A stretch of DNA of 64,000 nt, taken from the NCBI RefSeq assembly GCF_046105845.1, contig NZ_CP151004.1; one strand, written 5' to 3'. A model generated the notes under the pieces. That model saw only the letters and a list, made by a program, of their open reading frames with translations. It was not told the origin of the DNA and did not search any database. The translations under genes and the position numbers were made by a program. Positions within the stretch are counted from its first letter, which is position 1, and every line of letters starts with the position of its first letter. The stretch comes from Escherichia coli. Lineage in GTDB: Bacteria > Pseudomonadota > Gammaproteobacteria > Enterobacterales > Enterobacteriaceae. Shown one piece after another: positions 1-64,000 of the stretch.

Positions 1-1
1 G

Positions 2-952
2 GCAAAACGCGGGATCCCGGTATTTAACGCACCGTTCTCAAATACGCGCTCTGTTGCGGAGCTGGTGATTGGCGAACTGCTGCTGCTATTGCGCGGCGTG
101 CCGGAAGCCAATGCTAAAGCGCACCGTGGCGTGTGGAACAAACTGGCGGCGGGTTCTTTTGAAGCGCGCGGCAAAAAGCTGGGTATCATCGGCTACGGTC
201 ATATTGGTACGCAATTGGGCATTCTGGCTGAATCGCTGGGAATGTATGTTTACTTTTATGATATTGAAAACAAACTGCCGCTGGGCAACGCCACTCAGGT
301 ACAGCATCTTTCTGACCTGCTGAATATGAGCGATGTGGTGAGTCTGCATGTACCAGAGAATCCGTCCACCAAAAATATGATGGGTGCGAAAGAGATTTCA
401 CTAATGAAGCCCGGCTCGCTGCTGATTAATGCTTCGCGCGGTACTGTGGTGGATATTCCGGCGCTGTGTGACGCGCTGGCGAGCAAACATCTGGCGGGGG
501 CGGCAATCGACGTATTCCCGACGGAACCGGCAACCAATAGCGATCCATTTACCTCTCCGCTGTGTGAATTCGACAACGTCCTTCTGACGCCACACATTGG
601 CGGTTCGACTCAGGAAGCGCAGGAGAATATCGGCCTGGAAGTTGCGGGTAAATTGATCAAGTATTCTGACAATGGCTCAACGCTCTCTGCGGTGAACTTC
701 CCGGAAGTCTCGCTGCCACTGCACGGTGGGCGTCGTCTGATGCACATCCACGAAAACCGTCCGGGCGTGCTAACTGCGCTGAACAAAATCTTCGCCGAGC
801 AGGGCGTCAACATCGCCGCGCAATATCTGCAAACTTCCGCCCAGATGGGTTATGTGGTTATTGATATTGAAGCCGACGAAGACGTTGCCGAAAAAGCGCT
901 GCAGGCAATGAAAGCTATTCCGGGTACCATTCGCGCCCGCCTGCTGTACTAA
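2..952 (+). CDS. serA: D-3-phosphoglycerate dehydrogenase, C-terminal part (5' end lies outside window)
   Basis: Frame is open from window position 2; translation AKRGIPVFNAPFSNTRSVAELVIGELLLL...IRARLLY matches SerA as I recall it; stop at 950-952. Confidence 0.93.
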   Translation, partial: AKRGIPVFNAPFSNTRSVAELVIGELLLLLRGVPEANAKAHRGVWNKLAAGSFEARGKKLGIIGYGHIGTQLGILAESLGMYVYFYDIENKLPLGNATQVQHLSDLLNMSDVVSLHVPENPSTKNMMGAKEISLMKPGSLLINASRGTVVDIPALCDALASKHLAGAAIDVFPTEPATNSDPFTSPLCEFDNVLLTPHIGGSTQEAQENIGLEVAGKLIKYSDNGSTLSAVNFPEVSLPLHGGRRLMHIHENRPGVLTALNKIFAEQGVNIAAQYLQTSAQMGYVVIDIEADEDVAEKALQAMKAIPGTIRARLLY

Positions 953-971
953 TTCCCCTTCTCTGAAAATC

Positions 972-1003
972 AACGGGCAGGTCACTGACTTGCCCGTTTT
1001 TTT
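972..1003 (+). terminator. Rho-independent terminator of serA
   Basis: Hairpin acgggca(g)gtcactgac ttgcccgt followed by a T7 run immediately after the serA stop. Confidence 0.7.
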
Positions 1004-1124
1004 ATCGCTTCTCCCGCGCATGTCGCTGCCATTTGTAGTGCGCTGCAATTGCCTTTGCGAGTCTGCTCGAAGAAATAAATCAAAGTCAGATCAATGCGTT
1101 GTGTTTATTTAATGGGGATTTACG

Positions 1125-1270
1125 ATGGCAGGGCAGCATGGGGCTGTAACGGTAAAGCCCTCACCGAAGCGAGGGCTTGAAGGAGAAGGGTTATGATGCG
1201 ACTTGTCATCATACTGATTGTACTGTTACTCATAAGTTTCCCAGCTTATTAACAGTCAGTCTCAGGGGAG
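1125..1270 (-). ncRNA. sibC: SibC antisense sRNA (antitoxin of ibsC); ends approximate
   Basis: Inferred from known gene organisation: Sib sRNAs are about 140 nt and fully antisense to the ibs ORF. The ends were not determined from the sequence. Confidence 0.4.
1193..1252 (+). CDS. ibsC: Ibs-family type I toxin, 19-aa hydrophobic peptide (MMRLVIILIVLLLISFPAY)
   Basis: Short ORF missed by the 60-aa ORF track; SD aaggag 6-8 nt upstream; sits in the serA-ygfA intergenic region where ibsC/sibC is known to lie; peptide matches the Ibs family pattern. Confidence 0.6.
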   Translation: MMRLVIILIVLLLISFPAY

Positions 1271-1352
1271 GAGTCATCCTCCCTTACCCTTACTCACTAA
1301 ATTAGGTTAAAGAATCAACGATGTCAATCAGGGCGATGCAGGTGTGTCGCCC

Positions 1353-1901
1353 TCACCACTCCCAGACTTTCGACGGTGTAACCACCGCAGGAAGTGGGAT
1401 ATCCCACTCTTCAACGGGGAGTTTTTCCACCAACTGACAATCATGCGCATAACCCACCGGTTGCATTTTATAGTGCTGCCAGTTTTGTAAGGTTCGATCA
1501 TAAAAACCACCGCCCATTCCCAGGCGCTGACCGTACTCATCAAAGGCGACCAGCGGTGTGATCAACACGTCTAATCGGGAAAGGGGTAGCACGTCACGCA
1601 CATCCAGTTTTGGCTCATGGATCTTCAACCTGTTCATCACCAGTTCGCTTTGCGGATGGTAATTCAGGAACAGCAAATTACCGGCACTAAAGGGATGCAA
1701 AACTGGAAGATATACGCGCTTACCGGCGCGCCAGAGTTGTTCTATGAGTGGCTGGGTGTCGAGTTCGCCATCAAAAGAGAGGAATACAGCGACCGTATGC
1801 GCCATCACCACTGGGGGATAAGTCATCATCCGGGTAGCAGCTTGTTGACCCATTTCCTGCTGTTGTTCCGGCGTTAACGCACGACGACGTTGCCGAATCA
1901 T
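1353..1901 (-). CDS. ygfA: 5-formyltetrahydrofolate cyclo-ligase family protein
   Basis: ORF translation ...MIRQRRRALTPEQQQEMGQQAATRMM... matches YgfA; start chosen at MIRQ to give 182 aa; an upstream in-frame ATG at 1955 is an alternative. Confidence 0.85.
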   Translation of the reverse strand: MIRQRRRALTPEQQQEMGQQAATRMMTYPPVVMAHTVAVFLSFDGELDTQPLIEQLWRAGKRVYLPVLHPFSAGNLLFLNYHPQSELVMNRLKIHEPKLDVRDVLPLSRLDVLITPLVAFDEYGQRLGMGGGFYDRTLQNWQHYKMQPVGYAHDCQLVEKLPVEEWDIPLPAVVTPSKVWEW

Positions 1902-1973
1902 TTTGCGGATTTCTTGTCGGGATAATGTCAGTGGGAGTTCTGGTAGTTGCGTCATGGCTGGTGCCAGATAAGA

Positions 1974-2159
1974 AGGGAATCTCCGAGATGCCGCCGCAGG
2001 CTGTAACCCTTGAACCCTTGGTTCAAGGTGAATGTGTCGTCGCAGTTTTAAGGCTTCTCGGACGGACCGAGCATGCTCACCAACCGCGGAGCGCCACATT
2101 CTTGTGGTATGAAATATCGGCTCAGGGGACTGGCCCGCTTGCGAACATCTCAGAGAAAT
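1974..2159 (-). ncRNA. ssrS: 6S RNA (RNA polymerase sigma-70 holoenzyme regulator)
   Basis: Reverse complement reads ATTTCTCTGAGATGTTCGCAAGCGGGCCAGTCCCCTGAGCCGATATTTCATACCACAAGAATGTGGCGCTCCGCGGTTGGTGAGCATGCTCGGTCCGTCCGAGAAGCCTTAAAACTGCG...GGCGGCATCTCGGAGATTCCCT, which is the 6S RNA sequence; lies directly upstream of ygfA on the same strand. Exact mature ends are within a few nt. Confidence 0.92.
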
Positions 2160-2200
2160 TTTGTCTTCACGGTTACTCTACCACAGTAAACCGAAAAGTG

Positions 2201-2596
<396 letters not shown>

Positions 2597-2697
2597 CTAT
2601 AGCTACCCTGATGAGAAGAGACAAGCCCTTTTCTGGTCCACCAGGGCCCAAAGTGGTAGCATATCATGAATATTCCTCCCTTTGACGACGAATGCTT

Positions 2698-3276
2698 ATG
2701 TCTATACAGAACGAAATGCCTGGTTACAACGAAATGAACCAGTATCTGAACCAACAAGGGACGGGTCTGACCCCAGCTGAGATGCATGGTTTAATCAGCG
2801 GGATGATATGTGGCGGTAACGATGACAGCTCATGGCTGCCGCTACTTCACGACCTGACGAACGAAGGCATGGCTTTCGGTCATGAGCTGGCACAGGCACT
2901 GCGTAAAATGCACTCTGCCACCAGCGATGCCCTCCAGGATGACGGCTTCCTTTTTCAGCTTTATCTGCCTGATGGCGATGATGTCAGCGTTTTCGATCGG
3001 GCTGATGCGCTGGCAGGTTGGGTCAATCACTTCCTGCTTGGTCTTGGCGTTACGCAACCGAAGCTGGACAAAGTGACCGGCGAAACCGGTGAAGCCATCG
3101 ACGATCTGCGTAACATCGCGCAGTTGGGCTACGACGAAGACGAAGATCAGGAAGAGCTTGAAATGTCGCTTGAAGAGATCATCGAATACGTTCGTGTTGC
3201 CGCGCTGTTATGCCACGACACCTTTACTCATCCGCAACCGACCGCGCCAGAAGTACAAAAACCGACTCTACACTAA
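2698..3276 (+). CDS. ygfB: UPF0149 family protein YgfB
   Basis: [35 protein letters not shown]...; start set at the second Met to give 192 aa. Confidence 0.85.
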
Positions 3277-3301
3277 AAACAAAAAACGTAAGGAGAGTGT
3301 T

Positions 3302-4627
3302 ATGAGTGAGATATCCCGGCAAGAGTTTCAGCGTCGCCGTCAGGCCCTGGTGGAGCAAATGCAACCCGGCAGCGCCGCGCTGATTTTTGCTGCACCAGAA
3401 GTAACACGTAGCGCCGACAGCGAATACCCCTATCGTCAGAACAGTGACTTCTGGTACTTCACCGGCTTTAACGAACCGGAAGCGGTGCTGGTGCTGATTA
3501 AAAGCGATGACACTCATAACCACAGCGTTTTGTTTAACCGCGTTCGCGACCTGACGGCAGAGATCTGGTTTGGTCGTCGCTTAGGCCAGGATGCCGCGCC
3601 AGAGAAACTGGGCGTTGACCGCGCACTGGCATTCAGCGAAATCAATCAGCAACTTTATCAACTGCTTAATGGTCTGGATGTGGTTTATCACGCTCAGGGC
3701 GAATATACCTATGCTGATGAAATCGTGAACAGCGCGCTGGAAAAGCTGCGTAAAGGCTCGCGACAGAATCTCACTGCCCCGGCTACGATGATCGACTGGC
3801 GTCCCATTGTTCATGAAATGCGCCTGTTCAAATCGCCGGAAGAGATTGCCGTACTTCGCCGCGCGGGAGAAATCACCGCCCTGGCGCATACCCGGGCGAT
3901 GGAAAAATGCCGTCCGGGAATGTTCGAGTACCATCTGGAAGGCGAAATTCACCACGAATTTAACCGCCACGGTGCGCGTTATCCGTCCTACAACACCATC
4001 GTCGGCAGCGGTGAAAACGGCTGCATTCTGCATTACACCGAAAACGAGTGTGAACTGCGTGACGGTGACCTGGTGTTGATTGATGCGGGTTGCGAATACA
4101 AAGGTTACGCTGGCGATATTACCCGCACCTTCCCGGTCAACGGCAAATTCACTCAGGCCCAGCGTGAAATCTACGACATTGTGCTGGAGTCTCTTGAAAC
4201 CAGCCTGCGCCTGTATCGTCCGGGAACTTCCATGCAGGAAGTCACTGGTGAAGTGGTGCGCATCATGGTTAGCGGCCTGGTAAAACTCGGCATCCTGAAA
4301 GGTGATGTTGATGAACTGATCGCTCAGAACGCCCATCGTCCTTTCTTTATGCATGGCCTTAGCCACTGGTTAGGACTGGATGTCCATGACGTTGGCGTTT
4401 ATGGTCAGGATCGCTCGCGCATTCTGGAACCTGGCATGGTACTGACCGTAGAGCCAGGTCTGTATATCGCGCCGGATGCAGATGTGCCAGAACAATATCG
4501 CGGTATCGGCATTCGTATTGAAGACGACATTGTGATTACCGAAACCGGCAACGAAAACCTCACCGCCAGCGTGGTGAAAAAGCCGGAAGAAATCGAAGCG
4601 TTGATGGCAGCTGCGAGAAAGCAATGA
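3302..4627 (+). CDS. pepP: Xaa-Pro aminopeptidase (aminopeptidase P II)
   Basis: Internal ATG at 3302 gives MSEISRQEFQRRRQALVEQMQPGS..., 441 aa; the ORF-track start at 3089 is an upstream extension; stop overlaps the ubiH start (ATGA). Confidence 0.93.
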   Translation: MSEISRQEFQRRRQALVEQMQPGSAALIFAAPEVTRSADSEYPYRQNSDFWYFTGFNEPEAVLVLIKSDDTHNHSVLFNRVRDLTAEIWFGRRLGQDAAPEKLGVDRALAFSEINQQLYQLLNGLDVVYHAQGEYTYADEIVNSALEKLRKGSRQNLTAPATMIDWRPIVHEMRLFKSPEEIAVLRRAGEITALAHTRAMEKCRPGMFEYHLEGEIHHEFNRHGARYPSYNTIVGSGENGCILHYTENECELRDGDLVLIDAGCEYKGYAGDITRTFPVNGKFTQAQREIYDIVLESLETSLRLYRPGTSMQEVTGEVVRIMVSGLVKLGILKGDVDELIAQNAHRPFFMHGLSHWLGLDVHDVGVYGQDRSRILEPGMVLTVEPGLYIAPDADVPEQYRGIGIRIEDDIVITETGNENLTASVVKKPEEIEALMAAARKQ

Positions 4628-5802
4628 GCGTAATCATCGTCGGTGGCGGCATGGCGGGCGCGACGCTGGCGCTGGCTATTTCCCGGTTAAGTCACGGGGC
4701 GCTGCCGGTACATTTGATTGAAGCGACAGCGCCAGAGTCACATGCTCATCCGGGCTTTGATGGACGAGCTATTGCGCTGGCGGCGGGCACTTGTCAGCAA
4801 CTGGCGCGCATCGGCGTCTGGCAATCTTTGGCTGATTGCGCAACCGCCATCACCAGCGTGCATGTCAGCGATCGTGGTCATGCCGGATTCGTCACTCTCA
4901 CCGCAGAAGATTACCAACTGGCGGCGCTGGGGCAGGTTGTCGAATTGCATAATGTCGGGCAACGGCTGTTTGCATTGCTGCGCAAAGCACCTGGCGTAAC
5001 GCTGCATTGCCCTGATCGCGTGGCTAACGTTGCCCGTACTCAGAGTCACGTTGAAGTGACGCTGGAGAGTGGCGAGACGCTGACGGGCTGCGTGCTGGTA
5101 GCCGCTGATGGCACCCATTCAGCGTTAGCCACTGTGTGCGGCGTTGACTGGCAGCAGGAGCCTTACGAACAACTGGCAGTGATTGCCAACGTTGCGACTT
5201 CCGTTGCGCATGAAGGGCGCGCTTTTGAACGCTTTACGCAACATGGCCCGCTGGCGATGTTGCCGATGTCTGACGGACGCTGTTCGCTGGTCTGGTGTCA
5301 TCCACTGGAACGGCGCGAAGAGGTGCTGTCGTGGAGCGACGAGAAGTTTTGCCGTGAACTCCAGTCGGCCTTTGGTTGGCGACTTGGGAAAATTACCCAC
5401 GCTGGTAAACGCAGTGCTTACCCGCTGGCGTTAACCCGCGCCGCCAGACCTGTTACCCATCGTACCGTGCTGGTGGGCAATGCGGCGCAAACTCTGCACC
5501 CGATTGCCGGGCAAGGATTTAATCTCGGTATGCGGGATGTCATGAGCCTTGCGGAAACCCTGACTCAGGCGCAGGAGCGCGGAGAAGACATAGGTGATTA
5601 CGGCGTATTGTGCCGTTATCAGCAGCGTCGACAGAGCGATCGCGAAGCAACCATCGGTGTCACGGACAGCCTTGTACATCTTTTTGCCAACCATTGGACG
5701 CCGCTGGTTGTCGGGCGCAACATCGGGCTGATGACGATGGAATTATTTACCCCGGCACGCGATGTGCTGGCGCAGCGCACCCTCGGTTGGGTGGCGCGTT
5801 GA
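4624..5802 (+). CDS. ubiH: 2-octaprenyl-6-methoxyphenol hydroxylase (FAD monooxygenase)
   Basis: 392-aa ORF MSVIIVGGGMAGATLALAIS... with N-terminal GxGxxG FAD-binding motif; matches UbiH. Confidence 0.93.
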   Translation: MSVIIVGGGMAGATLALAISRLSHGALPVHLIEATAPESHAHPGFDGRAIALAAGTCQQLARIGVWQSLADCATAITSVHVSDRGHAGFVTLTAEDYQLAALGQVVELHNVGQRLFALLRKAPGVTLHCPDRVANVARTQSHVEVTLESGETLTGCVLVAADGTHSALATVCGVDWQQEPYEQLAVIANVATSVAHEGRAFERFTQHGPLAMLPMSDGRCSLVWCHPLERREEVLSWSDEKFCRELQSAFGWRLGKITHAGKRSAYPLALTRAARPVTHRTVLVGNAAQTLHPIAGQGFNLGMRDVMSLAETLTQAQERGEDIGDYGVLCRYQQRRQSDREATIGVTDSLVHLFANHWTPLVVGRNIGLMTMELFTPARDVLAQRTLGWVAR

Positions 5803-5824
5803 AGGCGGTTTTAAGGAATAAACA

Positions 5825-7027
5825 ATGCAAAGTGTTGATGTAGCCATTGTTGGCGGCGGCATGGTGGGGCTGGCGGTTGCCTGTGGCTTACAGGGGAGCG
5901 GCTTACGCGTTGCCGTACTGGAGCAGCGCGTACCGGAACCTCTGGCGGCGAATGCACCACCACAACTGCGCGTTTCGGCTATCAATGCCGCCAGCGAAAA
6001 ATTACTCACCCGTCTTGGCGTCTGGCAGGACATTCTCTCTCGTAGGGCCAGCTGTTATCACGGTATGGAAGTGTGGGACAAAGACAGCTTTGGTCACATT
6101 TCGTTTGACGATCAAAGCATGGGCTATAGCCATCTTGGGCATATCGTTGAAAATTCAGTGATTCACTACGCGCTGTGGAACAAAGCGCATCAGTCGTCAG
6201 ATATCACTCTGTTAGCCCCCGCAGAATTACAGCAGGTCGCCTGGGGAGAAAATGAAACCTTCCTGACGCTGAAAGACGGCAGTATGTTAACGGCGCGTCT
6301 GGTGATTGGCGCGGACGGCGCTAATTCCTGGTTGCGCAACAAAGCCGATATTCCGCTGACCTTCTGGGATTATCAGCATCACGCGCTGGTAGCGACCATT
6401 CGCACTGAAGAACCGCATGATGCGGTGGCGCGGCAGGTTTTCCATGGCGAAGGCATTCTGGCCTTTTTACCGCTTAGCGATCCGCATCTTTGCTCGATTG
6501 TCTGGTCACTGTCGCCAGAGGAAGCGCAGCGGATGCAGCAGGCAGGTGAAGACGAATTTAATCGCGCGTTAAATATCGCTTTTGATAATCGCCTGGGCTT
6601 ATGCAAGGTTGAGAGCGAGCGTCAGGTGTTCCCGCTGACGGGGCGTTATGCCCGCCAGTTTGCCGCACACCGTCTGGCGTTGGTGGGCGACGCCGCGCAT
6701 ACTATTCACCCGCTCGCGGGGCAGGGCGTTAATCTCGGCTTTATGGATGCCGCAGAGCTGATTGCCGAACTGAAACGGTTGCATCGTCAGGGTAAAGACA
6801 TCGGGCAGTACATTTACCTGCGTCGCTATGAGCGTAGCCGTAAGCACAGTGCGGCGCTGATGCTGGCTGGTATGCAGGGATTTCGCGATCTGTTTTCCGG
6901 TACCAATCCGGCGAAAAAACTGCTGCGTGATATTGGTCTGAAACTGGCCGACACGCTTCCTGGCGTTAAACCACAACTTATCCGCCAGGCAATGGGATTA
7001 AACGATTTGCCTGAATGGCTGCGTTAA
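5825..7027 (+). CDS. ubiI: 2-octaprenylphenol hydroxylase (FAD monooxygenase)
   Basis: 400-aa ORF MQSVDVAIVGGGMVGLAVACGLQ...; UbiI/VisC, paralogue of UbiH. Confidence 0.92.
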   Translation: MQSVDVAIVGGGMVGLAVACGLQGSGLRVAVLEQRVPEPLAANAPPQLRVSAINAASEKLLTRLGVWQDILSRRASCYHGMEVWDKDSFGHISFDDQSMGYSHLGHIVENSVIHYALWNKAHQSSDITLLAPAELQQVAWGENETFLTLKDGSMLTARLVIGADGANSWLRNKADIPLTFWDYQHHALVATIRTEEPHDAVARQVFHGEGILAFLPLSDPHLCSIVWSLSPEEAQRMQQAGEDEFNRALNIAFDNRLGLCKVESERQVFPLTGRYARQFAAHRLALVGDAAHTIHPLAGQGVNLGFMDAAELIAELKRLHRQGKDIGQYIYLRRYERSRKHSAALMLAGMQGFRDLFSGTNPAKKLLRDIGLKLADTLPGVKPQLIRQAMGLNDLPEWLR

Positions 7028-7070
7028 AAATTTCTCATCTGTTGTTTATTTGATACCCATCACACTTTCA

Positions 7071-7100
7071 TCTCCCGGTTTTTTCGCCGGGAGATTTTCC
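7071..7100 (+). terminator. Rho-independent terminator after ubiI
   Basis: Hairpin tctcccgg ... ccgggaga with flanking T-rich tract about 45 nt after the ubiI stop. Confidence 0.55.
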
Positions 7101-7474
7101 TCATTTGAAATAAACTAATTTCACCTCCGTTTTCGCATTATATTTTCTAATGTCATGATTTTTTGATTTAGTGTTTTTTGACAATTTTTTAGTTCTTAAT
7201 ATTGCATTAATCAAATTAACTTTCTCATCTGTTTATCTTTATATAGAGATTTGTTCATTTTTTGGTTTTTTATTCTGTTGTGATTTTGGCGTTTTTTAAC
7301 CATAAGCTAATGTGATGATCAATTTTACCTTATGGTTAACAGTCTGTTTCGGTGGTAAGTTCAGGCAAAAGAGAACGATTGCGTTGGGGACCGGGAGTGG
7401 CTCCGATGCTGGGTTTCGTGGTGATAATTTCGCCATGGAAAAGTTGTCAGCCCCGCTTATTCAATGAGGACAAG

Positions 7475-8569
7475 ATGGCACAACAGACTCCTTTGTACGA
7501 ACAACATACGCTTTGCGGCGCTCGCATGGTGGATTTCCACGGCTGGATGATGCCGCTGCATTACGGTTCGCAAATCGACGAACATCATGCGGTACGTACC
7601 GATGCCGGAATGTTTGATGTGTCACATATGACCATCGTCGATCTTCGCGGCAGCCGCACTCGGGAGTTTCTGCGTTATCTGCTGGCGAACGATGTGGCGA
7701 AACTCACCAAAAGCGGCAAAGCCCTTTACTCGGGGATGTTGAATGCCTCTGGCGGTGTGATAGATGACCTCATCGTCTACTACTTTACTGAAGATTTCTT
7801 CCGCCTCGTTGTTAACTCCGCCACCCGCGAAAAAGACCTCTCCTGGATTACCCAACACGCTGAACCTTTCGGCATCGAAATTACCGTTCGTGATGACCTT
7901 TCCATGATCGCCGTACAAGGGCCGAATGCGCAGGCAAAAGCTGCCACACTGTTTAATGACGCCCAGCGTCAGGCGGTGGAAGGGATGAAACCGTTCTTTG
8001 GCGTGCAGGCGGGCGATCTGTTTATTGCCACCACTGGTTATACCGGTGAAGCGGGCTATGAAATTGCGCTGCCCAATGAAAAAGCGGCCGATTTCTGGCG
8101 TGCGCTGGTGGAAGCGGGCGTTAAGCCATGCGGCCTGGGCGCGCGTGACACGCTGCGTCTGGAAGCGGGTATGAATCTTTATAGTCAGGAGATGGACGAA
8201 ACCATCTCTCCTTTAGCCGCCAATATGGGCTGGACTATCGCCTGGGAACCGGCAGATCGTGACTTCATCGGTCGTGAAGCCCTGGAAGTGCAGCGTGAGC
8301 ATGGCACAGAAAAACTGGTTGGTCTGGTGATGACCGAAAAAGGCGTGCTGCGTAATGAACTGCCGGTACGTTTTACCGATGCGCAGGGCAACCAGCATGA
8401 AGGCATTATCACCAGCGGGACTTTCTCCCCGACGCTGGGTTACAGCATTGCGCTGGCGCGCGTGCCGGAAGGTATTGGTGAAACAGCGATTGTGCAAATT
8501 CGCAACCGTGAAATGCCGGTTAAAGTGACGAAACCTGTTTTTGTGCGTAACGGTAAAGCCGTCGCGTGA
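7475..8569 (+). CDS. gcvT: Glycine cleavage system T protein (aminomethyltransferase)
   Basis: Internal ATG at 7475 gives [41 protein letters not shown]..., 364 aa; the track ORF at 7352 is 5'-extended. Confidence 0.94.
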
Positions 8570-8592
8570 TTTACTTTTTTGGAGATTGATTG

Positions 8593-8982
8593 ATGAGCAA
8601 CGTACCAGCAGAACTCAAATACAGCAAAGAACACGAATGGCTGCGTAAAGAAGCCGACGGCACTTACACCGTTGGTATCACCGAACATGCCCAGGAGCTG
8701 TTAGGCGATATGGTGTTTGTTGACCTGCCGGAAGTGGGCGCAACGGTTAGCGCGGGCGATGACTGCGCGGTTGCCGAATCAGTAAAAGCGGCGTCAGACA
8801 TTTATGCGCCAGTAAGCGGTGAAATCGTGGCGGTAAACGACGCACTGAGCGATTCCCCGGAACTGGTGAACAGCGAACCGTATGCAGGCGGCTGGATCTT
8901 TAAAATCAAAGCCAGCGATGAAAGCGAACTGGAATCACTGCTGGATGCGACCGCATACGAAGCATTGTTAGAAGACGAGTAA
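8593..8982 (+). CDS. gcvH: Glycine cleavage system H protein (lipoyl carrier)
   Basis: [49 protein letters not shown]..., 129 aa. Confidence 0.94.
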
Positions 8983-8992
8983 CGGCTTTATT

Positions 8993-9064
8993 CCTCTTCT
9001 GCGGGAGAGGATCAGGGTGAGGAACTTTTACGCCTCACCCTCACTCTCTTCGCAAGGAGAGAGG
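8993..9064. repeat. Imperfect palindromic intergenic element (arms cctcttctgcgggagaggatcagggtgagg / cctcaccctcactctcttcgcaaggagagagg)
   Basis: Seen directly: two inverted arms sharing gggagagg and agggtgagg cores, between gcvH and the true gcvP start; shares motifs with the element at 12054-12155. Confidence 0.6.
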
Positions 9065-9100
9065 TTCACAATTCACTGCACGTTTCAGGAACCATCGCTC

Positions 9101-11974
9101 ATGACACAGACGTTAAGCCAGCTTGAAAACAGCGGCGCTTTTATTGAACGCCATATCGGACCGGACGCCGCGCAACAGCAAGAAATGCTGAATGCCGTTG
9201 GCGCACAATCGTTAAACGCGCTGACCGGCCAGATTGTGCCGAAAGATATTCAGCTTGCGACCCCGCCGCAGGTTGGCGCACCGGCGACCGAATACGCCGC
9301 GCTGGCGGAACTCAAGGCTATTGCCAGTCGCAATAAACGCTTCACGTCTTACATCGGCATGGGTTACACCGCCGTGCAGCTACCGCCGGTTATTCTGCGT
9401 AACATGCTGGAAAATCCGGGCTGGTATACCGCGTATACTCCGTATCAACCTGAAGTCTCCCAGGGCCGCCTTGAAGCACTGCTCAACTTCCAGCAGGTAA
9501 CGTTGGATTTAACCGGGCTGGATATGGCCTCTGCTTCTCTTCTGGACGAAGCCACCGCTGCCGCCGAAGCAATGGCGATGGCTAAACGCGTCAGCAAACT
9601 GAAAAATGCCAACCGCTTCTTCGTGGCTTCCGATGTGCATCCGCAAACGCTGGATGTGGTCCGTACTCGTGCCGAAACCTTTGGTTTTGAAGTGATTGTC
9701 GATGACGCGCAAAAAGTGCTCGACCATCAGGACGTCTTCGGCGTGCTGTTTCAGCAGGTCGGCACTACCGGTGAAATTCATGACTACACTGCGCTTATCA
9801 GCGAACTGAAATCACGCAAAATTGTGGTCAGCGTCGCCGCCGATATTATGGCGCTGGTGCTGTTAACTGCGCCGGGTAAACAGGGCGCGGATATTGTCTT
9901 TGGTTCGGCGCAACGCTTTGGCGTACCGATGGGCTACGGTGGCCCACATGCGGCATTCTTTGCGGCGAAAGATGAATACAAACGCTCAATGCCGGGCCGT
10001 ATTATCGGTGTATCGAAAGATGCAGCTGGCAATACCGCTCTGCGCATGGCGATGCAGACTCGCGAGCAACATATTCGCCGTGAGAAAGCGAACTCCAACA
10101 TTTGTACTTCCCAGGTACTGCTGGCAAACATCGCCAGCCTGTATGCCGTTTATCACGGCCCGGTTGGCCTGAAACGTATCGCTAACCGCATCCACCGTCT
10201 GACCGATATCCTGGCGGCGGGCCTGCAACAAAAAGGTCTGAAGCTGCGTCATGCGCACTATTTCGACACCTTGTGTGTGGAAGTGGCCGACAAAGCGGGC
10301 GTACTGACGCGTGCCGAAGCGGCTGAAATCAACCTGCGTAGCGATATCCTGAACGCGGTTGGGATCACCCTTGATGAAACCACCACGCGTGAAAACGTGA
10401 TGCAGCTTTTCAGCGTGCTGCTGGGCGATAACCACGGGCTGGAGATCGACACGCTGGATAAAGACGTGGCTCACGACAGCCGCTCTATTCAGCCTGCGAT
10501 GCTGCGCGACGACGAAATCCTCACCCATCCGGTGTTTAATCGCTACCACAGCGAAACCGAAATGATGCGCTATATGCACTCGCTGGAGCGTAAAGATCTG
10601 GCGCTGAATCAGGCGATGATCCCGCTGGGTTCCTGCACCATGAAACTGAACGCCGCCGCCGAGATGATCCCAATCACCTGGCCGGAATTTGCTGAACTGC
10701 ACCCGTTCTGCCCGCCAGAACAGGCCGAAGGTTATCAGCAGATGATTGCGCAGCTGGCTGACTGGCTGGTGAAACTGACCGGTTACGACGCCGTTTGTAT
10801 GCAGCCGAACTCTGGCGCACAGGGCGAATACGCGGGCCTGCTGGCGATTCGTCATTATCATGAAAGCCGCAACGAAGGGCATCGTGATATCTGCCTGATC
10901 CCGGCATCTGCCCACGGCACTAACCCCGCTTCCGCGCATATGGCGGGGATGCAGGTGGTGGTTGTGGCGTGTGATAAAAACGGCAATATCGATTTGACTG
11001 ATCTGCGCGCGAAAGCGGAACAGGCGGGCGATAACCTCTCCTGTATCATGGTGACCTATCCTTCCACCCACGGCGTGTATGAAGAAACGATCCGTGAGGT
11101 GTGTGAAGTCGTGCATCAGTTCGGTGGTCAGGTTTACCTTGATGGCGCGAACATGAACGCTCAGGTTGGCATCACCTCGCCGGGCTTTATTGGTGCGGAC
11201 GTCTCGCACCTTAACCTGCATAAAACTTTCTGCATTCCGCACGGTGGTGGTGGTCCGGGTATGGGACCGATCGGCGTGAAAGCGCATCTGGCACCGTTTG
11301 TACCGGGTCATAGCGTGGTGCAAATCGAAGGCATGTTAACCCGTCAGGGCGCGGTTTCTGCGGCACCGTTCGGTAGCGCATCTATTCTGCCAATCAGCTG
11401 GATGTACATCCGCATGATGGGCGCAGAAGGGCTGAAAAAAGCAAGCCAGGTGGCAATTCTTAACGCCAACTATATTGCCAGCCGCCTGCAGGATGCTTTC
11501 CCGGTGCTGTATACCGGTCGCGACGGTCGCGTGGCGCACGAATGTATTCTTGATATTCGTCCGCTGAAAGAAGAAACCGGCATCAGCGAACTGGATATTG
11601 CCAAGCGTCTGATCGACTACGGTTTCCACGCGCCGACCATGTCATTCCCGGTGGCGGGTACGCTGATGGTTGAACCGACCGAATCCGAAAGCAAAGTGGA
11701 ACTGGATCGCTTTATCGACGCGATGCTGGCTATCCGCGCAGAAATTGACCAGGTGAAAGCCGGTGTCTGGCCGCTGGAAGATAACCCGCTGGTGAACGCG
11801 CCACACATTCAGAGCGAACTGGTCGCCGAGTGGGCGCATCCGTACAGCCGCGAAGTTGCAGTATTCCCGGCAGGCGTGGCAGACAAATACTGGCCAACAG
11901 TGAAACGTCTGGATGATGTTTACGGCGACCGTAACCTGTTCTGCTCCTGCGTACCGATTAGCGAATACCAGTAA
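9101..11974 (+). CDS. gcvP: Glycine dehydrogenase (decarboxylating), glycine cleavage P protein
   Basis: Internal ATG at 9101 gives [35 protein letters not shown]..., 957 aa; the track ORF start at 9017 runs through the upstream palindrome. Confidence 0.94.
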
Positions 11975-11996
11975 TTTACTGATTCGACTATCTTCT

Positions 11997-12020
11997 AAAG
12001 GCGCTTCGGCGCCTTTTTAG
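11997..12020 (+). terminator. Rho-independent terminator of gcvTHP operon
   Basis: aaaggcgcttcggcgcctttttag: perfect GC-rich hairpin followed by T5. Confidence 0.8.
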
Positions 12021-12053
12021 TCAGATGACAAAGTACAAAAGTGCTCAGACAGT

Positions 12054-12155
12054 CCCCTCGCCCCTTTGGGGAGAGGGTTAGGGTGAGGGGAACAGGCCGG
12101 CACTGGCGCGAATATTTACCCTCACCCCGGCCCTCTCCCTGAAAGGGCGAGGGGG
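12054..12155. repeat. About 100-bp GC-rich imperfect palindrome (dispersed intergenic repeat-like)
   Basis: Arms cccctcgcccctttggggagagggttagggtgagggg and ccctcaccccggccctctccctgaaagggcgaggggg are near reverse complements of each other. Confidence 0.6.
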
Positions 12156-12240
12156 AAAAGCGTGCCAACATTGAAGATTGAGCCAGTTTGTTAGCAATCT
12201 AAAAGATACGTCAACGAATTAATTTTTCCAGGAAAAACAA

Positions 12241-12984
12241 TTGGCTATAGCACTTGTGACCGGTGGCAGTCGCGGCATCGGGCGGGCAACTGCATTACTG
12301 TTGGCGCAAGAAGGGTATACGGTGGCGGTTAATTATCAGCAAAACCTCCACGCGGCGCAGGAAGTGGTGAACTTAATCACGCAAGCCGGTGGCAAGGCAT
12401 TCGTGCTCCAGGCGGATATCAGCGACGAAAATCAGGTCGTCGAGATGTTTACCGCAATCGATCTGCACGATGAACCGCTAGCTGCACTGGTCAATAACGC
12501 CGGGATCTTGTTTACCCAGTGCACCGTAGAAAACCTTACCGCAGAGCGAATCAACCGGGTACTTTCCACCAATGTGACGGGACATTTTCTCTGTTGCCGC
12601 GAGGCGGTAAAACGCATGGCGCTGAAAAATGGCGGTAATGGCGGTGCTATCGTCAACGTCTCTTCAGTGGCCTCACGGCTGGGATCTCCGGGGGAATACG
12701 TTGATTATGCGGCATCGAAAGGGGCGATTGATACGTTAACCACAGGGCTGTCGCTGGAAGTCGCTGCGCAAGGAATTCGCGTTAATGGCGTGCGGCCCGG
12801 TTTTATCTATACCGGAATGCACGCCAGCGGTGGCGAACCTGGACGCGTTGATCGCGTTAAGTCGAACATCCCCATGCAGCGCGGTGGGCAGGCGGAAGAG
12901 GTCGCGCAGGCCATCGTCTGGCTGTTAAGTGATAAAGCCTCTTATGTCACGGGAAGTTTTATCGATTTGGCGGGCGGAAAATAA
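12241..12984 (+). CDS. ygfF: Short-chain dehydrogenase/reductase (SDR) family oxidoreductase
   Basis: TTG start; (M)AIALVTGGSRGIGRATALLL... with the TGxxxGxG Rossmann motif; 247 aa. Confidence 0.85.
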   Translation: MAIALVTGGSRGIGRATALLLAQEGYTVAVNYQQNLHAAQEVVNLITQAGGKAFVLQADISDENQVVEMFTAIDLHDEPLAALVNNAGILFTQCTVENLTAERINRVLSTNVTGHFLCCREAVKRMALKNGGNGGAIVNVSSVASRLGSPGEYVDYAASKGAIDTLTTGLSLEVAAQGIRVNGVRPGFIYTGMHASGGEPGRVDRVKSNIPMQRGGQAEEVAQAIVWLLSDKASYVTGSFIDLAGGK

Positions 12985-13002
12985 GATGGGAAAGTTATCT
13001 GA

Positions 13003-13033
13003 CCGGATGCAACACAATTGGCGTTGCATCCGG
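13003..13033. terminator. Palindromic hairpin between convergent ygfF and bglA (probable bidirectional terminator / REP-like)
   Basis: ccggatgcaacacaattggcgttgcatccgg, perfect 11-bp arms. Confidence 0.5.
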
Positions 13034-13045
13034 CACATCAGATAA

Positions 13046-14506
<1,461 letters not shown>

Positions 14507-14523
14507 TTACAGGAAATAGTACC

Positions 14524-14835
14524 ATGCAGCCAAACGACATCACTTTTTTTCAACGTTTCCAGGATGACATTCTGGCTGGGCGTAAAACCATCACCATCCG
14601 CGACGAGTCTGAATCGCACTTCAAAACGGGTGATGTGCTTCGTGTCGGGCGTTTTGAAGATGACGGTTATTTTTGCACGATTGAAGTCACCGCAACCTCA
14701 ACCGTAACGCTGGATACACTGACGGAAAAACATGCAGAGCAGGAAAATATGACCCTGCCTGAACTGAAAAAGGTCATTGCCGACATCTATCCCGGCCAGA
14801 CACAGTTTTATGTGATTGAATTTAAATGCCTTTAA
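14524..14835 (+). CDS. yqfB: ASCH-domain protein (N4-acetylcytidine amidohydrolase)
   Basis: 103-aa [44 protein letters not shown]... Confidence 0.88.
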
Positions 14836-14995
14836 ATTGAACTTACGCCTGTTAGTTGAAATTTTGCATTTAATTTCATGATTTTTAGGAGATTAGTCCC
14901 AAATCAGAATTTATTTTAGCTAACAGGTGTTCACTGGAACTATTCTCAGTTACGCTGGAGAGGTATACATGTGCGTGTACGTTTCTCCGGAGTAA

Positions 14996-15658
<663 letters not shown>

Positions 15659-15693
15659 TGGGTGTGCCTTTGTAGGCCTGAAAAGACACACCC

Positions 15694-15728
15694 TTGTCGC
15701 ATCAGGCGATAAATGCATGATGCGACAC
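15694..15728. repeat. REP (repetitive extragenic palindrome) unit
   Basis: ttgtcgcatcaggcgataaatgcatgatgcgacac contains the REP core GCCTGATGCGAC on the minus strand in palindromic arrangement; lies between convergent yqfA and ygfZ. Confidence 0.6.
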
Positions 15729-15734
15729 AGAGAT

Positions 15735-16715
15735 TTACTCTTCGAGTGAATACGGCAGCGGCTCGATACGCAATGTATTCGCATCGTCACGCACGCGGAA
15801 GATGCTGTCCGGTTCCATATCGTTATTCATGACAACCTGTACCACGACCTGACCATCTTCCAGTTTTACCGCAGCCAGCACGGTTCCGGTACGACGCCAG
15901 TTCTCGCCCATTTTCAGCTCTAAGTCTTCACCGGCTTCCGGCAGTCGGCTGGCGCTACCCGTCAGCAACCAGAGCGCGCGTTTGTTGGCACCACGGAATT
16001 TAGCTCGCGCCACCATCTCTTGTCCGGTATAGCAGCCTTTTTTAAAGCTAATGCCGCCCAGCGCCTGGAGGTTGGTCGCCTGTGGGATAAACTGCCCGCT
16101 GTTGGCGGCATCAATCACCGGGAAACCCGCTTCAATGTTTAATGCCAGCCACTGTTGGCTATTGTTCAGTTCCGCTTCACCGCGCAGTTTATCGGTCAGC
16201 ATATTGGCAGTGGCTTCATCGGTTACGATCAGGAAACGTTCTGCCGGGTGTTCAAACCATAGCAAAGCGGTCGCGCCTTCTTTAACTACCTGTTTTTCTT
16301 TCGAAGGCAGTTCACTAAAGAGATTTGCCAGCGCGGCGCGCGCCTGAAAACCGGCAACACCAAGCAGCACACGCTCGTCGTCTGGCGCGATGGTCACTTT
16401 AGAGAACACCGCATATTTTTTCAGTTCAGTCAGCTGCGGTTCACGCACGCTGCGCCGTTCAATCCATGCAAAGCCATCGCCGTCGCGGAACAGACGTAAA
16501 TTGCTCCACATTTTACCTTTGGCGTCGCAATGGGCGGCGAGCAGGTGCTGATCTTCAGTCATCTGGCTGACATCTGCTGTCACCTGGCCTTGCATATATT
16601 TTTCGCTGTCCGCGCCAGTAATAGTGGCAAGCGCCCAGTCATCAAGCGTCATCAGCGTCAGCGGTAAACGGGCAGAAGCCGTAGGCTGACGGGGAGGAAA
16701 AGGTGTAAAAGCCAT
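15735..16715 (-). CDS. ygfZ: Folate-binding tRNA-modifying protein
   Basis: 326-aa [47 protein letters not shown]... Confidence 0.9.
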
Positions 16716-16945
16716 AATAGAGTCCTGAGTTGCTTAACGGCGTATTAATAACTAATGGTAAAAGAGCTATGAGGCAATGCAAGTGCTTTCACTACGCGAT
16801 CTGTGCCTTCTGCGAGGCGACTTCCAAAAAAATGAAGCCCTTGAATTGTTGTGAATTAATTTCGCGATCGTGATGGTGTTTACTGATATTCCCGTAAAAG
16901 AAGTCGAAAAACACGTTACAATAGCGGGGTACTGGATTTTCGTGA

Positions 16946-17612
<667 letters not shown>

Positions 17613-17651
17613 AGATGACGGCAAAGCATATGCGCTAAGCCGTCAGTGACA

Positions 17652-18173
17652 TCAGGCGTAATGCTCTGCCATTTCGTTGAGGATTTGCTCGCACCAGTTC
17701 TGAATACGCTCGTCGCTAAGGTCATACTGATTGGTTTCGTCCAGCGCCAGGCCCACGAACAGTTGCCCGTCAGCTATCACCGGTTTCGGGCTGGTAAACT
17801 CATATCCTTCCGTTGGCCAGTAGCCGACGAACTTCACGCCTTTGGTCGAGAGCTTGTCATGCAGCATACCGAGCGCATCGAGGAACCACTCGCCGTATCC
17901 CAGTTGATCGCCAAGCCCATACAGCGCAACAATTTTACCTTCGAGGTTCAGGTCGTCGAGCTGATCCCAGATGGCTTCCCAGTCTTCCTGGATTTCACCA
18001 AAATCCCAGGTCGGGATACCCAGAATGAGCACATCGTACTGCTCCATTAATTTCGGGGAGTCGTCCTTGAGGTTATGTAAGGTCACCAGTTCTGGGCCGA
18101 TAATATCGCGGATTTTTTCTGCCGCCATTTCGGTGTAACAGGTGCTGGAACCGTAAAAAAGACCCATATTCAT
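17652..18173 (-). CDS. fldB: Flavodoxin 2
   Basis: 173-aa [29 protein letters not shown]...; long-chain flavodoxin signature. Confidence 0.92.
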
Positions 18174-18284
18174 AACGTAAGCTTCTCGATTCTGCTGTGG
18201 CTTTTGTGGCTAGTGTATCAGAATCGCTTTAGTCACGGCACAATAAGGCATAATGGATCAAATGAGTGACCATAAGGGGCGCAA

Positions 18285-19181
18285 GTGAAACAGGATCTGG
18301 CACGCATCGAGCAGTTTCTTGATGCTCTGTGGCTGGAAAAAAATCTGGCTGAAAATACGTTGAACGCTTACCGTCGCGATCTGTCAATGATGGTGGAGTG
18401 GTTGCATCACCGCGGGTTGACGCTGGCGACGGCGCAAAGTGACGATTTGCAGGCATTACTGGCAGAAAGGCTGGAGGGCGGGTATAAAGCCACCAGCTCA
18501 GCGCGTTTGCTGAGTGCAGTGCGCCGATTGTTCCAGTATCTTTATCGCGAAAAGTTTCGTGAAGACGATCCCAGTGCGCATCTCGCTTCACCGAAATTGC
18601 CACAGCGTTTGCCAAAAGATTTAAGCGAAGCGCAGGTCGAACGTTTATTACAGGCACCATTAATTGATCAGCCACTGGAGCTACGCGATAAAGCCATGCT
18701 TGAAGTGTTGTATGCTACAGGGCTGCGTGTCTCTGAACTGGTCGGGCTGACAATGAGTGATATCAGTCTGCGTCAGGGCGTAGTGCGGGTCATTGGTAAA
18801 GGCAACAAAGAGCGCCTGGTGCCGTTAGGTGAAGAGGCGGTTTACTGGCTGGAAACGTATCTCGAGCATGGGCGACCTTGGTTGTTGAACGGTGTCTCTA
18901 TTGATGTGTTGTTCCCCAGCCAGCGTGCGCAGCAGATGACGCGACAGACCTTCTGGCACCGCATTAAACATTATGCCGTGCTGGCGGGTATCGACAGCGA
19001 AAAGCTGTCACCGCATGTGTTGCGTCACGCTTTTGCCACTCATTTATTAAATCATGGTGCGGATTTACGCGTGGTGCAGATGCTACTGGGCCACAGCGAT
19101 CTCTCCACCACGCAAATTTATACGCATGTCGCTACCGAGCGTCTGCGGCAACTTCATCAACAGCATCACCCGCGGGCGTGA
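18285..19181 (+). CDS. xerD: Site-specific tyrosine recombinase XerD
   Basis: GTG start; 298 aa; C-terminal R..HxxR..Y catalytic region (LRHAFATHLL...TQIYTHV). Confidence 0.93.
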   Translation: MKQDLARIEQFLDALWLEKNLAENTLNAYRRDLSMMVEWLHHRGLTLATAQSDDLQALLAERLEGGYKATSSARLLSAVRRLFQYLYREKFREDDPSAHLASPKLPQRLPKDLSEAQVERLLQAPLIDQPLELRDKAMLEVLYATGLRVSELVGLTMSDISLRQGVVRVIGKGNKERLVPLGEEAVYWLETYLEHGRPWLLNGVSIDVLFPSQRAQQMTRQTFWHRIKHYAVLAGIDSEKLSPHVLRHAFATHLLNHGADLRVVQMLLGHSDLSTTQIYTHVATERLRQLHQQHHPRA

Positions 19182-19205
19182 TGTCTGAAAAGAACGGGAA
19201 GATTT

Positions 19206-19916
19206 ATGAAGAAAGGTTTTATGTTGTTTACTTTGTTAGCGGCGTTTTCAGGCTTTGCTCAGGCTGATGACGCGGCAATTCAACAAACGTTAGCCAAAAT
19301 GGGCATCAAAAGCAGCGATATTCAGCCTGCGCCCGTAGCGGGCATGAAGACAGTTCTGACTAACAGCGGTGTGTTGTACATCACCGATGATGGTAAACAT
19401 ATCATTCAGGGGCCAATGTATGACGTTAGTGGCACGGCTCCGGTCAATGTCACCAATAAGATGCTGTTAAAGCAGTTGAATGCGCTTGAAAAAGAGATGA
19501 TCGTTTATAAAGCGCCGCAGGAAAAACACGTCATCACCGTGTTTACTGATATTACCTGTGGTTACTGCCACAAACTGCATGAGCAAATGGCAGACTATAA
19601 CGCGCTGGGGATCACCGTGCGTTATCTTGCTTTCCCGCGCCAGGGGCTGGATAGCGATGCAGAGAAAGAAATGAAAGCTATCTGGTGTGCGAAAGATAAA
19701 AACAAAGCGTTTGATGATGTGATGGCAGGTAAAAGCGTCGCACCAGCCAGCTGCGACGTGGATATTGCCGACCATTACGCACTTGGCGTCCAGCTTGGCG
19801 TTAGCGGTACTCCGGCAGTTGTGCTGAGCAATGGCACACTTGTTCCGGGTTACCAGCCGCCGAAAGAGATGAAAGAATTCCTCGACGAACACCAAAAAAT
19901 GACCAGCGGTAAATAA
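19206..19916 (+). CDS. dsbC: Thiol:disulfide interchange protein DsbC
   Basis: 236 aa with signal peptide and CGYC active site (TDITCGYCHKLH). Confidence 0.93.
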   Translation: MKKGFMLFTLLAAFSGFAQADDAAIQQTLAKMGIKSSDIQPAPVAGMKTVLTNSGVLYITDDGKHIIQGPMYDVSGTAPVNVTNKMLLKQLNALEKEMIVYKAPQEKHVITVFTDITCGYCHKLHEQMADYNALGITVRYLAFPRQGLDSDAEKEMKAIWCAKDKNKAFDDVMAGKSVAPASCDVDIADHYALGVQLGVSGTPAVVLSNGTLVPGYQPPKEMKEFLDEHQKMTSGK

Positions 19917-19921
19917 TTCGC

Positions 19922-21655
19922 GTGAAACAACAGATACAACTTCGTCGCCGTGAAGTCGATGAAACGGCCGACTTGCCCGCTGAATTGCCTCCCTTGCTGC
20001 GCCGTTTATATGCCAGCCGGGGTGTGCGTAGCGCGCAGGAACTGGAACGCAGTGTTAAAGGCATGCTGCCCTGGCAGCAACTGAGCGGCGTCGAAAAGGC
20101 CGTTGAGATCCTTTACAACGCTTTTCGCGAAGGAACGCGGATTATTGTGGTCGGTGATTTCGACGCCGACGGTGCCACCAGCACGGCTCTAAGCGTGCTG
20201 GCGATGCGCTCGCTTGGTTGCAGCAATATCGACTACCTGGTTCCAAACCGTTTCGAAGACGGTTACGGCTTAAGCCCGGAAGTGGTCGATCAGGCCCATG
20301 CCCGTGGCGCGCAGTTAATTGTTACCGTGGATAACGGTATTTCCTCCCATGTGGGGGTTGAACACGCTCGTTCGTTGGGCATTCCGGTTATTGTTACCGA
20401 TCACCATTTGCCGGGCGACACATTACCCGCAGCGGAAGCGATCATTAACCCTAACTTGCGCGACTGTAATTTCCCGTCGAAATCACTGGCAGGCGTGGGT
20501 GTGGCGTTTTATCTGATGCTGGCGCTGCGCACCTTTTTGCGCGATCAGGGCTGGTTTGATGAGCGCGGCATCGCAATTCCTAATCTGGCAGAACTGCTGG
20601 ATCTGGTAGCGTTGGGGACAGTGGCGGACGTCGTGCCGCTGGACGCTAATAATCGCATTCTGACCTGGCAGGGGATGAGTCGCATCCGTGCCGGAAAGTG
20701 CCGTCCAGGGATTAAAGCGCTGCTGGAAGTGGCAAACCGTGATGCACAAAAACTCGCCGCCAGCGATTTAGGTTTTGCGCTGGGGCCACGTCTCAATGCT
20801 GCCGGGCGACTGGACGATATGTCCGTCGGTGTGGCGCTGTTGCTGTGCGACAACATCGGCGAAGCGCGCGTGCTGGCAAATGAACTCGATGCGCTAAACC
20901 AGACGCGAAAAGAGATCGAACAAGGAATGCAAGTTGAAGCCCTGACCCTGTGCGAGAAACTGGAGCGCAGCCGTGACACGCTACCCGGCGGGCTGGCAAT
21001 GTATCACCCCGAATGGCATCAGGGCGTTGTCGGCATTCTGGCTTCGCGCATCAAAGAGCGTTTTCACCGTCCGGTTATCGCGTTTGCGCCAGCAGGTGAC
21101 GGTACGCTGAAAGGTTCCGGTCGCTCCATTCAGGGGCTGCATATGCGTGATGCGCTGGAGCGATTAGACACACTCTACCCCGGCATGATGCTCAAGTTTG
21201 GCGGTCATGCGATGGCGGCGGGTTTGTCGCTGGAAGAGGATAAATTCGAACTCTTTCAACAACGGTTTGGCGAACTGGTTACTGAGTGGCTGGACCCTTC
21301 GCTATTGCAAGGCGAAGTGGTGTCAGACGGTCCGTTAAGTCCAGCCGAAATGACCATGGAAGTGGCGCAGCTGCTGCGCGATGCTGGCCCGTGGGGGCAG
21401 ATGTTCCCGGAGCCGCTGTTTGACGGTCATTTCCGCCTTCTGCAACAACGACTGGTAGGCGAACGCCATTTGAAGGTCATGGTTGAACCGGTCGGCGGCG
21501 GCCCGCTGCTGGACGGCATTGCCTTTAACGTTGATACCGCCCTTTGGCCGGATAACGGCGTGCGCGAAGTGCAACTGGCTTATAAGCTTGATATCAACGA
21601 GTTTCGCGGCAATCGCAGCCTGCAAATTATCATCGACAATATCTGGCCAATTTAG
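19922..21655 (+). CDS. recJ: Single-stranded-DNA-specific 5'-3' exonuclease RecJ
   Basis: GTG start 5 nt after the dsbC stop; 577 aa; DHH motifs (VVGDFDADGATS, VTDHH). Confidence 0.93.
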   Translation: MKQQIQLRRREVDETADLPAELPPLLRRLYASRGVRSAQELERSVKGMLPWQQLSGVEKAVEILYNAFREGTRIIVVGDFDADGATSTALSVLAMRSLGCSNIDYLVPNRFEDGYGLSPEVVDQAHARGAQLIVTVDNGISSHVGVEHARSLGIPVIVTDHHLPGDTLPAAEAIINPNLRDCNFPSKSLAGVGVAFYLMLALRTFLRDQGWFDERGIAIPNLAELLDLVALGTVADVVPLDANNRILTWQGMSRIRAGKCRPGIKALLEVANRDAQKLAASDLGFALGPRLNAAGRLDDMSVGVALLLCDNIGEARVLANELDALNQTRKEIEQGMQVEALTLCEKLERSRDTLPGGLAMYHPEWHQGVVGILASRIKERFHRPVIAFAPAGDGTLKGSGRSIQGLHMRDALERLDTLYPGMMLKFGGHAMAAGLSLEEDKFELFQQRFGELVTEWLDPSLLQGEVVSDGPLSPAEMTMEVAQLLRDAGPWGQMFPEPLFDGHFRLLQQRLVGERHLKVMVEPVGGGPLLDGIAFNVDTALWPDNGVREVQLAYKLDINEFRGNRSLQIIIDNIWPI

Positions 21656-21745
21656 CGTCATCTTCTCTATAAAAAAGAGCGTGGATTGGGTACAATCCCG
21701 CTCTTATCACCGCATTTTGACTAGCTCAAGAAAAGAAATCAGACC

Positions 21746-22844
21746 ATGTTTGAAATTAATCCGGTAAATAATCGCATTCAGGACCTCACGGAACGCTCCG
21801 ACGTTCTTAGGGGGTATCTTTGACTATGACGCCAAGAAAGAGCGTCTGGAAGAAGTAAACGCCGAGCTGGAACAGCCGGATGTCTGGAACGAACCCGAAC
21901 GCGCACAGGCGCTGGGTAAAGAGCGTTCCTCCCTCGAAGCCGTTGTCGACACCCTTGACCAAATGAAACAGGGGCTGGAAGATGTTTCTGGTCTGCTGGA
22001 ACTGGCTGTAGAAGCTGACGACGAAGAAACCTTTAACGAAGCCGTTGCTGAACTCGACGCTCTGGAAGAAAAACTGGCGCAGCTTGAGTTCCGCCGTATG
22101 TTCTCTGGCGAATATGACAGCGCCGACTGCTACCTCGATATTCAGGCGGGGTCTGGTGGTACGGAAGCACAGGACTGGGCGAGCATGCTTGAGCGTATGT
22201 ATCTGCGCTGGGCAGAATCGCGTGGTTTCAAAACTGAAATCATCGAAGAGTCGGAAGGTGAAGTGGCGGGTATTAAATCCGTGACGATCAAAATCTCCGG
22301 CGATTACGCTTACGGCTGGCTGCGTACAGAAACTGGCGTTCACCGCCTGGTGCGTAAGAGCCCGTTTGACTCCGGCGGTCGTCGCCACACGTCGTTCAGC
22401 TCCGCGTTTGTTTACCCGGAAGTTGATGACGATATTGATATCGAAATCAACCCGGCGGATCTGCGCATCGACGTTTATCGCGCGTCCGGCGCGGGCGGTC
22501 AGCACGTTAACCGTACCGAATCTGCGGTGCGTATTACCCACATCCCGACCGGGATCGTGACCCAGTGCCAGAACGACCGTTCCCAGCACAAGAACAAAGA
22601 CCAGGCCATGAAGCAGATGAAAGCGAAGCTTTATGAACTGGAGATGCAGAAGAAAAATGCCGAGAAACAGGCGATGGAAGATAATAAATCTGATATCGGC
22701 TGGGGCAGCCAGATTCGTTCTTATGTCCTTGATGACTCCCGCATTAAAGATCTGCGTACCGGGGTAGAAACCCGCAACACGCAGGCCGTGCTGGACGGCA
22801 GCCTGGATCAATTTATCGAAGCAAGTTTGAAAGCAGGGTTATGA
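21746..22844 (+). CDS. prfB: Peptide chain release factor 2, translated with a programmed +1 ribosomal frameshift at codon 25/26
   Basis: Frame 0 reads [25 protein letters not shown] then TGA at 21821-21823; the +1 frame from 21822 continues [18 protein letters not shown]... to the stop at 22844 and contains the GGQ motif ([11 protein letters not shown]). Confidence 0.92.
21809..21824 (+). promoter_or_regulatory. prfB autoregulatory +1 frameshift site (internal SD-like AGGGGG, slippery CUU UGA C)
   Basis: Sequence agggggtatctttgac is present exactly in the canonical arrangement. Confidence 0.9.
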
Positions 22845-22853
22845 GGAACCAAC

Positions 22854-24371
22854 ATGTCTGAACAACACGCACAGGGCGCTGACGCGGTAGTCGATCTTAA
22901 CAATGAACTGAAAACGCGTCGTGAGAAGCTGGCGAACCTGCGCGAGCAGGGGATTGCCTTCCCGAACGATTTCCGTCGCGATCATACCTCTGACCAATTG
23001 CACGCAGAATTCGACGGTAAAGAGAACGAAGAACTGGAAGCGCTGAACATCGAAGTTGCCGTTGCTGGCCGCATGATGACCCGTCGTATTATGGGTAAAG
23101 CGTCTTTCGTTACCCTGCAGGACGTGGGGGGCCGCATTCAGCTGTACGTTGCCCGTGACGATCTGCCGGAAGGCATTTACAACGAGCAGTTCAAAAAATG
23201 GGACCTCGGCGACATCCTCGGCGCGAAAGGTAAACTGTTCAAAACCAAAACTGGCGAACTGTCTATCCACTGCACCGAGCTGCGTCTGCTGACCAAAGCA
23301 CTGCGTCCGCTGCCGGACAAATTCCACGGCTTGCAGGATCAGGAAGCGCGCTATCGTCAGCGTTATTTGGATCTCATCTCTAACGATGAATCCCGCAACA
23401 CCTTTAAAGTGCGCTCGCAGATCCTCTCTGGTATTCGCCAGTTCATGGTGAACCGCGGCTTTATGGAAGTTGAAACGCCGATGATGCAGGTGATCCCAGG
23501 CGGTGCCGCTGCGCGTCCGTTTATCACCCACCATAATGCGCTGGATCTCGACATGTACCTGCGTATCGCGCCGGAACTGTACCTCAAGCGTCTGGTGGTC
23601 GGTGGCTTCGAGCGTGTATTCGAAATCAACCGTAACTTCCGTAACGAAGGTATCTCCGTACGTCATAACCCAGAGTTCACCATGATGGAACTCTATATGG
23701 CTTACGCGGATTACAAAGATCTGATCGAGCTGACCGAATCGCTGTTCCGTACTCTGGCACAGGATATTCTCGGTAAGACGGAAGTGACCTACGGCGACGT
23801 GACGCTGGACTTCGGTAAACCGTTCGAAAAACTGACCATGCGTGAAGCGATCAAGAAATATCGCCCGGAAACCGACATGGCAGATCTGGACAACTTCGAC
23901 TCTGCGAAAGCGATTGCTGAATCTATCGGTATCCACGTTGAGAAGAGCTGGGGTCTGGGCCGTATCGTTACCGAGATCTTCGAAGAAGTGGCAGAAGCAC
24001 ATCTGATTCAGCCGACCTTCATTACTGAATATCCGGCAGAAGTTTCTCCGCTGGCGCGTCGTAACGACGTTAACCCGGAAATCACAGACCGCTTTGAGTT
24101 CTTCATTGGTGGTCGTGAAATCGGTAACGGCTTTAGCGAGCTGAATGACGCGGAAGATCAGGCGCAGCGCTTCCTGGATCAGGTTGCCGCGAAAGACGCA
24201 GGCGACGACGAAGCGATGTTCTACGACGAAGATTATGTCACCGCACTGGAACATGGCTTACCGCCGACAGCAGGTCTGGGAATTGGTATCGACCGTATGG
24301 TAATGCTGTTCACCAACAGCCATACCATCCGCGACGTTATTCTGTTCCCGGCGATGCGTCCGGTGAAATAA
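22854..24371 (+). CDS. lysS: Lysine--tRNA ligase (constitutive)
   Basis: 505-aa class II aa[38 protein letters not shown]...; start 7 nt after the prfB stop. Confidence 0.94.
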
Positions 24372-24389
24372 GCATTACGTTATGCTCAC

Positions 24390-24416
24390 AACCCCGGCAA
24401 ATGTCGGGGTTTTTTA
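24390..24416 (+). terminator. Rho-independent terminator of prfB-lysS (overlaps the idi stop codon; probably bidirectional)
   Basis: aaccccggcaaatgtcggggtttttt: 7-bp GC-rich stem followed by T6. Confidence 0.8.
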
Positions 24417-24962
24417 ATTGTGCTGCGCGAAAGCAGACAACAATTTTCTTGCTTCACTATTGGCTGCCTGCATCACCATCCACGGACTGAACGCCCACGG
24501 TGTGGCATCAATACCGTGTAATACATCTGCTAAATCACACCATTGATAATCCATCACTTCATCATCGTTGATCTGTAATGCACTGGTCGTGCGTGCGGCA
24601 AATACCGGACACACTTCATTTTCCACAATGCCATTCGGATCGGTGGCGCGATAGCGAAAGTCAGGATAGATAGATTCAGGAGGCGTAATTTCCACGCCAA
24701 GCTCATAACGGCAACGGCGGATCACCGCGTCTTCGTTGCTTTCGCCCAGTTGTGGGTGCCCACAAACCGAGTTAGTCCACACGCCCGGCCACGCTTTTTT
24801 GCTAAGGGCGCGGCGAGTAACTAATAATTGCCCTTTGGCATTAAACAGCCAACTGGAGAACGCGAGATGTAAGAGAGTGTCTGCCGTGTGTGCGGCATAC
24901 TTTTCCAGCGTACCCGTGGGAACTCCCTGTGCATTCAATAAAATGACGTGTTCCGTTTGCAT
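24414..24962 (-). CDS. idi: Isopentenyl-diphosphate delta-isomerase (Nudix type 1)
   Basis: 182-aa [44 protein letters not shown]... Confidence 0.92.
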
Positions 24963-25084
24963 AATTTCTCACATGTAATTCTGATCACTCATCATTATAG
25001 ATAATTGAAGAGTGAAATGATTAACCAAGTGAGCGTTTATCGACAACCGCCCGTTTTGAGCGGATGCCGACAGGTAAAAACCAT

Positions 25085-25210
25085 TTAAAAAAGTAGCATC
25101 ATATATTTGAAGCGACTTTCAATGGCCATTGCAACACAGTCAGAAATGACAGGAATAGAGAGAGTAAAAAGCAACAACAGACTGAATATAGCGCGCATTA
25201 AAAGATTCAT
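25085..25210 (-). CDS. Candidate 41-aa small hydrophobic protein translationally coupled to uacT (MNLLMRAIFSLLLLFTLSIPVISDCVAMAIESRFKYMMLLF)
   Basis: Not in the ORF track (under 60 aa). ATG 2 nt after the uacT stop, with GGAG 6 nt upstream inside the uacT 3' end; hydrophobic core typical of a small membrane protein. Possibly the known small protein yqfG, but I cannot verify that. Confidence 0.4.
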   Translation of the reverse strand: MNLLMRAIFSLLLLFTLSIPVISDCVAMAIESRFKYMMLLF

Positions 25211-25211
25211 A

Positions 25212-26660
25212 TTATTCTCCATGCTCATTTTTCTTCAGCTTGCGCATCAGAAGCCACATACGTACTGTCCTGACTTTTAAATCTTTATCAGAGACGGATT
25301 CCTTCACCAGATCAGCATGATGCTGATAGCCATTAAAGAAGACGTTCAGCACAACGGCGCTAAGGGTTGCGAGCATAATGCCGCTATGCAGCAACGGTTG
25401 CAGTACGGCCGGTAACTTAGAAAAGAAATCGTGAGAGAGCGTCGGAGTCATGCCAACGCCGAGACTGATCGCCACAATATAGAGGTTGTAACGGTTAGTG
25501 GTGTAGTTACAGCGCGACAGAATTCGAATCCCTGTCGCCAGTACCATGCCGAACATCACCAGCCCAGCACCGCCCAGCACAAATTGCGGAATGGAGGCGA
25601 CCAGCACCGCCATTTTTGGCACCATGCCAAACAGGATTAATATAATTCCCGAAGAAATACACACCCAGCGGCTATGAACGCGCGTCACGCTAACCAGGCC
25701 AACGTTTTGTGAAAATGACGTGTGGGGGAAGCTGTTAAACGTTCCGCCTATCATTGTCCCTATGCCATCGACACGCAGCCCGCGAATAATATCGTGTGAA
25801 GAGAGTTTACGACCGACTATTTCACCCAGTGCCAGGAACATCCCCATCGACTCGATAAACACGATGATTAACACGGCAGTCATGGTCAGAATGGAAACGG
25901 GATCGAAAATCGGCATACCAAATGACATCGGCGTGACAATCGCAAACCATGAAGCATCATGTAGCCCGGATAAATTGACTTCATTCATCATCCACGAAAG
26001 TAAAAAGCCAAATACAATCCCCAGTAATACGGCGACGTTGGACATAAATCCTTTCGCATAGCGAGTAATGAGCAAGATAAAAATTAAGACGGCAAAGGAG
26101 ATCCCCAAATAAACGGGATTACCATATTGCGGATTCCCTTTACCTCCGGCGGCCCAGTCAATACCCACCTGAATGATGCTAAGTCCGATAGAAGTAATAA
26201 CCACACCGGTAACCAGTGGCGGGAATAAAGGCATCAAGCGACCGATAAGTGGCGCTAATAATGTGGTGATAAAACCCGCGGCGATAGTGGCACCAAATAT
26301 CCCCAGCAGGCCGATATCCGGGTTCATCCCAATGGCTATCATTGGTGTTACAGCGGCGAAGGTCACCGACATAATCACCGGCAGGCGGATCCCCATAAAG
26401 CGGCCGATACCGATACATTGCAATAATGTGACGATCCCGCAGCAAAAGAGATCCGAGCTAATGAGCATCGCAATAGCTTCTTTTGAGAGGCCCAGTCGGT
26501 CACCAATCATAAGTGGAACAGCGACTGCACCTGCGTACATGACAAGGACGTGTTGCAGACCGAGTATGATCAGCTTTCCTGGTGATAATATGCGGTCAAC
26601 CTCATCAGTTGGGCGGTCTTGCCCTGAAGATGAGGAAAGTTGGGAATCTATGGCGCTCAT
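25212..26660 (-). CDS. uacT: Uric acid:H+ symporter (NAT/NCS2 family)
   Basis: Start set at MSAIDSQLSSSSGQDRPTDEVDRILSPGK... to give 482 aa; 12-14 TM NCS2 transporter. Confidence 0.88.
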   Translation of the reverse strand: MSAIDSQLSSSSGQDRPTDEVDRILSPGKLIILGLQHVLVMYAGAVAVPLMIGDRLGLSKEAIAMLISSDLFCCGIVTLLQCIGIGRFMGIRLPVIMSVTFAAVTPMIAIGMNPDIGLLGIFGATIAAGFITTLLAPLIGRLMPLFPPLVTGVVITSIGLSIIQVGIDWAAGGKGNPQYGNPVYLGISFAVLIFILLITRYAKGFMSNVAVLLGIVFGFLLSWMMNEVNLSGLHDASWFAIVTPMSFGMPIFDPVSILTMTAVLIIVFIESMGMFLALGEIVGRKLSSHDIIRGLRVDGIGTMIGGTFNSFPHTSFSQNVGLVSVTRVHSRWVCISSGIILILFGMVPKMAVLVASIPQFVLGGAGLVMFGMVLATGIRILSRCNYTTNRYNLYIVAISLGVGMTPTLSHDFFSKLPAVLQPLLHSGIMLATLSAVVLNVFFNGYQHHADLVKESVSDKDLKVRTVRMWLLMRKLKKNEHGE

Positions 26661-27095
26661 CAGTGTTTCTCCTTTCGCCCGCCAGAGTAAAAAGCAACCG
26701 TTTACGTTAATGAAACTGTCTAAACACATGCTCGTGGAGTGCCAGTTTTTGCGAGGAAGGGGAGTTAGAGACAGGAATTGCGGAGGCAATCACATAATCG
26801 TGGTTAAACCACGAAAATGAGAAGAGAACCTGACAATGGAATTATCTGTAATTTTCTCATATTGATATTTCATTAATCATTCTGGCATGTCGCACTCTCG
26901 CTTTTAATCGTTTTTATCTGGATAGCGCTCTTTTGGTCGGCAATGTTGAAATAATGAAAGCGGCACAGATTGAGGGGCAATAATTTGAACTCAGTCGCAA
27001 AATTATAATTAAAACGGTCATGCTACCTAATATATGCCCGTTTATTGCATCGCGAAATTTGAGAAGACATAACTCATTAAATGAAAGGGATGCAA

Positions 27096-29015
27096 ATGAA
27101 TAAGTTTATCGCTGCTGAAGCTGCGGAATGTATAGGCTGTCATGCTTGTGAAATTGCCTGTGCGGTGGCACATAATCAAGAAAACTGGCCGCTGAGTCAC
27201 AGTGACTTTCGACCGCGTATCCACGTTGTAGGGAAAGGCCAGGCTGCGAATCCGGTGGCCTGCCATCACTGCAACAATGCTCCTTGCGTTACGGTTTGTC
27301 CGGTTAATGCTCTGACTTTCCAGCCCGATAGCGTACAACTGGACGAGCAAAAATGTATTGGTTGTAAAAGATGCGCAATCGCTTGCCCCTTTGGCGTCGT
27401 TGAGATGGTCGATACGATTGCGCAGAAATGCGACCTTTGTAACCAGCGCAGTTCCGGCACGCAAGCCTGTATTGAAGTCTGCCCAACACAGGCGTTACGG
27501 CTGATGGACGATAAAGTGTTGCAGCAGATAAAGGTGGCCCGCCAGCGCAAAACGGCAGCAGGAAAAGCGTCATCAGACGCTCAGCCATCTCGCAGTGCAG
27601 CGTTGCTCCCCGTTAACTCGCGTAAAGGCGCAGATAAAATTTCAGCGAGTGAACGGAAAACCCACTTTGGCGAAATCTATTGCGGGTTGGATCCACAACA
27701 AGCGACTTATGAGAGTGACCGCTGTGTTTATTGTGCCGAAAAAGCTAACTGCAACTGGCATTGCCCGCTGCATAACGCTATTCCGGATTACATCCGTCTG
27801 GTGCAGGAAGGAAAGATTATTGAAGCGGCAGAACTTTGCCACCAGACCAGTTCCTTACCAGAAATTTGCGGCAGAGTTTGCCCACAGGACCGTCTTTGTG
27901 AAGGCGCATGTACTTTGAAAGATCACTCTGGCGCAGTCACTATCGGTAATCTGGAACGCTACATCACCGATACCGCGCTGGCGATGGGCTGGCGTCCCGA
28001 TGTCAGCAAAGTTGTTCCCCGTAGCGAAAAAGTGGCGGTGATTGGCGCTGGGCCAGCAGGGTTAGGGTGTGCTGATATTCTGGCGCGCGCAGGAGTTCAG
28101 GTTGATGTCTTTGATCGCCATCCAGAAATTGGCGGTATGCTGACTTTTGGCATTCCTCCTTTCAAACTCGATAAAACGGTATTAAGCCAGCGGCGAGAGA
28201 TATTCACCGCAATGGGAATCGACTTTCATCTCAACTGTGAAATTGGCCGCGATATTACCTTTAGCGATTTAACTTCTGAATATGATGCAGTTTTCATCGG
28301 CGTGGGGACTTACGGGATGATGCGAGCAGATCTGCCGCATGAAGATGCGCCCGGTGTCATTCAGGCTCTACCGTTCCTGACTGCCCATACCCGCCAGCTC
28401 ATGGGATTGCCGGAGTCTGAAGAGTATCCGCTGACGGACGTGGAAGGTAAGCGAGTCGTGGTATTGGGCGGTGGCGATACGACAATGGATTGTTTGCGGA
28501 CTTCCATCCGCCTCAATGCCGCCAGCGTGACCTGCGCGTATCGTCGTGATGAAGTCAGTATGCCGGGCTCGCGCAAAGAGGTGGTTAATGCGCGCGAGGA
28601 AGGTGTCGAGTTTCAGTTCAATGTTCAACCGCAATATATCGCTTGTGACGAAGATGGGCGTTTAACTGCGGTGGGCCTGATTCGTACCGCCATGGGTGAG
28701 CCGGGGCCGGATGGTCGCCGTCGTCCTCGTCCGGTAGCGGGTTCAGAGTTTGAATTGCCCGCCGATGTTCTCATTATGGCCTTTGGTTTCCAGGCGCATG
28801 CCATGCCGTGGTTGCAGGGCAGCGGAATTAAACTCGATAAATGGGGCCTGATTCAAACCGGCGACGTTGGGTATTTACCTACCCAGACGCATCTGAAAAA
28901 AGTCTTTGCTGGTGGTGATGCAGTTCATGGCGCGGATCTGGTTGTCACTGCAATGGCCGCAGGAAGGCAGGCGGCGCGCGATATGTTAACTCTGTTTGAT
29001 ACGAAGGCATCGTGA
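27096..29015 (+). CDS. ygfT: Fused Fe-S / FAD-NAD(P)-binding oxidoreductase (GltD-like beta subunit with N-terminal ferredoxin domain)
   Basis: [26 protein letters not shown]... with multiple CxxCxxCxxxCP motifs followed by the GAGPAG dinucleotide-binding motif; 639 aa from ATG 27096. Confidence 0.88.
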
Positions 29016-29503
29016 TGAAATCGTTAATTATCGTTAATCCGGCTGACTGTATTGGCTGCCGTACTTGTGAAGTAGCCTGTGTGGTCGCTCACCCTTCAGA
29101 ACAGGAGTTGAATGCCGATGTCTTTTTACCCCGGCTGAAGGTACAGCGACTGGACAGCATCAGTGCGCCGGTGATGTGCCATCAGTGTGAAAACGCCCCT
29201 TGTGTTGGCGCTTGCCCCGTGGGGGCGCTGACGATGGGCGAGCAGGTGGTGCAGACCAATTCTGCCCGTTGTATTGGCTGTCAGAGTTGCGTCAGTGCGT
29301 GCCCGTTTGGAATGATCACCATTCAGTCGTTGCCGGGGGATACCCGGCAACAAATCGTGAAATGCGATCTCTGTGAACAGCGGGAAGAGGGGCCAGCCTG
29401 CGTTGAATCTTGCCCGACACAGGCGCTGCAGTTGCTTACTGAAAGAGAACTCAGGCGAGTCCGCCAGCAGCGTATTGTTGCCAGCGGTGAGAATCCTCTG
29501 TGA
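29012..29503 (+). CDS. ygfS: 4Fe-4S ferredoxin-type electron transfer subunit
   Basis: [23 protein letters not shown]... with four Cys clusters; start overlaps the ygfT stop. Confidence 0.88.
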
Positions 29504-29538
29504 AAGAAATCTCCGCGCTGAAAGGCGCGGAGAATCTA

Positions 29539-30906
29539 TTAGATTGCCCAACCACCCGCGTAAAATGCGACCAGTGCGGCAGTAATGATCACCGTACCAA
29601 TATTCAACTTTTGCCATTCGCGAGCAAAGACACGGCCTACGACCAGTGTCACAAAGCCCAGCATAATACCGGTAACGATATTACAAGTCAGAACGATGAA
29701 CACGGCACACACCAGGCCAGCCATTGCGTCAATAAAATCGTTGAAATCCAGCTTCGAGACGTTACTTAACATCAGCAAACCCACGTACATCAGAGCGGGT
29801 GCAGTGGCGTAACCAGGGATCAAAAATGACAGCGGTGATAAGAACAGAATCAGCAGGAATAACGCCCCCACTACGGTTGCGGTCAACCCTGTTTTACCCC
29901 CGGCGGCGGTTCCTGCCGCTGATTCGATATAAACCGCTGCGGGCGCTGCGCCCACCAGGCCGGAGAATATTGAACTTACTGAGTCACTGGTCAGGGCTTT
30001 GCCGCCGTTGATGATCTGGTTGTCTTTATCCAACAAATTCGCCTGACCGGCGACGGCACGGATGGTGCCAGTGGCGTCGAACACTGCGGTCATCACCAAT
30101 GCCAGTACACTCGGAAGTACAGTTGGCTGGAGTGCGCCCATAATATCGAGGCTGAAAATCAGAGACTTACCATCTTCGCCAGTCAGGCTTGGCATCGCCA
30201 CCAGACCGTGGTACTTCACCGCTGGGTCAAAGATTAAGCCGATGATCGAAATTGCGATAATTACCAACAAGATCCCGCCTGGTACGCGGCACTTTTCCAG
30301 ACCGAAGATGACCGCCAGGCCCAGTAAGCTCATCATCACCGGGAAGGAGGTAAACGCACCGAGCGCCACCGGCAAGCCTTCAATCGGGTTTTTGATAACC
30401 ATTCCCACACCGTTAGCAGCAATCAGCAGCAGAAACAGGCCGATACCGATACCAGTACCGTGAGCGATACCCATCGGCAAATTACGTAAGATCCAGGTAC
30501 GCACACCGGTTACGGAAATGGCGGTGAAGATGACGCCCATCAGAAAGACCGCGCCCAGTGCGACAGGAACGCTAATTTGTTGCCCGAGTACCAGACTGAA
30601 TGCGGTAAACGCCGTCAAGGAAATCGCGCAACCAATCGCCATTGGCAAATTGGCCCACAACCCCATCAGCAACGAGCCGAAGCCCGCGACCAGACAGGTG
30701 GCAACAAACACAGCTGCGGGAGGAAAACCTGCTTTGCCCAGCATTCCCGGAACGACGATAACGGAATAAACCATGGCCAGAAAGGTCGTTAAGCCAGCCA
30801 GTACTTCCTGACGAACGGTACTGCCACGAGCGGTAATTTTAAAATAATTATCCAGCGCGCCCTGTGGCTTTGGTGCGTCCGGTGTTTGTAGGATGTCTCC
30901 AGACAT
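29539..30906 (-). CDS. ghxQ: Guanine/hypoxanthine permease (AzgA-like NCS2 family)
   Basis: 455-aa polytopic membrane [48 protein letters not shown]... Confidence 0.88.
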
Positions 30907-30941
30907 AATGATGTCCTCACGAGGATGTTAAAGTTTTATTA

Positions 30942-32261
30942 TTAGTTGCGTTCGTACACCAGACGACCATCAACGTAGGTGCGGTAGATCGAACGGTCAT
31001 CGCCCAACGTCATCATCACGAACAATTTGTCGACTAAAGAAACAGAGTTGTCATAGCGCAGCTGCTGTAGCGGAGTGGCGGTGGGTTCCATCACCACGAA
31101 ATCAGCCTCTTTGCCAGGTAAAAAGTTGCCAATCAAATCGTCAAGGCCCAGAGATTTCGCTCCGCCGAGCGTGGCCAGGTAAAACGCTTCATATGCCGAG
31201 AGGCGATAGCCTTGTAATTGCAATACTTTGTAGGCTTCGTTCAGCGTTTGCAGCATGTTGAAAGTGGTTCCGGCACCGATATCCGTTCCCATGCCCACTT
31301 TAACTTTCTTCTGCCATGCTTTTTTCAAGTTGAATAAGCCGCTGCCGAGGTAAAGGTTGGAGGTCGGACAGAAAGCAATGCTGGATTTGGTTTCGCTGAG
31401 ACGATCCCACTCTTTTTCTTCGAGATGGACGCAGTGAGCAAAGACACAGTTTTTACCGGTCAGGCCGTACTGATGGTAAACATCCAGATAACCATCATGG
31501 TCAGGATAAAGCGATTTCACCCAGGCAATTTCATCTTTGTTTTCACAGAGATGGGTATGTACCCACGTATCCGGATATTCTTCTTTCAGGCGTTGCGCCA
31601 TCGCCATCTGTTCAGGAGATGAGGTAGGGGCGAAGCGTGGCGTAATCGCATACAACAGACGACCATTTTTGTGCCAGCGTTCGATCAGTTCTTTGCTTTG
31701 GTGATAGCTGCTTTCGGCAGTGTCTAGCAGATAATCCGGTGCGTTGCGGTCCATCATCACCTTACCGGCAATCATACGCATATTGATATGACTGGCGGCT
31801 TCAAACAGCGCATCAACGGATTGCGGATGAACAGTGCCAAACACCAGAGCCGTGGTGGTTCCGTTACGTAAAAGCTGCTTGATGAAGAACGCCGACATTT
31901 CGCGGGCGTACTCTAAATCCTCATAACGACGTTCAGTAGGGAAGGTGTGTTTATTCAACCACTCCAGCAATTGTTCACCATAGGCCCCCACCATTTCACT
32001 TTGCGGATAATGGATATGTGTATCGACAAAGCCCGGTACTATCAGTTTGCCGCGATAGTCGCGCACGCGAATAGTGTCAGGAATTTGATGCTTTCCGTCT
32101 TCCCATTCGCCAAACCATTCCACTTTTCCCTGTTTAATGAGTAATAAACCATCCTCAATAAACCGCAGCGCAGAGGCAATCTCCTCTGGGTTATCGACTG
32201 TACGGGTGACATCAATAAAACTGCCTCGTACCGCTTTTAACGTGTGTTCTCCTGACATCAT
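30942..32261 (-). CDS. guaD: Guanine deaminase
   Basis: Start set at MMSGEHTLKAVRGSFIDVTRTV... to give 439 aa; amidohydrolase metal-binding motifs (DTHIHYPQ, HCVHL). Confidence 0.9.
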   Translation of the reverse strand: MMSGEHTLKAVRGSFIDVTRTVDNPEEIASALRFIEDGLLLIKQGKVEWFGEWEDGKHQIPDTIRVRDYRGKLIVPGFVDTHIHYPQSEMVGAYGEQLLEWLNKHTFPTERRYEDLEYAREMSAFFIKQLLRNGTTTALVFGTVHPQSVDALFEAASHINMRMIAGKVMMDRNAPDYLLDTAESSYHQSKELIERWHKNGRLLYAITPRFAPTSSPEQMAMAQRLKEEYPDTWVHTHLCENKDEIAWVKSLYPDHDGYLDVYHQYGLTGKNCVFAHCVHLEEKEWDRLSETKSSIAFCPTSNLYLGSGLFNLKKAWQKKVKVGMGTDIGAGTTFNMLQTLNEAYKVLQLQGYRLSAYEAFYLATLGGAKSLGLDDLIGNFLPGKEADFVVMEPTATPLQQLRYDNSVSLVDKLFVMMTLGDDRSIYRTYVDGRLVYERN

Positions 32262-32275
32262 TGACTCCTTTACTG

Positions 32276-33676
32276 TTAATCCATCTCTTCCGCTGAGGTA
32301 ATACCAGGCAGAACGTTTTCCTGTCGGTAGCCACCAGGGAGGATAATATTTAATAAAATCGCAGTTAACCCGCCAGCACAAATAGGGTTTTCAACTAGTA
32401 CATATATAGAGGCTGGCAATATTTTAAAAATTTCGGGATCGTAGGAGACGCCAAGTCCTAAACCTAAAGAAGTGGCGACAATAAGTGTTTCTCGGCGCTT
32501 TAAACCGTTGGTGATGATGATGCGAATCCCAGCGATAGCAATCATGGAAAACATCAACGTCATTGCGCCTCCCAGAACTGCAGAGGGTATGGTTGTGAAG
32601 AAGCCGCCAATCATCGGAAACAAGCCGAGGATAACCAGCATTACCGCGATGGTTCGCCCGACATAACGTGAAGCGACGCCAGTCATCTGAATAACCCCAT
32701 TATTTTGCGCAAACGTGGTTAAGGGTAATGAACCGACAGCGGAGGCGATAACAGAAACCAGACCATCTGCCAGCACGCCGCCTTTCAGTCGGGACTGATA
32801 CTCTTCCCCCTGAATAGGGCGGCGAGAAACCATTGCCGTGGCGGTGATATCGCCGACAGCTTCCAGCACGCTAAGCAAATAAATCGTGCCAACCACCAGG
32901 AACTGATGGAAGCTGAAACTAAACCCGTATTTGAACGGATGCGGGATGGTGATTAACGGCAAATTGCGCATACTGCTGAAATCCACCATACCCAGGCATA
33001 ACGACACGATATAACCGACGCAAAGGCCAATGGCGATCCCTCCCATGCGTAGCAACGGACTGCGACAGCAGTTAAAGCCGATCACCACAATCAAAACCAA
33101 TAAACCAACGCCGAGATGTTCGTAATTGCCGAACGTACCGCTGCTTTTGGCTGCAAATCCTCCACCAAAATCGATAATGCCGACTTTAATCAGGCTTAAG
33201 CCGATCATCAGTACCACAATACCGCTGACAGTAGGCGTAATAACCCGACGTAAATAGGGCAGGATAAAAGAAGAGCCGACAACCAGAAATGCGCCAACGA
33301 AGGAGACGCCGAGGAGCGACGACATGATTAACTCTTCGTGAAAACCGTCGCTTTTCATGCTGCTGCCCAGCGCAATCATGACCGTAACAAATGAAAAATT
33401 GACTGACTGAATTGAGAGTAGGCCAGAACCGACGATGCCGTAGCGGTTTACTTGTAACCAGGTACCAATACCAGAGGCGATCATCGCCATAGAAACAAGA
33501 TAGGCGGTTGTTTCAGCGGAAAGCTGTAAGGCCGCACCCACGATTAACGCGGGGGTTACCATCGGAACAAAAATTGCCAACAGATGGGTAATGGCACCAA
33601 CGAGAGCCTGATGAAAGGGAGGGCGATCCTCCAGTTCAAATATAAGGTCAGAACCTGCATGGTTTATATCAGACAT
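32276..33676 (-). CDS. xanQ: Xanthine permease (NAT/NCS2 family)
   Basis: Start set at MSDINHAGSDLIFELEDRPPFHQALVGA... to give 466 aa. Confidence 0.9.
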   Translation of the reverse strand: MSDINHAGSDLIFELEDRPPFHQALVGAITHLLAIFVPMVTPALIVGAALQLSAETTAYLVSMAMIASGIGTWLQVNRYGIVGSGLLSIQSVNFSFVTVMIALGSSMKSDGFHEELIMSSLLGVSFVGAFLVVGSSFILPYLRRVITPTVSGIVVLMIGLSLIKVGIIDFGGGFAAKSSGTFGNYEHLGVGLLVLIVVIGFNCCRSPLLRMGGIAIGLCVGYIVSLCLGMVDFSSMRNLPLITIPHPFKYGFSFSFHQFLVVGTIYLLSVLEAVGDITATAMVSRRPIQGEEYQSRLKGGVLADGLVSVIASAVGSLPLTTFAQNNGVIQMTGVASRYVGRTIAVMLVILGLFPMIGGFFTTIPSAVLGGAMTLMFSMIAIAGIRIIITNGLKRRETLIVATSLGLGLGVSYDPEIFKILPASIYVLVENPICAGGLTAILLNIILPGGYRQENVLPGITSAEEMD

Positions 33677-33840
33677 CCCTTCACTCCTTTTAAAGTAAAT
33701 TTGATCATCTGAATTAGTAAAATAAATTCCCACGAATTTGGGGCGCAGGACGCCTTGAGAACGGCTTATCTCATTTTCGCAGTCACTATTTAGTCATCGT
33801 TCAAACAGAGAAACAGGCCGCCGAAGCGGCCATTTATTAT

Positions 33841-36711
33841 TTATATTTTTTCCAGCGCAGTGAGTATTTTCTCCGGTGTGAAATGCCATTCGCGTAACCA
33901 GATGCCGCAGGCATCGTGAATTGCGGTAGCAATCGCCGGAGCTGCGCCATTTACACCGATTTCCGAGATCGATTTCGCCCCGAACGGGCCGACTTTATCG
34001 TCGCTCGGCACCAGCACAGCGCGGAAATCACGCGGAATATCGCCTATTTTCGGTGCGCCGTAACTGCGTAAATCACGCGTTAACGGGTGACCTTCGGCGT
34101 CATAAATGATTTCTTCGCTCATACTGTGGCCGATTGCACGAAGGGTGGCACCGTAGATTTGTCCCAACGCTAACTCTGGATTGACCGGTGTACCGCAATC
34201 CAGCAAGGCGTAGAATTTATCCAGGCGGATTTCACCCGTACGCGTGTTGACGGCAACTTCAGCAAAGTTTGCGCCATACGGGAAGGCGAAATCAGGCGTG
34301 ATATAACTGCCAGTTCCCACCAGTGAACCAAAGCCTGTGCCGGTTTCGCCTTTATGGGCAATATCCCCGAAACTAACTTCGCCTTTCTTGCCGCGTACGA
34401 CGCCCGGCGTTGCTAGTTGGACATCTGCCACTGGCTCACCCAACATTTGCGCACCGTGGAACAGAATTTTCTCCCGCAGATTTTCTGCTGCCAAACGCGC
34501 CGCGTTACCCGAGAAGCAAGTACCGGACGAGGCATATGCGCCTTTATCAAACAACGCATGATCGGTATCACCGGAGATAACATGCACGTCCTGCGGTGGG
34601 CAGTGCAGCACTTCTGCTGCCAGTTTCGTCACCACGGTATCCAGACCAGTACCAATATCCGCACCGCCAGAATGAACGATAAAGGTACCGTCTGATTCCA
34701 GTTTGATCATGCAGTTAGCCTGATCGATATCCGGGATCCCTGATTTCTGCATGATAATGGCGACGCCACGACCGATGTGCCAGTCACCGTTTTGTGGTTT
34801 TGGTGAAGACCATTGGATCATCTCGCGACCCTGACGCAGGATCTCTTCCAGTGCGCAGCTGGCGGCGGAAGGAACGGAGGTCGGCGCTTTACCTTCACCG
34901 ATTGCACCGAGAATTTTCAGCTCTTGCCCTTCGTGTACCCGGTTACGTTCGATAATTTCCAGTTGGTCGATCTGTAACTGTTCAGCCAGTTCCGCTAATG
35001 CCATGGTGATAGCGAAGTTACCTTTCGGTGCGCCATAACCCTGATAAGCACCATTTGGGCAAATGTTGCTGTAGTAGGTGGTGACCTGGAAATCGACGTT
35101 ATCGCACGGATATAACGGCAGCGACAGCGCCGGTCCGTTACACGGTACGGTGAGTGAGTGGTTGCCGTAAGGGCCAGTGTTGGCGCGGAAATCCATCTTC
35201 ACTGCCGTCAGGCGACCATCTTTTTTCGCTCCCAGTTTGACGGTGACTTTCGCGACGTGACGAGAGGTGTTAGCAATAAACTCTTCTTCACGGGTGTAGC
35301 GGAACAGTACCGGACGCCCGGTCACGCAGGTTGCCCAGGCGCACACTTCTTCCAGCAGGATGTCCTGTTTGGAACCAAAACCGCCGCCAACTCGCTCTTT
35401 AATGACATGAACTTTATGCTGTTTCATGCCCACGAGGCGCGCGACCTGGCGGCGTAAGTGCCATGGTACCTGGGTGGAGGCGTGGATAACCAGACGATCG
35501 CCGTCCATACGGGTAAAGCAGATATGAGTTTCAGTCGGGCACTGCTGCGCCTGCGTTGAGTTATAGGTTCGCTCAATGATCACATCGGCATCGGCAAAGC
35601 CTTTGTCCATATCGCCGATATGACCATGAATACTGGCGGCGATATTTTTACGGGGGCGAGAACCGATCGGGAAGTTGATGATCATATGCTCGCCGCGCTG
35701 GGCTGCATGGCTGTTATCGTCTTCCAGAGTATCTGGCGCACCAGCAACATACACCACCGGTTCATCGTGCACGACAGGCGCATCTTCCGCCATTGCTTCG
35801 TCGATCGACATTACAGGTTTAAGCACTTCATATTCAACGTCGATGAGCTTCAGTGCTTCGAGCGCAATTTCTTCACTTTCTGCGACGACCGCAGCAACAC
35901 GATCGCCGACGTGACGCATTTTCTTGCCGAACATACGGCGGTCAAGCGGTGACGGTTCCGGTGCGCTCTGACCGCCCGGGGTATAGTAGATATCCGGGCA
36001 ATTCAGGTGAGTAATAACGTGAACAACGCCCGGTAAGGCTTCAGCTTTGCTGACATCCAGATGAGTAATCAGTGCGTGAGCGTGTGGGCTACGTAACATT
36101 TTAATGACGCAGGCGTCAGCCGTTACGCGGTCTTCAACATAGCAGGGTTTCGCCTGCACCATTTTCGCGGCATCAGTTTTAGGATAATGCTTACCAATGA
36201 CTTCAAGGTCATCGCGGAAAGTCGGAGCGATATCAATGGTGGCCTGCGGATTATTTTTACGTGCAACCGCCAGTTCAATGACCTGATAGTATTGTTGCCA
36301 GCCTGCATCGCGGCTGAACAAACCAGAAAGCGCGTCGTCGATCTCTTCGCGGGTCGGTGCGGCAATGCGATCGAGAAGATCGGTGATAATCAGAGCCGCA
36401 GCTGGATCGTTATAACCAGACTGCACCACGCCAACATCAACCATTGCCTGTTGAACCAGACTTAACTCGTTCCATTTGCCCAGAGACTCTGCGGTACGAA
36501 TATCTGCCTTCTCTAACTGTGCGGCGATAAGCAAGGACGCGTTAACGATATTACCGTTACAGATAATTGCGTCAGAACCGGCAAACCCGAATCCATCATC
36601 GCTGTTGCGTACAGAGTGCATTCCCATGTTAAACAACAGCTTTTGCACGTTTTCGCCTGGATTAACGGTTAGCTCCTGAGGCGCGCCATTTAAAGTAAAG
36701 TGGATGATCAT
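33841..36711 (-). CDS. xdhD: Molybdopterin-dependent hydroxylase, fused 2Fe-2S and Mo-binding domains (xanthine dehydrogenase family)
   Basis: 956-aa ORF MIIHFTLNGAPQELTVNPGENVQKLLFNMG...; N-terminal 2Fe-2S ferredoxin-like domain then aldehyde-oxidase/xanthine-dehydrogenase Mo domain. Confidence 0.9.
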   Translation of the reverse strand: MIIHFTLNGAPQELTVNPGENVQKLLFNMGMHSVRNSDDGFGFAGSDAIICNGNIVNASLLIAAQLEKADIRTAESLGKWNELSLVQQAMVDVGVVQSGYNDPAAALIITDLLDRIAAPTREEIDDALSGLFSRDAGWQQYYQVIELAVARKNNPQATIDIAPTFRDDLEVIGKHYPKTDAAKMVQAKPCYVEDRVTADACVIKMLRSPHAHALITHLDVSKAEALPGVVHVITHLNCPDIYYTPGGQSAPEPSPLDRRMFGKKMRHVGDRVAAVVAESEEIALEALKLIDVEYEVLKPVMSIDEAMAEDAPVVHDEPVVYVAGAPDTLEDDNSHAAQRGEHMIINFPIGSRPRKNIAASIHGHIGDMDKGFADADVIIERTYNSTQAQQCPTETHICFTRMDGDRLVIHASTQVPWHLRRQVARLVGMKQHKVHVIKERVGGGFGSKQDILLEEVCAWATCVTGRPVLFRYTREEEFIANTSRHVAKVTVKLGAKKDGRLTAVKMDFRANTGPYGNHSLTVPCNGPALSLPLYPCDNVDFQVTTYYSNICPNGAYQGYGAPKGNFAITMALAELAEQLQIDQLEIIERNRVHEGQELKILGAIGEGKAPTSVPSAASCALEEILRQGREMIQWSSPKPQNGDWHIGRGVAIIMQKSGIPDIDQANCMIKLESDGTFIVHSGGADIGTGLDTVVTKLAAEVLHCPPQDVHVISGDTDHALFDKGAYASSGTCFSGNAARLAAENLREKILFHGAQMLGEPVADVQLATPGVVRGKKGEVSFGDIAHKGETGTGFGSLVGTGSYITPDFAFPYGANFAEVAVNTRTGEIRLDKFYALLDCGTPVNPELALGQIYGATLRAIGHSMSEEIIYDAEGHPLTRDLRSYGAPKIGDIPRDFRAVLVPSDDKVGPFGAKSISEIGVNGAAPAIATAIHDACGIWLREWHFTPEKILTALEKI

Positions 36712-37487
36712 ACGGCTTCCTCCCCAGCCTGTTGGCAGTCGGCATACAGGTCGGCTACCAGAACTCCCGTGATATAGCGTTTATAGGCCACGCTGCCCCG
36801 CAAATCTTCCTGCGGGAAAATGGCGTTGGCGACAGCCTGTTCAAGTGCATTGCCTTCCAGATTTTGTTTTTCAACATCGTGCAGACGCAGTGCTTTACTG
36901 GCGACGCCATCCAGCGCAATTCGCATACCGTCGTGGTCTGTCATTGCAACGGCTGCCGTCACGACGGTTAAACCTGCCTGAGAACGGCTAATTTTGCGGG
37001 TCGCACAGGTGCGATACGGATCTTTAATGATAATTTCGGTTAGCAGGCGATCGCATGGGCAGGCCAGGTAGTCCTCGATTGACAGCGTTTCGCCGTTGCC
37101 AAAAACCAGTTCAGCATCCAGTGCCAGCAGGACGGGAAGCAGCACCGACTCTTCCTGCCGGGCGGCGATTTCACCACCAATGGTCGACTGATTACGAACA
37201 TGGCGAGAGTAGACAAAGCCGAGGGCTTCACGCAGTGCTGCAGGAATAAATCGCGCATCACGCAGTGGCTGCAAGCGAGACATTGCACCAATCCGCAGTG
37301 CACCGTTATCCCAGTCAACCCAGTCCAGTTCCAGATCCTGTAAGGAAATGGCAATCTTTTTATCGGTACGGGTTGGTGTAGCGTTGAGTTTGCTGCCCCC
37401 GGCGAACCAGACGGCTTCATCCTGGTAGCGGCGCTTCAGTTCCAGCGCCTGTTCGACAGAGTCGGGCCTGAAAAATTGTTCAATCAT
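36708..37487 (-). CDS. ygfM: FAD-binding subunit of molybdopterin hydroxylase (CoxM/XdhB-like)
   Basis: 259-aa ORF MIEQFFRPDSVEQALELKRRYQDEAVWFAGGSKL...; stop overlaps the xdhD start. Confidence 0.88.
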   Translation of the reverse strand: MIEQFFRPDSVEQALELKRRYQDEAVWFAGGSKLNATPTRTDKKIAISLQDLELDWVDWDNGALRIGAMSRLQPLRDARFIPAALREALGFVYSRHVRNQSTIGGEIAARQEESVLLPVLLALDAELVFGNGETLSIEDYLACPCDRLLTEIIIKDPYRTCATRKISRSQAGLTVVTAAVAMTDHDGMRIALDGVASKALRLHDVEKQNLEGNALEQAVANAIFPQEDLRGSVAYKRYITGVLVADLYADCQQAGEEAV

Positions 37488-37537
37488 CTTCTTTCCTTAT
37501 TTAACCCTCTTCCCTACGGGAAGAGGGTATTTGTCAT

Positions 37538-38866
37538 TTATGCCAGCGCATCCATCCGACGCCACATACTGGCAGCGGCTTTTCTGGCTTGCGCATAAAT
37601 GGAATCGCAATCGAAGTTAAACTGACGGTCTTCATAGACCATCACACCATTGACCATCACGCTGTGAACGCTGCCTGAGCCCATACCGAAAGCGATATGC
37701 CCGGCGATATTGTCTGCCAGCAGCGGCGTCGGCGAGTTGTAATCGCAAATGGTTAAATCGGCTTTGTAACCGGCTTCCAGAAGGCCAAATTTCGCGCCAA
37801 AATTGCGGCTCATCAGTTCGTTGCCGTTAGCCAGTGCTTTGGCAAAACTGTCAGGCCACAGCGGACCACCCGCATCGCGATGTTTAAAGAAGGCAAATTT
37901 CATCTCTTCAAACATGTCCGAACCAATGCCGTCCGTTCCCAACGCCAGATTGCGGATGTCGCTAAGGTGATGGTTGTAGCCGACATGGTTGTTCATGTTT
38001 GAACGGGCGTTATGCACCAGGAACGCATCGCGCTGATTGAGTAGGGCGATGTCATCTTTCGACAAGTACAGCCCATGAGCGACCAGCGTTTTGCTGTCGA
38101 TGAGATCGAATTGCGCCAGTCGTGCCAGCAGGTCTTTGCCGTACCAGTGGTGACTGTAGGAAACGTCATAAAGGTCTTCCGCAGCGTGAATATGCAAACC
38201 ACGACCTGTGGCTTTCACGGCTTCACGCAGCATCTCCAGACCGGCATCCGGCACGGTAAACGGCGCGTGAGCGCCGATATGTGCTTCCACCAGATACGGC
38301 TCGGTTGTTGCTTTCTTCGCCTTATCAATCTGACGGGCGAAGCGGATGTTTTCTTCTACACCTTCCTGCAACTCTTTGATGCCGTTGTTACGGTCAGTAG
38401 TTTCAAAACAGGTCATCGCGCGCAGGCCAACTTTTAAAAATGCGTTGCGCAATGTGGAGAGCGACCTGCCGATATACGCCGGAGAGGCATGGTGATCGAT
38501 AACCGATGTACATCCGCTCTTAATTGCTTCCAGGGAACAAATCAGTCCGCTGTAATAGAGCGACTCTTCATCAAGGGCGCGATCGAGTCGCCACCAGAGA
38601 TTTTTCAGCGTTGAGATGAAATCCGGGCAGGGGGCGATGTTTGCCATAATTCCGCGGGAAAGTCCCGAGTAAAAATGGTTGTGCGAGCAGACAATTCCCG
38701 GCATCACAATCCGACCATGCATCTCTTTGTAGCTGGCATCGGGGTAGCGTTGCGTCAGGGCATCGCCGATAGCGACAATCACATCATTTTCGATGGCGAT
38801 ATCAACGCCTTCCTGCACTTTCGCCGGGTGTAACTGCACTGCGGTGACATTCTTCAGAATCAACAT
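37538..38866 (-). CDS. ssnA: Aminohydrolase (amidohydrolase superfamily, chlorohydrolase-like)
   Basis: 442-aa ORF MLILKNVTAVQLHPAKVQEGVDIAIENDVIVAIGDAL...; HNH metal-binding motif (CSHNHFYS). Confidence 0.9.
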   Translation of the reverse strand: MLILKNVTAVQLHPAKVQEGVDIAIENDVIVAIGDALTQRYPDASYKEMHGRIVMPGIVCSHNHFYSGLSRGIMANIAPCPDFISTLKNLWWRLDRALDEESLYYSGLICSLEAIKSGCTSVIDHHASPAYIGRSLSTLRNAFLKVGLRAMTCFETTDRNNGIKELQEGVEENIRFARQIDKAKKATTEPYLVEAHIGAHAPFTVPDAGLEMLREAVKATGRGLHIHAAEDLYDVSYSHHWYGKDLLARLAQFDLIDSKTLVAHGLYLSKDDIALLNQRDAFLVHNARSNMNNHVGYNHHLSDIRNLALGTDGIGSDMFEEMKFAFFKHRDAGGPLWPDSFAKALANGNELMSRNFGAKFGLLEAGYKADLTICDYNSPTPLLADNIAGHIAFGMGSGSVHSVMVNGVMVYEDRQFNFDCDSIYAQARKAAASMWRRMDALA

Positions 38867-38868
38867 GA

Positions 38869-41800
38869 TTACACCTCCACACGGTCCAGCAGATAATGAT
38901 GATGCTGGTGGACATGGCTAATAATGCGGCACATATCGTTCAGCTCCGGTGGTACGTTGTTGAACTGACCTTCGCTGTCGATGTTTAACACCCAGCTTTG
39001 GTTATTCAGACGTACTCGTACCCGGCAATCTTCCACAAGGAAGCCTGGGTTGCTGCTGTTATCAAAGTCTTGCGACAGGCTGAAGACGGTGATTTTGTCT
39101 TTGTACGGTTTACCGTTCCACGGGCAGAACTGAGCGCAGTTGCCGCATTCGTTACAGTAAGCGTCGAGGTGCAGCGTCTGGAAACGGTTCTGGAAGCCAG
39201 GGACCGCAATGGATACGTTGGCGCGGTTCGGGCAGACATCCACACACTTGCTGCAAACGTAGTTACATTCAAGGCAGCGTGCGGCTTCCTGGGCGACAAA
39301 CGCGTCACGATCGTCGCTATCCACCAGGGTGATAGAGATATCGCCTTTGCGTTGATAGATTTCCGCCGGATTAACGTTGTTCCAGTATTTATCGTTCTGG
39401 TGGGAACGGATATTTTCCCGACTAAGGATGGCATCGGTCGCCCGACGCGCGGTTCCGACAGCAGCGACAATGGAGGATGGTCCGTGCTGTACGTCGCCGA
39501 TCATAAAGACGTCAGTCAGACGAGTTTCGCCATTATGGTCGACGTCTGGCCAGCCGTTTTTGTCCAGCGGCACGCCCATCGCATTCAGGGCTTCAGTATC
39601 CTGCTGTTCACCAATGGCGGTGATCAGGCTGTCTACATGCAGTGTTACTGTTTCGTTGGTTTCAACCGGACGGCGACGACCTTTCTCATCAGGTTCGCCA
39701 AGCGACATAACGCGCAAGGTTAAGGTGCCATCAGCATCGAAACGTTCCGGATTATTCAGGAAACGGAACTCCACGCCGTCGTGCAACGCTTCTTCATACT
39801 CTTCGCGCCATGCTGGCATCTCTTGCAGTGAACGACGGTAAACGACCGTTGCTTTTTCTACGCCTGGAACGCGTAACGCCGCACGAGCGCAGTCCATTGC
39901 CGTGTTACCCGCCCCGACAACGACCACATGTTTGCCCAGCTTGAGCGCTGTGCCCTTGTTGTATTCACGCAGGAAGGGGAGTGATTTCCAGACATTTTGG
40001 TTGTCGCCCGCGAGTTTCACACCGCTATTTTTATCAGTGCCGGTGGCAATCAGAACATAGTGGAAGCCCTGATTTTTTAACTGTTCAACGGTCAGATCGG
40101 GTGAGCAGCCATACTCAAATTTCACGCCGTGAGCGGCAACAAAATCAATATCGTGCTGAATTAACTCTGCAGGAATACGGAACTGAGGAATGATATTTTT
40201 CACCACGCCGCCCGCATTGGCTTCGCGTTCAAACAGCGTAACCGGATGGCCCGCTCTGGCAAGGAAGTAACCTGCTGCCAGACCCGCCGGACCTGCACCA
40301 ATCACGGCAACCGGATGGCGTGAACCAGAACCGGCTGGTTTGTGCCAGCGTTGCTTATATTCATCCCAACCTTTTTCCAGCACGACTTTTTTCAGTTCGC
40401 GGATATTCAGCGCACTGTCGTAATCCAGGCGGGTACAGTTGTATTGGCACTGGTGATCGCAAATATGACCGGTAATGGCGGGCAGGGCGTTGCGTTGGTA
40501 GATGAGTTCCAGCGCGTCGGCATAGCGGTGTTCGCCAAGCAAACGGATGTATTCCGGAATATCTTGCTTGATAGCGCAGGCAGTAACACAGGGGGCAACG
40601 TAGCAGTCGGTCAGCGGCAGGTCTTCTGCCACTTCAATACGCTCTTCTGGCTTCCAGTGTTTCTGAGTGTATTCCATGGTTAACGCGTCTGCTGCCAGTT
40701 TGTTCAGGCGTTCGACGTCAACATGGTCAAGCCCCCAGGCGTCGGAGCCTTCCAGCTCGCGCATGCAGGCACTTAAGCGCAGATAGCCGCCAGGTTTCAG
40801 CAGGTCGGTTGCCATAGTAATAGGGCGAATACCAGTATCAAAAATATCGCGGATAGTCAGCTGACTGGCACCACCGGAATAAGAAATGGGCAGTTTGCCG
40901 TCAAAGGCGCGAGAGAGAACTGCTGCAACATTGATGGAGAGCGGGAACAGAGCACGGCCTGACATATACATCTCTTCACCAGGCAGTGCGCCTTTATTGT
41001 TGATGGTGCCGAGAGTGTTAGTCAGTTTTACGCCAAAGCCGAGTGATTTTTCTTTTGCCAGTACCATCAGGCGTTCCAGCATTTCCAGCGCTTGCGTCAG
41101 CTTGAGGTCGTGATCAAATGACTCTTCTTTTAAGCCTATGTAACCGAAACCGCAGACATCGAGGATCTCACGAACACGCGCATACCCCAGTAAGGTCGGG
41201 TTGAGTTTCACAAAGGTATTGAGCCCTTTTTCTTCCAGCATGTAGCGGCAAATGGCTTCGATTTCATGCGGAGGACAGCCGTGCATGGTGGAGAGGGTGA
41301 CGCCCTGCACCATACTGGTGGGGATGCGAGCGGGTAAGGCTTGCAAGCTTTCGCGTTTTTCCTGCAATCCGTGGCGGGCTAAAAATGCGTCATCCTGGAG
41401 TAATTTATTCAGCGTATCGCGATATTGCGCGAATTTCGGATGGTCAGATGCGTCCATCATATTGTCGATGAACTGTTGCATCGGTGGTTGCTTAATACCT
41501 TCGAGGTTATAACCGACGCTCATATTAAAGATGAACGATTTACCGGAATCAGAAGGCTGGAACATCGCTTCGAGAAGGTGCAGGGCAAACCAGGCTTTGA
41601 GGTATTCATCCCAGGCTTTAAGCAGGGTAAATTCGGTAGACCATTCGGTGTTAAAGCACTCGTCTTCGGCATCGATACAGGGCTTTTCCAGCTCCAGGCG
41701 GTCAAGAATTTGGACGGTTTTTAGTTCGATGAAGCGCCCGCCAGTCAGCCAGGAAGTGACAATATTTTGCGCGAGCTGCGTGTGCGGGCCAGCGGCAGGG

Positions 41801-41967
41801 CCGACGGGAGTGGCACAGGTTTCACCGAAGACGCTAACAGTTTTACCTTTTACGGGTGAGTAAAACTGTTGCTCGGGAATACCAAAGATTGAGCGTTGTT
41901 GTTGGTATTCATCAAATATGCGCGTCAAAAGTTCCTCAAACGGAATGGGACGCATAATATCCCCCAT
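38869..41967 (-). CDS. ygfK: Large Fe-S / FAD-NAD(P) oxidoreductase (GltD-like plus DPD-like domains; annotated putative selenate reductase subunit)
   Basis: 1032-aa ORF MGDIMRPIPFEELLTRIFDEYQQQRSIFGIPEQQF...; starts 3 nt after... rather, its stop lies 3 nt upstream of the ssnA start on the same strand. Confidence 0.88.
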   Translation of the reverse strand: MGDIMRPIPFEELLTRIFDEYQQQRSIFGIPEQQFYSPVKGKTVSVFGETCATPVGPAAGPHTQLAQNIVTSWLTGGRFIELKTVQILDRLELEKPCIDAEDECFNTEWSTEFTLLKAWDEYLKAWFALHLLEAMFQPSDSGKSFIFNMSVGYNLEGIKQPPMQQFIDNMMDASDHPKFAQYRDTLNKLLQDDAFLARHGLQEKRESLQALPARIPTSMVQGVTLSTMHGCPPHEIEAICRYMLEEKGLNTFVKLNPTLLGYARVREILDVCGFGYIGLKEESFDHDLKLTQALEMLERLMVLAKEKSLGFGVKLTNTLGTINNKGALPGEEMYMSGRALFPLSINVAAVLSRAFDGKLPISYSGGASQLTIRDIFDTGIRPITMATDLLKPGGYLRLSACMRELEGSDAWGLDHVDVERLNKLAADALTMEYTQKHWKPEERIEVAEDLPLTDCYVAPCVTACAIKQDIPEYIRLLGEHRYADALELIYQRNALPAITGHICDHQCQYNCTRLDYDSALNIRELKKVVLEKGWDEYKQRWHKPAGSGSRHPVAVIGAGPAGLAAGYFLARAGHPVTLFEREANAGGVVKNIIPQFRIPAELIQHDIDFVAAHGVKFEYGCSPDLTVEQLKNQGFHYVLIATGTDKNSGVKLAGDNQNVWKSLPFLREYNKGTALKLGKHVVVVGAGNTAMDCARAALRVPGVEKATVVYRRSLQEMPAWREEYEEALHDGVEFRFLNNPERFDADGTLTLRVMSLGEPDEKGRRRPVETNETVTLHVDSLITAIGEQQDTEALNAMGVPLDKNGWPDVDHNGETRLTDVFMIGDVQHGPSSIVAAVGTARRATDAILSRENIRSHQNDKYWNNVNPAEIYQRKGDISITLVDSDDRDAFVAQEAARCLECNYVCSKCVDVCPNRANVSIAVPGFQNRFQTLHLDAYCNECGNCAQFCPWNGKPYKDKITVFSLSQDFDNSSNPGFLVEDCRVRVRLNNQSWVLNIDSEGQFNNVPPELNDMCRIISHVHQHHHYLLDRVEV

Positions 41968-42288
41968 AACCCTCTCCTTAGCTTATACAGATATCATTGA
42001 GTGACCGGTGTTGAGAAATCCGGTGGTTTAGGGGGATAGAGCAACAATCGCACCACTCTTGCCAGGTTTGGCGGGAAATATAAAAAAATGTGAGGCGGCT
42101 CGAAACTTAAGGGCTTTTTGTGAATGAACTCACAGGTGCCAAATGAGAATTAAAATCACTCCTGAAAATTATTATTGCCAGCCCATTTATCACTTTTTCT
42201 CTTTTCTCAAAATCAGTGATTCCTTATCATTATGATAAAGAGTGCCGGAAGGATTAAATATTTGAACGCAATCGTTTAACTACGTTTT

Positions 42289-42867
42289 CTAAAATTCAGT
42301 ATACCTTTTCTTCGCTGTAATAAAGTCGTCAGGAGTATCAATATCTAAAATTATTTCTGCATTTTCTATTTCGACGGAATAATGATCTCCCATAAGGAGT
42401 GCCTGACGCATATTGGTGATATTGGGACGCTGGATTGCCTGCATCAGGCATGGCTTTGATACTAAAATCGGATGGCCGGGAATGCCATTATGGAGTGGCA
42501 GTATTGCGCCATCATTTCGTAACGACCAGATTTTTCTAAAAATATCGATGGTGAGGGTAGGCATGTCACCGTGGGTGAGAAAACAATATTCTGTTTTTAC
42601 CGCGGGTACTGCGGCCTTTACTGATGTGAGTAAACCCTGCGCATAATCTGGGTTGTGAATAATAGTGATATTGCTCTGGTTCGCATAACGTTCGTGCAGT
42701 TCATTACCACGATAGCCGGTGACTAAAATAATTCGGCTACAAAACTGCAACGCATTTTTGATACTTGTATCAAGAATTGTTCCCTGTTGCCAGGGTAACA
42801 TCATTTTCCATTGCCCCATTCTTGATGATAATCCGGCAGCGGTAATTATACAGTCGATGGCTGACAT
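42289..42867 (-). CDS. mocA: Molybdenum cofactor cytidylyltransferase
   Basis: 192-aa ORF MSAIDCIITAAGLSSRMGQWKMMLPWQQG... with the MobA-like nucleotidyltransferase N-terminal motif. Confidence 0.88.
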   Translation of the reverse strand: MSAIDCIITAAGLSSRMGQWKMMLPWQQGTILDTSIKNALQFCSRIILVTGYRGNELHERYANQSNITIIHNPDYAQGLLTSVKAAVPAVKTEYCFLTHGDMPTLTIDIFRKIWSLRNDGAILPLHNGIPGHPILVSKPCLMQAIQRPNITNMRQALLMGDHYSVEIENAEIILDIDTPDDFITAKKRYTEF

Positions 42868-42969
42868 AGTGGTTCCATTATTTATAGGGGCTAATAACGC
42901 CTGATAATTGCGTTACTTCCTGATGGATTAAGTTGGGGATAATTTATCCCAGAGAGGTCATAAAGACTC

Positions 42970-43740
42970 GTGAAAAGTATAGTTGACCCATCGGCATTAT
43001 TCATTGATTTAGGTGCGCAGAAACGTCCCACTGTGATTTCTGTTGTTGGTGCTGGGGGGAAAACCAGCTTGCTTTTTTGGCTGGCAGAACTGCTCCAGGC
43101 TAGCGGCAGGCGTGTGTTAATCACGACGACGACACATATGTTTATGCCAACGTCTCACTGGCCCGTGGTTTTCTGTCGTGATCCCGCCATGCTTCCTCAT
43201 GCGTCTTTTATATCCCCCATTTCATTTTGTTTTCACAGTTGGAAAGCGAACCAGGGAAAAGTGCAGGGATTTACGCCAGAAGCGATTGATGCACTGGTAC
43301 AACGATCAGAGTGTGACGTAATTCTCATTGAGGCAGATGGCTCGCGTGGAATGCCGTTAAAAGCGCCTGATGAGCACGAACCTTGCATACCTAAAAGCAG
43401 TTGCTGCGTGATTGCTGTGATGGGAGGACATATTTTGGGTGCAAAAGTGAGCACAGAAAATGTCCATCGCTGGTCGCAGTTTGCTGATATTACTGGGTTA
43501 ACACCTGATGCACCCTTGCAACTGAGCGATCTCGTTGCGCTGGTTCGCCACCCTCAGGGCGCATTTAAAAACGTACCGCAAGGTTGTCGGCGAGTCTGGT
43601 TCATTAACCGTTTTTCTCAATGTGAGAATGCGATTGCGCAAAGCGAGCTCCTTCAACCGCTGCAACAACACGACGTAGAGGCAATCTGGCTGGGCGATAT
43701 ACAAGAACATCCTGCAATCGCGCGCAGATTTGTGAATTAG
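42970..43740 (+). CDS. yqeC: Selenium-dependent molybdenum hydroxylase system protein, YqeC family (P-loop)
   Basis: GTG start; 256 aa; Walker A-like VVGAGGKTSL. Confidence 0.85.
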   Translation: MKSIVDPSALFIDLGAQKRPTVISVVGAGGKTSLLFWLAELLQASGRRVLITTTTHMFMPTSHWPVVFCRDPAMLPHASFISPISFCFHSWKANQGKVQGFTPEAIDALVQRSECDVILIEADGSRGMPLKAPDEHEPCIPKSSCCVIAVMGGHILGAKVSTENVHRWSQFADITGLTPDAPLQLSDLVALVRHPQGAFKNVPQGCRRVWFINRFSQCENAIAQSELLQPLQQHDVEAIWLGDIQEHPAIARRFVN

Positions 43741-43787
43741 CGGCCCGGGTATTCCGGGTTACTGAAAGGATATCCATTGAGGTTGGT

Positions 43788-45413
43788 ATGAATATTTTCA
43801 CAGAGGCTGCAAAACTCGAAGAGCAAAATTGTCCGTTTGCGATGGCGCAAATTGTTGATAGCCGAGGCTCGACTCCCCGCCATTCTGCACAAATGTTAGT
43901 GCGCGCCGATGGCTCTATCGTCGGTACAATTGGTGGCGGAATGGTTGAGCGGAAGGTGATTGAAGAGTCGCTTCAGGCATTGCAGGAACGTAAGCCGCGA
44001 TTATTCCATGGACGTATGGCTCGTAACGGTGCGGATGCTGTCGGGTCAGATTGTGGAGGTGCAATGTCAGTATTTATCAGCGTCCATGGTATGCGTCCAC
44101 GTCTGGTGTTGATTGGCGCGGGGCATGTCAACCGGGCGATAGCCCAGAGTGCGGCGCTATTAGGATTTGATATTGCCGTTGCTGATATTTATCGCGAAAG
44201 CCTCAATCCTGAACTATTCCCACCATCAACCACGCTTCTCCATGCTGAGTCGTTTGGTGCGGCAGTGGAAGCACTGGATATTCGCCCTGATAATTTTGTC
44301 CTGATTGCCACGAATAATCAGGATCGTGAAGCCCTCGACAAACTCATTGAACAGCCCATTGCATGGTTGGGGTTGCTGGCAAGTCGTCGCAAGGTTCAGC
44401 TTTTCCTGCGTCAATTGCGTGAGAAAGGCGTGGCTGAAGAACATATTGCCCGTTTACATGCGCCTGTTGGTTACAACATAGGTGCGGAAACGCCGCAGGA
44501 GATCGCCATCAGCGTGCTGGCAGAAATATTACAGGTGAAAAATAACGCGCCGGGTGGGCTGATGATGAAACCTTCTCATCCTTCTGGACACCAGCTGGTG
44601 GTGATTCGCGGTGCGGGGGATATCGCCAGTGGTGTGGCGCTACGTCTGTATCATGCGGGTTTTAAAGTGATCATGCTGGAAGTGGAAAAACCGACAGTGA
44701 TTCGTTGTACCGTGGCGTTTGCCCAGGCCGTGTTCGATGGCGAAATGACGGTCGAAGGCGTCACTGCCCGCCTGGCAACCAGCTCTGCGGAAGCGATGAA
44801 ACTTACCGAACGCGGATTCATCCCTGTGATGGTAGATCCCGCCTGTTCATTGCTTGATGAACTGAAACCGCTTTGCGTGGTGGACGCTATTCTGGCGAAA
44901 CAGAATTTGGGGACGCGGGCAGATATGGCACCAGTAACAATCGCGCTTGGGCCGGGCTTTATTGCAGGGAAGGATTGTCATGCGGTAATTGAAACAAATC
45001 GCGGGCACTGGCTCGGTCAGGTGATTTACTCTGGTTGTGCGCAGGAGAATACCGGTGTTCCTGGCAATATTATGGGGCATACCACCCGACGGGTGATCCG
45101 TGCTCCTGCTGCAGGCATTATGCGATCCAACGTGAAATTAGGCGATCTGGTGAAAGAGGGCGATGTGATTGCCTGGATTGGTGAGCATGAAATTAAAGCA
45201 CCGTTGACGGGGATGGTGCGTGGCTTGTTGAACGACGGCCTGGCAGTGGTTGGTGGTTTTAAAATTGGTGATATCGATCCTCGTGGTGAAACGGCTGATT
45301 TCACCAGCGTTTCTGATAAAGCCCGGGCGATTGGCGGCGGCGTACTTGAGGCGTTAATGATGTTGATGCATCAGGGCGTTAAAGCGACGAAAGAAGTGCT
45401 GGAAGTGGCTTAA
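43788..45413 (+). CDS. yqeB: Selenium-dependent molybdenum hydroxylase 1 accessory protein, YqeB family (XdhC/CoxI-like)
   Basis: 541-aa ORF MNIFTEAAKLEEQNCPFAMAQIVDSRGSTPRHSAQMLVR... Confidence 0.85.
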   Translation: MNIFTEAAKLEEQNCPFAMAQIVDSRGSTPRHSAQMLVRADGSIVGTIGGGMVERKVIEESLQALQERKPRLFHGRMARNGADAVGSDCGGAMSVFISVHGMRPRLVLIGAGHVNRAIAQSAALLGFDIAVADIYRESLNPELFPPSTTLLHAESFGAAVEALDIRPDNFVLIATNNQDREALDKLIEQPIAWLGLLASRRKVQLFLRQLREKGVAEEHIARLHAPVGYNIGAETPQEIAISVLAEILQVKNNAPGGLMMKPSHPSGHQLVVIRGAGDIASGVALRLYHAGFKVIMLEVEKPTVIRCTVAFAQAVFDGEMTVEGVTARLATSSAEAMKLTERGFIPVMVDPACSLLDELKPLCVVDAILAKQNLGTRADMAPVTIALGPGFIAGKDCHAVIETNRGHWLGQVIYSGCAQENTGVPGNIMGHTTRRVIRAPAAGIMRSNVKLGDLVKEGDVIAWIGEHEIKAPLTGMVRGLLNDGLAVVGGFKIGDIDPRGETADFTSVSDKARAIGGGVLEALMMLMHQGVKATKEVLEVA

Positions 45414-45421
45414 ATGAAAAT

Positions 45422-45447
45422 GGCCGGATGGTATTACCCACCCGGCC
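45422..45447. terminator. Bidirectional terminator hairpin between convergent yqeB and yqeA
   Basis: ggccggatggtattacccacccggcc, roughly 10-bp stem. Confidence 0.55.
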
Positions 45448-45453
45448 TTTAAA

Positions 45454-46386
45454 TTACTGACAAATCACCGTTCCGGTTTTGCCTTCAATCCCTTCTTTCG
45501 CTTTGCTCAATACGGTAATCAGTGCTTCACGACCTGCGCGAGAGCGAGCAAACGAGGCGGCAGCTTCCACTTTAGGCAGCATAGAACCTTTCGCAAAATG
45601 ACCTTCTTCGATAAAGCGTTCAGCATCACTTAATGACAGGCGATCGAGCCACTGTTCATTCTCTTTACCGAAGTTAATGGCCACTTTTTCTACCGCAGTC
45701 AGAATGATCAGCATATCGGCATCAATCATTTCTGCTAAACGGGCGCTGGCCCAGTCTTTATCGATAACCGCACTGGCACCACGCAGGTGGTTACCTTCAC
45801 GAATAACAGGGATACCACCTCCGCCAACGGTGATCACCACCTGGCCTGCATCTACCAACGCTTTAACCGTTTCTTTTTCAATGATATCAACCGGTTTTGG
45901 CGAGGCAACAACACGGCGATAGCCGCGACCAGCATCTTCTTTCAGAGTGTAACCCTGTTTTGTCAGTTGCTCTGCTTCTTGTTCGGTAAAGAACGAACCG
46001 ATCGGCTTGGTCGGGTTGAGGAATGCCGGGTCGTTAGCATCGACTTCGACCTGGGTAACCAGCGTTGCTACAGGTTTATTAATGCCACGAGAAAGCAGTT
46101 CTTCTCTTAATGCGTTTTGTAGATCGTAACCAATATAACCCTGGCTTAAGGCAACACAGACAGACATCGGCAGCATTGGCGAGTGCGCTTCAGTTTTTGC
46201 GGCAGCTTCAAAGGCCTGGTTAATCATGCCCACCTGTGGCCCGTTACCGTGAGTGACGATGACCTCATGTCCCTGGGCAATTAAATCAACAATTGCCTGA
46301 GACGTAATTTTTACCGCTTTCATTTGTCCGGCCAGGTCATCGCCCAGCGCATTCCCGCCCAGGGCGAGAACAATTTTCTTACTCAT
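45454..46386 (-). CDS. yqeA: Carbamate kinase-like protein
   Basis: 310-aa ORF MSKKIVLALGGNALGDDLAGQ...; amino-acid-kinase family N-terminal motif. Confidence 0.9.
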   Translation of the reverse strand: MSKKIVLALGGNALGDDLAGQMKAVKITSQAIVDLIAQGHEVIVTHGNGPQVGMINQAFEAAAKTEAHSPMLPMSVCVALSQGYIGYDLQNALREELLSRGINKPVATLVTQVEVDANDPAFLNPTKPIGSFFTEQEAEQLTKQGYTLKEDAGRGYRRVVASPKPVDIIEKETVKALVDAGQVVITVGGGGIPVIREGNHLRGASAVIDKDWASARLAEMIDADMLIILTAVEKVAINFGKENEQWLDRLSLSDAERFIEEGHFAKGSMLPKVEAAASFARSRAGREALITVLSKAKEGIEGKTGTVICQ

Positions 46387-46433
46387 TTTTCCTCACTCAT
46401 CATTCTTGATTGTGTATAGATCCCTGGCAGTGG

Positions 46434-47819
46434 TTAGAGCACGGGAGGGACAAACGGTTTGCGTCGCAGGAAACGACCTCGCCCGGCTTTGCCTGTAAAG
46501 GTGCCGTCACAGAAAATCGTTTCACCACGGGATAAGGTTCTGACAATCGCGCCCTGACAGGTAAAACCCTCCCATGGCGAGTAGTCGGCGTTGTCGTGGA
46601 GATGGCGATGCTGAATTTGTTGGCTCTGACGTGGGTCGATAATCACCACGTCGCCATCGGAACCGGGCGCTAATAATCCTTTTTGCGGCCACAGGCCAAA
46701 CAGCCTGGCGGGCATTGCGCTGGTTAATTCAACAAAACGTTCCGGTGTTATACGTCCCGTCATAACGCCACTGGAAAACAGTAACTGCATGCGGTTTTCC
46801 ACACCGGGTAAGCCATTTGGGCAGCGACTGAAATCGCCTTTAGAAATTTGCAGGCGTTGAGCCATCGAGAACGTGCAGTGATCGGTCGCTACCACGTCAA
46901 TCGCACCATCGCTGATGCCACACCACAGTTTGTCCTGCTCGCGTACGTTACGCAGCGGTGGGCTAAGAATGAACTTCATGCCATCTTCTGTATCGTAACT
47001 GCGTTCGTCCAACAGGAGATATTGTGGGCAGGTTTCAACCCAGACTGGCTGGTGATTCGCACGGGCAAGACGCAGATAATCCAGACCTAAGCCGTTAGAC
47101 AGGTGCACGATATAGAGCGGGGCGTTACCGGCAATTTGTGCCAGGTTAATCATGCGGGCGATGGCTTCCGCTTCGCATTCCAGAGGGCGACTCAAGGCGT
47201 GATAGCGCGGCGCGGTTAACCCTGCGGCAATAAACTCCGCCCGCTTGCTGGCGATAGCTGCATCATTTTCCGGGTGCACGGTGGTCAGCGCGCCGGACTC
47301 ATGCAAGCGGCGTAACGCCTGCAAAACTTCGTCATCGTTGAGTTTGTATTGATAGGTTAAATAGAGTTTAAAACTGCTCAGCCCTTCCTCGACCATCATC
47401 GGGATTTCGTCGAGGATGGCGTGATTAATGTGCTGGATCACACCGTGAAAGCTGTAGTCGATGACCGCCTTATGGGCGGCATAACCACGATAAACCTCCA
47501 GTTGATGGCGTAACCGGCAGCCATTCGGGCCAAATCCCATATGGTCAATAATGGTTGTTGTACCGCCACACGCAGCTGCGCGGGTACCGGTAAAAAAATC
47601 ATCACAACTGCGCGCGATGCCGACATCAATATTGAAATGCGTATGGACATCCACGCCGCCAGGGAAAACGTAACAGCCAGTGGCATCAATTTCTTCATAC
47701 GGGAGCTGTGGCGAAATATTGTTGCCCAACTGGCGAACAATCCCGCTTTCAATCAGCAAATCCTGTTTGGCTTGTCCATCTGCGTTAACGACAGTGCCGT
47801 TTTTGATCAATACGCGCAT
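46434..47819 (-). CDS. hyuA: D-phenylhydantoinase / dihydropyrimidinase-like cyclic amidohydrolase
   Basis: Start set at MRVLIKNGTVVNADGQAKQDLLIESGIV... to give 461 aa; DxHxH metal motif (GGVDVHTHF). Confidence 0.9.
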   Translation of the reverse strand: MRVLIKNGTVVNADGQAKQDLLIESGIVRQLGNNISPQLPYEEIDATGCYVFPGGVDVHTHFNIDVGIARSCDDFFTGTRAAACGGTTTIIDHMGFGPNGCRLRHQLEVYRGYAAHKAVIDYSFHGVIQHINHAILDEIPMMVEEGLSSFKLYLTYQYKLNDDEVLQALRRLHESGALTTVHPENDAAIASKRAEFIAAGLTAPRYHALSRPLECEAEAIARMINLAQIAGNAPLYIVHLSNGLGLDYLRLARANHQPVWVETCPQYLLLDERSYDTEDGMKFILSPPLRNVREQDKLWCGISDGAIDVVATDHCTFSMAQRLQISKGDFSRCPNGLPGVENRMQLLFSSGVMTGRITPERFVELTSAMPARLFGLWPQKGLLAPGSDGDVVIIDPRQSQQIQHRHLHDNADYSPWEGFTCQGAIVRTLSRGETIFCDGTFTGKAGRGRFLRRKPFVPPVL

Positions 47820-47871
47820 AGCAAACTCCAAAAACCCTCCGGCGAACCGGAGGGGAATAAGTGAAGAGTAA

Positions 47872-49083
47872 TTATTCGGTTGCCAGCCAGCTTAACGGGA
47901 TTGCAGCGTACATCGCGGCACAGGTCACCAGGTGAGATTTCCAGGTTTTTTCGTTAGGTGCATGTGCTTCAGGTTCTTTACCCGGGCCAAAGCCGATCAC
48001 CGGAATGCCGTGACGGCCCATGATAGATACGCCGTTAGTTGAGAAGGTCCACTTATCAACAACCGGCGCTTTGCCAAACAGCCCTTCGTAGGCATTCACC
48101 AGTGCTTTAACGGTGAAGTGATCTTCTTCCACTTTCCAGGTCGGGAAGTAGCATTCGGTTGGGTATACCAGGCCAGTCCAGGACGGACGGTCGTAGTTGT
48201 ACATAGAAACAACCGCGTTAGCTTTCTGTACCGCAGGCAGGGCGCGGATTTCATCCAGCGCGCCTTCCCAGGTTTCGCCCCAGGTCAGACGGCGGTCAAT
48301 AGAGACGGCGCAGCTATCTGCTACTGCGCAACGGCTTGGGGATGTGAAGAAGATTTCAGAAACGGTGAGGGTGCCTTTGCCGAGGAATTCGTCATAACCC
48401 AGACGTTGGGAGAGTTCTTGTAATTCGCCAAGAATCGGACCCATTTTGAAAATGGCGTTGTCACCGCGTTCTGGTGCAGAACCGTGGCAGCTAACACCCT
48501 GAACATCAATACGAATTTCCATACGACCGCGCTGACCACGGTATACCTGGCAGTCGGTTGGTTCGGTACTGACCACAAATTCCGGGCGAATGCCGGATTG
48601 TTCAATAATGTACTGCCAGCACAGGCCGTCGCAGTCTTCTTCCTGCACAGTACCGGTAACCAGCAGGGTATATTCATCTTCCAGACCGAGGTCTTTAATG
48701 ATTTTACCGGCATAAACCATAGATGCCATGCCGCCTTCCTGGTCGGAAGTACCGCGACCACCGATCAGCTCATCAGTTTCCATGCCTTCGTACGGATCGA
48801 AGTCCCAGTTTTTGATGTTGCCAATGCCGACGGTATCGATATGAGCGTCCATTGCCACCAGACGCGGGCCGTGGCCGATATAACCGAGAACGTTGCCCAT
48901 CGGGTCGATTTCAACTTTATCGAAGCCTACTTTTTCCATCTCTTCTTTAATACGATGTACTACGCGTTTTTCGTCGCAGCTTTCACTGGGAATAGCAACC
49001 ATGTCGCGCAGGAAGCGAGTCATGTCCGCCTGGTAATCTTTTGCTTTTTCAAGAATCAGTTTGAATGGAATATTCTTAGCCAT
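47872..49083 (-). CDS. ygeY: M20-family peptidase / amidohydrolase
   Basis: 403-aa [38 protein letters not shown]... Confidence 0.9.
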
Positions 49084-49140
49084 TATTTTTCTCCAGATTT
49101 TTTACTCCCCGTTTTGCAGGGAGCAGTTCCAATAGGGTGA

Positions 49141-50337
49141 TTAAGGTGCTACAGCGTGTTTGCCTTCCCAGACAACTTCGCGGTAGTGCTTCACGTCTGT
49201 GTCGCCTTCAGTGCTGATAACCAGCACTACGGCATCTTTGTTCAGCGCCAGTTTTTCCATCAGGCTTTGACGTTGCGGGTGATAATGAACCGCTGCGAGA
49301 ACGCCCAAACCGACAGCGCCGGATTCACCGGAGATGATGCGCGGGTCATTGCCGTACGGATTACCCAGCACACGCATACCTAATGCGGCAACGCTGTCCT
49401 GGCAGGAGATGAATTGGGTGGCGCAGTTACGTAGGATTTCCCAGCCCAGCGGGTTAGGTTCGCCGCAGGCCAGGCCCGCCATGATGGTGGCCATATCACC
49501 GCCAACGTTGACGATGTCGCCTTTGACGCCGGAGCGATAAATACAGTCAGCTTTGTCAGGTTCAACAATAATGCTGTGCAGATTTTGCGGGCTGTAGACG
49601 TCGACCAGATAACCCAGCACACCACCGGCCATTGCACCGACACCGGCTTGCAGCAGAACGTGTGTCGGGGTTACGCCCATTTCACGCATTTGCTCGACGG
49701 CTTCATCTGCCAGTGTTGCGTAGCCTTGCATGATCCAGGTTGGGATTTTGGTGTAACCTTTCCATGCTGTGTCCTGTACCACTTCCCAACCGTGCTGCTG
49801 CGCATGTTGCATGGTCAGGCGAACGGTATCGTCATAGTTCATATCCGTGACGATGCACTCGGCACCGAGGTTCAGAATGGCGTCAACGCGTTCCTGAGCA
49901 GAACCTTTCGGCATGTAAATCACCGCATTCTGTCCGAGTTGCTGCGCTGCCCACGCCACACCGCGCCCGTGGTTGCCGTCGGTGGTGGTCGCGAAAGTCA
50001 TTTTTTCGCCGATGGCATTTTTCAGGTGCTCAAATGACAGCGTTTCGATATCAAGATGATATTTTTCACACAATAATTGAGCGATGGCGTATGCACCGCC
50101 GAGCATTTTGAAGGCGTTCAGACCGAATCGTTTTGATTCGTCTTTGACGAGAATTTTCTTCACACCAAAAAGGTTTGCGAGATCGTCCAGCGCACAAAGC
50201 GGTGTTGGGCGATAACCAGCAATTTTCTGGTGGAACTGGCGCGCCAGTTTGGCCTGGCTTTGCGAAAAGAGCGGTGATGTTTCGCCGTTGAAAAATTTGT
50301 TATCGGCGATATCAATCTTCAATGAGAAAACGGACAT
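49141..50337 (-). CDS. ygeX: Diaminopropionate ammonia-lyase (PLP-dependent)
   Basis: 398-aa ORF MSVFSLKIDIADNKFFNGETSPLF...; PLP-lysine region DESKRFGLNAFKMLGG. Confidence 0.9.
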   Translation of the reverse strand: MSVFSLKIDIADNKFFNGETSPLFSQSQAKLARQFHQKIAGYRPTPLCALDDLANLFGVKKILVKDESKRFGLNAFKMLGGAYAIAQLLCEKYHLDIETLSFEHLKNAIGEKMTFATTTDGNHGRGVAWAAQQLGQNAVIYMPKGSAQERVDAILNLGAECIVTDMNYDDTVRLTMQHAQQHGWEVVQDTAWKGYTKIPTWIMQGYATLADEAVEQMREMGVTPTHVLLQAGVGAMAGGVLGYLVDVYSPQNLHSIIVEPDKADCIYRSGVKGDIVNVGGDMATIMAGLACGEPNPLGWEILRNCATQFISCQDSVAALGMRVLGNPYGNDPRIISGESGAVGLGVLAAVHYHPQRQSLMEKLALNKDAVVLVISTEGDTDVKHYREVVWEGKHAVAP

Positions 50338-50394
50338 ATCCTATCCTTTTGGCCTCTGGAAATAGAGGGCCGACCAGCTGATCGGCCCGAGGGG

Positions 50395-51585
50395 TTATTT
50401 CACGCGTTCTTGCGCTTCTTTCAGCAGTTGCTCGAGCAGTGCACCTGGTTTGGCGTATTTACGGGACAGGATCATCGCGGCGATGATATAAGGCTTCCAG
50501 CTGGCTTCTTTGTAGGTCGCGATACGGTATTTTTCGAATACGCCTTCAGTCACTTCACCTTCTTTGCAGGATACGCCGCTGATATCAGCTGGCAGGCAGT
50601 GCATGTACAGGGCTTCGCCATCACGGGTCAGTTCCATCATCTCTTCAGTACAATGCCAGTCTTTGTGTTGCGCGTTCTGTGCCAGACACTGTTTTTCCAG
50701 TGCTTTTAAGCCTTCGTGGTCGTTCGCACGCAGCAATTCAGTACGCTCTTCCATCACTTTGTAAGGTGCCCATGACTTCGGATAAACGATGTCTGCGTCT
50801 TTGAAGGCTTCTTCCATGCTGGTGACCTGACGGAAACTACCGCCAGAGGCTTTAGCATTGTTTTTCGCCACTTCAACCACATCCGGGATCAGGTCGTAGC
50901 CTTCCGGATGGGCCAGGGTGACATCCATACCGAAGCGAGTCATCAGACCGATGATGCCTTGTGGTACAGAGAGCGGTTTGCCATAGCTTGGGGAGTAGGC
51001 CCAGGTCATGGCGATTTTTTTACCTTTCAGGTTTTCCAGTGAACCAAAGTGTTCACGTAACCATGCCAGGTCAGCCATTGACTGAGTCGGGTGGTCAATA
51101 TCGCATTGCAGGTTCACTAAAGCCGGACGTTGCGGCAGCACACCCTGCTTGTAACCGTCATCAAGTGCAGCGCCAACTTCACGCATATAGGCGTTGCCTG
51201 CGCCCAGATACATATCGTCGCGAATACCAATAGCGTCGGCGCAGAAGGAGATCATATTGGCGGTTTCACGCACGGTTTCGCCGTGAGCGATTTGTGATTT
51301 GCCTTCGTCGAGATCTTGCTGTGCAAGGCCGAGCAGGTTAAGCGCGGAAGCATAAGAGAAGCGGGTTCGGGTGGAGTTGTCGCGGAATACGGAAATACCT
51401 AATCCACTATTAAAGACTTTGGTTGAGATGTTTTCAGCACGCAGTGCTTTTAATGCTGCGGCAACGTCCAGTACTTGTTTCAGTTCATCTGGCGTCTGTT
51501 CCCACGTTAACAAAAAATCTTTTTCGTGAAGGTGAGAGGTCAGCGAATTGATATCCTTAATCAGCTCATTAACAGTTTTCATCAT
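50395..51585 (-). CDS. ygeW: Carbamoyltransferase-like protein (ATCase/OTCase fold)
   Basis: 396-aa ORF MMKTVNELIKDINSLTSHLHEKDFLLTWEQ...; STRTR carbamoyl-phosphate-binding motif. Confidence 0.9.
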   Translation of the reverse strand: MMKTVNELIKDINSLTSHLHEKDFLLTWEQTPDELKQVLDVAAALKALRAENISTKVFNSGLGISVFRDNSTRTRFSYASALNLLGLAQQDLDEGKSQIAHGETVRETANMISFCADAIGIRDDMYLGAGNAYMREVGAALDDGYKQGVLPQRPALVNLQCDIDHPTQSMADLAWLREHFGSLENLKGKKIAMTWAYSPSYGKPLSVPQGIIGLMTRFGMDVTLAHPEGYDLIPDVVEVAKNNAKASGGSFRQVTSMEEAFKDADIVYPKSWAPYKVMEERTELLRANDHEGLKALEKQCLAQNAQHKDWHCTEEMMELTRDGEALYMHCLPADISGVSCKEGEVTEGVFEKYRIATYKEASWKPYIIAAMILSRKYAKPGALLEQLLKEAQERVK

Positions 51586-52060
51586 AAAGTCCCGGTAGTG
51601 GAATGACAGGCAAAGAGGTTTATTTCACTGTGACTTGCCAAAGTGATTGGTGTTTTCACAGCTATACCTGGGACTAACAATAAGTGTGCCAGAATTATCC
51701 GCGCGGCTGGAAAAGACTAATTTGACGGATAATGTGTGGGGTTGATCACAAATTGATGCCAGCTTCCGGTTGTTTGTAAAATACGAAAACGTTTGGCTTT
51801 TTTTATCGCGTTATTTATTTGCTGCTAAGTATCAGAAATAAGATAAAGGGACAGGCGATCTCTCTTCAGTTTGATAAACTCACCGCCGTAATTCTCATAT
51901 TGATATAGAAATGTGATATCTCTTCCATAATTTCATTAGAAAGTGATAAAAATCTTATGTTTTTATCAAAGCCAATTTCGCCTGAGTTAATATCATCATG
52001 ATCTATGAACCATCAACGTCTTCAATGATCGACTTTTAAGTAAGTCTGGAAGGTAAAGCT

Positions 52061-53839
52061 ATGGAGCTTGCTACTACGCAGTCAGTATTGATGCAAATTC
52101 AACCGACAATTCAGCGTTTTGCCAGAATGCTTGCCAGCGTTTTGCAGCTTGAGGTTGAGATCGTTGATGAAAACTTGTGTCGCGTCGCCGGAACGGGCGC
52201 GTATGGGAAGTTTCTTGGTCGCCAGTTGAGCGGCAACTCACGCCTGCTCCGCCACGTCCTGGAAACGAAAACTGAAAAAGTTGTGACACAGTCTCGCTTC
52301 GATCCCCTTTGTGAAGGTTGCGATAGTAAAGAAAATTGCCGCGAAAAAGCATTTCTGGGTACGCCTGTCATTTTACAGGATCGTTGTGTTGGGGTGATAA
52401 GTTTGATTGCCGTTACCCACGAGCAACAAGAGCATATTAGTGATAATTTACGCGAATTTTCTGATTACGTTCGCCATATATCCACCATTTTTGTTTCGAA
52501 ACTTCTGGAGGATCAGGGACCAGGAGATAACATCAGTAAAATATTCGCGACCATGATCGATAATATGGATCAGGGTGTATTAGTTGTTGATGACGATAAT
52601 CGGGTTCAGTTTGTTAATCAGACAGCCTTAAAAACACTCGGTGTTGTGCAAAATAATATTATTGGGAAACCTATCCGTTTCAGACCATTAACATTTGAGA
52701 GTAATTTTACCCATGGACATATGCAGCATATTGTTTCGTGGGACGATAAAAGTGAGTTAATCATTGGTCAATTGCATAACATTCAGGGCCGACAATTATT
52801 TTTAATGGCGTTTCACCAATCGCATACCAGTTTTTCTGTAGCAAATGCACCTGATGAACCGCATATTGAACAATTGGTTGGCGAGTGCCGTGTTATGCGG
52901 CAATTAAAACGACTCATTAGCCGTATTGCACCCAGCCCATCCAGCGTTATGGTGGTTGGTGAAAGCGGCACAGGTAAAGAAGTCGTCGCCCGTGCAATCC
53001 ATAAGTTGAGCGGAAGACGGAATAAACCCTTTATTGCTATCAACTGTGCCGCGATTCCGGAGCAGCTTCTGGAGAGCGAACTGTTCGGTTATGTTAAAGG
53101 CGCATTTACTGGCGCTTCTGCCAACGGTAAAACAGGGTTGATTCAGGCGGCGAATACGGGCACGCTGTTTCTCGATGAAATAGGTGATATGCCATTAATG
53201 TTGCAGGCTAAATTACTGCGCGCTATTGAGGCGCGTGAAATTCTGCCGATTGGTGCCAGTAGCCCAATACAAGTCGACATTCGCATCATTTCTGCAACTA
53301 ACCAGAATTTGGCCCAGTTCATTGCCGAAGGTAAATTCCGCGAAGATCTCTTCTACCGACTTAATGTTATCCCGATAACTCTGCCACCGCTGCGTGAACG
53401 TCAGGAAGATATTGAACTACTGGTGCATTACTTTTTACATCTGCATACCCGTCGTCTGGGATCGGTTTATCCGGGCATTGCTCCCGATGTCGTCGAAATA
53501 TTGCGTAAGCATCGTTGGCCCGGAAACCTGCGCGAGTTAAGCAATTTGATGGAATATCTGGTTAACGTGGTTCCTTCAGGTGAAGTTATCGACAGCACGC
53601 TATTGCCGCCAAATCTGCTGAATAATGGCACAACGGAGCAAAGTGGTGTAACAGAGGTCAACGAGGCGCACCTGGCACTCGATGATGCGGGCGGCACGGC
53701 GCTGGAGGAGATGGAAAAGCAAATGATCCGCGAGGCGCTTTCACGTCATAACAGCAAGAAGCAAGTTGCTGATGAACTGGGCATCGGCATTGCTACGCTC
53801 TATCGCAAGATTAAGAAATATGAGTTGTTAAACACATAA
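52061..53839 (+). CDS. ygeV: Sigma-54-dependent transcriptional activator (bacterial enhancer-binding protein)
   Basis: 592 aa; AAA+ sigma-54 interaction domain (GESGTGKE Walker A, GAFTGA motif, C-terminal HTH). Confidence 0.92.
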   Translation: MELATTQSVLMQIQPTIQRFARMLASVLQLEVEIVDENLCRVAGTGAYGKFLGRQLSGNSRLLRHVLETKTEKVVTQSRFDPLCEGCDSKENCREKAFLGTPVILQDRCVGVISLIAVTHEQQEHISDNLREFSDYVRHISTIFVSKLLEDQGPGDNISKIFATMIDNMDQGVLVVDDDNRVQFVNQTALKTLGVVQNNIIGKPIRFRPLTFESNFTHGHMQHIVSWDDKSELIIGQLHNIQGRQLFLMAFHQSHTSFSVANAPDEPHIEQLVGECRVMRQLKRLISRIAPSPSSVMVVGESGTGKEVVARAIHKLSGRRNKPFIAINCAAIPEQLLESELFGYVKGAFTGASANGKTGLIQAANTGTLFLDEIGDMPLMLQAKLLRAIEAREILPIGASSPIQVDIRIISATNQNLAQFIAEGKFREDLFYRLNVIPITLPPLRERQEDIELLVHYFLHLHTRRLGSVYPGIAPDVVEILRKHRWPGNLRELSNLMEYLVNVVPSGEVIDSTLLPPNLLNNGTTEQSGVTEVNEAHLALDDAGGTALEEMEKQMIREALSRHNSKKQVADELGIGIATLYRKIKKYELLNT

Positions 53840-53850
53840 CCTCAGTGAAT

Positions 53851-53870
53851 CCGGCCTGAATTCAGGCCGG
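53851..53870. terminator. Perfect palindrome between convergent ygeV and xdhC (bidirectional terminator candidate)
   Basis: ccggcctgaattcaggccgg followed by T-rich tract. Confidence 0.55.
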
Positions 53871-53878
53871 ATATCCTT

Positions 53879-54358
53879 TTACTTCGTTTTCTCGCAATCC
53901 AGAACTGTATTTACAATCATCTGATACCCCGTGCAGCGACAAAGATTTCCCGCCAGTCCGCGACGAATTTCCGTAATGGTTAATGGTTTCTCGCGTGGTT
54001 TCGCCAGCATTGCTGTGGTAGCCATAATCAGGCCAGGCGTACAAAACCCGCACTGCACTGCGCCGGATTTCGCATAAGCCTGCTGAACATGAGAAAGTTT
54101 TCCGCCTTTCGCTTCACCTTCCAGCGTGCGGATCTCTTTTCCTTCAGCCCAGGCGGCAAGGTATAAGCAACTGTCTATTGCTGTGCCGTCGACCAGCACC
54201 GTACAGGCACCACATTCACCCACGCAGCACCCTTGTTTGACACTTAGCAGTCCTTGTTCGCGGAGTAATTCCGAGAGCGGCGTGCCTGGTGCGGCGTGAA
54301 GCTGAAAAGGCATCCCGTTAATGGTGCATTCGATGGTAATTGTTTCGCTGTGATTCAT
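53879..54358 (-). CDS. xdhC: Xanthine dehydrogenase 2Fe-2S subunit
   Basis: 159 aa with two Cys clusters ([11 protein letters not shown]; CGFCTPG). Confidence 0.92.
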
Positions 54359-55233
54359 TGCAATTTTCCCCCCGCCGCGGCGACGGCTTCGCTAATCACT
54401 TTTTTGGTCATCGTCTGGATGAGATGCAGACGAAACTCTTTACTGGCCCGCCATGAAGAACGCGGGGCGACATCTTGCAGGACAGATTCGCTGATAGCTT
54501 CCAGCGTTTGCAGGTTTAATGGCGCATTTTGTGCAGTCTGTTCGGCATGTTGGCAGCGAATTGGCGTTGGCGCGGCAACACCAAATGCCAGGCGTAATTC
54601 GCTGAAATTGCCGTTATCCAGTCGGCAATGTGCGGCGCAGCCAATCGTTGAAATATCCATTGCGTCGCGCATGGCATATTTAAAATGCGCGCTGCCCGCG
54701 TGTTCTTTCGGCTGGGGCGGAAAATGAAAGGCGACAAGGATTTCGTCATGCTCAAGAGACACTTTGCCCGGTCCGGTGTGAAAGCCATTAATCGGGACGA
54801 AACGAACACCGCGCGGGGAGTGGATCTCCAGTTTCGCGTCATAAATGAGCGTTGGCGTGGCAGAATCTGCGCTGGTAGCACCGTTGCAAATATTTCCACC
54901 GTAGGTAGCGACGTTACGGATCTGCGGTCCGGCAATGGATGAGGCCGCAGCACATAACGCTGGGAGATGACGTTGAGTTACAGGATCTTCAATGAGCTGG
55001 GTAAATGTCGTTGCAGAGCCGATACGTAGTGAGCCATCTTCCGCCAGCGTAATTCCCCGCAGCTCCGCCAGATTGTGAATATCAACAATATGGCGATAAC
55101 GGTCATTGTGATGGTGGAGCTGAATCAGTACGTCAGTGCCACCGGCGAGCAGTTTGGCCTGCGGGTTGTCAGCCAGCAGGTTGATGGCATCGGCAAGGGT
55201 TGCTGCGCGATGGTAAGAAGCAAAATCAAACAT
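54355..55233 (-). CDS. xdhB: Xanthine dehydrogenase FAD-binding subunit
   Basis: 292-aa [39 protein letters not shown]...; overlaps xdhC by 4 nt. Confidence 0.92.
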
Positions 55234-55243
55234 GATGTTATCC

Positions 55244-57502
55244 TCAAATCAATCCTGCCAGATGGAACTCTTCATATAACCGTTTTGGCGTCAGCGGCAG
55301 TGTATTGATTGCAACACCGGTAGCCATCTTCACCGCGTTACGAATAGCAGCGGCAACAGGAATTATTGGTGGCTCACCCAGTGACTTATGTCCGTATGCG
55401 GATTGCGGCTCATTGATTTCGACAAACGCGCTTTCCAGTTGTGGCAGATCCGGCATGGTGGGCATTTTGTAATCCAGCAGATTGGGGTTACGGACCACGC
55501 CGCTTTTCGCATCGATGATCATCTCTTCAAATAGCGCCCAGCCAATGCCCATTCCCATTCCGCCGTGTACCTGACCTTCTGCCAGCAACGGATTAAGAAT
55601 ATGGCCCGAATCATGAACGTTGAGGATGCGGTTGATGGTGACTTTGCACAGCGCAATATCGACCGTCAGATCAACAAAGGTACAGCCAAACGCCGGTGGG
55701 TTAGTGGTGGTTTTGATGGAGCTTTCAGCAGAGAGCTGCCCACCGCGTTCAGGGTGGTAGAAAGCGTCCATCGCCAAATCTTTTAAAGACATTAACGGCT
55801 CTTCCGGTCGTTCAACCAGCACGATATGGCCTTTTATCAGGGTCAGATTCATCGCTGACTGATGTAGCATGACTGCGGCGTGAGCGATGATTTTCTCTTT
55901 TATTAACAGTGCCGCACTGCGCAGCGCAGGCGCGGCAACATAGCTCTGCCGTGAGGCAAATGCGCCGGGATCGAACGGCGTAACATCGGTATCTTGTGTT
56001 GAAATAACGCGAACGTCGCTGACCGGAACCCCCACGGTTTCTGCCACCATTTGCGAGAAGACGGTGTCGGCACCCTGGCCGATTTCCGTCGCGCCGCTTT
56101 GCACGTTGATGGTTCCATCCTGATTCATCAGAAGGCGCGCGCCTGCTATTTCTACGCCGACAGGCCAGGTGTTCGAGGTGTAGCTAAAACAGGCGACGCC
56201 AACGCCGCGGCGTAAATTGCCTTGCTGGTTCTGGCACTCTGCACGGCGTTTTTCCCATTCAAAGATTTTCCGGCCTTTTTCAAGACACTCCGGCAACCCT
56301 GCGCTGTAAATACGTTTGCCTGTGAGCGGATTAGCATCTCCTTCGCGGGCGGCGTTGCGTAAACGAATTTCAACAGGATCAATACCTAACGCTGTCGCGG
56401 CGTCATCAAGCATAGACTCAACGGCAAATACGACTTGTGGCGCGCCATAACCACGCATCGCACCAGCCGAGGGGAGGTTGGTATAGCAGGTCTTTGAACT
56501 GTAAGCGTAGGCACAACGAGGATAAAGGTAAGCGACTTTATTCCCCCCTGCAGAAGCGATGGAGTGCCCGTGAGATGCATAAGCGCCGGTGTTAGACAGA
56601 ACATCCAGACTATAACCTTTCAATGTTCCGTCGCGGTTCACGCCCATTTGCCCGTCAATAGTAAAAGCGTGGCGGGTACGGGTTGCGAGGAAACACTCTT
56701 CACGGCTAAGGGAAACTTTCACCGGAATGCCGCCAAGCTTGCTGGTCAGGAATGCCGCCATTGGCTCTTCCAGTACATCCTGTTTATTACCAAAACCGCC
56801 ACCGACAAACGGTTTGATGACTCGTACGCATGACCAGGGGATATCCAGCGCCTGACCAACCACGCGGCGCACAATGTGCGGGATCTGGGTGCTGGAAACG
56901 ATGGTAATTCGCGAGTCATCTTCCATCCATGCCAGCGATGTCACGCTTTCCATGTGACAATGTTGAATGACCGGCGTCTGATAGTGCCCCTGTACCTGGT
57001 AGTCGGCGGCATCGATTGTTTGTTGGACATTGCCCGTCGACATCGTGCTTTGTTTTAGTAAATTGCCGCCGTTATGGATTGGTTCAGCGTCATCAGCCAG
57101 CGCCGCTTCTGGGGTGGTGATAACGGGTAATTCTTGCCACTCAATGCTGACCAATTGCGCCGCTTTTTCTGCCGTGAGTTCATCACGGGCCACGACGATG
57201 GCAACGGCGTCTCCATGGTGACGAACATGGCGAGTTAGCAGTGCGCGATCGGCGGTATCGCGCTTGTTTTCGTCAAGTGTCCAGGCATGCCCAGCTGTAG
57301 CGAATGGGATATCAGGCACATCTTCCCAGGTAAAAATCGCCAGTACGCCTGGTAAACTTCTGGCTTGTTCATCATTAATACTTACGGCATAACCATGTGC
57401 GATAGGGCTACGTACATATTTCGCGTAACACATGCCCGCCATAACATAATCGTCAGTATATCGTGCCCGCCCGGTGACCTTAGCAATGGCATCGACGCGC
57501 AT
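55244..57502 (-). CDS. xdhA: Xanthine dehydrogenase molybdenum-binding subunit
   Basis: Start set at MRVDAIAKVTGRARYTDDY... to give 752 aa; the track ORF extends 13 codons further upstream. Confidence 0.92.
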   Translation of the reverse strand: MRVDAIAKVTGRARYTDDYVMAGMCYAKYVRSPIAHGYAVSINDEQARSLPGVLAIFTWEDVPDIPFATAGHAWTLDENKRDTADRALLTRHVRHHGDAVAIVVARDELTAEKAAQLVSIEWQELPVITTPEAALADDAEPIHNGGNLLKQSTMSTGNVQQTIDAADYQVQGHYQTPVIQHCHMESVTSLAWMEDDSRITIVSSTQIPHIVRRVVGQALDIPWSCVRVIKPFVGGGFGNKQDVLEEPMAAFLTSKLGGIPVKVSLSREECFLATRTRHAFTIDGQMGVNRDGTLKGYSLDVLSNTGAYASHGHSIASAGGNKVAYLYPRCAYAYSSKTCYTNLPSAGAMRGYGAPQVVFAVESMLDDAATALGIDPVEIRLRNAAREGDANPLTGKRIYSAGLPECLEKGRKIFEWEKRRAECQNQQGNLRRGVGVACFSYTSNTWPVGVEIAGARLLMNQDGTINVQSGATEIGQGADTVFSQMVAETVGVPVSDVRVISTQDTDVTPFDPGAFASRQSYVAAPALRSAALLIKEKIIAHAAVMLHQSAMNLTLIKGHIVLVERPEEPLMSLKDLAMDAFYHPERGGQLSAESSIKTTTNPPAFGCTFVDLTVDIALCKVTINRILNVHDSGHILNPLLAEGQVHGGMGMGIGWALFEEMIIDAKSGVVRNPNLLDYKMPTMPDLPQLESAFVEINEPQSAYGHKSLGEPPIIPVAAAIRNAVKMATGVAINTLPLTPKRLYEEFHLAGLI

Positions 57503-57649
57503 GCAAGATTCACCCGTAGCGGTTGCTTCCCGCGCTTCCATAGAAATCCCCTCGATTTGAACATTTGGTTCTTATGGCAAAGATTTAGTCTAAGCAGGCA
57601 AGATTTACGCCAGAAACGACGATAAGCGTTAAGGGAGGAAGGAAGTGTG

Positions 57650-57697
57650 ATGACGTTAAAAAAACACAGATATGATACGAAACAGGACCCTGAATAG
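57650..57697 (+). CDS. Candidate 15-aa ORF with strong SD (MTLKKHRYDTKQDPE) in the xdhA-ygeR divergent region
   Basis: aagggaggaaggaagtgtgATG: SD-like GGGAGG/GGAAGG upstream of the ATG; not in the ORF track; function unknown, may be spurious. Confidence 0.2.
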   Translation: MTLKKHRYDTKQDPE

Positions 57698-57956
57698 GGG
57701 CAGTGATACGTATCAATATGAGTGGCGATAAAATCAATGTGATAAATTGGGATTATTACGCATCAGGATGGGAAATAGGGTAAATGAGTCAGGAAATTCG
57801 ATACATCTATAGTGAATATTTTGCTGATGATACTTCCCTTTGCCAAATGAAATTAACCTCTTTCTCTATTACCGCGTTTTTCCAGAAGCAAGAGATTGGG
57901 TATCCAGAGGCTGGCTGCTATGATATGGCGTCTTGTTTTTTAAGCGAGGAAAGATT

Positions 57957-58709
57957 TTGAGTGCGGGACGCCTGAATAAAAAATCTCTGGGTATCGTGAT
58001 GTTGTTATCGATTGGACTGCTTTTGGCGGGCTGTTCGGGTAGCAAATCATCCGATACAGGAACGTATTCCGGCTCCGTTTACACCGTGAAACGGGGGGAT
58101 ACGCTATATCGTATTTCGCGCACCACGGGAACCAGCGTAAAAGAACTTGCGAGACTGAACGGCATTTCACCCCCTTACACCATTGAAGTTGGTCAGAAAC
58201 TAAAACTGGGTGGGGCGAAAAGTAGCAGTACACGTAAATCAACCGCCAAATCAACGACCAAAACCGCATCGGTTACACCGTCATCAGCAGTACCGAAATC
58301 TTCCTGGCCGCCAGTAGGGCAACGTTGTTGGTTATGGCCAACGACAGGGAAAGTTATCATGCCGTATTCGACAGCTGATGGCGGCAATAAAGGGATTGAT
58401 ATCTCAGCTCCACGGGGTACACCTATTTACGCCGCGGGTGCAGGAAAGGTGGTGTATGTGGGCAACCAGCTGCGTGGCTACGGTAATCTCATCATGATTA
58501 AACACAGTGAAGATTACATTACGGCTTACGCCCATAATGACACGATGCTGGTAAATAATGGGCAAAGCGTGAAGGCTGGGCAAAAAATCGCCACTATGGG
58601 GAGCACTGATGCGGCATCTGTTCGCCTGCATTTCCAGATTCGTTACCGTGCAACGGCAATTGATCCGCTGCGTTACTTGCCGCCTCAGGGCAGCAAGCCA
58701 AAATGCTGA
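57957..58709 (+). CDS. ygeR: LysM-domain / M23 peptidase-family lipoprotein
   Basis: Signal peptide with lipobox LLAGC; LysM motif (YTVKRGDTLYRISRTTG); C-terminal M23-like domain. Start uncertain: TTG at 57957 chosen, the track uses TTG at 57933. Confidence 0.85.
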   Translation: MSAGRLNKKSLGIVMLLSIGLLLAGCSGSKSSDTGTYSGSVYTVKRGDTLYRISRTTGTSVKELARLNGISPPYTIEVGQKLKLGGAKSSSTRKSTAKSTTKTASVTPSSAVPKSSWPPVGQRCWLWPTTGKVIMPYSTADGGNKGIDISAPRGTPIYAAGAGKVVYVGNQLRGYGNLIMIKHSEDYITAYAHNDTMLVNNGQSVKAGQKIATMGSTDAASVRLHFQIRYRATAIDPLRYLPPQGSKPKC

Positions 58710-58742
58710 TGGCGAATTAATCAGCAGTCAGCAGCGCGGCAC

Positions 58743-58770
58743 TTGCTAAGGAGAGCGTAAGGTTTATAAT
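58743..58770 (+). promoter_or_regulatory. Sigma-70 promoter of glyU (-35 TTGCTA, 16-nt spacer, -10 TATAAT, GC-rich discriminator)
   Basis: cTTGCTAaggagagcgtaaggttTATAATgccttacgc located 18 nt upstream of the tRNA 5' end. Confidence 0.65.
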
Positions 58771-58787
58771 GCCTTACGCATCTCGAA

Positions 58788-58861
58788 GCGGGCGTAGTTC
58801 AATGGTAGAACGAGAGCTTCCCAAGCTCTATACGAGGGTTCGATTCCCTTCGCCCGCTCCA
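58788..58861 (+). tRNA. glyU: tRNA-Gly (anticodon CCC)
   Basis: 74 nt: acceptor stem gcgggcg/cgcccgc, anticodon loop cttCCCaag, T-arm ggttcgattcc, and 3' end ...tcca (CCA not encoded). Confidence 0.93.
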
Positions 58862-59081
58862 ATTTATCTTCACCGCATCAACCTGTCATTTTTGTTGTAT
58901 CTTATTTTCCATATTATCTTAATTCAATCGCTTCAGACTTTTCGCAATCGCCGAAATACTTCCCCATTTTTTTGTAAATAAAAGCGTTTACGCAATGCAA
59001 TCCATTTGTAACAACCCAGGTAAAATACCTTATTTTCAAGTTGTTAAATAAGTGGTTATCTACGCTTTTAACAAACGATTG

Positions 59082-60704
59082 ATGGAATCTTTTATGAAAG
59101 GGAAATCTACATTAACTCTTCTGCTCGCTGGTATATTTTCATGCGGCACATGCCAGGCGACAGGGGCAGAAGTGACGAGTGAATCTGTATTTAACATTCT
59201 TAATTCCACGGGGGCAGCAACTGATAAAAGTTATTTATCGTTAAATCCAGATAAGTATCCTAATTATCGTCTTCTGATTCACTCAGCCAAATTAAAAAAT
59301 GAAATAAAGAGCCACTATACCAAAGACGAAATTCAAGGATTGTTAACATTAACAGAAAATACACGAAAGTTAACGTTGACGGAGAAACCCTGGGGAACAT
59401 TTATTCTTGCTTCTACTTTCGAAGATGACAAAACAGCGGCAGAAACCCACTATGATGCTGTCTGGCTGAGGGATAGTTTATGGGGCTATATGGCATTAGT
59501 ATCAGAACAGGGAAATAGTGTAGCCGCAAAAAAGGTTCTGCTCACTCTGTGGGATTATATGTCTACGCCCGACCAGATTAAGCGGATGCAGGATGTCATT
59601 AGCAACCCAAAACGACTGGATGGAATTCCCGGGCAAATGAATGCTGTGCATATCCGATTTGACAGCAACTCCCCCGTGATGGCAGATGTGCAGGAAGAAG
59701 GCAAGCCGCAGCTGTGGAACCATAAACAAAATGATGCTTTAGGTCTTTATCTTGATCTCCTTATACAAGCAATCGACACTGGTACTATTAACGCTGAAGA
59801 CTGGGAAAAAGGTGACCGATTAAAATCGATTGCGCTGTTGGTTGCTTATCTGGATAAAGCCAATTTCTATGTTATGGAAGATTCCGGAGCGTGGGAAGAA
59901 GATGCCAGATTAAACACATCTTCCGTTGCACTGGTGACCTCTGGACTGGAACGTTTGTCGAACTTACTCTCGAAGAAAGACTCTGTTTTTATCTCTGATT
60001 TACTACGCGAAGCTAAAGCCAATGAACTGGATGAAACTCTTTCAACAACGAGGTTGAACCATCTCATAGATAAAGGGTATGAAAGAATAACGCTACAGCT
60101 TGATTTAGGGGGAGAATCCCCTGGTTATCTGGAAAAAGATAAACATTACAGAGAAGCTGATGCGGCCTTACTTAATGTTATTTATCCTGCAAATCTTTCA
60201 AAGATAAATACCAGAAGAAAAGAGCAAGTTCTAAAAATAGTTAAAAAACTAGCAGGTCCGTATGGTATAAAAAGATACGAGAAGGATAATTATCAGTCGG
60301 CAAATTTTTGGTTCAATGATATTAAAACTGATACTGATGAAAATTCACATGCGAAAAGAGAAAAGAGCTTCATTCCATCAACAGAAGCAGAATGGTTTTT
60401 TGACTCATGGTATGCAAAATCAGCAGCAATTGTTTATAAAGAATCAAGAAAAGAAGAATATTTGAATGACTCAGTGCAATTTATGAATAGATCATTGGCC
60501 CAAATAACAGGCGAGAATATGATTGGTGCAAATGGCAGGAGCGTACCTGAAATGGCACTTCCCGAAAGCTATAACTATATCCACAAGTCAGGAACTTTGC
60601 ATGAAGCGCCAAGCCCTATCATTCCGCTAAACTGGTCGAAAGCCTCAATGACTCTTATGTTGAAAGAAATGTCCAACCTTATCAATGATGAGGGAATTAA
60701 ATAG
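59082..60704 (+). CDS. Secreted glycoside-hydrolase-like protein, GH15 (glucoamylase-like) motifs
   Basis: Signal peptide MKGKSTLTLLLAGIFSCGTCQA; motifs AVWLRDSLWGY and EDSGAWEEDARLN resemble the GH15 substrate-binding Arg and catalytic acid regions. Start ambiguous (ATG at 59082 or 59094). Probably corresponds to the ygeQ locus, which is a pseudogene in K-12. Confidence 0.6.
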   Translation: MESFMKGKSTLTLLLAGIFSCGTCQATGAEVTSESVFNILNSTGAATDKSYLSLNPDKYPNYRLLIHSAKLKNEIKSHYTKDEIQGLLTLTENTRKLTLTEKPWGTFILASTFEDDKTAAETHYDAVWLRDSLWGYMALVSEQGNSVAAKKVLLTLWDYMSTPDQIKRMQDVISNPKRLDGIPGQMNAVHIRFDSNSPVMADVQEEGKPQLWNHKQNDALGLYLDLLIQAIDTGTINAEDWEKGDRLKSIALLVAYLDKANFYVMEDSGAWEEDARLNTSSVALVTSGLERLSNLLSKKDSVFISDLLREAKANELDETLSTTRLNHLIDKGYERITLQLDLGGESPGYLEKDKHYREADAALLNVIYPANLSKINTRRKEQVLKIVKKLAGPYGIKRYEKDNYQSANFWFNDIKTDTDENSHAKREKSFIPSTEAEWFFDSWYAKSAAIVYKESRKEEYLNDSVQFMNRSLAQITGENMIGANGRSVPEMALPESYNYIHKSGTLHEAPSPIIPLNWSKASMTLMLKEMSNLINDEGIK

Positions 60705-60769
60705 TTTTCATAATGAGGCGGTCCTGGATTAAAAGGACCGCTCAAAGAGAAATCGTAAGGGAGGTAAAA

Positions 60770-60949
60770 GTGATCAATAAATTACTGTTAGCTTACCTGA
60801 TAGGTCTGGTTGTGACATCGACCTTAATATTTATCTTCTCGGAAGAAAAAGTAACATATCGGTTGTTTGCTGCAGTAATTACAGGGTTGACCTGGCCGCT
60901 TAGCCTCATTCCATCCATCATAAGTCTCATGATTCGTAAATCCGACTAA
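60770..60949 (+). CDS. Small (59-aa) two-helix membrane protein
   Basis: Strong SD aagggagg 6 nt upstream of GTG 60770; two hydrophobic segments (LLLAYLIGLVVTSTLIFIF; LFAAVITGLTWPLSLIPSIISLMI). The track ORF from 60713 lacks an SD. Confidence 0.45.
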   Translation: MINKLLLAYLIGLVVTSTLIFIFSEEKVTYRLFAAVITGLTWPLSLIPSIISLMIRKSD

Positions 60950-61294
60950 CAAGAAAATTATATGAACGATTAAGAAAAATAGAATCGAAAAAGAGAATAA
61001 AATATATGCGGGGAGTAACAAAACACTCGCAGTACGTTAATGTGTAACTAACAAATATGATTTTTATTGAAAATAGTCACCAAACAAGTGTTATAAGAAA
61101 TACGGGGTATGTTTAAGTAAAACATATCAACAGTTGCAATTCTGTATATGGACAGGATGACTTACTACTGTAAGTGGCTGATAGCTATTCGCTCATAACA
61201 AAATCATTATTTTATAAATAGTAATCATCACTTTTTAATCATGTTTTTATAGCAAGTTTATGGAGAATGAGAATATGGAATAAGGAGATGAAAC

Positions 61295-62044
61295 ATGATT
61301 GAAGAAGGGCTGTTACTTCCAATGAATGTTTTGCTTCAAGGACAGAAGTTAACCCTACTGGACCCTGAAATGTGGTTCTTACGGGGAAATGAAAACAAGG
61401 ATGTAACCCTTGTTATTACGATTGGTAATAACCATCAAAAATTAATGGTAGTGGAAGATATATTACTGCTCATTGACCGAAGCCAAATTGAGGTAACTGC
61501 AGGGAAAGTAATTTATCATCCACTTCGCATTGATATCCTGAGTAAATTATTAGCTTTTATAGATGAATCAACGGGGAGTGTGGAAAGGGAACACCATGAA
61601 TTGTTTGCTGATGCCTTGCCCTTTGCATCAGAAGTTGTGCTATTCAGTAAAGTTGCAAGTGAAGCCTGGTTTTTAGCCACTTATCTGAGCAGCGATAATA
61701 TTAATGAAATTCTGTTTCAGCATCTAAGAAAAACAGAATGCTATAAACTGGTTCGCTATTTATTATCGCAATCGCTCATACAGACTTCACTCTATGATCT
61801 TGGTGAGCTTTACGGCGTATCGTATTCACATTTTCGCCGTTTATGTAGTTATGCATTGGGTGGTAAAGTTAAAACGGAATTATGTGGCTGGAGAGTTGCC
61901 AGAGCCGTGTTGGAAATCATTGAAGGAAACAGTGATATGACAACTATTGCGCATAAATATGGCTACTCATCCTCATCACACTTTTCAGCCGAAGTAAAAA
62001 GCCGGTTAGGAAAAACACCGAGAGAACTATGTAAAAAGTTATGA
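61295..62044 (+). CDS. eivF: AraC-family T3SS transcriptional activator (InvF-like)
   Basis: 249 aa; C-terminal AraC HTH (TIAHKYGYSSSSHFSAEVKSRLGKTPREL); SD aaggag upstream; stop overlaps the secretin start (ATGA). Confidence 0.7.
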   Translation: MIEEGLLLPMNVLLQGQKLTLLDPEMWFLRGNENKDVTLVITIGNNHQKLMVVEDILLLIDRSQIEVTAGKVIYHPLRIDILSKLLAFIDESTGSVEREHHELFADALPFASEVVLFSKVASEAWFLATYLSSDNINEILFQHLRKTECYKLVRYLLSQSLIQTSLYDLGELYGVSYSHFRRLCSYALGGKVKTELCGWRVARAVLEIIEGNSDMTTIAHKYGYSSSSHFSAEVKSRLGKTPRELCKKL

Positions 62045-63744
62045 AAATAAAATTACGTATTACTATTATATTAATTTCAGCCTTATGCATTTTTAATGGA
62101 TTATTGACTCCTGGTGCATATGCCGCAACAGCGAATGGATACGTAGCAAATAAAGAAAATCTACGTAGTTTTTTTGAAACGGTTTCATCATATGCGGGTA
62201 AGCCTACAATAGTAAGTAAGCTTGCCATGAAGAAACAGATCAGCGGAAATTTTGATTTAACCGAACCCTATGCCTTGATTGAACGCCTGTCGGCGCAGAT
62301 GGGACTTATTTGGTACGATGATGGCAAAGCTATTTATATCTATGACTCATCAGAGATGCGTAATGCGCTGATTAATCTGAGAAAGGTATCGACGAATGAG
62401 TTTAATAATTTTTTAAAAAAATCGGGTCTGTATAACTCTCGTTATGAAATTAAAGGGGGCGGCAATGGTACTTTCTATGTATCGGGGCCACCAGTTTATG
62501 TTGACCTGGTCGTTAATGCTGCAAAATTAATGGAGCAAAACAGTGATGGCATCGAGATCGGACGCAATAAAGTAGGGATTATTCACCTGGTCAACACATT
62601 CGTTAATGATCGGACTTATGAATTACGTGGCGAAAAGATAGTTATTCCTGGCATGGCAAAAGTACTATCGACGTTGTTAAATAATAACATTAAGCAAAGC
62701 ACTGGGGTTAACGTACTTTCTGAAATTTCAAGTCGTCAACAACTAAAAAACGTATCACGTATGCCTCCTTTTCCTGGTGCTGAAGAAGATGATGATCTAC
62801 AAGTAGAGAAAATAATATCGACAGCTGGAGCGCCAGAGACTGACGATATACAAATTATTGCATATCCTGATACCAACAGTTTACTTGTTAAAGGAACAGT
62901 ATCTCAGGTTGATTTTATCGAGAAGTTAGTAGCTACACTCGATATTCCAAAGCGACACATTGAATTATCTTTATGGATAATAGATATTGATAAGACTGAT
63001 TTAGAACAGTTAGGAGCTGACTGGTCGGGCACGATAAAAATTGGATCCAGCCTAAGTGCATCATTTAATAATTCAGGTTCAATTAGTACCCTGGATGGGA
63101 CACAGTTTATTGCAACAATACAGGCACTTGCGCAAAAAAGAAGAGCCGCCGTTGTTGCTCGTCCTGTCGTTTTAACACAGGAGAATATTCCTGCTATATT
63201 TGATAATAACCGTACTTTCTATACTAAATTAGTCGGCGAGCGTACTGCGGAGTTGGATGAAGTAACCTATGGTACGATGATTAGCGTGCTACCACGATTT
63301 GCTTCGCGAAATCAAATTGAATTACTCTTGAATATTGAAGATGGCAATGAAATCAATTCTGACAAGACCAATGTTGATGATCTGCCTCAGGTTGGTAGAA
63401 CGCTTATAAGTACTATTGCGCGCGTGCCTCAAGGGAAAAGTCTTTTGATTGGTGGATATACACGAGATACGAATACCTATGAAAGTCGCAAGATCCCAAT
63501 ATTAGGCAGTATTCCATTTATTGGTAAATTATTTGGATATGAAGGAACAAATGCGAATAACATCGTTCGTGTCTTTCTTATTGAGCCAAGAGAGATCGAT
63601 GAGCGCATGATGAATAATGCGAATGAGGCTTCGGTTGACGCCAGAGCAATAACACAGCAAATGGCAAAAAATAAAGAAATCAACGATGAATTACTGCAGA
63701 AATGGATAAAAACTTACCTGAATCGTGAAGTCGTCGGAGGATAG
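62041..63744 (+). CDS. eivG: Type III secretion outer-membrane secretin (SctC / InvG family)
   Basis: 567 aa; signal peptide; secretin C-domain motifs (VPILGSIPFIGKLFG). Confidence 0.8.
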   Translation: MKIKLRITIILISALCIFNGLLTPGAYAATANGYVANKENLRSFFETVSSYAGKPTIVSKLAMKKQISGNFDLTEPYALIERLSAQMGLIWYDDGKAIYIYDSSEMRNALINLRKVSTNEFNNFLKKSGLYNSRYEIKGGGNGTFYVSGPPVYVDLVVNAAKLMEQNSDGIEIGRNKVGIIHLVNTFVNDRTYELRGEKIVIPGMAKVLSTLLNNNIKQSTGVNVLSEISSRQQLKNVSRMPPFPGAEEDDDLQVEKIISTAGAPETDDIQIIAYPDTNSLLVKGTVSQVDFIEKLVATLDIPKRHIELSLWIIDIDKTDLEQLGADWSGTIKIGSSLSASFNNSGSISTLDGTQFIATIQALAQKRRAAVVARPVVLTQENIPAIFDNNRTFYTKLVGERTAELDEVTYGTMISVLPRFASRNQIELLLNIEDGNEINSDKTNVDDLPQVGRTLISTIARVPQGKSLLIGGYTRDTNTYESRKIPILGSIPFIGKLFGYEGTNANNIVRVFLIEPREIDERMMNNANEASVDARAITQQMAKNKEINDELLQKWIKTYLNREVVGG

Positions 63745-63748
63745 TGAA

Positions 63749-64000: not shown

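Follow-up and report, generated by a model that had tools for sequence, protein, structure and literature searches.

A candidate bidirectional, enhancer-dependent control region between uacT and ygfT in the purine/urate catabolic island of Escherichia coli

The prpR–prpBCDE control region reportedly brings together σ54, PrpR, IHF and CRP, and the operator of purB, which is intragenic, acts as a roadblock. In the pairs hycA–hypA (activator FhlA) and zraP–zraSR (ZraR), two transcription units lie back to back with activator sites between them, and the gene for the activator belongs to the same island. Both members of each pair are σ54 ChIP-seq sites (OS27/OS28 and OS38/OS39, respectively), and prpB is another (OS01) (PMC4591121).

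The interval between uacT and ygfT adds a well-footprinted example to the known class of divergent, enhancer-dependent control regions, and is of an ordinary bacterial kind. It shares with hycA–hypA and zraP–zraSR the arrangement just described. It differs from them in that in vivo binding is seen at the ygfT promoter alone, with the uacT promoter a prediction; in that both motifs are off consensus (TG for GG at ygfT, GAGCA for TTGCA at uacT); and in having PurR boxes downstream of both promoters. The two motifs are 288 bp apart, compared with ~150 bp at zraP–zraS. As is said of prpBCDE, a CRP site would lie between the enhancer and a catabolic σ54 promoter, CRP here being sequence-inferred with two mismatches per site. 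Unlike the situation at uacT–ygfT, the divergent gene at prp is said to be that of the regulator itself and to be transcribed from a σ70 promoter.

Urate degradation by gut Enterobacteria reduces the urate of the host. Efforts to engineer the island in probiotic E. coli are under way, and they simply replace its native control on the grounds that it is glucose-repressed and not well understood. The control region analysed here is of use for understanding urate breakdown in the gut. We provide base-level candidates for a YgeV enhancer dyad (13 bp, in four control regions), for the promoter of the urate importer and for the catabolite and purine-repressor inputs. The mapping of the ygfT σ54 promoter and the membership of ygfT and uacT in the YgeV iModulon are already published; current understanding is not overturned, and what is added is detail for a regulon whose definition has until now come from clustered expression and ChIP peaks alone.

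The window, a stretch of 64,000 nucleotides of E. coli DNA, contains uacT and ygfT as a divergent pair, separated, according to open reading frame and annotation mapping, by a 435-bp spacer (Table 1). The uacT start codon occupies 26658–26660 (read as CAT on the + strand) and the RefSeq ATG of ygfT is at 27096. In K-12, ygfT (b2887) and uacT (b2888) are also 435 bp apart, the equivalent spacer being 3030932–3031366, and the region is found in 5330 of 5426 complete E. coli genomes. RefSeq names the products urate/proton symporter (UacT) and formate-dependent uric acid utilization protein (ygfT–ygfS genes). Domain searches identified Xan_ur_permease in UacT and Fer4, Fer4_20 and Pyr_redox_2 in YgfT, and YgfS as a 4Fe-4S dicluster protein. 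An earlier note on this DNA had described a 435-bp AT-rich interval between uacT and ygfT–ygfS; its coordinates are exact, and the GC content of the spacer is indeed low (0.395, where the window as a whole has 0.504, uacT 0.490 and ygfT 0.529). Intergenic DNA in E. coli is typically AT-rich, and AT-richness by itself is little informative.

Table 1. Features of the uacT–ygfT control region and associated genes, in window coordinates.
Feature	Position	Strand	Basis or remark
uacT, urate:H+ symporter	25212–26660	−	annotation and domains
uacT–ygfT divergent intergenic control region	26661–27095		435 bp, 39.5% GC; annotation, GC, conservation blocks
Candidate PurR-type operator ACGTAAACGGTTGCTT, uacT leader	26692–26707	−	matrix score and conservation
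Candidate σ54 promoter of uacT, CTGGCAC-N5-GAGCA	26729–26745	−	pattern match, conservation
Conserved block with CRP-like site TGTGATTGCCTCCGCA (26779–26794)	26775–26799		two mismatches to TGTGA-N6-TCACA
Central shared upstream activating sequence, probable YgeV site	26853–26887		recurrence and conservation
13-bp dyad TCTCATATTGATA	26855–26867		within 26853–26887, alongside conserved TTAATCATT
Bend-site candidate between shared dyad and ygfT promoter	26978–27014		CRP-like site, IHF-like core and A/T tract
σ54 promoter of ygfT–ygfS, TATGCCCGTTTATTGCA	27033–27049	+	ChIP-seq, ChIP-exo, conservation
ygfT–ygfS operon, Fe-S flavoprotein and ferredoxin-like protein, formate-dependent urate utilisation	27096–29503	+	annotation and domains
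Second PurR box GGGCAAGCGATTGCGC, inside ygfT (codons CAIACP)	27373–27388	−	ChIP-chip region, 14.2 bits
ygeV, σ54 enhancer-binding protein of the island, presumed dyad binder	52061–53839	+	PAS, Sigma54_activat and Fis-type HTH_8 domains; literature

The pattern of conservation in the spacer is above chance, and the spacer is not featureless. Eight sequences were aligned, from E. coli, three other Escherichia species and two Citrobacter, with 64–99% identity across the spacer. In a single scan of genome contigs, all orthologous spacers came from Escherichia and Citrobacter; matches in Pantoea, Dickeya, Enterovibrio and Buttiauxella (54–60% identity), which have no adjoining uacT, were left out of the comparison. 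The alignment contains six invariant runs of at least 10 bp, each coinciding with a predicted element, compared with 0.25 expected (mean of 2,000 shuffles of the invariant columns; maximum 3). A spacer made of generic AT-rich DNA, possibly H-NS-silenced, with independent plain promoters and chance motifs, would fit a base composition that is in itself typical of intergenic DNA, and consensus matches for σ54, CRP and IHF that are each weak. It would also fit an island that is almost silent under laboratory conditions (PMC10602906). We consider this reading very improbable in view of the six invariant runs, all of them on predicted elements, the in vivo binding of σ54 and PurR (PMC4591121, PMC9735260, PMC3159470), the presence of the exact 13-mer of the dyad in the ygeV–ygeW spacer as well, and the co-expression of uacT and ygfT (PMC10602906, PMC12133099).

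That the conservation reflects an encoded small protein, or a structured RNA such as a riboswitch or sRNA, is equally hard to credit. Two 35-codon open reading frames do occur on the − strand (26873–26980 and 26914–27021), but they occupy the least conserved part of the spacer, which carries an insertion in Citrobacter R56, and other Escherichia have lost the start codons; they were rejected because neither start codons nor reading frames are conserved. Rfam covariance models run over 25000–29000 at E ≤ 1 gave no match in the spacer, and one chance match outside it (25039–25141). The palindrome CGTGGTTAAACCACG (26799–26813) was likewise not accepted as a core element, since K-12-like E. coli alone have it.

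In vivo, σ54 RNA polymerase occupies a non-canonical promoter upstream of ygfT. The ChIP-seq site OS32 of Bonocora is exactly the motif TATGCCCGTTTATTGCA (PMC4591121), and the ChIP-exo peak B83 converts to window positions 27042–27056 (PMC9735260), so that the σ54 scan suggested in the earlier note finds its confirmation at ygfT. The predicted start site is at ~27060, with the ATG 36 nt further on. All 8 taxa are invariant over 27032–27050, and these 19 bp form the longest such run in the spacer. The −12 element, TTGCA, is perfect; the matrix score is low (5.9 bits, versus a minimum of 7.4 and a median of 16.1 for the training sites) because positions −25/−24 read TG instead of GG. A conserved dyad lies 172 bp upstream of the motif, inside the range of 80–250 bp set for the upstream activating sequence of a cognate activator, and ygfT expression is said, at second hand, to fall in a ygeV mutant (PMC10602906). 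No published transcription start site for uacT or ygfT was found in the literature searched. Another σ54-looking sequence in the spacer, CTGGCATGTCGCACTCT (26882–26898, +), was rejected, having no GC at −12 and a score of 4.2 bits.

The dyad, TCTCATATTGATA, lies in the central part of the spacer, with the predicted uacT start ~143 bp downstream of it on one side and the ygfT start ~199 bp downstream on the other. The exact 13-mer occurs again in the ygeV–ygeW spacer (51893–51905), with one mismatch upstream of xdhA (57711–57723) and as the perfect palindrome TATCATAATGATA upstream of ygfK (42225–42237). With up to two mismatches, the window holds 8 matches against 1.18 expected, a count reached in 0 of 100 shuffles. 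The four dyads sit 104–207 bp upstream of five σ54 motifs, the one between uacT and ygfT serving two. Positions 26853–26867 and 26873–26881 are invariant in 8/8 taxa, from E. coli to Citrobacter, and weaker second dyad-like copies are found 20–21 bp off the main dyad at xdhA and ygfK. From this co-occurrence and conservation, the dyad is probably the binding site of the activator YgeV. It is improbable that another regulator (for instance a repressor of the Fur type, an unknown one or an architectural protein) binds here and YgeV elsewhere in the spacer. In favour of such a regulator, the ygfK version of the dyad has the 10-mer ATAATGATAA in common with the Fur-box consensus, bEBP sites are usually longer dyads and often paired, and our literature search found no published YgeV binding data. 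The dyad is, however, present in the control regions of the operons composing the YgeV iModulon, at distances typical of enhancers, and these operons form an iModulon of their own that carries the YgeV label (PMC10602906); the second copies at xdhA and ygfK also speak for YgeV.

PurR sites were a further object of the scans suggested in the earlier note, and the best match of the window lies in the spacer, in the uacT leader. Scored with a matrix derived from 23 PurR sites of published ChIP-chip work, ACGTAAACGGTTGCTT reaches 19.3 bits, the top of 128,000 positions; 0.01 such matches are expected in 64 kb, and ChIP-defined sites have a median of 20.1 bits. Like the PurR operators of the E. coli purine regulon, it fits a 16-bp palindrome, ACGNAAACGTTTGCNT, with a central CG, and 26690–26705 are invariant in 8/8 taxa. 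The box would span ~+12 to +27 from the predicted uacT start, 32–47 bp upstream of the ATG. The second box, at ~+313 to +328 from the ygfT start site, is placed like the purB operator. When the first 870 nt of ygfT are compared in 7 taxa, the longest stretch without variation, 17 nt, falls on this box. Whereas usual PurR targets are biosynthetic or salvage genes with σ70 promoters, uacT and ygfT are catabolic, with proposed σ54 promoters. Cho et al. reported an adenine-only PurR ChIP-chip region that covers window positions 26798–27834, within which they assigned the motif GGGCAAGCGATTGCGC, and a second region upstream of ygfK; binding was seen, and no expression change was reported for these targets (PMC3159470). 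Between the end of the first region and the leader box lie 91 bp, and the centre of the region is closer to the box inside ygfT. The published motif assignment is likely to be incomplete (Cho et al., PMC3159470).

At uacT, the candidate σ54 promoter would initiate at ~26718 and give a leader of ~58 nt. Its −24 half, CTGGCAC, is perfect and, with the upstream AAAAC, makes a full and invariant match to the extended σ54 consensus; GC is retained at −13/−12, yet the element reads GAGCA rather than TTGCA. Both halves are conserved: 26728–26737 and 26740–26749 are invariant in the 8 taxa, and the only varying bases are the consensus-tolerated position of TGGCAY and the first position of the N5. The motif outscores all other σ54 matches on the uacT strand of the spacer. 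Its 5.65 bits are fewer than those of any of the 49 training sites taken from ChIP (minimum 7.4) and make it the 167th σ54 matrix match of the window. No σ54 peak is listed at the motif in ChIP-seq (Bonocora, high or low stringency) or ChIP-exo, both of which detect the ygfT site ~300 bp away.

The lack of occupancy in two independent in vivo data sets and the low matrix score would be expected if only ygfT–ygfS depended on σ54 and YgeV, and uacT, as other nucleobase permease genes, were transcribed from a weak σ70 promoter overlapping the PurR box. The conserved block 26726–26750 would then bind another protein, and co-expression with the island would come from shared CRP/PurR input or from some urate-responsive factor. 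PurR directly represses the permease genes xanP, yieG and yjcD through boxes in the −35/−10 region (PMC3159470); like these boxes, the uacT leader box adjoins a nucleobase permease gene (PMC3159470), and it is closely followed by a poor −10-like TTTACT (26691–26686), which reads TTTAAT in Citrobacter MGH106. However, this candidate −10 is without the key A at position 2, its −35, TTCATT, matches at three of six positions and is not conserved, and a simple promoter scan found no σ70 promoter or terminator inside the spacer, its one match (27148–27176) falling inside ygfT. In addition, uacT co-varies with genes that have σ54-bound promoters (PMC10602906, PMC12133099). Together with the invariant match of AAAAC and CTGGCAC, these observations make σ70 transcription of uacT an unlikely, though serious, alternative to the σ54 promoter.

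On either side of the dyad, a CRP-like site precedes the σ54 motif. The site in the block facing uacT, TGTGATTGCCTCCGCA, is centred 41.5 bp upstream of the motif, a spacing about equal to those at ygfT and xdhA, and the block includes AATCACATAAT (26788–26798), which is invariant in 8 taxa. The site facing ygfT, TTTGAACTCAGTCGCA (26984–26999; two core mismatches), is also centred 41.5 bp upstream and is partly conserved, its right half reading TCACA in Esp_MOD1, Esp_E1V33 and E. whittamii. It is overlapped by an IHF-like core, GTTCAAATTATTG (− strand, 26978–26990), that is accompanied by an A/T tract (26999–27014). In E. coli this core has two mismatches to the IHF consensus WATCAANNNNTTR, and a scan at ≤1 mismatch does not return it; in Escherichia sp. 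E1V33 the same site is a perfect WATCAANNNNTTR. The only IHF match at ≤1 mismatch overlaps the PurR box and was taken as chance. CRP-like matches with two core mismatches are not enriched across the window (35 versus 28 expected). Each of the five σ54 motifs of the island has a CRP-like site, with centres 40.5, 41.5, 41.5, 50.5 and 70.5 bp upstream, in helical phase, and good CRP sites occupy the same relative place at ygfK (no mismatch) and ygeW (one mismatch). Urate degradation is repressed by glucose, and a Crp site is cited for the ygeV–ygeW spacer.

The published YgeV iModulon comprises ygfT, uacT, xdhABC, ygeWXY-hyuA and ygfK-ssnA-ygfM-xdhD (PMC10602906, PMC12133099). The earlier note had proposed shared regulation of the two divergent units by purine or anaerobic signals, and had named a lack of coordinated regulation as the finding that would speak against it. 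Since ygfT and uacT belong to one iModulon, they are coordinately regulated, which supports shared, purine-linked control. The purine signal gains further support from the adenine-only PurR ChIP-chip region, from the position of the best PurR match in the spacer and from the strong induction of ygfT, and of ygfK, by uric acid (bioRxiv 2022.07.24.501321). The anaerobic signal finds no support in the sequence: the FNR box TTGAT-N4-ATCAA is absent from 26661–27095 at ≤2 mismatches.

On balance, we favour reading the spacer as a control region that serves the purine/urate catabolic island of E. coli in both directions and depends on an enhancer. YgeV (PAS/AAA+/Fis-HTH) would bind the central dyad and loop the DNA to σ54 polymerase on the ygfT side, and probably also on the uacT side, where the promoter would be CTGGCAC-N5-GAGCA (26745–26729). 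The CRP-like sites may bend the DNA and make expression dependent on cAMP, and hence subject to glucose repression. PurR with hypoxanthine or guanine would bind downstream of both promoters and block escape or elongation. The set of dyad, CRP-like site and σ54 promoter recurs at xdhA, ygeW and ygfK, with a PurR box at two of the three; the set being common to the operons of the island, transporter and enzymes would therefore switch on together, presumably in the presence of urate, at high cAMP and with little salvageable purine.

More tentatively, the region may act as the compact hub of a three-input circuit peculiar to this island, in which one YgeV enhancer serves two divergent, deliberately weak σ54 promoters, CRP replaces IHF as the phased bender and PurR imposes a downstream block on σ54 transcription, both in the uacT leader and within ygfT. 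It is possible, at a similarly tentative level, that CRP takes this role at every promoter of the regulon, with centres at about −68, −78 and −98. If this reading is true, PurR, a classical σ70 repressor, would be put to unusual use, and the published motif assignment for 'ygfT-ygfS' would miss a stronger operator that controls uacT.

Finally, the ygfT promoter has a close counterpart outside the island. The σ54 site of potF, OS08 (TATGCACGTTTATTGCA), differs from it at one base in 19 bp. The potFGHI genes serve putrescine uptake and are thought to be nitrogen-regulated, and potF belongs to a different regulon from ygfT. Both sites have the unusual TG at −25/−24, and both show low ChIP enrichment (fold above threshold 2 and 3).

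The earlier note's description of an AT-rich 435-bp interval between divergent uacT and ygfT–ygfS is correct: open reading frame and annotation mapping delimit a spacer of exactly that length (26661–27095), as in its K-12 counterpart (3030932–3031366), with a GC content of 0.395 compared with 0.504 in the window, and Pfam identifies UacT as a nucleobase permease, YgfT as an Fe-S/flavin oxidoreductase and YgfS as a 4Fe-4S ferredoxin-like protein. Intergenic DNA is commonly AT-rich, so this feature alone is unremarkable. The window, a piece of E. coli chromosome, matches strain GF43 at 100% identity; 5330 of 5426 complete E. coli genomes contain the region. Translation from an in-frame ATG lying 15 nt before the annotated start of ygfT (27081–27095) would give a 644-aa product; since this ATG reads GTG in Citrobacter MGH106 and an intervening ATG is absent from both Citrobacter, the annotated start is the conserved one. 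Between uacT and idi (~25017–25210) are two very small annotated genes: yqfG (41 aa, on the uacT strand directly after uacT) and yqfH (23 aa, on the opposite strand, overlapping); a sub-threshold Rfam match to an Enterococcus sRNA model at the same place (25039–25141, E = 0.08) is probably due to chance.

Orthologous uacT–ygfT pairs were obtained in one genome-contig search with YgfT from another E. coli, three other Escherichia species and two Citrobacter. Spacer identity to the window ranges from 99% (K-12) down to 64% (Citrobacter R56), and the alignment contains six invariant runs of at least 10 columns (Table), against a mean of 0.25 and a maximum of 3 when invariant columns were shuffled (2000 trials). 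Positions 26890–26975 are poorly conserved and carry an insertion in Citrobacter R56, which argues against two small minus-strand ORFs in the spacer. An Rfam search of the spacer gave no match. A perfect palindrome, CGTGGTTAAACCACG (26799–26813), is intact in the window and K-12, whereas other E. coli, Escherichia and Citrobacter carry degraded versions; it looks lineage-specific and is probably non-essential.

Table: Positions of genes, invariant runs and regulatory motifs in the window
Feature	Position	Strand	Details
uacT	start 26660	−	
ygfT	start 27096	+	ygfS next downstream
Invariant run	27032–27050	+	19, ATATGCCCGTTTATTGCAT
Invariant run	26690–26705	+	16, AAAAGCAACCGTTTAC
Invariant run	26853–26867	+	15, TTTCTCATATTGATA
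Invariant run	26788–26798	+	11, AATCACATAAT
Invariant run	26728–26737	+	10, ATGCTCGTGG
Invariant run	26740–26749	+	10, TGCCAGTTTT
Invariant run	26873–26881	+	9, TTAATCATT
Invariant run	26668–26674	+	7, TCTCCTT; uacT ribosome-binding site on other strand
Sigma-54 motif, ygeW	51692–51676		
Sigma-54 motif, xdhA	57613–57597		
Sigma-54 motif, ygfK	42056–42040		
Dyad, uacT–ygfT spacer	26855–26867		TCTCATATTGATA
Dyad, ygeV–ygeW spacer	51893–51905		TCTCATATTGATA, exact
Dyad, upstream of xdhA	57711–57723		ACTCATATTGATA, 1 mismatch
Dyad, upstream of ygfK	42225–42237		TATCATAATGATA, perfect palindrome
CRP-like, ygfK	42119–42134		0 mismatches; centre 70.5 bp upstream of sigma-54 motif
CRP-like, ygeW	51735–51750		1 mismatch; 50.5 bp
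CRP-like, xdhA	57646–57661		2 mismatches; 40.5 bp
CRP-like, uacT	26779–26794		2 mismatches; 41.5 bp
CRP-like, ygfT	26984–26999		2 mismatches; 41.5 bp
PurR box, upstream of ygfK	42266–42281		18.3 bits; within another ChIP-chip region
PurR box, ygeV–ygeW spacer	51783–51798		17.0 bits; ACGAAAACGTTTGGCT; not in Cho et al. table

Sigma-54 occupies the ygfT promoter. The intergenic ChIP-seq site for ygfT, OS32, has low enrichment (fold above threshold 3) and the motif TATGCCCGTTTATTGCA, with 36 nt between the start site and the ATG (Bonocora et al., PMC4591121); the motif maps to 27033–27049. Peak B83 of an independent RpoN ChIP-exo study (U00096.3 3030971–3030985; PMC9735260) converts to 27042–27056, on the −12 element of this promoter. 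On a matrix built from the 49 remaining intergenic sites of Table 1 in Bonocora et al., with the ygfT site left out, the ygfT motif scores 5.9 bits compared with a training minimum of 7.4, because its −25/−24 positions are TG, not GG. Bound in ChIP yet low-scoring, the promoter is thus real but weak by sequence. The run at 27032–27050 shares a 19-mer with the region upstream of K-12 potF, ATATGC[C/A]CGTTTATTGCAT, in which one base differs; the potF sigma-54 site likewise has TG instead of GG at −25/−24, and ChIP enrichment is low at both.

The best sigma-54 match on the uacT strand of the spacer, CTGGCACTCCACGAGCA (26745–26729), scores 5.65 bits. Its −24 half is perfect, GC is kept at −13/−12, but the −12 element is GAGCA; both halves are invariant across taxa, with substitutions only at the C/T after TGGCA and at the next base, both tolerated by the consensus. 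The predicted start (~26718) would give a 58-nt leader. The motif coincides with no sigma-54 peak in the high-stringency or the complete low-stringency ChIP-seq list (PMC4591121), or in the RpoN ChIP-exo list (PMC9735260), and is therefore treated as a candidate only; we put the chance, within the bidirectional model described below, that uacT has a weak sigma-54 promoter of its own at slightly below even. In the main rival explanation, uacT is transcribed from a weak, PurR-controlled sigma-70 promoter and ygfT alone is enhancer-dependent. A simple promoter scan of the spacer returned no sigma-70 promoter, and the only −10-like hexamer seen by eye near the PurR box in the uacT leader, TTTACT, is without the critical A at position 2.

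Comparison of the upstream sequences of the strongest sigma-54 motifs in the window (ygeW, xdhA and ygfK, all among ChIP-seq sites OS29–OS31) yielded a common dyad, which is also present in the uacT–ygfT spacer. Matches with at most two mismatches number 8 in the window, compared with 1.18 expected, and none of 100 shuffles reached 8. The dyad centre lies 104 bp (xdhA), 116 bp (uacT), 172 bp (ygfT), 175 bp (ygfK) and 207 bp (ygeW) upstream of the sigma-54 motif, distances typical of enhancers. Weaker dyad-like copies, each offset by 20–21 bp (two helical turns) relative to the main dyad at xdhA (57732–57744) and ygfK (42205–42217), hint at paired activator sites; no second copy is evident at uacT–ygfT, where the dyad is followed by a conserved extension, TTTCATTAATCATT. 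The island of purine and urate catabolic genes encodes YgeV, which contains PAS, sigma-54-interaction and Fis-type HTH domains. Both units, for which the earlier note had proposed shared regulation, are co-expressed in one YgeV iModulon (from independent-component analysis of RNA-seq), which comprises xdhABC, ygeWXY, hyuA, ygfK, ssnA, ygfM, xdhD, ygfT and uacT (PMC10602906, PMC12133099). The iModulon study also refers to a ygeV mutant in which ygfT is expressed at a lower level (PMC10602906), and urate induces ygfT (bioRxiv 2022.07.24.501321). A literature search found no paper defining a YgeV binding site; the dyad is therefore assigned to YgeV here as a putative site, an assignment we consider, within the bidirectional model, somewhat more likely than not.

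Scanning the window for TGTGA-N6-TCACA with up to two mismatches gave 35 matches compared with 28 expected, and thus no overall enrichment; each of the five promoters nevertheless has one match a short way upstream. The offsets between match centres, about 0, 10 and 30 bp, place them on the same helix face. Conservation is good in the TGTGA half of the site on the uacT side. The one on the ygfT side is conserved only in part, and it overlaps an IHF-like core with perfect consensus in one Escherichia species, not in E. coli. Urate breakdown by E. coli is under glucose repression according to a 2025 paper, which also cites a native Crp site in the ygeV–ygeW spacer. With moderate confidence, we infer bending and catabolite input at the CRP-like positions.

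On a PurR matrix from 23 sites of Cho et al. (PMC3159470), with two sites in the window left out, the top match of the whole 64 kb is ACGTAAACGGTTGCTT (26707–26692) in the uacT leader. This leader box scores 19.3 bits (training median 20.1; ~0.01 expected per 64 kb), is invariant in all taxa and, counted from the predicted uacT start, spans ~+12 to +27. PurR also occupies the 5′ region of ygfT: a ChIP-chip region (adenine only, at maximal ratio) assigned to 'ygfT-ygfS' (PMC3159470) maps to 26798–27834, as placed after checking a 1978-bp offset between two K-12 genome versions. The published motif, GGGCAAGCGATTGCGC (27373–27388, inside ygfT), scores 14.2 bits and encodes CAIACP of a ferredoxin motif. 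It nevertheless coincides with the longest stretch of invariant nucleotides (17 nt) within ygfT's first 870 nt; the five codons that are invariant throughout stand at the ~95th percentile of shuffles, a suggestive result short of conclusive. Between the end of the ChIP region and the leader box lie 91 bp; Cho et al. looked for motifs only within called regions and would therefore have missed this stronger box. A role for the leader box as a candidate PurR operator is the likelier reading. The box in the ygeV–ygeW spacer sits between the CRP site and the dyad. The known gcvT site, AAGAGAACGATTGCGT (7369–7384, 17.5 bits), is an internal positive control, though in the training set.

We favour, with somewhat better than even odds, a bidirectional sigma-54 model of the spacer, in which one YgeV enhancer would serve both the uacT and ygfT directions, uacT would be driven by its own weak sigma-54 promoter, the CRP-like sites would give bending and glucose control, and PurR would block transcription downstream of both promoters. 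This architecture is like that of the divergent sigma-54 regions hycA–hypA and zraP–zraSR and also resembles the CRP-modulated prp promoter; its PurR boxes are reminiscent of downstream operators of the purB type. The sigma-54 site at ygfT, the PurR region and the shared iModulon are already published; new relative to the literature found, to our knowledge, are the base-level shared-enhancer assignment, the candidate uacT promoter, the constant CRP-like spacing and the stronger PurR box. The main value is that regulation of a gut-relevant urate pathway becomes directly testable.

Inside xdhD, ATGGCGCAAACTTTGCT (34261–34277, minus strand) is the second-best sigma-54 matrix match in the window (16.0 bits), in sense orientation ~585 bp upstream of xanQ. 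It is absent from published sigma-54 ChIP-seq lists; a promoter inside xdhD serving xanQ–guaD is one possibility, an unbound look-alike the other.

Follow-up and report, generated by a model that had tools for sequence, protein, structure and literature searches.

An Escherichia coli operon very probably encoding three separate enzymes of anaerobic uric acid degradation, with a cysteine-less [2Fe-2S] domain in XdhD

We assign, with high confidence, positions 33841..41967 (minus strand) of the window, the whole 64,000-nucleotide stretch of Escherichia coli DNA analysed, to the ygfK-ssnA-ygfM-xdhD operon, which has a sigma-54 promoter, belongs to the YgeV regulon and would encode three separate enzymes for the first three steps of urate breakdown. 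The role of this operon in the oxygen-free breakdown of uric acid is already known and was shown in 2025; a preliminary description of the same DNA had mentioned reports of such a link, and these do exist and include biochemical proof (Li 2025, Liu 2025). The same description took the genes for a four-gene hydroxylase with a dedicated aminohydrolase, which we do not retain: published work shows three separate catalysts, the published biochemistry describes a reductive route and not a hydroxylation, and the fold of YgfK and the existence of ygfK-ssnA pairs free of an XDH gene also point to separate catalysts.

Operon layout and conservation

The minus strand carries four intact ORFs whose limits are exactly those first described, and all four products far exceed the curated NCBIfam cut-offs. 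These are ygfK (38869..41967, 1032 aa; TIGR03315, 1777 bits, cut-off 835), coding for the NAD(P)H:2,8-dioxopurine oxidoreductase (DOPOR); ssnA (37538..38866, 442 aa; TIGR03314, 735 bits, cut-off 456), for a metal-dependent amidohydrolase; ygfM (36708..37487, 259 aa; TIGR03312, 490 bits, cut-off 242), for the FAD-binding subunit that partners XdhD; and xdhD (33841..36711, 956 aa; TIGR03313, 2120 bits, cut-off 1102), for the Mo subunit of urate reductase. Urate reductase is 2,8-dioxopurine dehydrogenase running in reverse. The surroundings also agree with the earlier account, with xanQ, guaD and ghxQ, then ygfS/ygfT and uacT, on one flank, and mocA, yqeC and yqeB on the other.

The tight packing attributed to the genes stands in part. 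The 4-nt overlap (ATGA) is present between ygfM and xdhD, but the supposed 3-nt gap between ygfK and ssnA measures 2 nt (TAA-TC-ATG), and ssnA and ygfM are separated by 50 nt, a gap previously unmentioned, so that the operon is not tight throughout. This gap holds a hairpin (37504..37528, minus strand) with a perfect 11-bp stem and a 3-nt loop (−19.9 kcal/mol), which lacks a sense-strand U-tract and precedes the ygfM ribosome-binding site. The hairpin is kept in K-12, with G-U in place of the A-U closing pair, and the same gap in Paludibacterium also contains one, which is stronger and unrelated in sequence. An intrinsic-terminator-like hairpin, GGCCGCTTCGGCGGCC followed by TGTTTCTCTGTTT (33816..33831, minus strand), lies 10 nt past the xdhD stop codon and is identical in K-12.

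The counterpart in K-12 MG1655, b2878-b2881, is alike in gene set, order and junctions. Nucleotide identities between K-12 and the window are 98.1, 97.4, 98.7 and 98.2% for ygfK, ssnA, ygfM and xdhD, the proteins differ by 21 residues in total (YgfK 12, SsnA 8, YgfM 0, XdhD 1), and comparison with K-12 revealed no internal stops in any of the four genes; judged by this similarity, the proteins of the window should behave like their K-12 counterparts. The stretch is present in 5184 of 5426 complete E. coli genomes, only 23 of which reach at least 99% identity to the window, so this version belongs to a minority lineage.

Sigma-54 promoter and candidate enhancer

A sigma-54 −24/−12 element, TGGTGCGATTGTTGCT (42040..42055, minus strand), lies upstream of ygfK, its end 72 nt from the ATG, and matches letter for letter the E. 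coli K-12 ChIP-seq site OS31, which had been attributed to that gene (Bonocora 2015, PMC4591121). This element, the hairpin and the terminator are common to the window and K-12 MG1655, and the 321-nt upstream region differs between the two by three substitutions. The YgeV iModulon list includes all four operon genes.

Preceding the ygfK sigma-54 promoter by about 180 bp is a candidate enhancer (UAS), the palindrome TATCATTATGATA, with the extended form TTATCATAATGATAA (42225..42237, no strand assigned). The pattern TATCA-N3-TGATA has eight matches in the 64 kb, against 1.46 expected, and none of 100 shuffled sequences reached that number. The cluster has four sigma-54 promoter regions, which together account for five of the eight matches, with the palindrome upstream of every one of these promoters, and the pairing of palindrome and promoter is also found in Paludibacterium, a betaproteobacterium. 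We infer that the palindrome is a candidate YgeV binding site; its position upstream of the sigma-54 promoters of the cluster appears to be undescribed in the searchable literature.

Enzymes of the reductive pathway

The overall route would be the reductive, or '2,8-dioxopurine', pathway by which uric acid is degraded anaerobically. In the first step, XdhD (Mo) and YgfM (FAD) would take the 6-oxo group off urate to give 2,8-dioxopurine, in a xanthine-oxidase-type reaction running in reverse and at a different ring position. YgfK would then reduce the pyrimidine ring of 2,8-dioxopurine, and SsnA, a metallo-amidohydrolase, would hydrolyse the ring to ureidomethylhydantoin, thereby pulling the unfavourable YgfK reduction forward. 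The three steps and the mutant phenotypes have been demonstrated with E. coli proteins (Li 2025, PMC12507026; Liu 2025, bioRxiv 10.1101/2025.04.24.650524). XdhD co-purifies with a protein of ~30 kDa and forms 2,8-dioxopurine from urate and NADH, YgfK and SsnA with NAD(P)H yield ureidomethylhydantoin, a ΔxdhD strain builds up urate from xanthine without 2,8-dioxopurine, and ΔygfK makes no ureidomethylhydantoin (Li 2025, PMC12507026). Labelled urate gives no labelled acetate in E. coli ygfK or ssnA mutants (Liu et al. 2022 preprint). These published mutants are all blocked, which upholds the earlier expectation that loss of the operon affects anaerobic purine or urate catabolism. The YgfK cofactor is disputed, being either NAD(P)H (Li 2025, PMC12507026) or NADPH only (Liu 2025, bioRxiv 10.1101/2025.04.24.650524), and Li 2025 and Liu 2025 also differ on whether YgfK alone gives a detectable product; no published kinetics were found in the literature.

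YgfK catalyses the reductive dearomatisation step, according to the activity published for the K-12 protein, from which the protein of the window differs by 12 residues. To regard it as an Fe-S/flavin electron module, as first proposed, is too narrow, since the first ~440 residues form a substrate-reducing FMN barrel. Residues 1-440 (40648..41967, minus strand), in which a Pfam domain search called nothing, were modelled by AF2 (pLDDT 95) as a TIM barrel of the FMN type, like those of DPD and DHODH, and Foldseek ranked pig DPD and DHODH highest (probability 1.00, E 2e-10). This barrel, presumably the substrate site, has conserved motifs in an alignment of homologs, with C231 near-invariant. 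It is followed by a Fer4_20 domain (residues 453-533) and a Pyr_redox_2 FAD/NAD(P)H module (552-839), identified by Pfam (453-839 together, 39451..40611, minus strand) and resembling GltD, NfnB and the N-terminal half of DPD. Residues 898-948 (39124..39276, minus strand) contain two CxxCxxCxxxCP-type motifs for 2×[4Fe-4S], with cysteines at 898, 901, 905, 908, 912, 938, 941, 944 and 948; the Fer4 Pfam matches there are weak, and the cysteine columns are nearly invariant among 70 homologs.

Since its N-terminus folds, in the model, as a DPD-type FMN barrel, YgfK is predicted to be a domain-permuted relative of DPD, in which an FMN barrel at the N-terminus precedes a GltD-like module and C-terminal 2×[4Fe-4S]. 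The permuted order is also indicated by a PDB sequence match that aligns YgfK 436-843 with residues 63-499 of DPD (1h7x). YgfK shares with DPD (pig; bacterial PydA) the barrel, which in DPD reduces a uracil-type ring, the Fer4_20/FAD/NADPH module and the 2×[4Fe-4S], whereas in DPD the barrel follows the GltD-like module. The two barrels are only about 15% identical, below Pfam detection, and the substrate of YgfK is a purine. The DPD analogy was also drawn from modelling by Li et al. (PMC12507026).

SsnA, by its published activity, acts on dihydro-2,8-dioxopurine, whose pyrimidine ring it opens, and it carries H62-x-H64 and H227-A-A-E230. By hydrolysing the ring after its reduction it fills a role like that of PydB (compare HyuA; dihydropyrimidinase/hydantoinase), but the dihydropyrimidinase family scores just 26 bits and is not its branch. 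Its sequence groups SsnA with the chlorohydrolases and deaminases (N-ethylammeline chlorohydrolase, 157 bits; 8-oxoguanine deaminase, 114 bits), its next-best families being the ATZ/TRZ chlorohydrolases and deaminases. ATZ/TRZ-type deaminases release ammonia, whereas SsnA cuts a ring C-N bond and does not remove an amino group (Li 2025, PMC12507026).

YgfM, identical to the K-12 protein, matches FAD_binding_5 and, weakly, CO_deh_flav_C, and retains the AGGS and GGEI motifs. XdhD residues 187-893 (34033..36153, minus strand) comprise, by Pfam, a hammerhead and two molybdopterin-cofactor-binding domains. XdhD-YgfM shares the Mo-domain fold, the catalytic Glu and the FAD subunit family with XdhABC, encoded in the same window (53879-57541), and with Rhodobacter-type XDH, but XdhD is reductive and acts at C6 of urate. 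The older name of XdhD, a second xanthine/hypoxanthine oxidase working oxidatively in purine salvage, draws on this kinship (30% identity over the Mo domains in BLASTP against the in-window XdhA, where E917 corresponds to the catalytic Glu) and on the 'hypoxanthine oxidase' label of some homologs. We consider it most improbable: ΔxdhD uses up xanthine and accumulates urate, it is ΔxdhA that leaves xanthine unconsumed, the product of XdhD is 2,8-dioxopurine and not xanthine, and XdhA lacks the 11-residue XdhD-specific insertion that bears E606 (codon 34894-34896).

The closest functional parallel in reaction, urate <-> 2,8-dioxopurine, and in pathway position is XdhAC (DOPDH) of Clostridium sporogenes (Liu et al. 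2025). This selenium-linked Mo hydroxylase has yqeB/yqeC-type accessory genes, but it lacks a FAD subunit of the YgfM type and uses neither NADH nor NADPH. RefSeq and NCBIfam names make YgfK/YgfM/XdhD a selenate reductase and SsnA a selenium-metabolism protein, to which the adjoining selenium-cofactor genes yqeB and yqeC and the genetics of Bebien 2002 lend some colour. As a primary function, however, selenate reduction is already largely refuted and very unlikely. Selenate is neither needed by YgfK nor enhances its activity, and the selenium dependence of the homologous DOPDH runs through SelD (Liu 2025, bioRxiv 10.1101/2025.04.24.650524); every step has a defined purine substrate and product, and Haft and Self had already argued that selenium comes in through selenium-dependent maturation of the Mo enzymes, not through selenate detoxification.

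The relic [2Fe-2S] domain of XdhD

XdhD had been described as a fused 2Fe-2S/Mo subunit, which is correct at the level of homology but not of the metal ligands. Its N-terminal domain (residues 1-160; 36232..36711, minus strand) matches 2×[2Fe-2S] small subunits (3hrd_D, E=1.9e-16; Pfam Fer2_2), but homology and ligand columns identify it as a cysteine-less relic, all eight Cys ligands being replaced (D38, A44, D47, S59 / S98, N101, S133, D135). The in-window XdhC, by contrast, keeps eight of eight, and C. sporogenes DOPDH is described with Fe-S binding domains. The loss is conserved in 120 proteobacterial orthologs of E. coli-type XdhD, while 50%-identical orthologs retain the cysteines. C51 (codon 36559-36561) is strain-specific and outside the ligand columns, F51C relative to K-12 being found in only two of 120 cluster representatives. 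The ligand loss appears undescribed in the searchable literature.

An XdhD without [2Fe-2S] ligands of its own makes an external electron carrier attractive, and all four products could then form one enzyme system, in which YgfK feeds electrons to the XdhD Mo centre and SsnA is an attached aminohydrolase or, in a weaker form, YgfK is the reductase itself and also wires XdhD. The genes are co-transcribed and co-regulated, the Cys motifs of YgfK suffice for up to four [4Fe-4S] clusters, and the old three-subunit annotation 'selenate reductase YgfK/YgfM/YgfN' goes back to genetics that found the genes to behave alike (Bebien 2002). We nevertheless regard this arrangement as unlikely, because recombinant E. 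coli YgfK alone, with NADPH, selectively reduces 2,8-dioxopurine (Liu 2025, bioRxiv 10.1101/2025.04.24.650524), YgfK owns a DPD-kind substrate barrel, and XdhD is active with only its ~30 kDa partner co-purified. Gene neighbourhoods argue in the same direction. In Paludibacterium the four-gene order is identical. The genes ygfK and ssnA are adjacent in six of seven informative foreign loci, three of which have no XDH gene nearby (none within 10 kb of the pair). Clusters with YgfK can also hold Cys-containing XdhD orthologs, so the presence of YgfK does not track the Cys loss, and in C. difficile a PydA homolog stands in place of YgfK (Li 2025, PMC12507026).

With the Cys ligands gone, the canonical Mo-[2Fe-2S]-[2Fe-2S]-FAD wire assumed for XdhD-YgfM cannot exist in this protein, and the reported NADH-driven activity therefore lacks a structural explanation so far. 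The loss of these ligands is the one surprise at an otherwise explained locus.

The operon and its place in urate degradation

The interval 33841-41967 is filled exactly by four long minus-strand ORFs in the ORF list of the window, ygfK (38869-41967, 1032 aa), ssnA (37538-38866, 442 aa), ygfM (36708-37487, 259 aa) and xdhD (33841-36711, 956 aa), in agreement with the limits and the single strand given in the preliminary description. The 4-nt overlap that it gave is the shared ATGA of the ygfM/xdhD junction, its 3-nt gap corresponds to the ygfK/ssnA junction, which reads TAA-TC-ATG and has a 2-nt spacer, and the 50-nt gap between ssnA and ygfM, read from the sequence, had gone unmentioned. By megablast, the whole stretch occurs once per genome, annotated as ygfK, ssnA, ygfM and xdhD, in 5184 of 5426 complete E. 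coli genomes, and the other 242 gave no match to it at all. Only 23 of the 5184 copies are at least 99% identical, the remainder being 95-99% identical, and the best match is in VCSW7, a soil isolate. The four products score 1.6-2.1 times the curated cut-offs of their NCBIfam equivalogs (TIGR03315, TIGR03314, TIGR03312 and TIGR03313).

Compared with E. coli K-12 MG1655 (K-12), all four genes are intact and in the expected order, with 0 internal stops and nucleotide identities of 98.1% (ygfK), 97.4% (ssnA), 98.7% (ygfM) and 98.2% (xdhD). The feature is thus the operon of K-12 as carried by an E. coli lineage that diverges slightly from it. The differences from K-12 amount to 52 nt and 1 aa for XdhD, 10 nt and 0 aa for YgfM, 59 nt and 12 aa for YgfK, and 34 nt and 8 aa for SsnA, and this ratio of nucleotide to amino acid changes points to uneven selection inside a single operon. 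A 1215-aa product with FAD_binding_5 and XdhD domains (P0277, representing 43 sequences) was also observed; it could represent a genuine fusion of ygfM and xdhD at their ATGA overlap, or else an artefact of gene calling or frameshifting that recurs.

The flanking genes were named from the annotation of a 99.4% identical genome, and the matching ORFs were checked in the window. Downstream lie xanQ, guaD and ghxQ, the purine transporters and guanine deaminase already noted in this region, followed beyond ghxQ by ygfS/ygfT and uacT. The upstream order is mocA, yqeC, yqeB, then yqeA, hyuA, ygeY, ygeX, ygeW, ygeV and xdhCBA. Genes for the pathway, for transport and for cofactors are therefore close at hand (hyuA, ygeW, yqeA, ygeY, ygeX, uacT, mocA, yqeB, yqeC and ygeV).

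The link to anaerobic urate degradation made in the preliminary description is right according to two 2025 studies. Li et al. (PMC12507026) purified E. coli XdhD together with a co-purifying protein of ~30 kDa taken as YgfM; this preparation converted urate and NADH to 2,8-dioxopurine ('yanthine'), which YgfK and SsnA with NAD(P)H turned into ureidomethylhydantoin. In Clostridium sporogenes, Liu et al. (bioRxiv 10.1101/2025.04.24.650524) arrived at the same intermediate and demonstrated that XdhAC of this organism is a selenium-dependent 2,8-dioxopurine dehydrogenase. In their hands, recombinant E. coli YgfK acted as an NADPH:2,8-dioxopurine oxidoreductase with no need for selenate. The deletions proposed as a decisive test have been published and do block the urate route: a delta-xdhD strain builds up urate from xanthine and forms no yanthine, delta-ygfK gives no ureidomethylhydantoin (both PMC12507026), and E. 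coli ygfK and ssnA mutants yield no labelled acetate from labelled urate (2022 preprint of Liu et al.).

What had been described as a four-gene hydroxylase with an aminohydrolase is, by the published biochemistry, three successive catalysts, XdhD-YgfM, YgfK and SsnA, which act reductively and do not form one four-subunit hydroxylase. The conversion of urate through 2,8-dioxopurine to ureidomethylhydantoin was established with K-12 and Nissle proteins, and by similarity to K-12 the proteins of the window would carry the same reductive pathway. The two studies conflict over YgfK, which is reported to use NAD(P)H and to give no product without SsnA (PMC12507026) versus using NADPH only and giving product alone (10.1101/2025.04.24.650524). 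Published work speaks against selenate, the substrate implied by the database name selenate reductase YgfKMN, as YgfK neither requires it nor is stimulated by it (10.1101/2025.04.24.650524).

The genes yqeB, yqeC and mocA adjoin the operon. Selenium-dependent Mo hydroxylases carry a labile selenium cofactor that needs SelD, YqeB and YqeC. For this pathway, selenium dependence has been shown only for the C. sporogenes enzyme (Liu et al., 10.1101/2025.04.24.650524).

The operon initiates the sole known pathway of uric acid breakdown by gut bacteria that needs no oxygen. A probiotic engineered with it already exists and reduces serum urate in mice (Li et al., PMC12507026). The function, pathway context and medical relevance of the operon have been published, and the preliminary finding adds nothing new in this respect.

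A probable transcription unit and a candidate YgeV operator

The 321-nt region upstream of ygfK has 3 differences from K-12. The sigma-54 -24/-12 element of ygfK, TGGTGCGATTGTTGCT (42040-42055, minus strand), is letter for letter the ChIP-seq site OS31, which was assigned to ygfK in K-12 (Bonocora 2015, PMC4591121), and the sites of ygeW (51676-51691), xdhA (57597-57612) and ygfT (27034-27049) are likewise unchanged from K-12 ChIP-seq. Raw sigma-54-like matches in the window are at chance level (13 versus 13.8), and the promoter call is thus based on identity with the ChIP-seq sites and not on the scan. An initial candidate, TGGCACCTGTG at ~42135, was dropped for its wrong -12 spacing. Scans for sigma-70 promoters (7 versus 7.6) and for a terminator consensus (13 versus 10.3) did no better than shuffles, and only two hairpins of sensible position were used. 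One of them, a GC-rich terminator-like hairpin with a T-rich tail, lies at 33816-33831 (minus strand), 10 nt after the xdhD stop. YgeV, a sigma-54 activator, is encoded in the window, and all four operon genes are in the YgeV iModulon list. Taken together, the promoter, the tight junctions, the terminator and the co-regulation are most readily explained by a single transcription unit.

The second hairpin, a perfect 11-bp stem (37504-37528, minus strand, -19.9 kcal/mol) that lacks a sense-strand U-tract, lies in the 50-nt gap between ssnA and ygfM. It is kept in K-12 (locus L003, 4800-4824), where the closing pair is G-U and not A-U as in the window, so that pairing is preserved. In Paludibacterium, a betaproteobacterium with the identical four-gene order, the same gap holds a stronger hairpin of unrelated sequence (locus L009, 14437-14508). 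The element may act in transcript stability or processing, splitting the expression of ygfK-ssnA from that of ygfM-xdhD. An Rfam scan of 33600-42400 at E<=1 returned nothing, so neither the 5' leader nor the gaps contain a known riboswitch or sRNA.

The DNA upstream of all four sigma-54 elements has in common a palindrome, TATCA-N3-TGATA, which shuffles do not give. In the whole window it has 8 matches at <=1 mismatch against 1.46 expected, a number reached by 0 of 100 shuffles, and its copies can be written in general as T(A/C)TCA-N3-TGA(T/G)A. Five of the 8 are located 125-305 bp upstream of the promoters of ygfK (42225-42237), ygeW (two copies, 51893-51905 and 51991-52003), xdhA (57732-57744) and ygfT (26855-26867), and the ygfK copy is perfect, TTATCATAATGATAA. 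The GC-rich Paludibacterium locus has 5 copies against 0.15 expected, 4 of which (L009 1156-1168, 2956-2968, 9769-9781 and 21224-21236) lie 120-185 bp upstream of sigma-54-like elements before yqeB, a permease gene, ygfK and ygeW. This layout is the one expected for an enhancer-binding protein such as YgeV, and we propose the palindrome as its candidate binding site; no description of it was found in the literature that could be searched, namely open-access papers and bioRxiv. A YgeV operator of this kind would offer a handle on the switching on of the whole 23-gene purine/urate region. An extra copy is found 276 nt inside ygeX/dpaL, both in the window (50049-50061) and in Paludibacterium (L009 23085-23097), where it may have a regulatory role within the gene or may merely follow from conservation of the encoded peptide.

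Domain architecture of YgfK and SsnA

Pfam and PDB sequence searches account only for residues ~436-955 of YgfK and leave its N-terminal part without a sequence match. The matched part contains Fer4_20, Pyr_redox_2 and a weak Fer4 in Pfam, and in the PDB it matches NfnA, GltD and residues 63-499 of dihydropyrimidine dehydrogenase (DPD), which align to YgfK 436-843. In previous work, the N- and C-terminal parts were called 'domains of unknown function' (Liu et al., 10.1101/2025.04.24.650524), and an FMN site in YgfK was derived from modelling (Li et al., PMC12507026). We collected 1443 relatives of YgfK 1-445, aligned 70 of them and built an AF2 model, which has a mean pLDDT of 95. In Foldseek this model matches pig DPD and class 2 dihydroorotate dehydrogenases (DHODHs) with a probability of 1.00 and E about 1e-10 to 1e-9 (2e-10 for the top hits), at a TM of about 0.5-0.6. 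Residues 1-440 are thus predicted to be an FMN TIM barrel of the DHODH/DPD type.

The rest of the protein comprises a GltD-like Fer4_20, an FAD/NAD(P)H module and a 2x[4Fe-4S] ferredoxin domain, the Cys motifs of which (898-948) are nearly invariant in the 70-sequence alignment. All the cofactor domains of DPD are therefore found in YgfK, in a different order: in DPD the barrel follows the GltD-like module, whereas in YgfK it precedes it. On the model, YgfK is a domain-permuted DPD, arranged as FMN barrel, Fer4_20, FAD/NAD(P)H and 2x[4Fe-4S]. The barrel and the Cys motifs fit a substrate-reducing enzyme, and not a mere electron module. In DPD, C671 is the active-site general acid; YgfK C231, which by motif alignment may be its equivalent, is within a 'TMHGCPP' motif and is conserved to at least 90% in the 70 homologs.

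Gene neighbourhoods agree with YgfK as a catalyst of its own, since ssnA is directly 3' of ygfK in 6 of 7 informative foreign loci, and 3 of the foreign ygfK-ssnA loci have no XDH-family gene in the DNA covered, in a survey that excluded four loci that were too short or had no DNA. SsnA itself is a clear member of TIGR03314 (735 bits versus a cut-off of 456), with the metal and catalytic motifs H62-N-H64 (HxH) and H227-A-A-E230 (HxxE). By family scores it is nearer to the chlorohydrolase/deaminase branch than to the dihydropyrimidinases, and is a deaminase-type scaffold put to ring opening.

An iron-sulfur domain without cysteines in XdhD

The catalytic part of XdhD is that of a xanthine oxidase family enzyme, with the hammerhead and two molybdopterin-cofactor-binding domains (Ald_Xan_dh_C, 6e-31; MoCoBD_1, 4e-72; MoCoBD_2, 6e-68) and PDB matches to 4-HBCR, CODH and XDH. 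In a BLASTP alignment with the XdhA of the window, E917 of the 'KSISE' motif aligns with 'KSLGE'; from this motif, it is presumably the equivalent of the catalytic E1261 of the bovine enzyme. Relative to the same XdhA, XdhD has insertions at residues 599-609 (34894-34926, minus strand) and 316-360 (about 35632-35766, minus strand), the shorter of which contains E606, proposed by Li et al. (PMC12507026) to orient urate.

The only amino acid difference between the XdhD of the window and that of K-12, F51C, prompted inspection of the cysteines. In K-12 XdhD the first 189 residues are free of Cys, and in the window copy C51 is the only one in that stretch. Codon 51 (36559-36561, minus strand) is changed from TTT to TGT; C51 occurs in 2 of 120 cluster representatives, and VCSW7, the closest genome, has F at this position. 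Residues 3-154 can nevertheless be aligned over their full length with the 2x[2Fe-2S] small subunit of nicotinate dehydrogenase (E 1.9e-16), as well as with further members of that family, and Pfam finds Fer2_2 but not Fer2. In the relic Fe-S domain (residues 1-160; 36232-36711, minus strand), the eight ligand columns, read from family alignments and from a MAFFT alignment with the XdhC of the window and one distant ortholog, are occupied by D38, A44, D47, S59, S98, N101, S133 and D135, and C51 lies outside them. The eight cysteines that would hold two [2Fe-2S] clusters between Mo and FAD are thus not found in XdhD.

This state is conserved. Of the 120 representatives (74-100% identity), 117-120 carry these residues at the eight positions. 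The representatives belong to Escherichia, Shigella, Trabulsiella, Edwardsiella, Morganella, Hafnia, Serratia, Buttiauxella, Photobacterium, Paludibacterium and others, and their number of Cys within residues 1-160 never exceeds 3. Conservation across genera is 71% for the relic domain versus 80% for the Mo part. This conservation, and the 52 nucleotide changes but single amino acid change relative to K-12, led us to reject the idea of a gene in decay. The next relatives, ~50% identical, keep E606 and all eight Cys; their genes follow one for a YgfM-like protein, and the clusters around them include ygfK, ssnA, ygeY, ygeX, hyuA and ygeW as well. A profile search with alignment A2, in which two of the three sequences are Cys-less, mostly returned the same clade, with an identity gap from 74% to 49% and one Cys-containing ortholog (P0399). 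These Cys-containing orthologs indicate that the loss is a derived trait confined to the E. coli-type clade, the limits of which are set by the 120 representatives and two metagenomic orthologs. We came across no mention of the loss in the papers that could be searched (open-access articles and bioRxiv).

The FAD subunit differs as well. YgfM retains FAD_binding_5 (1e-19), CO_deh_flav_C (5e-4) and the AGGS and GGEI flavin motifs, and the partners of Cys-less XdhD have 257-259 aa versus 296-304 aa for those of Cys-containing orthologs, which makes them about 40 residues shorter. The short YgfM lacks a segment of ~28 residues found in XdhB and in the longer partners (loci L005, 15633-16547, and L010, 9114-10004). 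Co-evolution with the cluster loss may account for the shortening.

XdhD-YgfM therefore has the Mo domains, the catalytic Glu and the FAD subunit of the xanthine oxidase family and departs from it in the Fe-S ligands. To our knowledge, two clusters bridge FAD and pterin in every characterised member of this family. With no Cys ligands in XdhD, the reported NADH-driven activity is at present without structural explanation. We consider that XdhD-YgfM could be a cluster-less reductase that belongs to the xanthine oxidase family but moves electrons along a non-canonical path, a reading to which we give a little less than an even chance, as the sequence evidence for the missing ligands is strong. 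The Fe-S domain would then persist as a conserved Cys-less spacer beside a shortened FAD subunit, and electrons would reach Mo by a route not known in this family.

Three candidate routes can be envisaged for such a cluster-less enzyme. Electrons might come from an external Fe-S partner, such as the co-regulated YgfK or YgfS/YgfT; formate, AegA and YgfT are needed for urate use according to Iwadate and Kato, as cited in the 2022 preprint of Liu et al. The geometry of the FAD and Mo subunits might be changed, or oxo groups might be exchanged between two purines at the Mo site in a ping-pong manner. A supply of clusters in trans by the XdhC of the window seems unlikely, because the relic domain would occupy that position in the fused XdhD.

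In a published commentary on this pathway, YgfM is named 'the electron-transfer module', and the donor of the clostridial enzyme is the sole point left open. If XdhD is indeed cluster-less, electrons travel by an unexplained path in the form of the first pathway enzyme that has been studied best, which bears on the physiological electron donor and on the redox partners to co-express in pathway engineering. The database label 'Mo/Fe-S-binding subunit' would then be wrong across the proteobacterial clade, as would the electron wire assumed for it.

Follow-up and report, generated by a model that had tools for sequence, protein, structure and literature searches.

Rhodobacter capsulatus XdhC and E. 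coli PaoD are Moco chaperones of the XdhC family, which bind Moco, allow its sulfuration and insert it. MobB, the small P-loop NTPase that accompanies the nucleotidyltransferase MobA in MGD synthesis, is genetically dispensable. Of the routes by which biology uses selenium, its loading onto the molybdenum cofactor is understood least; the client enzymes act in the anaerobic degradation of urate by gut bacteria, with a bearing on gout and hyperuricaemia. Haft and Self (2008) found the family TIGR03309 to be confined to selD-positive genomes and, for the same E. coli locus as the one analysed here, tied all three families, those of mocA, yqeC and yqeB, to selenium-dependent molybdenum hydroxylases, as the original prediction had proposed (PMC2276186). 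In C. difficile, both yqeB and selD are needed for growth on urate and xanthine, and deletion of yqeB phenocopies selD mutants, while deletion of yqeC has no phenotype, so that YqeC may be dispensable or redundant (PMC11448449). Purification from a selD mutant yields the XdhD orthologue of C. sporogenes (DOPDH) in inactive form (bioRxiv 2025.04.24.650524). In E. coli the complete system sits at a single tractable locus, where the need for selenium and the parts played by YqeB and YqeC could be tested directly, as the literature already recognises.

The window, i.e. the whole stretch of 64,000 nucleotides that was analysed, belongs to an E. coli chromosome. Its mocA-yqeC-yqeB segment shares 99.7% identity with E. 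coli ST2747. Of 5426 complete E. coli genomes, 5178 carry it, annotated with the same three names, and the DNA identity across the species is 95–99.7%. The three open reading frames of the original prediction were recovered exactly, their products all pass the curated NCBIfam equivalog cut-offs in the profile-HMM assignment, and the module lies, as foreseen, between an XdhD-type operon and the carbamoyltransferase/carbamate kinase branch:

42289-42867, minus strand: mocA (ygfJ), 192 aa (open reading frame, TIGR03310 and RefSeq annotation)
42970-43740, plus strand: yqeC, 256 aa, GTG start
43788-45413, plus strand: yqeB, 541 aa, ATG start
33841-41967, minus strand: ygfK-ssnA-ygfM-xdhD, the flank on one side (open reading frames and RefSeq annotation)
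45454-51585, minus strand: yqeA(arcC)-hyuA-ygeY-ygeX-ygeW, the flank on the other side (open reading frames and RefSeq annotation)
33841-37487, minus strand: xdhD-ygfM, the presumed client molybdenum hydroxylase, a urate to 2,8-dioxopurine reductase (open reading frames, annotation and PMC12507026)
53879-57541, minus strand: xdhABC, a second possible client molybdenum hydroxylase (open reading frames and annotation)

The module had also been described as divergent from the hydroxylase operon. This is true of yqeC and yqeB only, mocA being located directly upstream of ygfK-ssnA-ygfM-xdhD and on the same strand. The layout, with mocA facing away from the yqeC-yqeB pair, is kept in Aeromonas, Morganella, Klebsiella, Salmonella and Psychromonas. 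The two flanks make up the reductive urate (2,8-dioxopurine) pathway, the biochemistry of which has been described in E. coli (PMC12507026) and in C. sporogenes (bioRxiv 2025.04.24.650524). The selD gene lies outside the window; since all but one of 5426 complete E. coli genomes (5425) have it, its occurrence in this strain follows at the level of the species, and with SelD so assigned, YqeB, YqeC and SelD, whose co-occurrence marks the selenium-cofactor trait, are found together, in agreement with the expected link to selD.

MocA scores 209.9 bits against the MocA/YgfJ model TIGR03310 (cut-off 186.45), its residues 5-184 aligning with positions 1-187 of the 188 in the model. It carries TAAG at residues 9-12 and GLLTS at residues 78-82, and its gene has a low GC content (0.42). 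Neumann et al. reportedly found in 2011 that the N-terminal TAAG and the GLLTS motif set specificity for cytosine and not guanine. The K-12 protein is experimentally established as a CTP:molybdopterin (Mo-MPT) cytidylyltransferase (Neumann 2009, as cited in PMC2997495), and the earlier remark on poorly defined biochemical roles does not hold for MocA.

YqeB is built of two halves:

43788-44561, plus strand: N-terminal half (aa 1-258), an XdhC-family Moco-binding chaperone module
44562-45413, plus strand: C-terminal half (aa 259-541), the EF2563/TIGR03309 domain

The N-terminal half matches Pfam XdhC_CoxI (PF02625, residues 12-74, 9.8e-20) and XdhC_C (PF13478, residues 106-247, 1.2e-32), as well as the XdhC-like structures PDB 2we7 (3.6e-27) and 3on5. 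Against the XdhC equivalog TIGR02964, YqeB reaches 110.8, below the cut-off of 161.6, and is therefore an XdhC family member but not an XdhC equivalog. TIGR03309 is matched at 415.2 bits (cut-off 220), with residues 271-526 spanning model positions 1-256 of 256. Three parts make up this EF2563 domain: a Rossmann-like subdomain, which contains a GAGD loop, a barrel resembling biotinyl/lipoyl carriers, and a terminal helix. It is highly conserved, the E. coli domain being 55–60% identical to those of distant phyla, and an alignment of 76 sequences displays many invariant charged residues in addition to the GAGD loop. The invariant residues include D20, R48, E65, D92, D108, K113, E144, R147, R177, R220, D237, D239, R241 and K253, counted from the start of the domain (full-length numbers are higher by 258). 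No invariant cysteine occurs in the family alignment of the C-terminal domain, and the Cys of the RAPCAG motif, found in 64% of relatives, is Ala in E. coli YqeB. The barrel superposes on the biotinyl/lipoyl carrier BCCP with 1.0 Å over 63 residues (32% identity), although its hairpin is shorter and the E. coli lysine (HEIKAP) occupies a position that is not conserved in the family consensus; the 76 sequences contain no invariant or nearly invariant lysine in this segment that could be modified, and Pfam Biotin_lipoyl reaches only E = 0.05 on YqeB. The idea that the Rossmann subdomain is a duplicate of XdhC_C was not supported, hhalign giving a probability of 3% over the beta-1/Gly-loop region only.

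YqeC scores 237.3 bits against TIGR03172 (cut-off 73.05) and matches Pfam PF19842 with E = 3.2e-42. In our model it is a P-loop NTPase of the SIMIBI class that carries an ExxG motif; sequence searches of solved structures with YqeC or with the C-terminal domain of YqeB returned only generic P-loop or Rossmann stretches. The window protein has a Walker A motif (G27-A-G-G-K-T32), T52-T55, K97, the ExxG motif E121-A-D-G124, K131, H136-E-P-C139 and R167, and so contains all the invariant motifs of the family (GxGGKT, TTTT, K97, E-A-D-G, K131, E-P and R167), which are conserved in at least 89%, and mostly in at least 98%, of 149 family sequences. At residues 213-216 it reads N213-R-F-S instead of the family consensus NKxD, the guanine-specificity motif, where N is found in 142, K in 101 and D in 93 of the 149 sequences. 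The deviation is common to Enterobacterales. Cys139 was considered as a universal catalytic residue or selenium carrier and discarded, as it is invariant only in gamma-proteobacteria and is replaced by Val in 100 of the 149 representatives. More generally, a universally conserved cysteine is present in neither YqeC nor YqeB; a conserved cysteine was accordingly dropped as the selenium carrier.

Besides the conserved layout, gene fusions speak for the coherence of the module. Among 148 representatives of the YqeC family there are eight YqeC-MocA fusions, six MocA-YqeC fusions and one fusion of YqeC to a YqeB domain, and in all seven tested fusions that carry a transferase, the best family match of the latter is TIGR03310. 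In Moorella, an xdhD-like gene has as its neighbours genes for an XdhC in split form, for a YqeC-MocA fusion and for a YqeB that stands alone.

The locus also contains a number of DNA elements that may govern its expression:

42868-42969: divergent spacer between mocA and yqeC, 102 bp, GC 0.39
43371-43387, plus strand: PyqeC, an intragenic sigma-54 promoter that drives yqeB, identical to the one published by Bonocora et al. 2015
42040-42056, minus strand: sigma-54 promoter of ygfK-ssnA-ygfM-xdhD, located between mocA and ygfK, exact match to the Bonocora 2015 site
43614-43628: perfect palindrome TTCTCA-ATG-TGAGAA within yqeC, in its 3′ portion (codons F215-N220) and ~160 bp before the start codon of yqeB
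42224-42238: perfect palindrome TTATCA-TTA-TGATAA, upstream of the sigma-54 site of ygfK by ~170 bp
45422-45447: GC-rich, terminator-like hairpin in the convergent gap between yqeB and yqeA(arcC), 10-bp stem with 8 GC pairs, T-rich tail on the minus strand

The spacer holds a palindrome, GGGATAA-T-TTATCCC, at 42936-42950, just 5′ of the yqeC ribosome-binding site, and one sigma-70-like match (42881-42908, plus strand) of a kind that occurs at chance frequency. Consensus scans for sigma-70 promoters and terminators gave counts at chance level except for the yqeB/yqeA hairpin, and an Rfam scan detected no RNA family in or near the locus. Given the sigma-54 site between mocA and ygfK, the hydroxylase operon has its own promoter downstream of mocA. 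PyqeC overlaps YqeC codons D134-I140, and the codons GAA CCT TGC within it are identical in seven of seven gamma-proteobacterial genera; both PyqeC and the nearby palindrome are conserved at synonymous sites. The palindrome at 43614-43628 may bind a regulator: its TTCTCA/TGAGAA half-sites, with a spacer that varies between them, are kept in E. coli, Salmonella, K. aerogenes, Morganella and Serratia and are missing from Psychromonas and Aeromonas. That at 42224-42238 would be a candidate enhancer site, perhaps for YgeV, and in Salmonella and K. aerogenes the spacer between mocA and ygfK also contains palindromes of this kind; a published YgeV binding motif with which to compare the palindromes was not found in the literature.

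Taken together, we consider it fairly probable that mocA, yqeC and yqeB form a cofactor-maturation module for the anaerobic purine/urate molybdenum hydroxylases, namely XdhD-YgfM and probably XdhABC. MocA joins CMP to Mo-molybdopterin to yield molybdopterin cytosine dinucleotide (MCD), a reaction that published experiments have shown. YqeC may then act with MocA as a nucleotide-dependent adaptor, by analogy with MobB and MobA, and pass MCD on. The cofactor would be held by the XdhC-like N-terminal half of YqeB, while the EF2563 half would exchange the terminal Mo ligand for selenium from the selenophosphate made by SelD, before the matured cofactor is put into the apo-hydroxylase; the requirement for YqeB and SelD is backed by the clostridial genetics. 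Expression would be split, mocA and yqeC being transcribed from the short divergent spacer, yqeB from the sigma-54 promoter inside yqeC and the client operon from a separate sigma-54 promoter. Several observations count against such a module: the family's NKxD motif is missing from E. coli YqeC, none of the three genes appears in the list of the YgeV iModulon, which contains the client genes, the yqeC deletion in C. difficile has no phenotype, YqeC and YqeB are devoid of a universally conserved cysteine that could carry selenium, and our search of the literature for a selenium-dependent molybdenum hydroxylase demonstrated in E. coli was negative.

It is tempting to speculate further, although we regard this as a tentative possibility, that YqeC is a dedicated NTPase partner of MocA, an analogue of MobB in the cytosine-dinucleotide branch that hands the cofactor to YqeB, and that in gamma-proteobacteria its coding sequence doubles as regulatory DNA for yqeB. 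The -12 element of the sigma-54 promoter would lie in the codons that specify the invariant E-P-(C) motif, and in Enterobacterales the operator-like palindrome TTCTCA-N3-TGAGAA would occupy the former NKxD codons. Regulation of yqeB may thus have reshaped YqeC, with Cys139 in place of Val and loss of guanine specificity.

Alternatively, the E. coli module may mature ordinary sulfurated MCD, with YqeB acting solely as an XdhC-type chaperone for both XdhABC and XdhD, and selenium of no relevance in this species. A generic XdhC-like chaperone common to XdhD and XdhABC is indeed what YqeB was earlier proposed to be (PMC2997495), and according to the authors' response in Haft and Self, a labile-selenium enzyme has never been observed in E. 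coli (PMC2276186). We found no demonstration of a selenium-dependent molybdenum hydroxylase in E. coli in the literature, whereas clostridial orthologues have been shown to be so. The Ala in the RAPCAG motif of YqeB and the loss of NKxD from YqeC point the same way, as does the purification of active XdhD-YgfM with no selenium addition reported, the study mentioning neither supplementation nor a selD test (PMC12507026). The latter argument says little, however, since rich media contain trace selenium. Moreover, the degree of identity between the E. coli EF2563 domain and its counterparts in distant phyla argues that function has been retained, the family is found only alongside selD (PMC2276186), and the clostridial XdhD orthologue requires SelD (bioRxiv 2025.04.24.650524). 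We hold a selenium-free role to be unlikely.

It is also rather improbable, in our opinion, that YqeC is not an adaptor or chaperone NTPase but an enzyme that activates the cofactor or the selenium donor by phosphoryl or nucleotidyl transfer, in the manner of BioD, Mur ligases or LpxK. An older interpretation took ygfK-ygfM-ygfN for a selenate reductase, which would make this a module for selenate/selenite reduction and detoxification. Bebien 2002 (as cited in PMC2276186) speaks for it, and it survives in RefSeq, where YgfK is still a 'putative selenate reductase subunit'. Haft and Self argued, however, that selD is tracked by TIGR03309 but not by homologues of the reductase subunits (PMC2276186), and YgfK and XdhD now have defined reactions in the urate pathway (PMC12507026; bioRxiv 2025.04.24.650524). 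The selenate-reductase reading is already largely refuted; in view of these 2025 papers we set it aside for the neighbourhood and consider detoxification extremely improbable as the function of the module, in favour of cofactor maturation.

How the module relates to described systems can be summarized as follows. The G3E metallochaperone GTPases (UreG, HypB, MeaB and CobW) share the SIMIBI class with YqeC as modelled here, but YqeC is not a member at the level of sequence: its ExxG and NKxD positions are separated by a long insert, it lacks a conserved metal-binding Cys/His motif and, in E. coli, reads NRFS for NKxD. MocA and YqeC resemble MobA and MobB in that a MobA-family nucleotidyltransferase is paired, and elsewhere fused, with a small P-loop NTPase (for MobA/MobB, fusions NCBIfam PRK14489), which in the sole available genetic test of YqeC, that in C. 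difficile, is as dispensable as MobB. However, YqeC is ~90 aa larger than MobB, has invariant motifs of its own (TTTT, K131, HEP and R167) and shows no detectable sequence homology to it, and membership of the MobB family by sequence was rejected; furthermore, the MocA pathway adds CMP and that of MobA/MobB adds GMP. The N-terminal half of YqeB is like R. capsulatus XdhC and E. coli PaoD in its two XdhC Pfam domains and XdhC-like structure matches, and differs from them in the additional EF2563 domain of 283 aa, a separate protein in most organisms, and in the presumed chalcogen, selenium from SelD as opposed to sulfur from a NifS-like desulfurase. What is added here, namely the YqeC-MocA fusions, the folds of YqeC and of the C-terminal domain of YqeB, the lack of a conserved cysteine and the regulatory DNA in yqeC, amounts to hypotheses and not to a new system. 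The original calls of mocA, yqeC and yqeB are right, for a locus already in the literature, and constitute routine annotation: E. coli K-12 has the same genes (b2877, b2876 and b2875) in the same order and of the same lengths (192, 256 and 541 aa), already used as markers of the 'Se-cofactor trait' (Haft & Self 2008; Zhang 2008), and the copy in the window, which differs from them in no material way, is a strain-level allele of that locus.

The three open reading frames mocA, yqeC and yqeB were found exactly at the coordinates originally predicted, and the three-gene observation is confirmed, far above chance. Their family assignment, which had been proposed for YqeC and YqeB, holds for all three products, which score above the cut-offs of NCBI curated equivalog HMMs: MocA matches TIGR03310 (MocA/YgfJ) with 209.9 bits (cut-off 186.45), YqeC matches TIGR03172 with 237.3 bits (73.05) and YqeB matches TIGR03309 with 415.2 bits (220) over residues 271–526. 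In Pfam, YqeC also matches PF19842, and the part of YqeB that is N-terminal to TIGR03309 contains XdhC_CoxI (residues 12–74) and XdhC_C (residues 106–247). The window is E. coli chromosome; segment 41900–45500 is 99.7% identical to strain ST2747 and is present in 5178 of 5426 complete E. coli genomes, where its genes invariably carry the names mocA, yqeC and yqeB and have ygfK and arcC/yqeA as neighbours. The mocA–yqeC–yqeB segment is absent from about 248 of these 5426 genomes, selD from just one. The locus is the known b2875–b2877 of K-12, the founding example of the 'Se-cofactor trait', and what we add to the literature are modest leads, not a new system.

Genes and sigma-54 promoters of the locus and its flanks
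33841–36711, minus strand: xdhD, left flank
38869–41967, minus strand: ygfK, left flank
past ygfK, minus strand: ssnA and ygfM, left flank
42040–42056, minus strand: PygfK, sigma-54 promoter between mocA and ygfK (Bonocora et al. 2015 site)
42289–42867, minus strand: mocA, 192 aa
42970–43740, plus strand: yqeC, 256 aa, GTG start
43371–43387, plus strand: sigma-54 promoter of yqeB, inside yqeC (Bonocora et al. 2015 site)
43788–45413, plus strand: yqeB, 541 aa
45454–46386, minus strand: yqeA/arcC, right flank
past yqeA/arcC, minus strand: hyuA, ygeY, ygeX/dpaL and ygeW, right flank
past ygeW, plus strand: ygeV
past ygeW, with ygeV: xdhCBA

The module indeed lies between the XdhD-type operon (ygfK to xdhD, on the left) and the carbamoyltransferase/carbamate kinase side (yqeA to ygeW, on the right). 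Its description as divergent from the hydroxylase operon applies to yqeC–yqeB but not to mocA, which is on the same strand as the operon and upstream of it. With PygfK in the mocA–ygfK interval, the hydroxylase operon is provided with its own promoter downstream of mocA. The arrangement of mocA opposite to yqeC–yqeB is kept in Aeromonas, Morganella, Klebsiella aerogenes, Salmonella and Psychromonas; in the Serratia aquatilis relative (locus L010, 2571–3000), the interval from ygfK to yqeC lacks a called mocA gene. The GC content of mocA (0.42; GC3 0.41; gene 42289–42867, spacers 41968–42288 and 42868–42969) is much below the 0.49–0.55 of its neighbours, which could reflect an older horizontal origin or merely AT-rich regulatory surroundings.

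Two papers from 2025 (PMC12507026; bioRxiv 2025.04.24.650524) place the flanking genes in the reductive urate (2,8-dioxopurine, 'yanthine') pathway, in which XdhD–YgfM reduces urate, YgfK (2,8-dioxopurine reduction) and SsnA carry out dearomatisation and ring opening, and HyuA, YgeW/YqeA, YgeY and YgeX catalyse the final steps to pyruvate and ammonia. Accordingly, the RefSeq name of YgfK (38869–41967), 'putative selenate reductase subunit', is out of date. Elsewhere in the window, a type III secretion island (58788–64000) has a tRNA at its edge (58788–58858; tRNA-Gly in the annotation of the closest genome); in that genome the island comprises sctC, an HTH regulator and a frameshifted gatekeeper gene, and it looks like the known ETT2 region. 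The SIB antitoxin RNA and 6S RNA (ssrS) on the minus strand (1177–1327 and 1976–2159) are ordinary E. coli features without relation to the locus.

All five sigma-54 sites mapped by Bonocora et al. 2015 are found with zero mismatches. The same authors showed that silent mutation of the site inside yqeC renders YqeB undetectable, identifying it as the yqeB promoter. This 17-mer (43371–43387) reads T GAG CAC GAA CCT TGC A and covers YqeC codons D134–I140. When yqeC codons were compared across seven gamma-proteobacterial genera (E. coli, Salmonella, K. aerogenes, Morganella, Serratia, Aeromonas and Psychromonas), GAA CCT TGC proved identical in all seven. A single codon was kept in only 5 of the 41 amino-acid-invariant degenerate columns, and these three adjacent codons account for 3 of the 5; each of the remaining two invariant prolines is encoded by four different codons. 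The promoter is therefore conserved as DNA well beyond E. coli. It overlaps the codons for H-E-P, a motif invariant in the family, and its −12 GC is supplied by the TGC codon of Cys139, a position mostly occupied by Val in the wider family; this is a hint that the YqeC protein sequence is constrained at the DNA level.

A second regulatory element may be represented by palindromes of the type TTATCA-N3-TGATAA. With up to two mismatches, ten occur in the window against 2.3 expected, a number reached in none of 100 shuffles.

Palindromes discussed in the text
26854–26868, 42224–42238, 51863–51877, 51892–51906 and 57731–57745: five TTATCA-N3-TGATAA-type palindromes
43614–43628: sixth copy, perfect palindrome TTCTCA-ATG-TGAGAA (TTCTCAATGTGAGAA), yqeC codons 215–220

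The palindromes look like candidate regulator-binding sites, and the first five, which precede the sigma-54 sites of ygfT, ygfK, ygeW (two copies) and xdhA by 120–215 bp, are candidate enhancer sites of the purine/urate regulon. The sixth follows the sigma-54 promoter within yqeC, with about 160 bp between it and the start of yqeB. Five Enterobacterales (E. coli, Salmonella, K. aerogenes, Morganella and Serratia) retain its half-sites, and each of them uses TCT for the Ser codon within it; the 3-bp spacer, by contrast, is variable. It coincides with the codons of the NKxD position of the family, where Psychromonas, which has no such palindrome, encodes NKYD. The regulator is possibly YgeV, the obvious candidate, though our literature search found no published YgeV binding motif for comparison; mocA, yqeC and yqeB are missing from the gene list of the published YgeV iModulon. 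Another palindrome, GGGATAA-T-TTATCCC (42936–42950, mocA/yqeC spacer), directly upstream of the yqeC ribosome-binding site, also has GATAA/TTATC half-sites, arranged the other way round.

The window MocA carries TAAG (residues 9–12) and GLLTS (residues 78–82), which we take to be its cytosine-specificity motifs. [quoted passage not shown]

The evidence for selenium is comparative and genetic and comes entirely from organisms other than E. coli. In the comparative work of Haft & Self, TIGR03309 occurs solely in genomes that have selD (PMC2276186). Deletion of yqeB in C. difficile has the same phenotype on xanthine and urate as selD mutation (PMC11448449), and DOPDH, the C. sporogenes XdhD orthologue, was inactive when purified from a selD mutant (bioRxiv 2025.04.24.650524). 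That 5425 of the 5426 E. coli genomes have selD is uninformative within the species, since the gene is required for other selenium traits. As we found no published test of selenium dependence for the E. coli enzymes, and as Haft & Self themselves remarked that a labile-selenium enzyme is unobserved in E. coli (PMC2276186), a selenium-specific step in this species is likely rather than shown. With this correction and those concerning mocA orientation and MocA function, the original prediction is supported. The biochemistry of YqeB and YqeC is a question already recognised in the literature.

The N-terminal 258 residues of YqeB are an XdhC-family chaperone of the molybdenum cofactor (Moco); this half matches PDB 2we7 (3.6e-27) and scores below the XdhC equivalog cut-off. 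The C-terminal 283 residues constitute the family-defining EF2563 domain, which most organisms encode as a protein of its own (about 270 aa) and which is 55–60% identical among E. coli, Moorella and spirochaetes. Its structural model (pLDDT 93.6) comprises a Rossmann-like subdomain with a GAGD glycine loop and a long terminal helix. The family alignment revealed neither a conserved carrier lysine nor an invariant cysteine in this domain, the invariant residues being mostly Gly, Asp, Glu, Arg and Lys, a pattern that fits the binding of a phosphorylated or nucleotide ligand (such as MCD or selenophosphate) better than a persulfide/perselenide relay. XdhC, which holds Moco during sulfuration and then inserts it, may serve as a model for the division of labour: the XdhC half of YqeB would hold MCD, the EF2563 half would swap the terminal ligand for selenium from SelD selenophosphate, and the matured cofactor would then be inserted into XdhD, perhaps also XdhA.

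In YqeC, GxGGKT (Walker A), the TTTT strand, K97, E121-A-D-G124, K131, E137-P138 and R167 are essentially invariant among 149 family representatives; E121-A-D-G124 is a Walker B of the ExxG type known from G3E GTPases. NKxD, the guanine-specificity motif, is the family consensus at 213–216; it is replaced by N-(R/Q)-(F/L)-S in E. coli and other Enterobacterales. Cys139 is invariant in the gamma-proteobacterial alignment, yet it is Val in 100 of the 149 representatives and is thus ruled out as a universal catalytic residue. Among 148 representatives, YqeC is fused to MocA in both orders (YqeC–MocA, 8; MocA–YqeC, 6) and once to the YqeB domain; TIGR03310 was the best family match in all seven transferase-bearing fusions tested. 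A row of genes in Moorella thermoacetica comprises a split XdhC, a YqeC–MocA fusion, YqeB as a protein of its own and a gene resembling xdhD. That the fusions exist in either order implies that YqeC and MocA are direct functional partners. No sequence similarity was detectable between YqeC and MobB, and the MobB likeness is one of analogy only. MobB is dispensable for MGD synthesis. Deletion of yqeC in C. difficile had no phenotype (PMC11448449), so that the two proteins may be alike in their dispensability. The closest analogy to YqeC–MocA is MobB–MobA, for which bifunctional MobA–MobB fusions are also known (PRK14489 models were matched in the fusion analysis).

Follow-up and report, generated by a model that had tools for sequence, protein, structure and literature searches.

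Candidate control elements and enzyme assignments of ygeW-ygeX-ygeY-hyuA-yqeA, a gene block with a very probable role in anaerobic urate degradation in Escherichia coli

The five-gene block and its neighbours

We examined a five-gene block in a 64,000-nucleotide stretch of an Escherichia coli chromosome (hereafter the window, to which all coordinates refer). An earlier note had placed five co-directional genes at 45454-51585, and we found open reading frames at exactly these limits. The content and common direction of the block thus held, but its strand needed correction, since the block lies on the minus strand. Consequently, ygeW-ygeX-ygeY-hyuA-yqeA is the order of transcription, and transcription proceeds towards lower window coordinates. 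The genes of the block and the nearby genes assigned to upstream steps are:

51585 (or ATG 51582) to 50395, minus strand: ygeW, catabolic carbamoyltransferase (YTCase), predicted to be knotted
50337-49141, minus strand: ygeX/dpaL, PLP-dependent 2,3-diaminopropionate ammonia-lyase
49083-47872, minus strand: ygeY, M20 metallohydrolase
47819 to 46434, minus strand (the open reading frame reaches TTG 47831): hyuA, D-hydantoinase
46386-45454, minus strand: yqeA/arcC, carbamate kinase
33.8-42.0 kb: xdhD-ygfM, ygfK and ssnA, proposed upstream pathway steps, just outside the block coordinates

All five genes are intact, with no internal stop in ygeW, ygeX, ygeY, hyuA or yqeA, and each protein scored above the curated cut-off of its own NCBIfam equivalog model over its full length. 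Pfam domains were concordant (OTCace_N/OTCace, PALP, Peptidase_M20 with M20_dimer, Amidohydro_1 and AA_kinase), such that both collections agree with the five enzyme identities that had been claimed. We observed no Pfam match among open reading frames overlapping or antisense to the block, and no Rfam family match between 45000 and 52300.

The block is widespread, with 5181 of the 5426 complete genomes of E. coli carrying it. Over the stretch, the DNA of this strain shows only 95-99% identity to most genomes of the species; the RefSeq annotation of one chromosome, 99.2% identical, has the identical five genes in identical order. The same locus, gene order and neighbours occur in E. coli K-12 (b2870-b2874; Li et al. 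2025; Liu et al. 2025), and the K-12 structures 3Q98 and 4D9G have near-identical counterparts among the window proteins, with no functional difference. Moreover, the five-gene order recurs in 16 other gammaproteobacterial loci from 11 genera, which contradicts the idea of an island specific to E. coli. The carbamate kinase gene yqeA lies four genes downstream of ygeW, within the block, and YqeA adjoins or lies close to YgeW in many of 80 loci. On the low-coordinate side, all within 12 kb, are ssnA, ygfK, xdhD, ygfM, yqeB, yqeC and mocA (from annotation, with the open reading frames confirmed in the window), and the window also holds xdhABC and the transporter genes xanQ, ghxQ and uacT.

Enzyme assignments and the urate pathway

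YgeW scored 825 bits against NF005538 (cut-off 453) and 675 bits against TIGR03316 (cut-off 500), and fell below the cut-offs of the models for ornithine (OTCase; 133 vs 281) and aspartate (ATCase; 71-75 vs 237-263) transcarbamylases; its score against the N-acetylornithine transcarbamylase (AOTCase) model was 129 bits. It matched PDB 3Q98 over its full length (E=2.9e-269), and its translation carries the SxRT, HPxQ and HxLP motifs (as FRDNSTRTR, DHPTQ and MHCLP), which are the carbamoyl-phosphate-binding motifs of YgeW-type transcarbamylases (PMC4581275). As 3Q98 is described as knotted (PMC4581275), we infer from near-identity to this structure that the C-terminal domain of YgeW is trefoil-knotted with a proline-rich loop. 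Similarly, YgeX exceeded the cut-off of the 2,3-diaminopropionate (DAP) ammonia-lyase model TIGR03528 (650 bits; cut-off 532) and matched 4D9G, the solved E. coli enzyme, over residues 1-398 (E=6.8e-274). YgeY scored 722 bits against TIGR03526 (cut-off 321), and among solved structures it has no nearer relatives than ArgE/DapE (E=7.6e-16 at best). HyuA scored 675 bits against the D-hydantoinase/dihydropyrimidinase model TIGR02033 (cut-off 393) and matched D-hydantoinase structures at E of about 1e-109. YqeA scored 385.6 bits against the carbamate kinase model TIGR00746 (cut-off 358.25), with 3-309 of its 310 residues covered, and matched carbamate kinase 1B7B (E=5.5e-90).

We conclude that the block very probably carries the genes for the lower half of a reductive pathway, named after 2,8-dioxopurine ("yanthine"), by which E. 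coli degrades uric acid anaerobically. This role was already published in 2025 (Li et al., Life Metab; Liu et al., bioRxiv), and our pathway finding adds nothing beyond these two studies and a commentary. In the proposed route, XdhD-YgfM, YgfK and SsnA would reduce urate to 2,8-dioxopurine, remove the aromaticity of this product and cleave its six-membered ring, which yields ureidomethylhydantoin (UMH). HyuA would then hydrolyse the hydantoin ring of UMH to give 2,3-diureidopropionate, from which YgeW, with phosphate, would phosphorolyse one ureido group to release carbamoyl phosphate. YqeA would use carbamoyl phosphate and ADP to form ATP and carbamate. Each urate would give one ATP through this substrate-level phosphorylation, which has its parallel in the arginine deiminase pathway. 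YgeY would hydrolyse the second ureido group to give DAP, which YgeX would convert to pyruvate and ammonia.

The earlier suggestion of a ring-opening route that recovers ATP from carbamoyl phosphate matches published biochemistry with the E. coli proteins (PMC12507026; bioRxiv 10.1101/2025.04.24.650524) and was thus right, if not new. It needs refinement in two respects. The block is the lower half only, since xdhD-ygfM, ygfK and ssnA encode the enzymes that reduce the purine and open its pyrimidine ring, and the proposed enzyme order (HyuA, YgeW with YqeA, YgeY, YgeX) is unlike the gene order. Others have demonstrated all five steps of the block in vitro with recombinant E. coli proteins (PMC12507026; bioRxiv 10.1101/2025.04.24.650524). 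Specifically, HyuA cleaves UMH, HyuA with YgeW and phosphate gives a mono-ureido product, and YgeY with YgeX gives pyruvate (PMC12507026); YgeW, YqeA and ADP convert 2,3-diureidopropionate with formation of ATP (bioRxiv 10.1101/2025.04.24.650524). This enzymology comes wholly from two papers on K-12 proteins, one of them a preprint. In published work, E. coli deletion mutants pile up the same intermediates as Clostridium sporogenes mutants and do not make labelled acetate.

We considered two other roles for these genes. YgeW might be the oxamate transcarbamylase of classical anaerobic allantoin degradation, with YqeA as partner kinase, as was historically predicted from its fold and its carbamate-kinase neighbour (cited in PMC11326118). 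Since oxamate transcarbamylase has been identified as AllFGH, which has its own kinase, AllK, and is encoded at another locus (PMC11326118), that assignment was already refuted, and with YgeW acting on 2,3-diureidopropionate we regard such a role as exceedingly improbable. Alternatively, the five genes might form a loose neighbourhood of independent salvage or detoxification functions, in which a phenylhydantoinase of general use, an enzyme that detoxifies diaminopropionate and a surplus carbamate kinase stand side by side. The first characterisation of HyuA indeed used phenylhydantoin as substrate, and that of YgeX used free DAP, and release of guanidine has been speculated upon (PMC12623156). 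Against this stand the sequential reconstitution of the pathway, the accumulation of its intermediates in mutants, the strict synteny across 11 genera and the co-regulation of the genes in one iModulon, which leave independent functions very unlikely.

Which ureido group YgeW removes, 3-ureido or 2-ureido, is an acknowledged question, and its product is disputed between the two papers, with Liu et al. giving 3-amino-2-ureidopropanoate. Purely by family analogy, we lean slightly towards removal of the 3-ureido group, because YgeW scored higher against the OTCase and AOTCase models (133 and 129 bits) than against ATCase (71-75 bits), and because ArgE and DapE, the closest relatives of YgeY, are N-alpha-deacylases. 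OTCase and N-acetylornithine transcarbamylase carbamoylate the distal (delta) amine, the latter on an N-alpha-acylated substrate.

The pathway shares features with several known systems. Like the arginine deiminase module (ArcB with ArcC), it couples phosphorolysis of a ureido group to carbamoyl phosphate with ATP formation by carbamate kinase, and YqeA matches the arcC equivalog model; this analogy was drawn by Liu et al. (bioRxiv 10.1101/2025.04.24.650524). It differs from that module in that YgeW is predicted to be knotted and to have another second-substrate site, and in that the substrate is 2,3-diureidopropionate rather than citrulline. AllFGH with AllK likewise serves a purine-derived route of E. 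coli in which energy is conserved by way of carbamoyl phosphate and a carbamate kinase of its own, but AllFGH has no sequence relationship to the transcarbamylase family, lies at a different locus and acts on oxalurate, in an oxidative route through allantoin. The reductive pyrimidine pathway (PydA/PydB/PydC), an analogy used by Li et al. (PMC12507026) and Barba et al. (2013), shares reductive dearomatisation, ring opening by a cyclic amidohydrolase and ureido hydrolysis, and HyuA matches the dihydropyrimidinase equivalog model. Here, in contrast, the hydantoin is purine-derived, one ureido group is phosphorolysed with ATP formation rather than hydrolysed, and the end product is DAP and then pyruvate. 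The Clostridioides difficile cluster shares the HyuA, YgeY and YgeX pathway, but a D-aminoacylase-like hydrolase, UacY, replaces YgeW and YqeA. Since UacY hydrolyses the ureido group, no ATP is gained, and thus the ATP-yielding branch is optional.

Control region and transcript structure

Upstream of ygeW lie the divergent gene ygeV and several candidate control elements:

52061..53839, plus strand: ygeV (uacR/isrR), divergent sigma-54 enhancer-binding protein
51991..52003, no strand assigned: second dyad-like element TATCATCATGATC, of which the TGATA half alone is invariant across genera
51893..51905, no strand assigned: dyad TATCA-N3-TGATA with 1 mismatch, candidate YgeV/UacR operator
51735..51750, no strand assigned: CRP-like site TGTGAtcaaccCCACA with 1 mismatch, which has the dyads upstream of it and the candidate sigma-54 promoter downstream
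51677..51691, minus strand: candidate sigma-54 promoter element of the -24/-12 type, TGGCACacttaTTGT, some 95 nt before the ATG of ygeW

The sigma-54 element reads TGGCAC-N5-TTGT, with TTGT instead of TTGC at -12, and TTGT is kept in other genera. Of 14 further gammaproteobacterial loci that we scanned, 10 have the element at the equal position (in Edwardsiella, Pluralibacter, Serratia, Enterobacter, Hafnia, Cedecea and Kosakonia), and an RpoN gSELEX peak has been reported in the ygeV/ygeW spacer (PMC8743547). YgeV, named UacR in PMC12623156, has a weak GAF domain followed by PAS, AAA+ and HTH_8 domains, without a receiver domain (Pfam Sigma54_activat, 237 bits; HTH_8; PAS_8), and ygfT expression is reported to be lowered in a ygeV mutant. 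We infer that transcription of ygeW would start at the sigma-54 promoter and be activated by the divergent YgeV/UacR. The dyad at 51893..51905, within the most conserved block of the spacer alignment, is a candidate operator for this activator. In 16 of 17 gammaproteobacterial loci, a dyad lies 270-430 nt ahead of ygeW, and each of the four control regions of the published YgeV/UacR iModulon contains the TATCA-N3-TGATA dyad. Alignment A1 shows conservation of the GTGA-N6-TCRCA block of the CRP-like site. A native Crp site in the ygeV/ygeW spacer and glucose repression of the pathway have been described by Li et al., and modulation of ygeW sigma-54 transcription by CRP would explain this repression.

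Within and after the block, we identified four stem-loops:

50367..50388, minus strand: GC-rich stem-loop in the ygeW-ygeX spacer (centroid structure -18.3 kcal/mol)
49103..49125, minus strand: stem-loop in the ygeX-ygeY spacer (whole-spacer MFE -15.3 kcal/mol, z=-2.8 vs shuffles)
47830..47854, minus strand: terminator-like hairpin CCCTCCGG-TTCG-CCGGAGGG followed by TTTTT, abutting the hyuA Shine-Dalgarno
45422..45447, minus strand: strong hairpin and T-tract with the tail ATTTTCATTT, within the 40 nt that separate the convergent genes yqeA and yqeB

In other genera, an equivalent hairpin of different sequence follows ygeW. The hairpin before hyuA (centroid structure -16.6 kcal/mol; whole-spacer z=-3.1) has a strong counterpart at the equal position in 11 of 11 Enterobacterales loci examined, with some compensatory changes; its T-tract is not conserved in other genera, whereas the hairpin is. 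Probably it either terminates transcription in part or, as a 3' structure, stabilises the mRNA. The hairpin after yqeA has 10 pairs, 8 of them G-C (-22.6 kcal/mol, z=-5.2), and the transcription unit would end there, while the intergenic stem-loops probably tune the relative amounts of its segments.

We considered that the block might comprise two units, such that ygeWXY ends at the hairpin and TTTTT (47854-47830) and hyuA-yqeA is expressed from an internal promoter. A terminator-like structure does precede hyuA, the literature speaks of a "ygeWXY operon", and there is a sigma-70-like match within ygeY (48729-48701). Moreover, the published 13-gene YgeV iModulon, in which ygeW, ygeX, ygeY and hyuA co-vary, does not list yqeA. 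Yet hyuA shares that iModulon with ygeWXY, the hyuA Shine-Dalgarno (GGAG just 5' of ATG 47819) follows the hairpin so closely that no room is left for a promoter, and promoter-like matches were not commoner than expected from shuffles (5 vs 7.1). Conservation of the hairpin without its T-tract likewise argues against a split, PMC12623156 writes of a "ygeWXY-hyuA-yqeA operon", and uncoupled expression would be odd given that HyuA acts before YgeW. We thus consider two units unlikely. Direct documentation of co-transcription of all five genes in E. coli did not appear in the accessible parts of the literature. Homologues are urate-induced in three gut species (RNA-seq), as are ygfK and ygfT of E. 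coli (RT-qPCR); urate induction of the ygeW operon itself in E. coli is not shown in the passages covered. Together with the co-variation in the iModulon, these inductions do not contradict the earlier note's reading, either as to joint transcription or as to induction by purines or urate.

Taking these elements together, on balance we favour, with reserve, a model from sequence in which TATCA-N3-TGATA is the YgeV/UacR operator, placed 117-209 nt upstream of four sigma-54 promoters (uacT, ygfK, ygeW and xdhA) that jointly cover the 13-gene iModulon, with CRP sites interposed at ygeW and ygfK. The intergenic stem-loops, including the terminator-like one before hyuA, would set the ratio of YgeW/YgeX/YgeY to HyuA/YqeA. 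This layer of control may be undescribed, as we found no description of the sigma-54 promoter, the CRP-like site, the dyad or the intergenic stem-loops in the searchable literature.

Implications for urate consumption

Through this pathway, E. coli and many gut anaerobes consume urate secreted by the host and gain ATP and pyruvate, and work is under way to build the pathway into probiotics for use against hyperuricaemia and gout. E. coli strains with enzymes more than 98% identical differ in their rate of urate consumption. The candidate operator, the sigma-54 and CRP elements and the internal terminator-like hairpin could help to explain such differences between strains. The regulatory map may thus be useful, and could guide promoter engineering of uricolytic strains.

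Genes and pathway of the ygeW-yqeA block

The earlier note had described five co-directional genes, encoding a carbamoyltransferase-fold protein, a PLP ammonia-lyase, an M20 amidohydrolase, a hydantoinase and a carbamate kinase. We confirmed the five genes and these product types by open reading frames (ORFs), NCBIfam, Pfam and RefSeq annotation, and corrected the strand, which is the minus strand:

51585 (or the second ATG, 51582) to 50395, minus strand, ygeW ORF
50337-49141, minus strand, ygeX/dpaL ORF
49083-47872, minus strand, ygeY ORF
47819-46434, minus strand, hyuA ORF
46386-45454, minus strand, yqeA/arcC ORF

The ORFs are separated by 47-57 nt, and the region from 45000 to 52000 is present in 5181 of 5426 complete E. 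coli genomes (best identity 99.2%), the closest of which carries identical names for all five genes in RefSeq. Each product matches an NCBIfam model end to end, above the curated cut-off, with consistent Pfam domains. YgeW is essentially identical to the solved K-12 protein 3Q98 and YgeX to the solved K-12 protein 4D9G, HyuA matches solved D-hydantoinases and YqeA solved carbamate kinases; YgeY has no close relative of solved structure, the best being ArgE (E=7.6e-16). All three transcarbamylase motifs (SxRT, HPxQ and HxLP) are found in YgeW. The GC content of the block (0.50-0.54) is typical of E. coli, and nothing in the base composition suggests that the five genes were recently acquired by horizontal transfer. 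At the far end of the window (59000-64000), GC falls to 0.36-0.41, and the matching genome annotation there lists type III secretion system remnants (eivF, sctC, sctV and others) of an ETT2-like island, just past tRNA-Gly(CCC) (58788-58861).

Five overlapping or antisense ORFs of 107-218 aa had no match in a Pfam search, and we treated them as non-coding. Rfam scans, both of 45000-52300 at E<=1 and of the entire window at gathering score, found no riboswitch or leader family within the operon. Elsewhere, Rfam placed 6S RNA (ssrS) at 1976-2159 (minus strand) and a Sib antitoxin RNA at 1177-1327 (minus strand); 6S RNA lies about 0.9 kb from where linear mapping to strain AST215 would place it, which implies an indel of about 0.9 kb between the two strains somewhere within about 2-26 kb of the window.

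The proposal that these enzymes open a hydantoin or ureido intermediate and recover ATP from carbamoyl phosphate is correct according to published biochemistry with these E. coli proteins, and the route is already published rather than new. Prior bioinformatics (Barba et al.) had tied b2870-b2874 to purine catabolism; the old idea that YgeW is the oxamate transcarbamylase has been refuted, since that enzyme is AllFGH. Two independent studies, Li et al. (Life Metab 2025, PMC12507026) and Liu et al. (bioRxiv 10.1101/2025.04.24.650524), worked out this reductive (2,8-dioxopurine) pathway, which begins with the reduction of urate to 2,8-dioxopurine by XdhD-YgfM; YgfK and SsnA then dearomatise this compound and open its six-membered ring to give ureidomethylhydantoin. 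The hydantoin ring is next opened by HyuA, yielding 2,3-diureidopropionate; this loses one ureido group to YgeW, which uses phosphate, and the other to YgeY, and YgeX converts 2,3-diaminopropionate to pyruvate (same sources). Liu et al. obtained ATP from 2,3-diureidopropionate with YgeW, YqeA and ADP, and likened this to the arginine deiminase pathway (10.1101/2025.04.24.650524).

The block encodes just the lower half of this pathway, in a gene order that differs from the reaction order; the upper-half genes xdhD, ygfM, ssnA and ygfK, together with the cofactor genes mocA, yqeB and yqeC, lie in the same window at 33.8-45.4 kb. An apparent internal stop in ygfM (36690-37487) was rejected as a coordinate artefact of annotation transferred from another strain: the gene has the normal 259-aa form, ending at 36708, and in the closest RefSeq genome it is longer (265 aa), with a 22-nt overlap with xdhD.

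Li et al. and Liu et al. disagree on which ureido group YgeW takes off (PMC12507026; 10.1101/2025.04.24.650524), and a published commentary names this choice among the questions still to settle. According to Liu et al., the product is (R)-3-amino-2-ureidopropanoate, the 3-ureido group being lost; their standard was a mixture from urea heated with diaminopropionate (10.1101/2025.04.24.650524). Among NCBIfam models, YgeW scores higher with ornithine transcarbamylase (OTCase) and N-acetylornithine transcarbamylase than with aspartate transcarbamylase (ATCase). OTCase and N-acetylornithine transcarbamylase add the carbamoyl group to the distal (delta) amine, and the second of them acts on an N-alpha-acylated substrate; ATCase carbamoylates an alpha-amine. 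The closest kin of YgeY are the N-alpha-deacylases ArgE and DapE, and there is no M20 ureidohydrolase among its solved relatives. By family analogy, therefore, these model scores and this kinship would lean weakly to the order of Liu et al.

Searched with YgeW, species-representative genomes yielded 80 loci (L003-L082) in at least six phyla (Pseudomonadota, Bacillota, Bacteroidota, Spirochaetota, Elusimicrobiota and others), with YgeW identities of 67-93%; this conservation is unusually tight, and such identities are very high for an enzyme of catabolism. The five genes stand in the order ygeW-ygeX-ygeY-hyuA-yqeA also in Edwardsiella, Pluralibacter, Serratia, Enterobacter, Hafnia, Cedecea, Kosakonia, Erwinia, Aeromonas and Photobacterium, with a divergent ygeV detected 5' of it in most such loci except those of Aeromonas, where ygeV is co-oriented (L012) or none was detected (L010, L011). 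Bacillota mostly have ygeX-ygeY-ygeW-yqeA, and many Bacteroidota metagenome-assembled genomes have only a ygeY-ygeW pair, with ygeX and yqeA absent nearby. These occurrences in other genera and phyla indicate that the island is not E. coli-specific, contrary to a remark in PMC12623156.

Transcript structure and intergenic stem-loops

The regulatory and transcript anatomy of the block comes from our own analysis, and we found no description of it in the searchable literature. The transcription unit ends after yqeA, at a strong hairpin in the 40 nt that separate this gene from the convergent yqeB. GC-rich stem-loops also occupy three of the four intergenic spacers, including one that resembles an intrinsic terminator:

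45447-45422, minus strand, strong hairpin with T-tract (-22.6 kcal/mol, z=-5.2)
47854-47826, ygeY-hyuA hairpin CCCTCCGG-TTCG-CCGGAGGG followed by TTTTT, abutting the hyuA Shine-Dalgarno sequence

Each of the 11 Enterobacterales loci examined has a strong hairpin at this place between ygeY and hyuA, partly different in sequence; conservation does not extend to the T-tract. RNAalifold on this spacer from 11 genera gave a weak consensus of six pairs, two with compensatory changes, and hence a weak formal signal of covariation; since the spacers align poorly, the evidence for the hairpin comes from individual folds.

Its terminator-like look, with the TTTTT run, might suggest two transcription units, ygeWXY and hyuA-yqeA, split at the hairpin. 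We consider such a split unlikely, because hyuA co-varies with ygeWXY in the YgeV iModulon, a published set of 13 co-varying genes (xdhABC, ygeWXY, hyuA, ygfK-ssnA-ygfM-xdhD, ygfT and uacT), and because a promoter cannot fit between the hairpin and hyuA. On our reading, therefore, the hairpin does not bound an operon; it would terminate transcripts partially or stabilise their 3' ends and in this way tune stoichiometry. Last in the block, yqeA is not among the iModulon genes; hyuA, just 5' of it, is included.

Control regions and the activator YgeV

The 478-nt divergent spacer between ygeW and ygeV contains a sigma-54 element and a CRP-like site, the latter in a conserved block of the spacer alignment:

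51691-51677, minus strand, sigma-54 element TGGCACacttaTTGT
51735-51750, CRP-like site, one mismatch

Of 14 other gammaproteobacterial loci scanned, 10 (in Edwardsiella, Pluralibacter, Serratia, Enterobacter, Hafnia, Cedecea and Kosakonia) carry the sigma-54 element, with its unusual -12 TTGT, 84-125 nt 5' of ygeW; the element is invariant in an alignment of nine genera. An RpoN gSELEX peak reported for this spacer is in accord with it, as are earlier predictions cited in a later paper. The CRP-like site fits the "native Crp site" in the ygeW region and the glucose repression described by Li et al. (PMC12507026).

YgeV (52061-53839, plus strand) is a sigma-54 enhancer-binding protein that combines a weak GAF match with PAS, sigma-54 AAA+ and HTH_8 domains; the domain search found no receiver domain. 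A 2022 paper renamed it IsrR and termed it an orphan response regulator; its domain content points instead to a ligand-sensing activator.

The best-conserved block of the spacer lies further 5' of the CRP-like site, centred on the dyad TATCA-N3-TGATA. Allowing one mismatch, the window has eight such dyads (1.46 expected), five of them in four spacers that control exactly the 13 iModulon genes. Composition-matched shuffles of these spacers gave a mean of 0.127 dyads, and five were reached in none of 5000. Each spacer also has a sigma-54-like element 117-209 nt 3' of a dyad:

26855-26867, dyad, ygfT/uacT spacer
26744-26730, minus strand, sigma-54-like element TGGCACtccacGAGC, 5' of uacT
42225-42237, dyad, 5' of ygfK
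42119-42134, perfect CRP consensus TGTGAatgaacTCACA, between dyad and sigma-54 element 5' of ygfK
42055-42041, minus strand, sigma-54-like element TGGTGCgattgTTGC, 5' of ygfK
51893-51905 and 51991-52003, dyads, ygeV/ygeW spacer
57732-57744, dyad, 5' of xdhA
57612-57598, minus strand, sigma-54-like element TGGCGTaaatcTTGC, 5' of xdhA

No sigma-54 element was found for ygfT on the plus strand. The CRP site of ygfK mirrors the CRP-like site of ygeW, so that the two operons may share a dyad-CRP-sigma-54 layout.

The position of the dyad is conserved across genera: it occurs 270-430 nt 5' of ygeW in 16 of 17 gammaproteobacterial loci. In the six loci where ygfK comes after the operon, it precedes ygfK by 207 nt (L018) or 235-247 nt (the remaining five), and in two loci it precedes the xdhA homologue by 208 nt. 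From this conservation and its presence in the iModulon spacers, we propose the dyad as a candidate YgeV/UacR operator; we found no published motif in the searchable literature. A perfect dyad inside ygeX (50049-50061) was rejected as an internal operator: it begins exactly at codon 93, codes for Y-H-L-D and varies at the level of codons where it recurs in other genera, so that protein conservation suffices to explain it.

Taken jointly, the proposed dyad operator, the sigma-54 and CRP elements and the intergenic stem-loops would form a regulatory architecture of the block, a reading toward which we lean, if only slightly.
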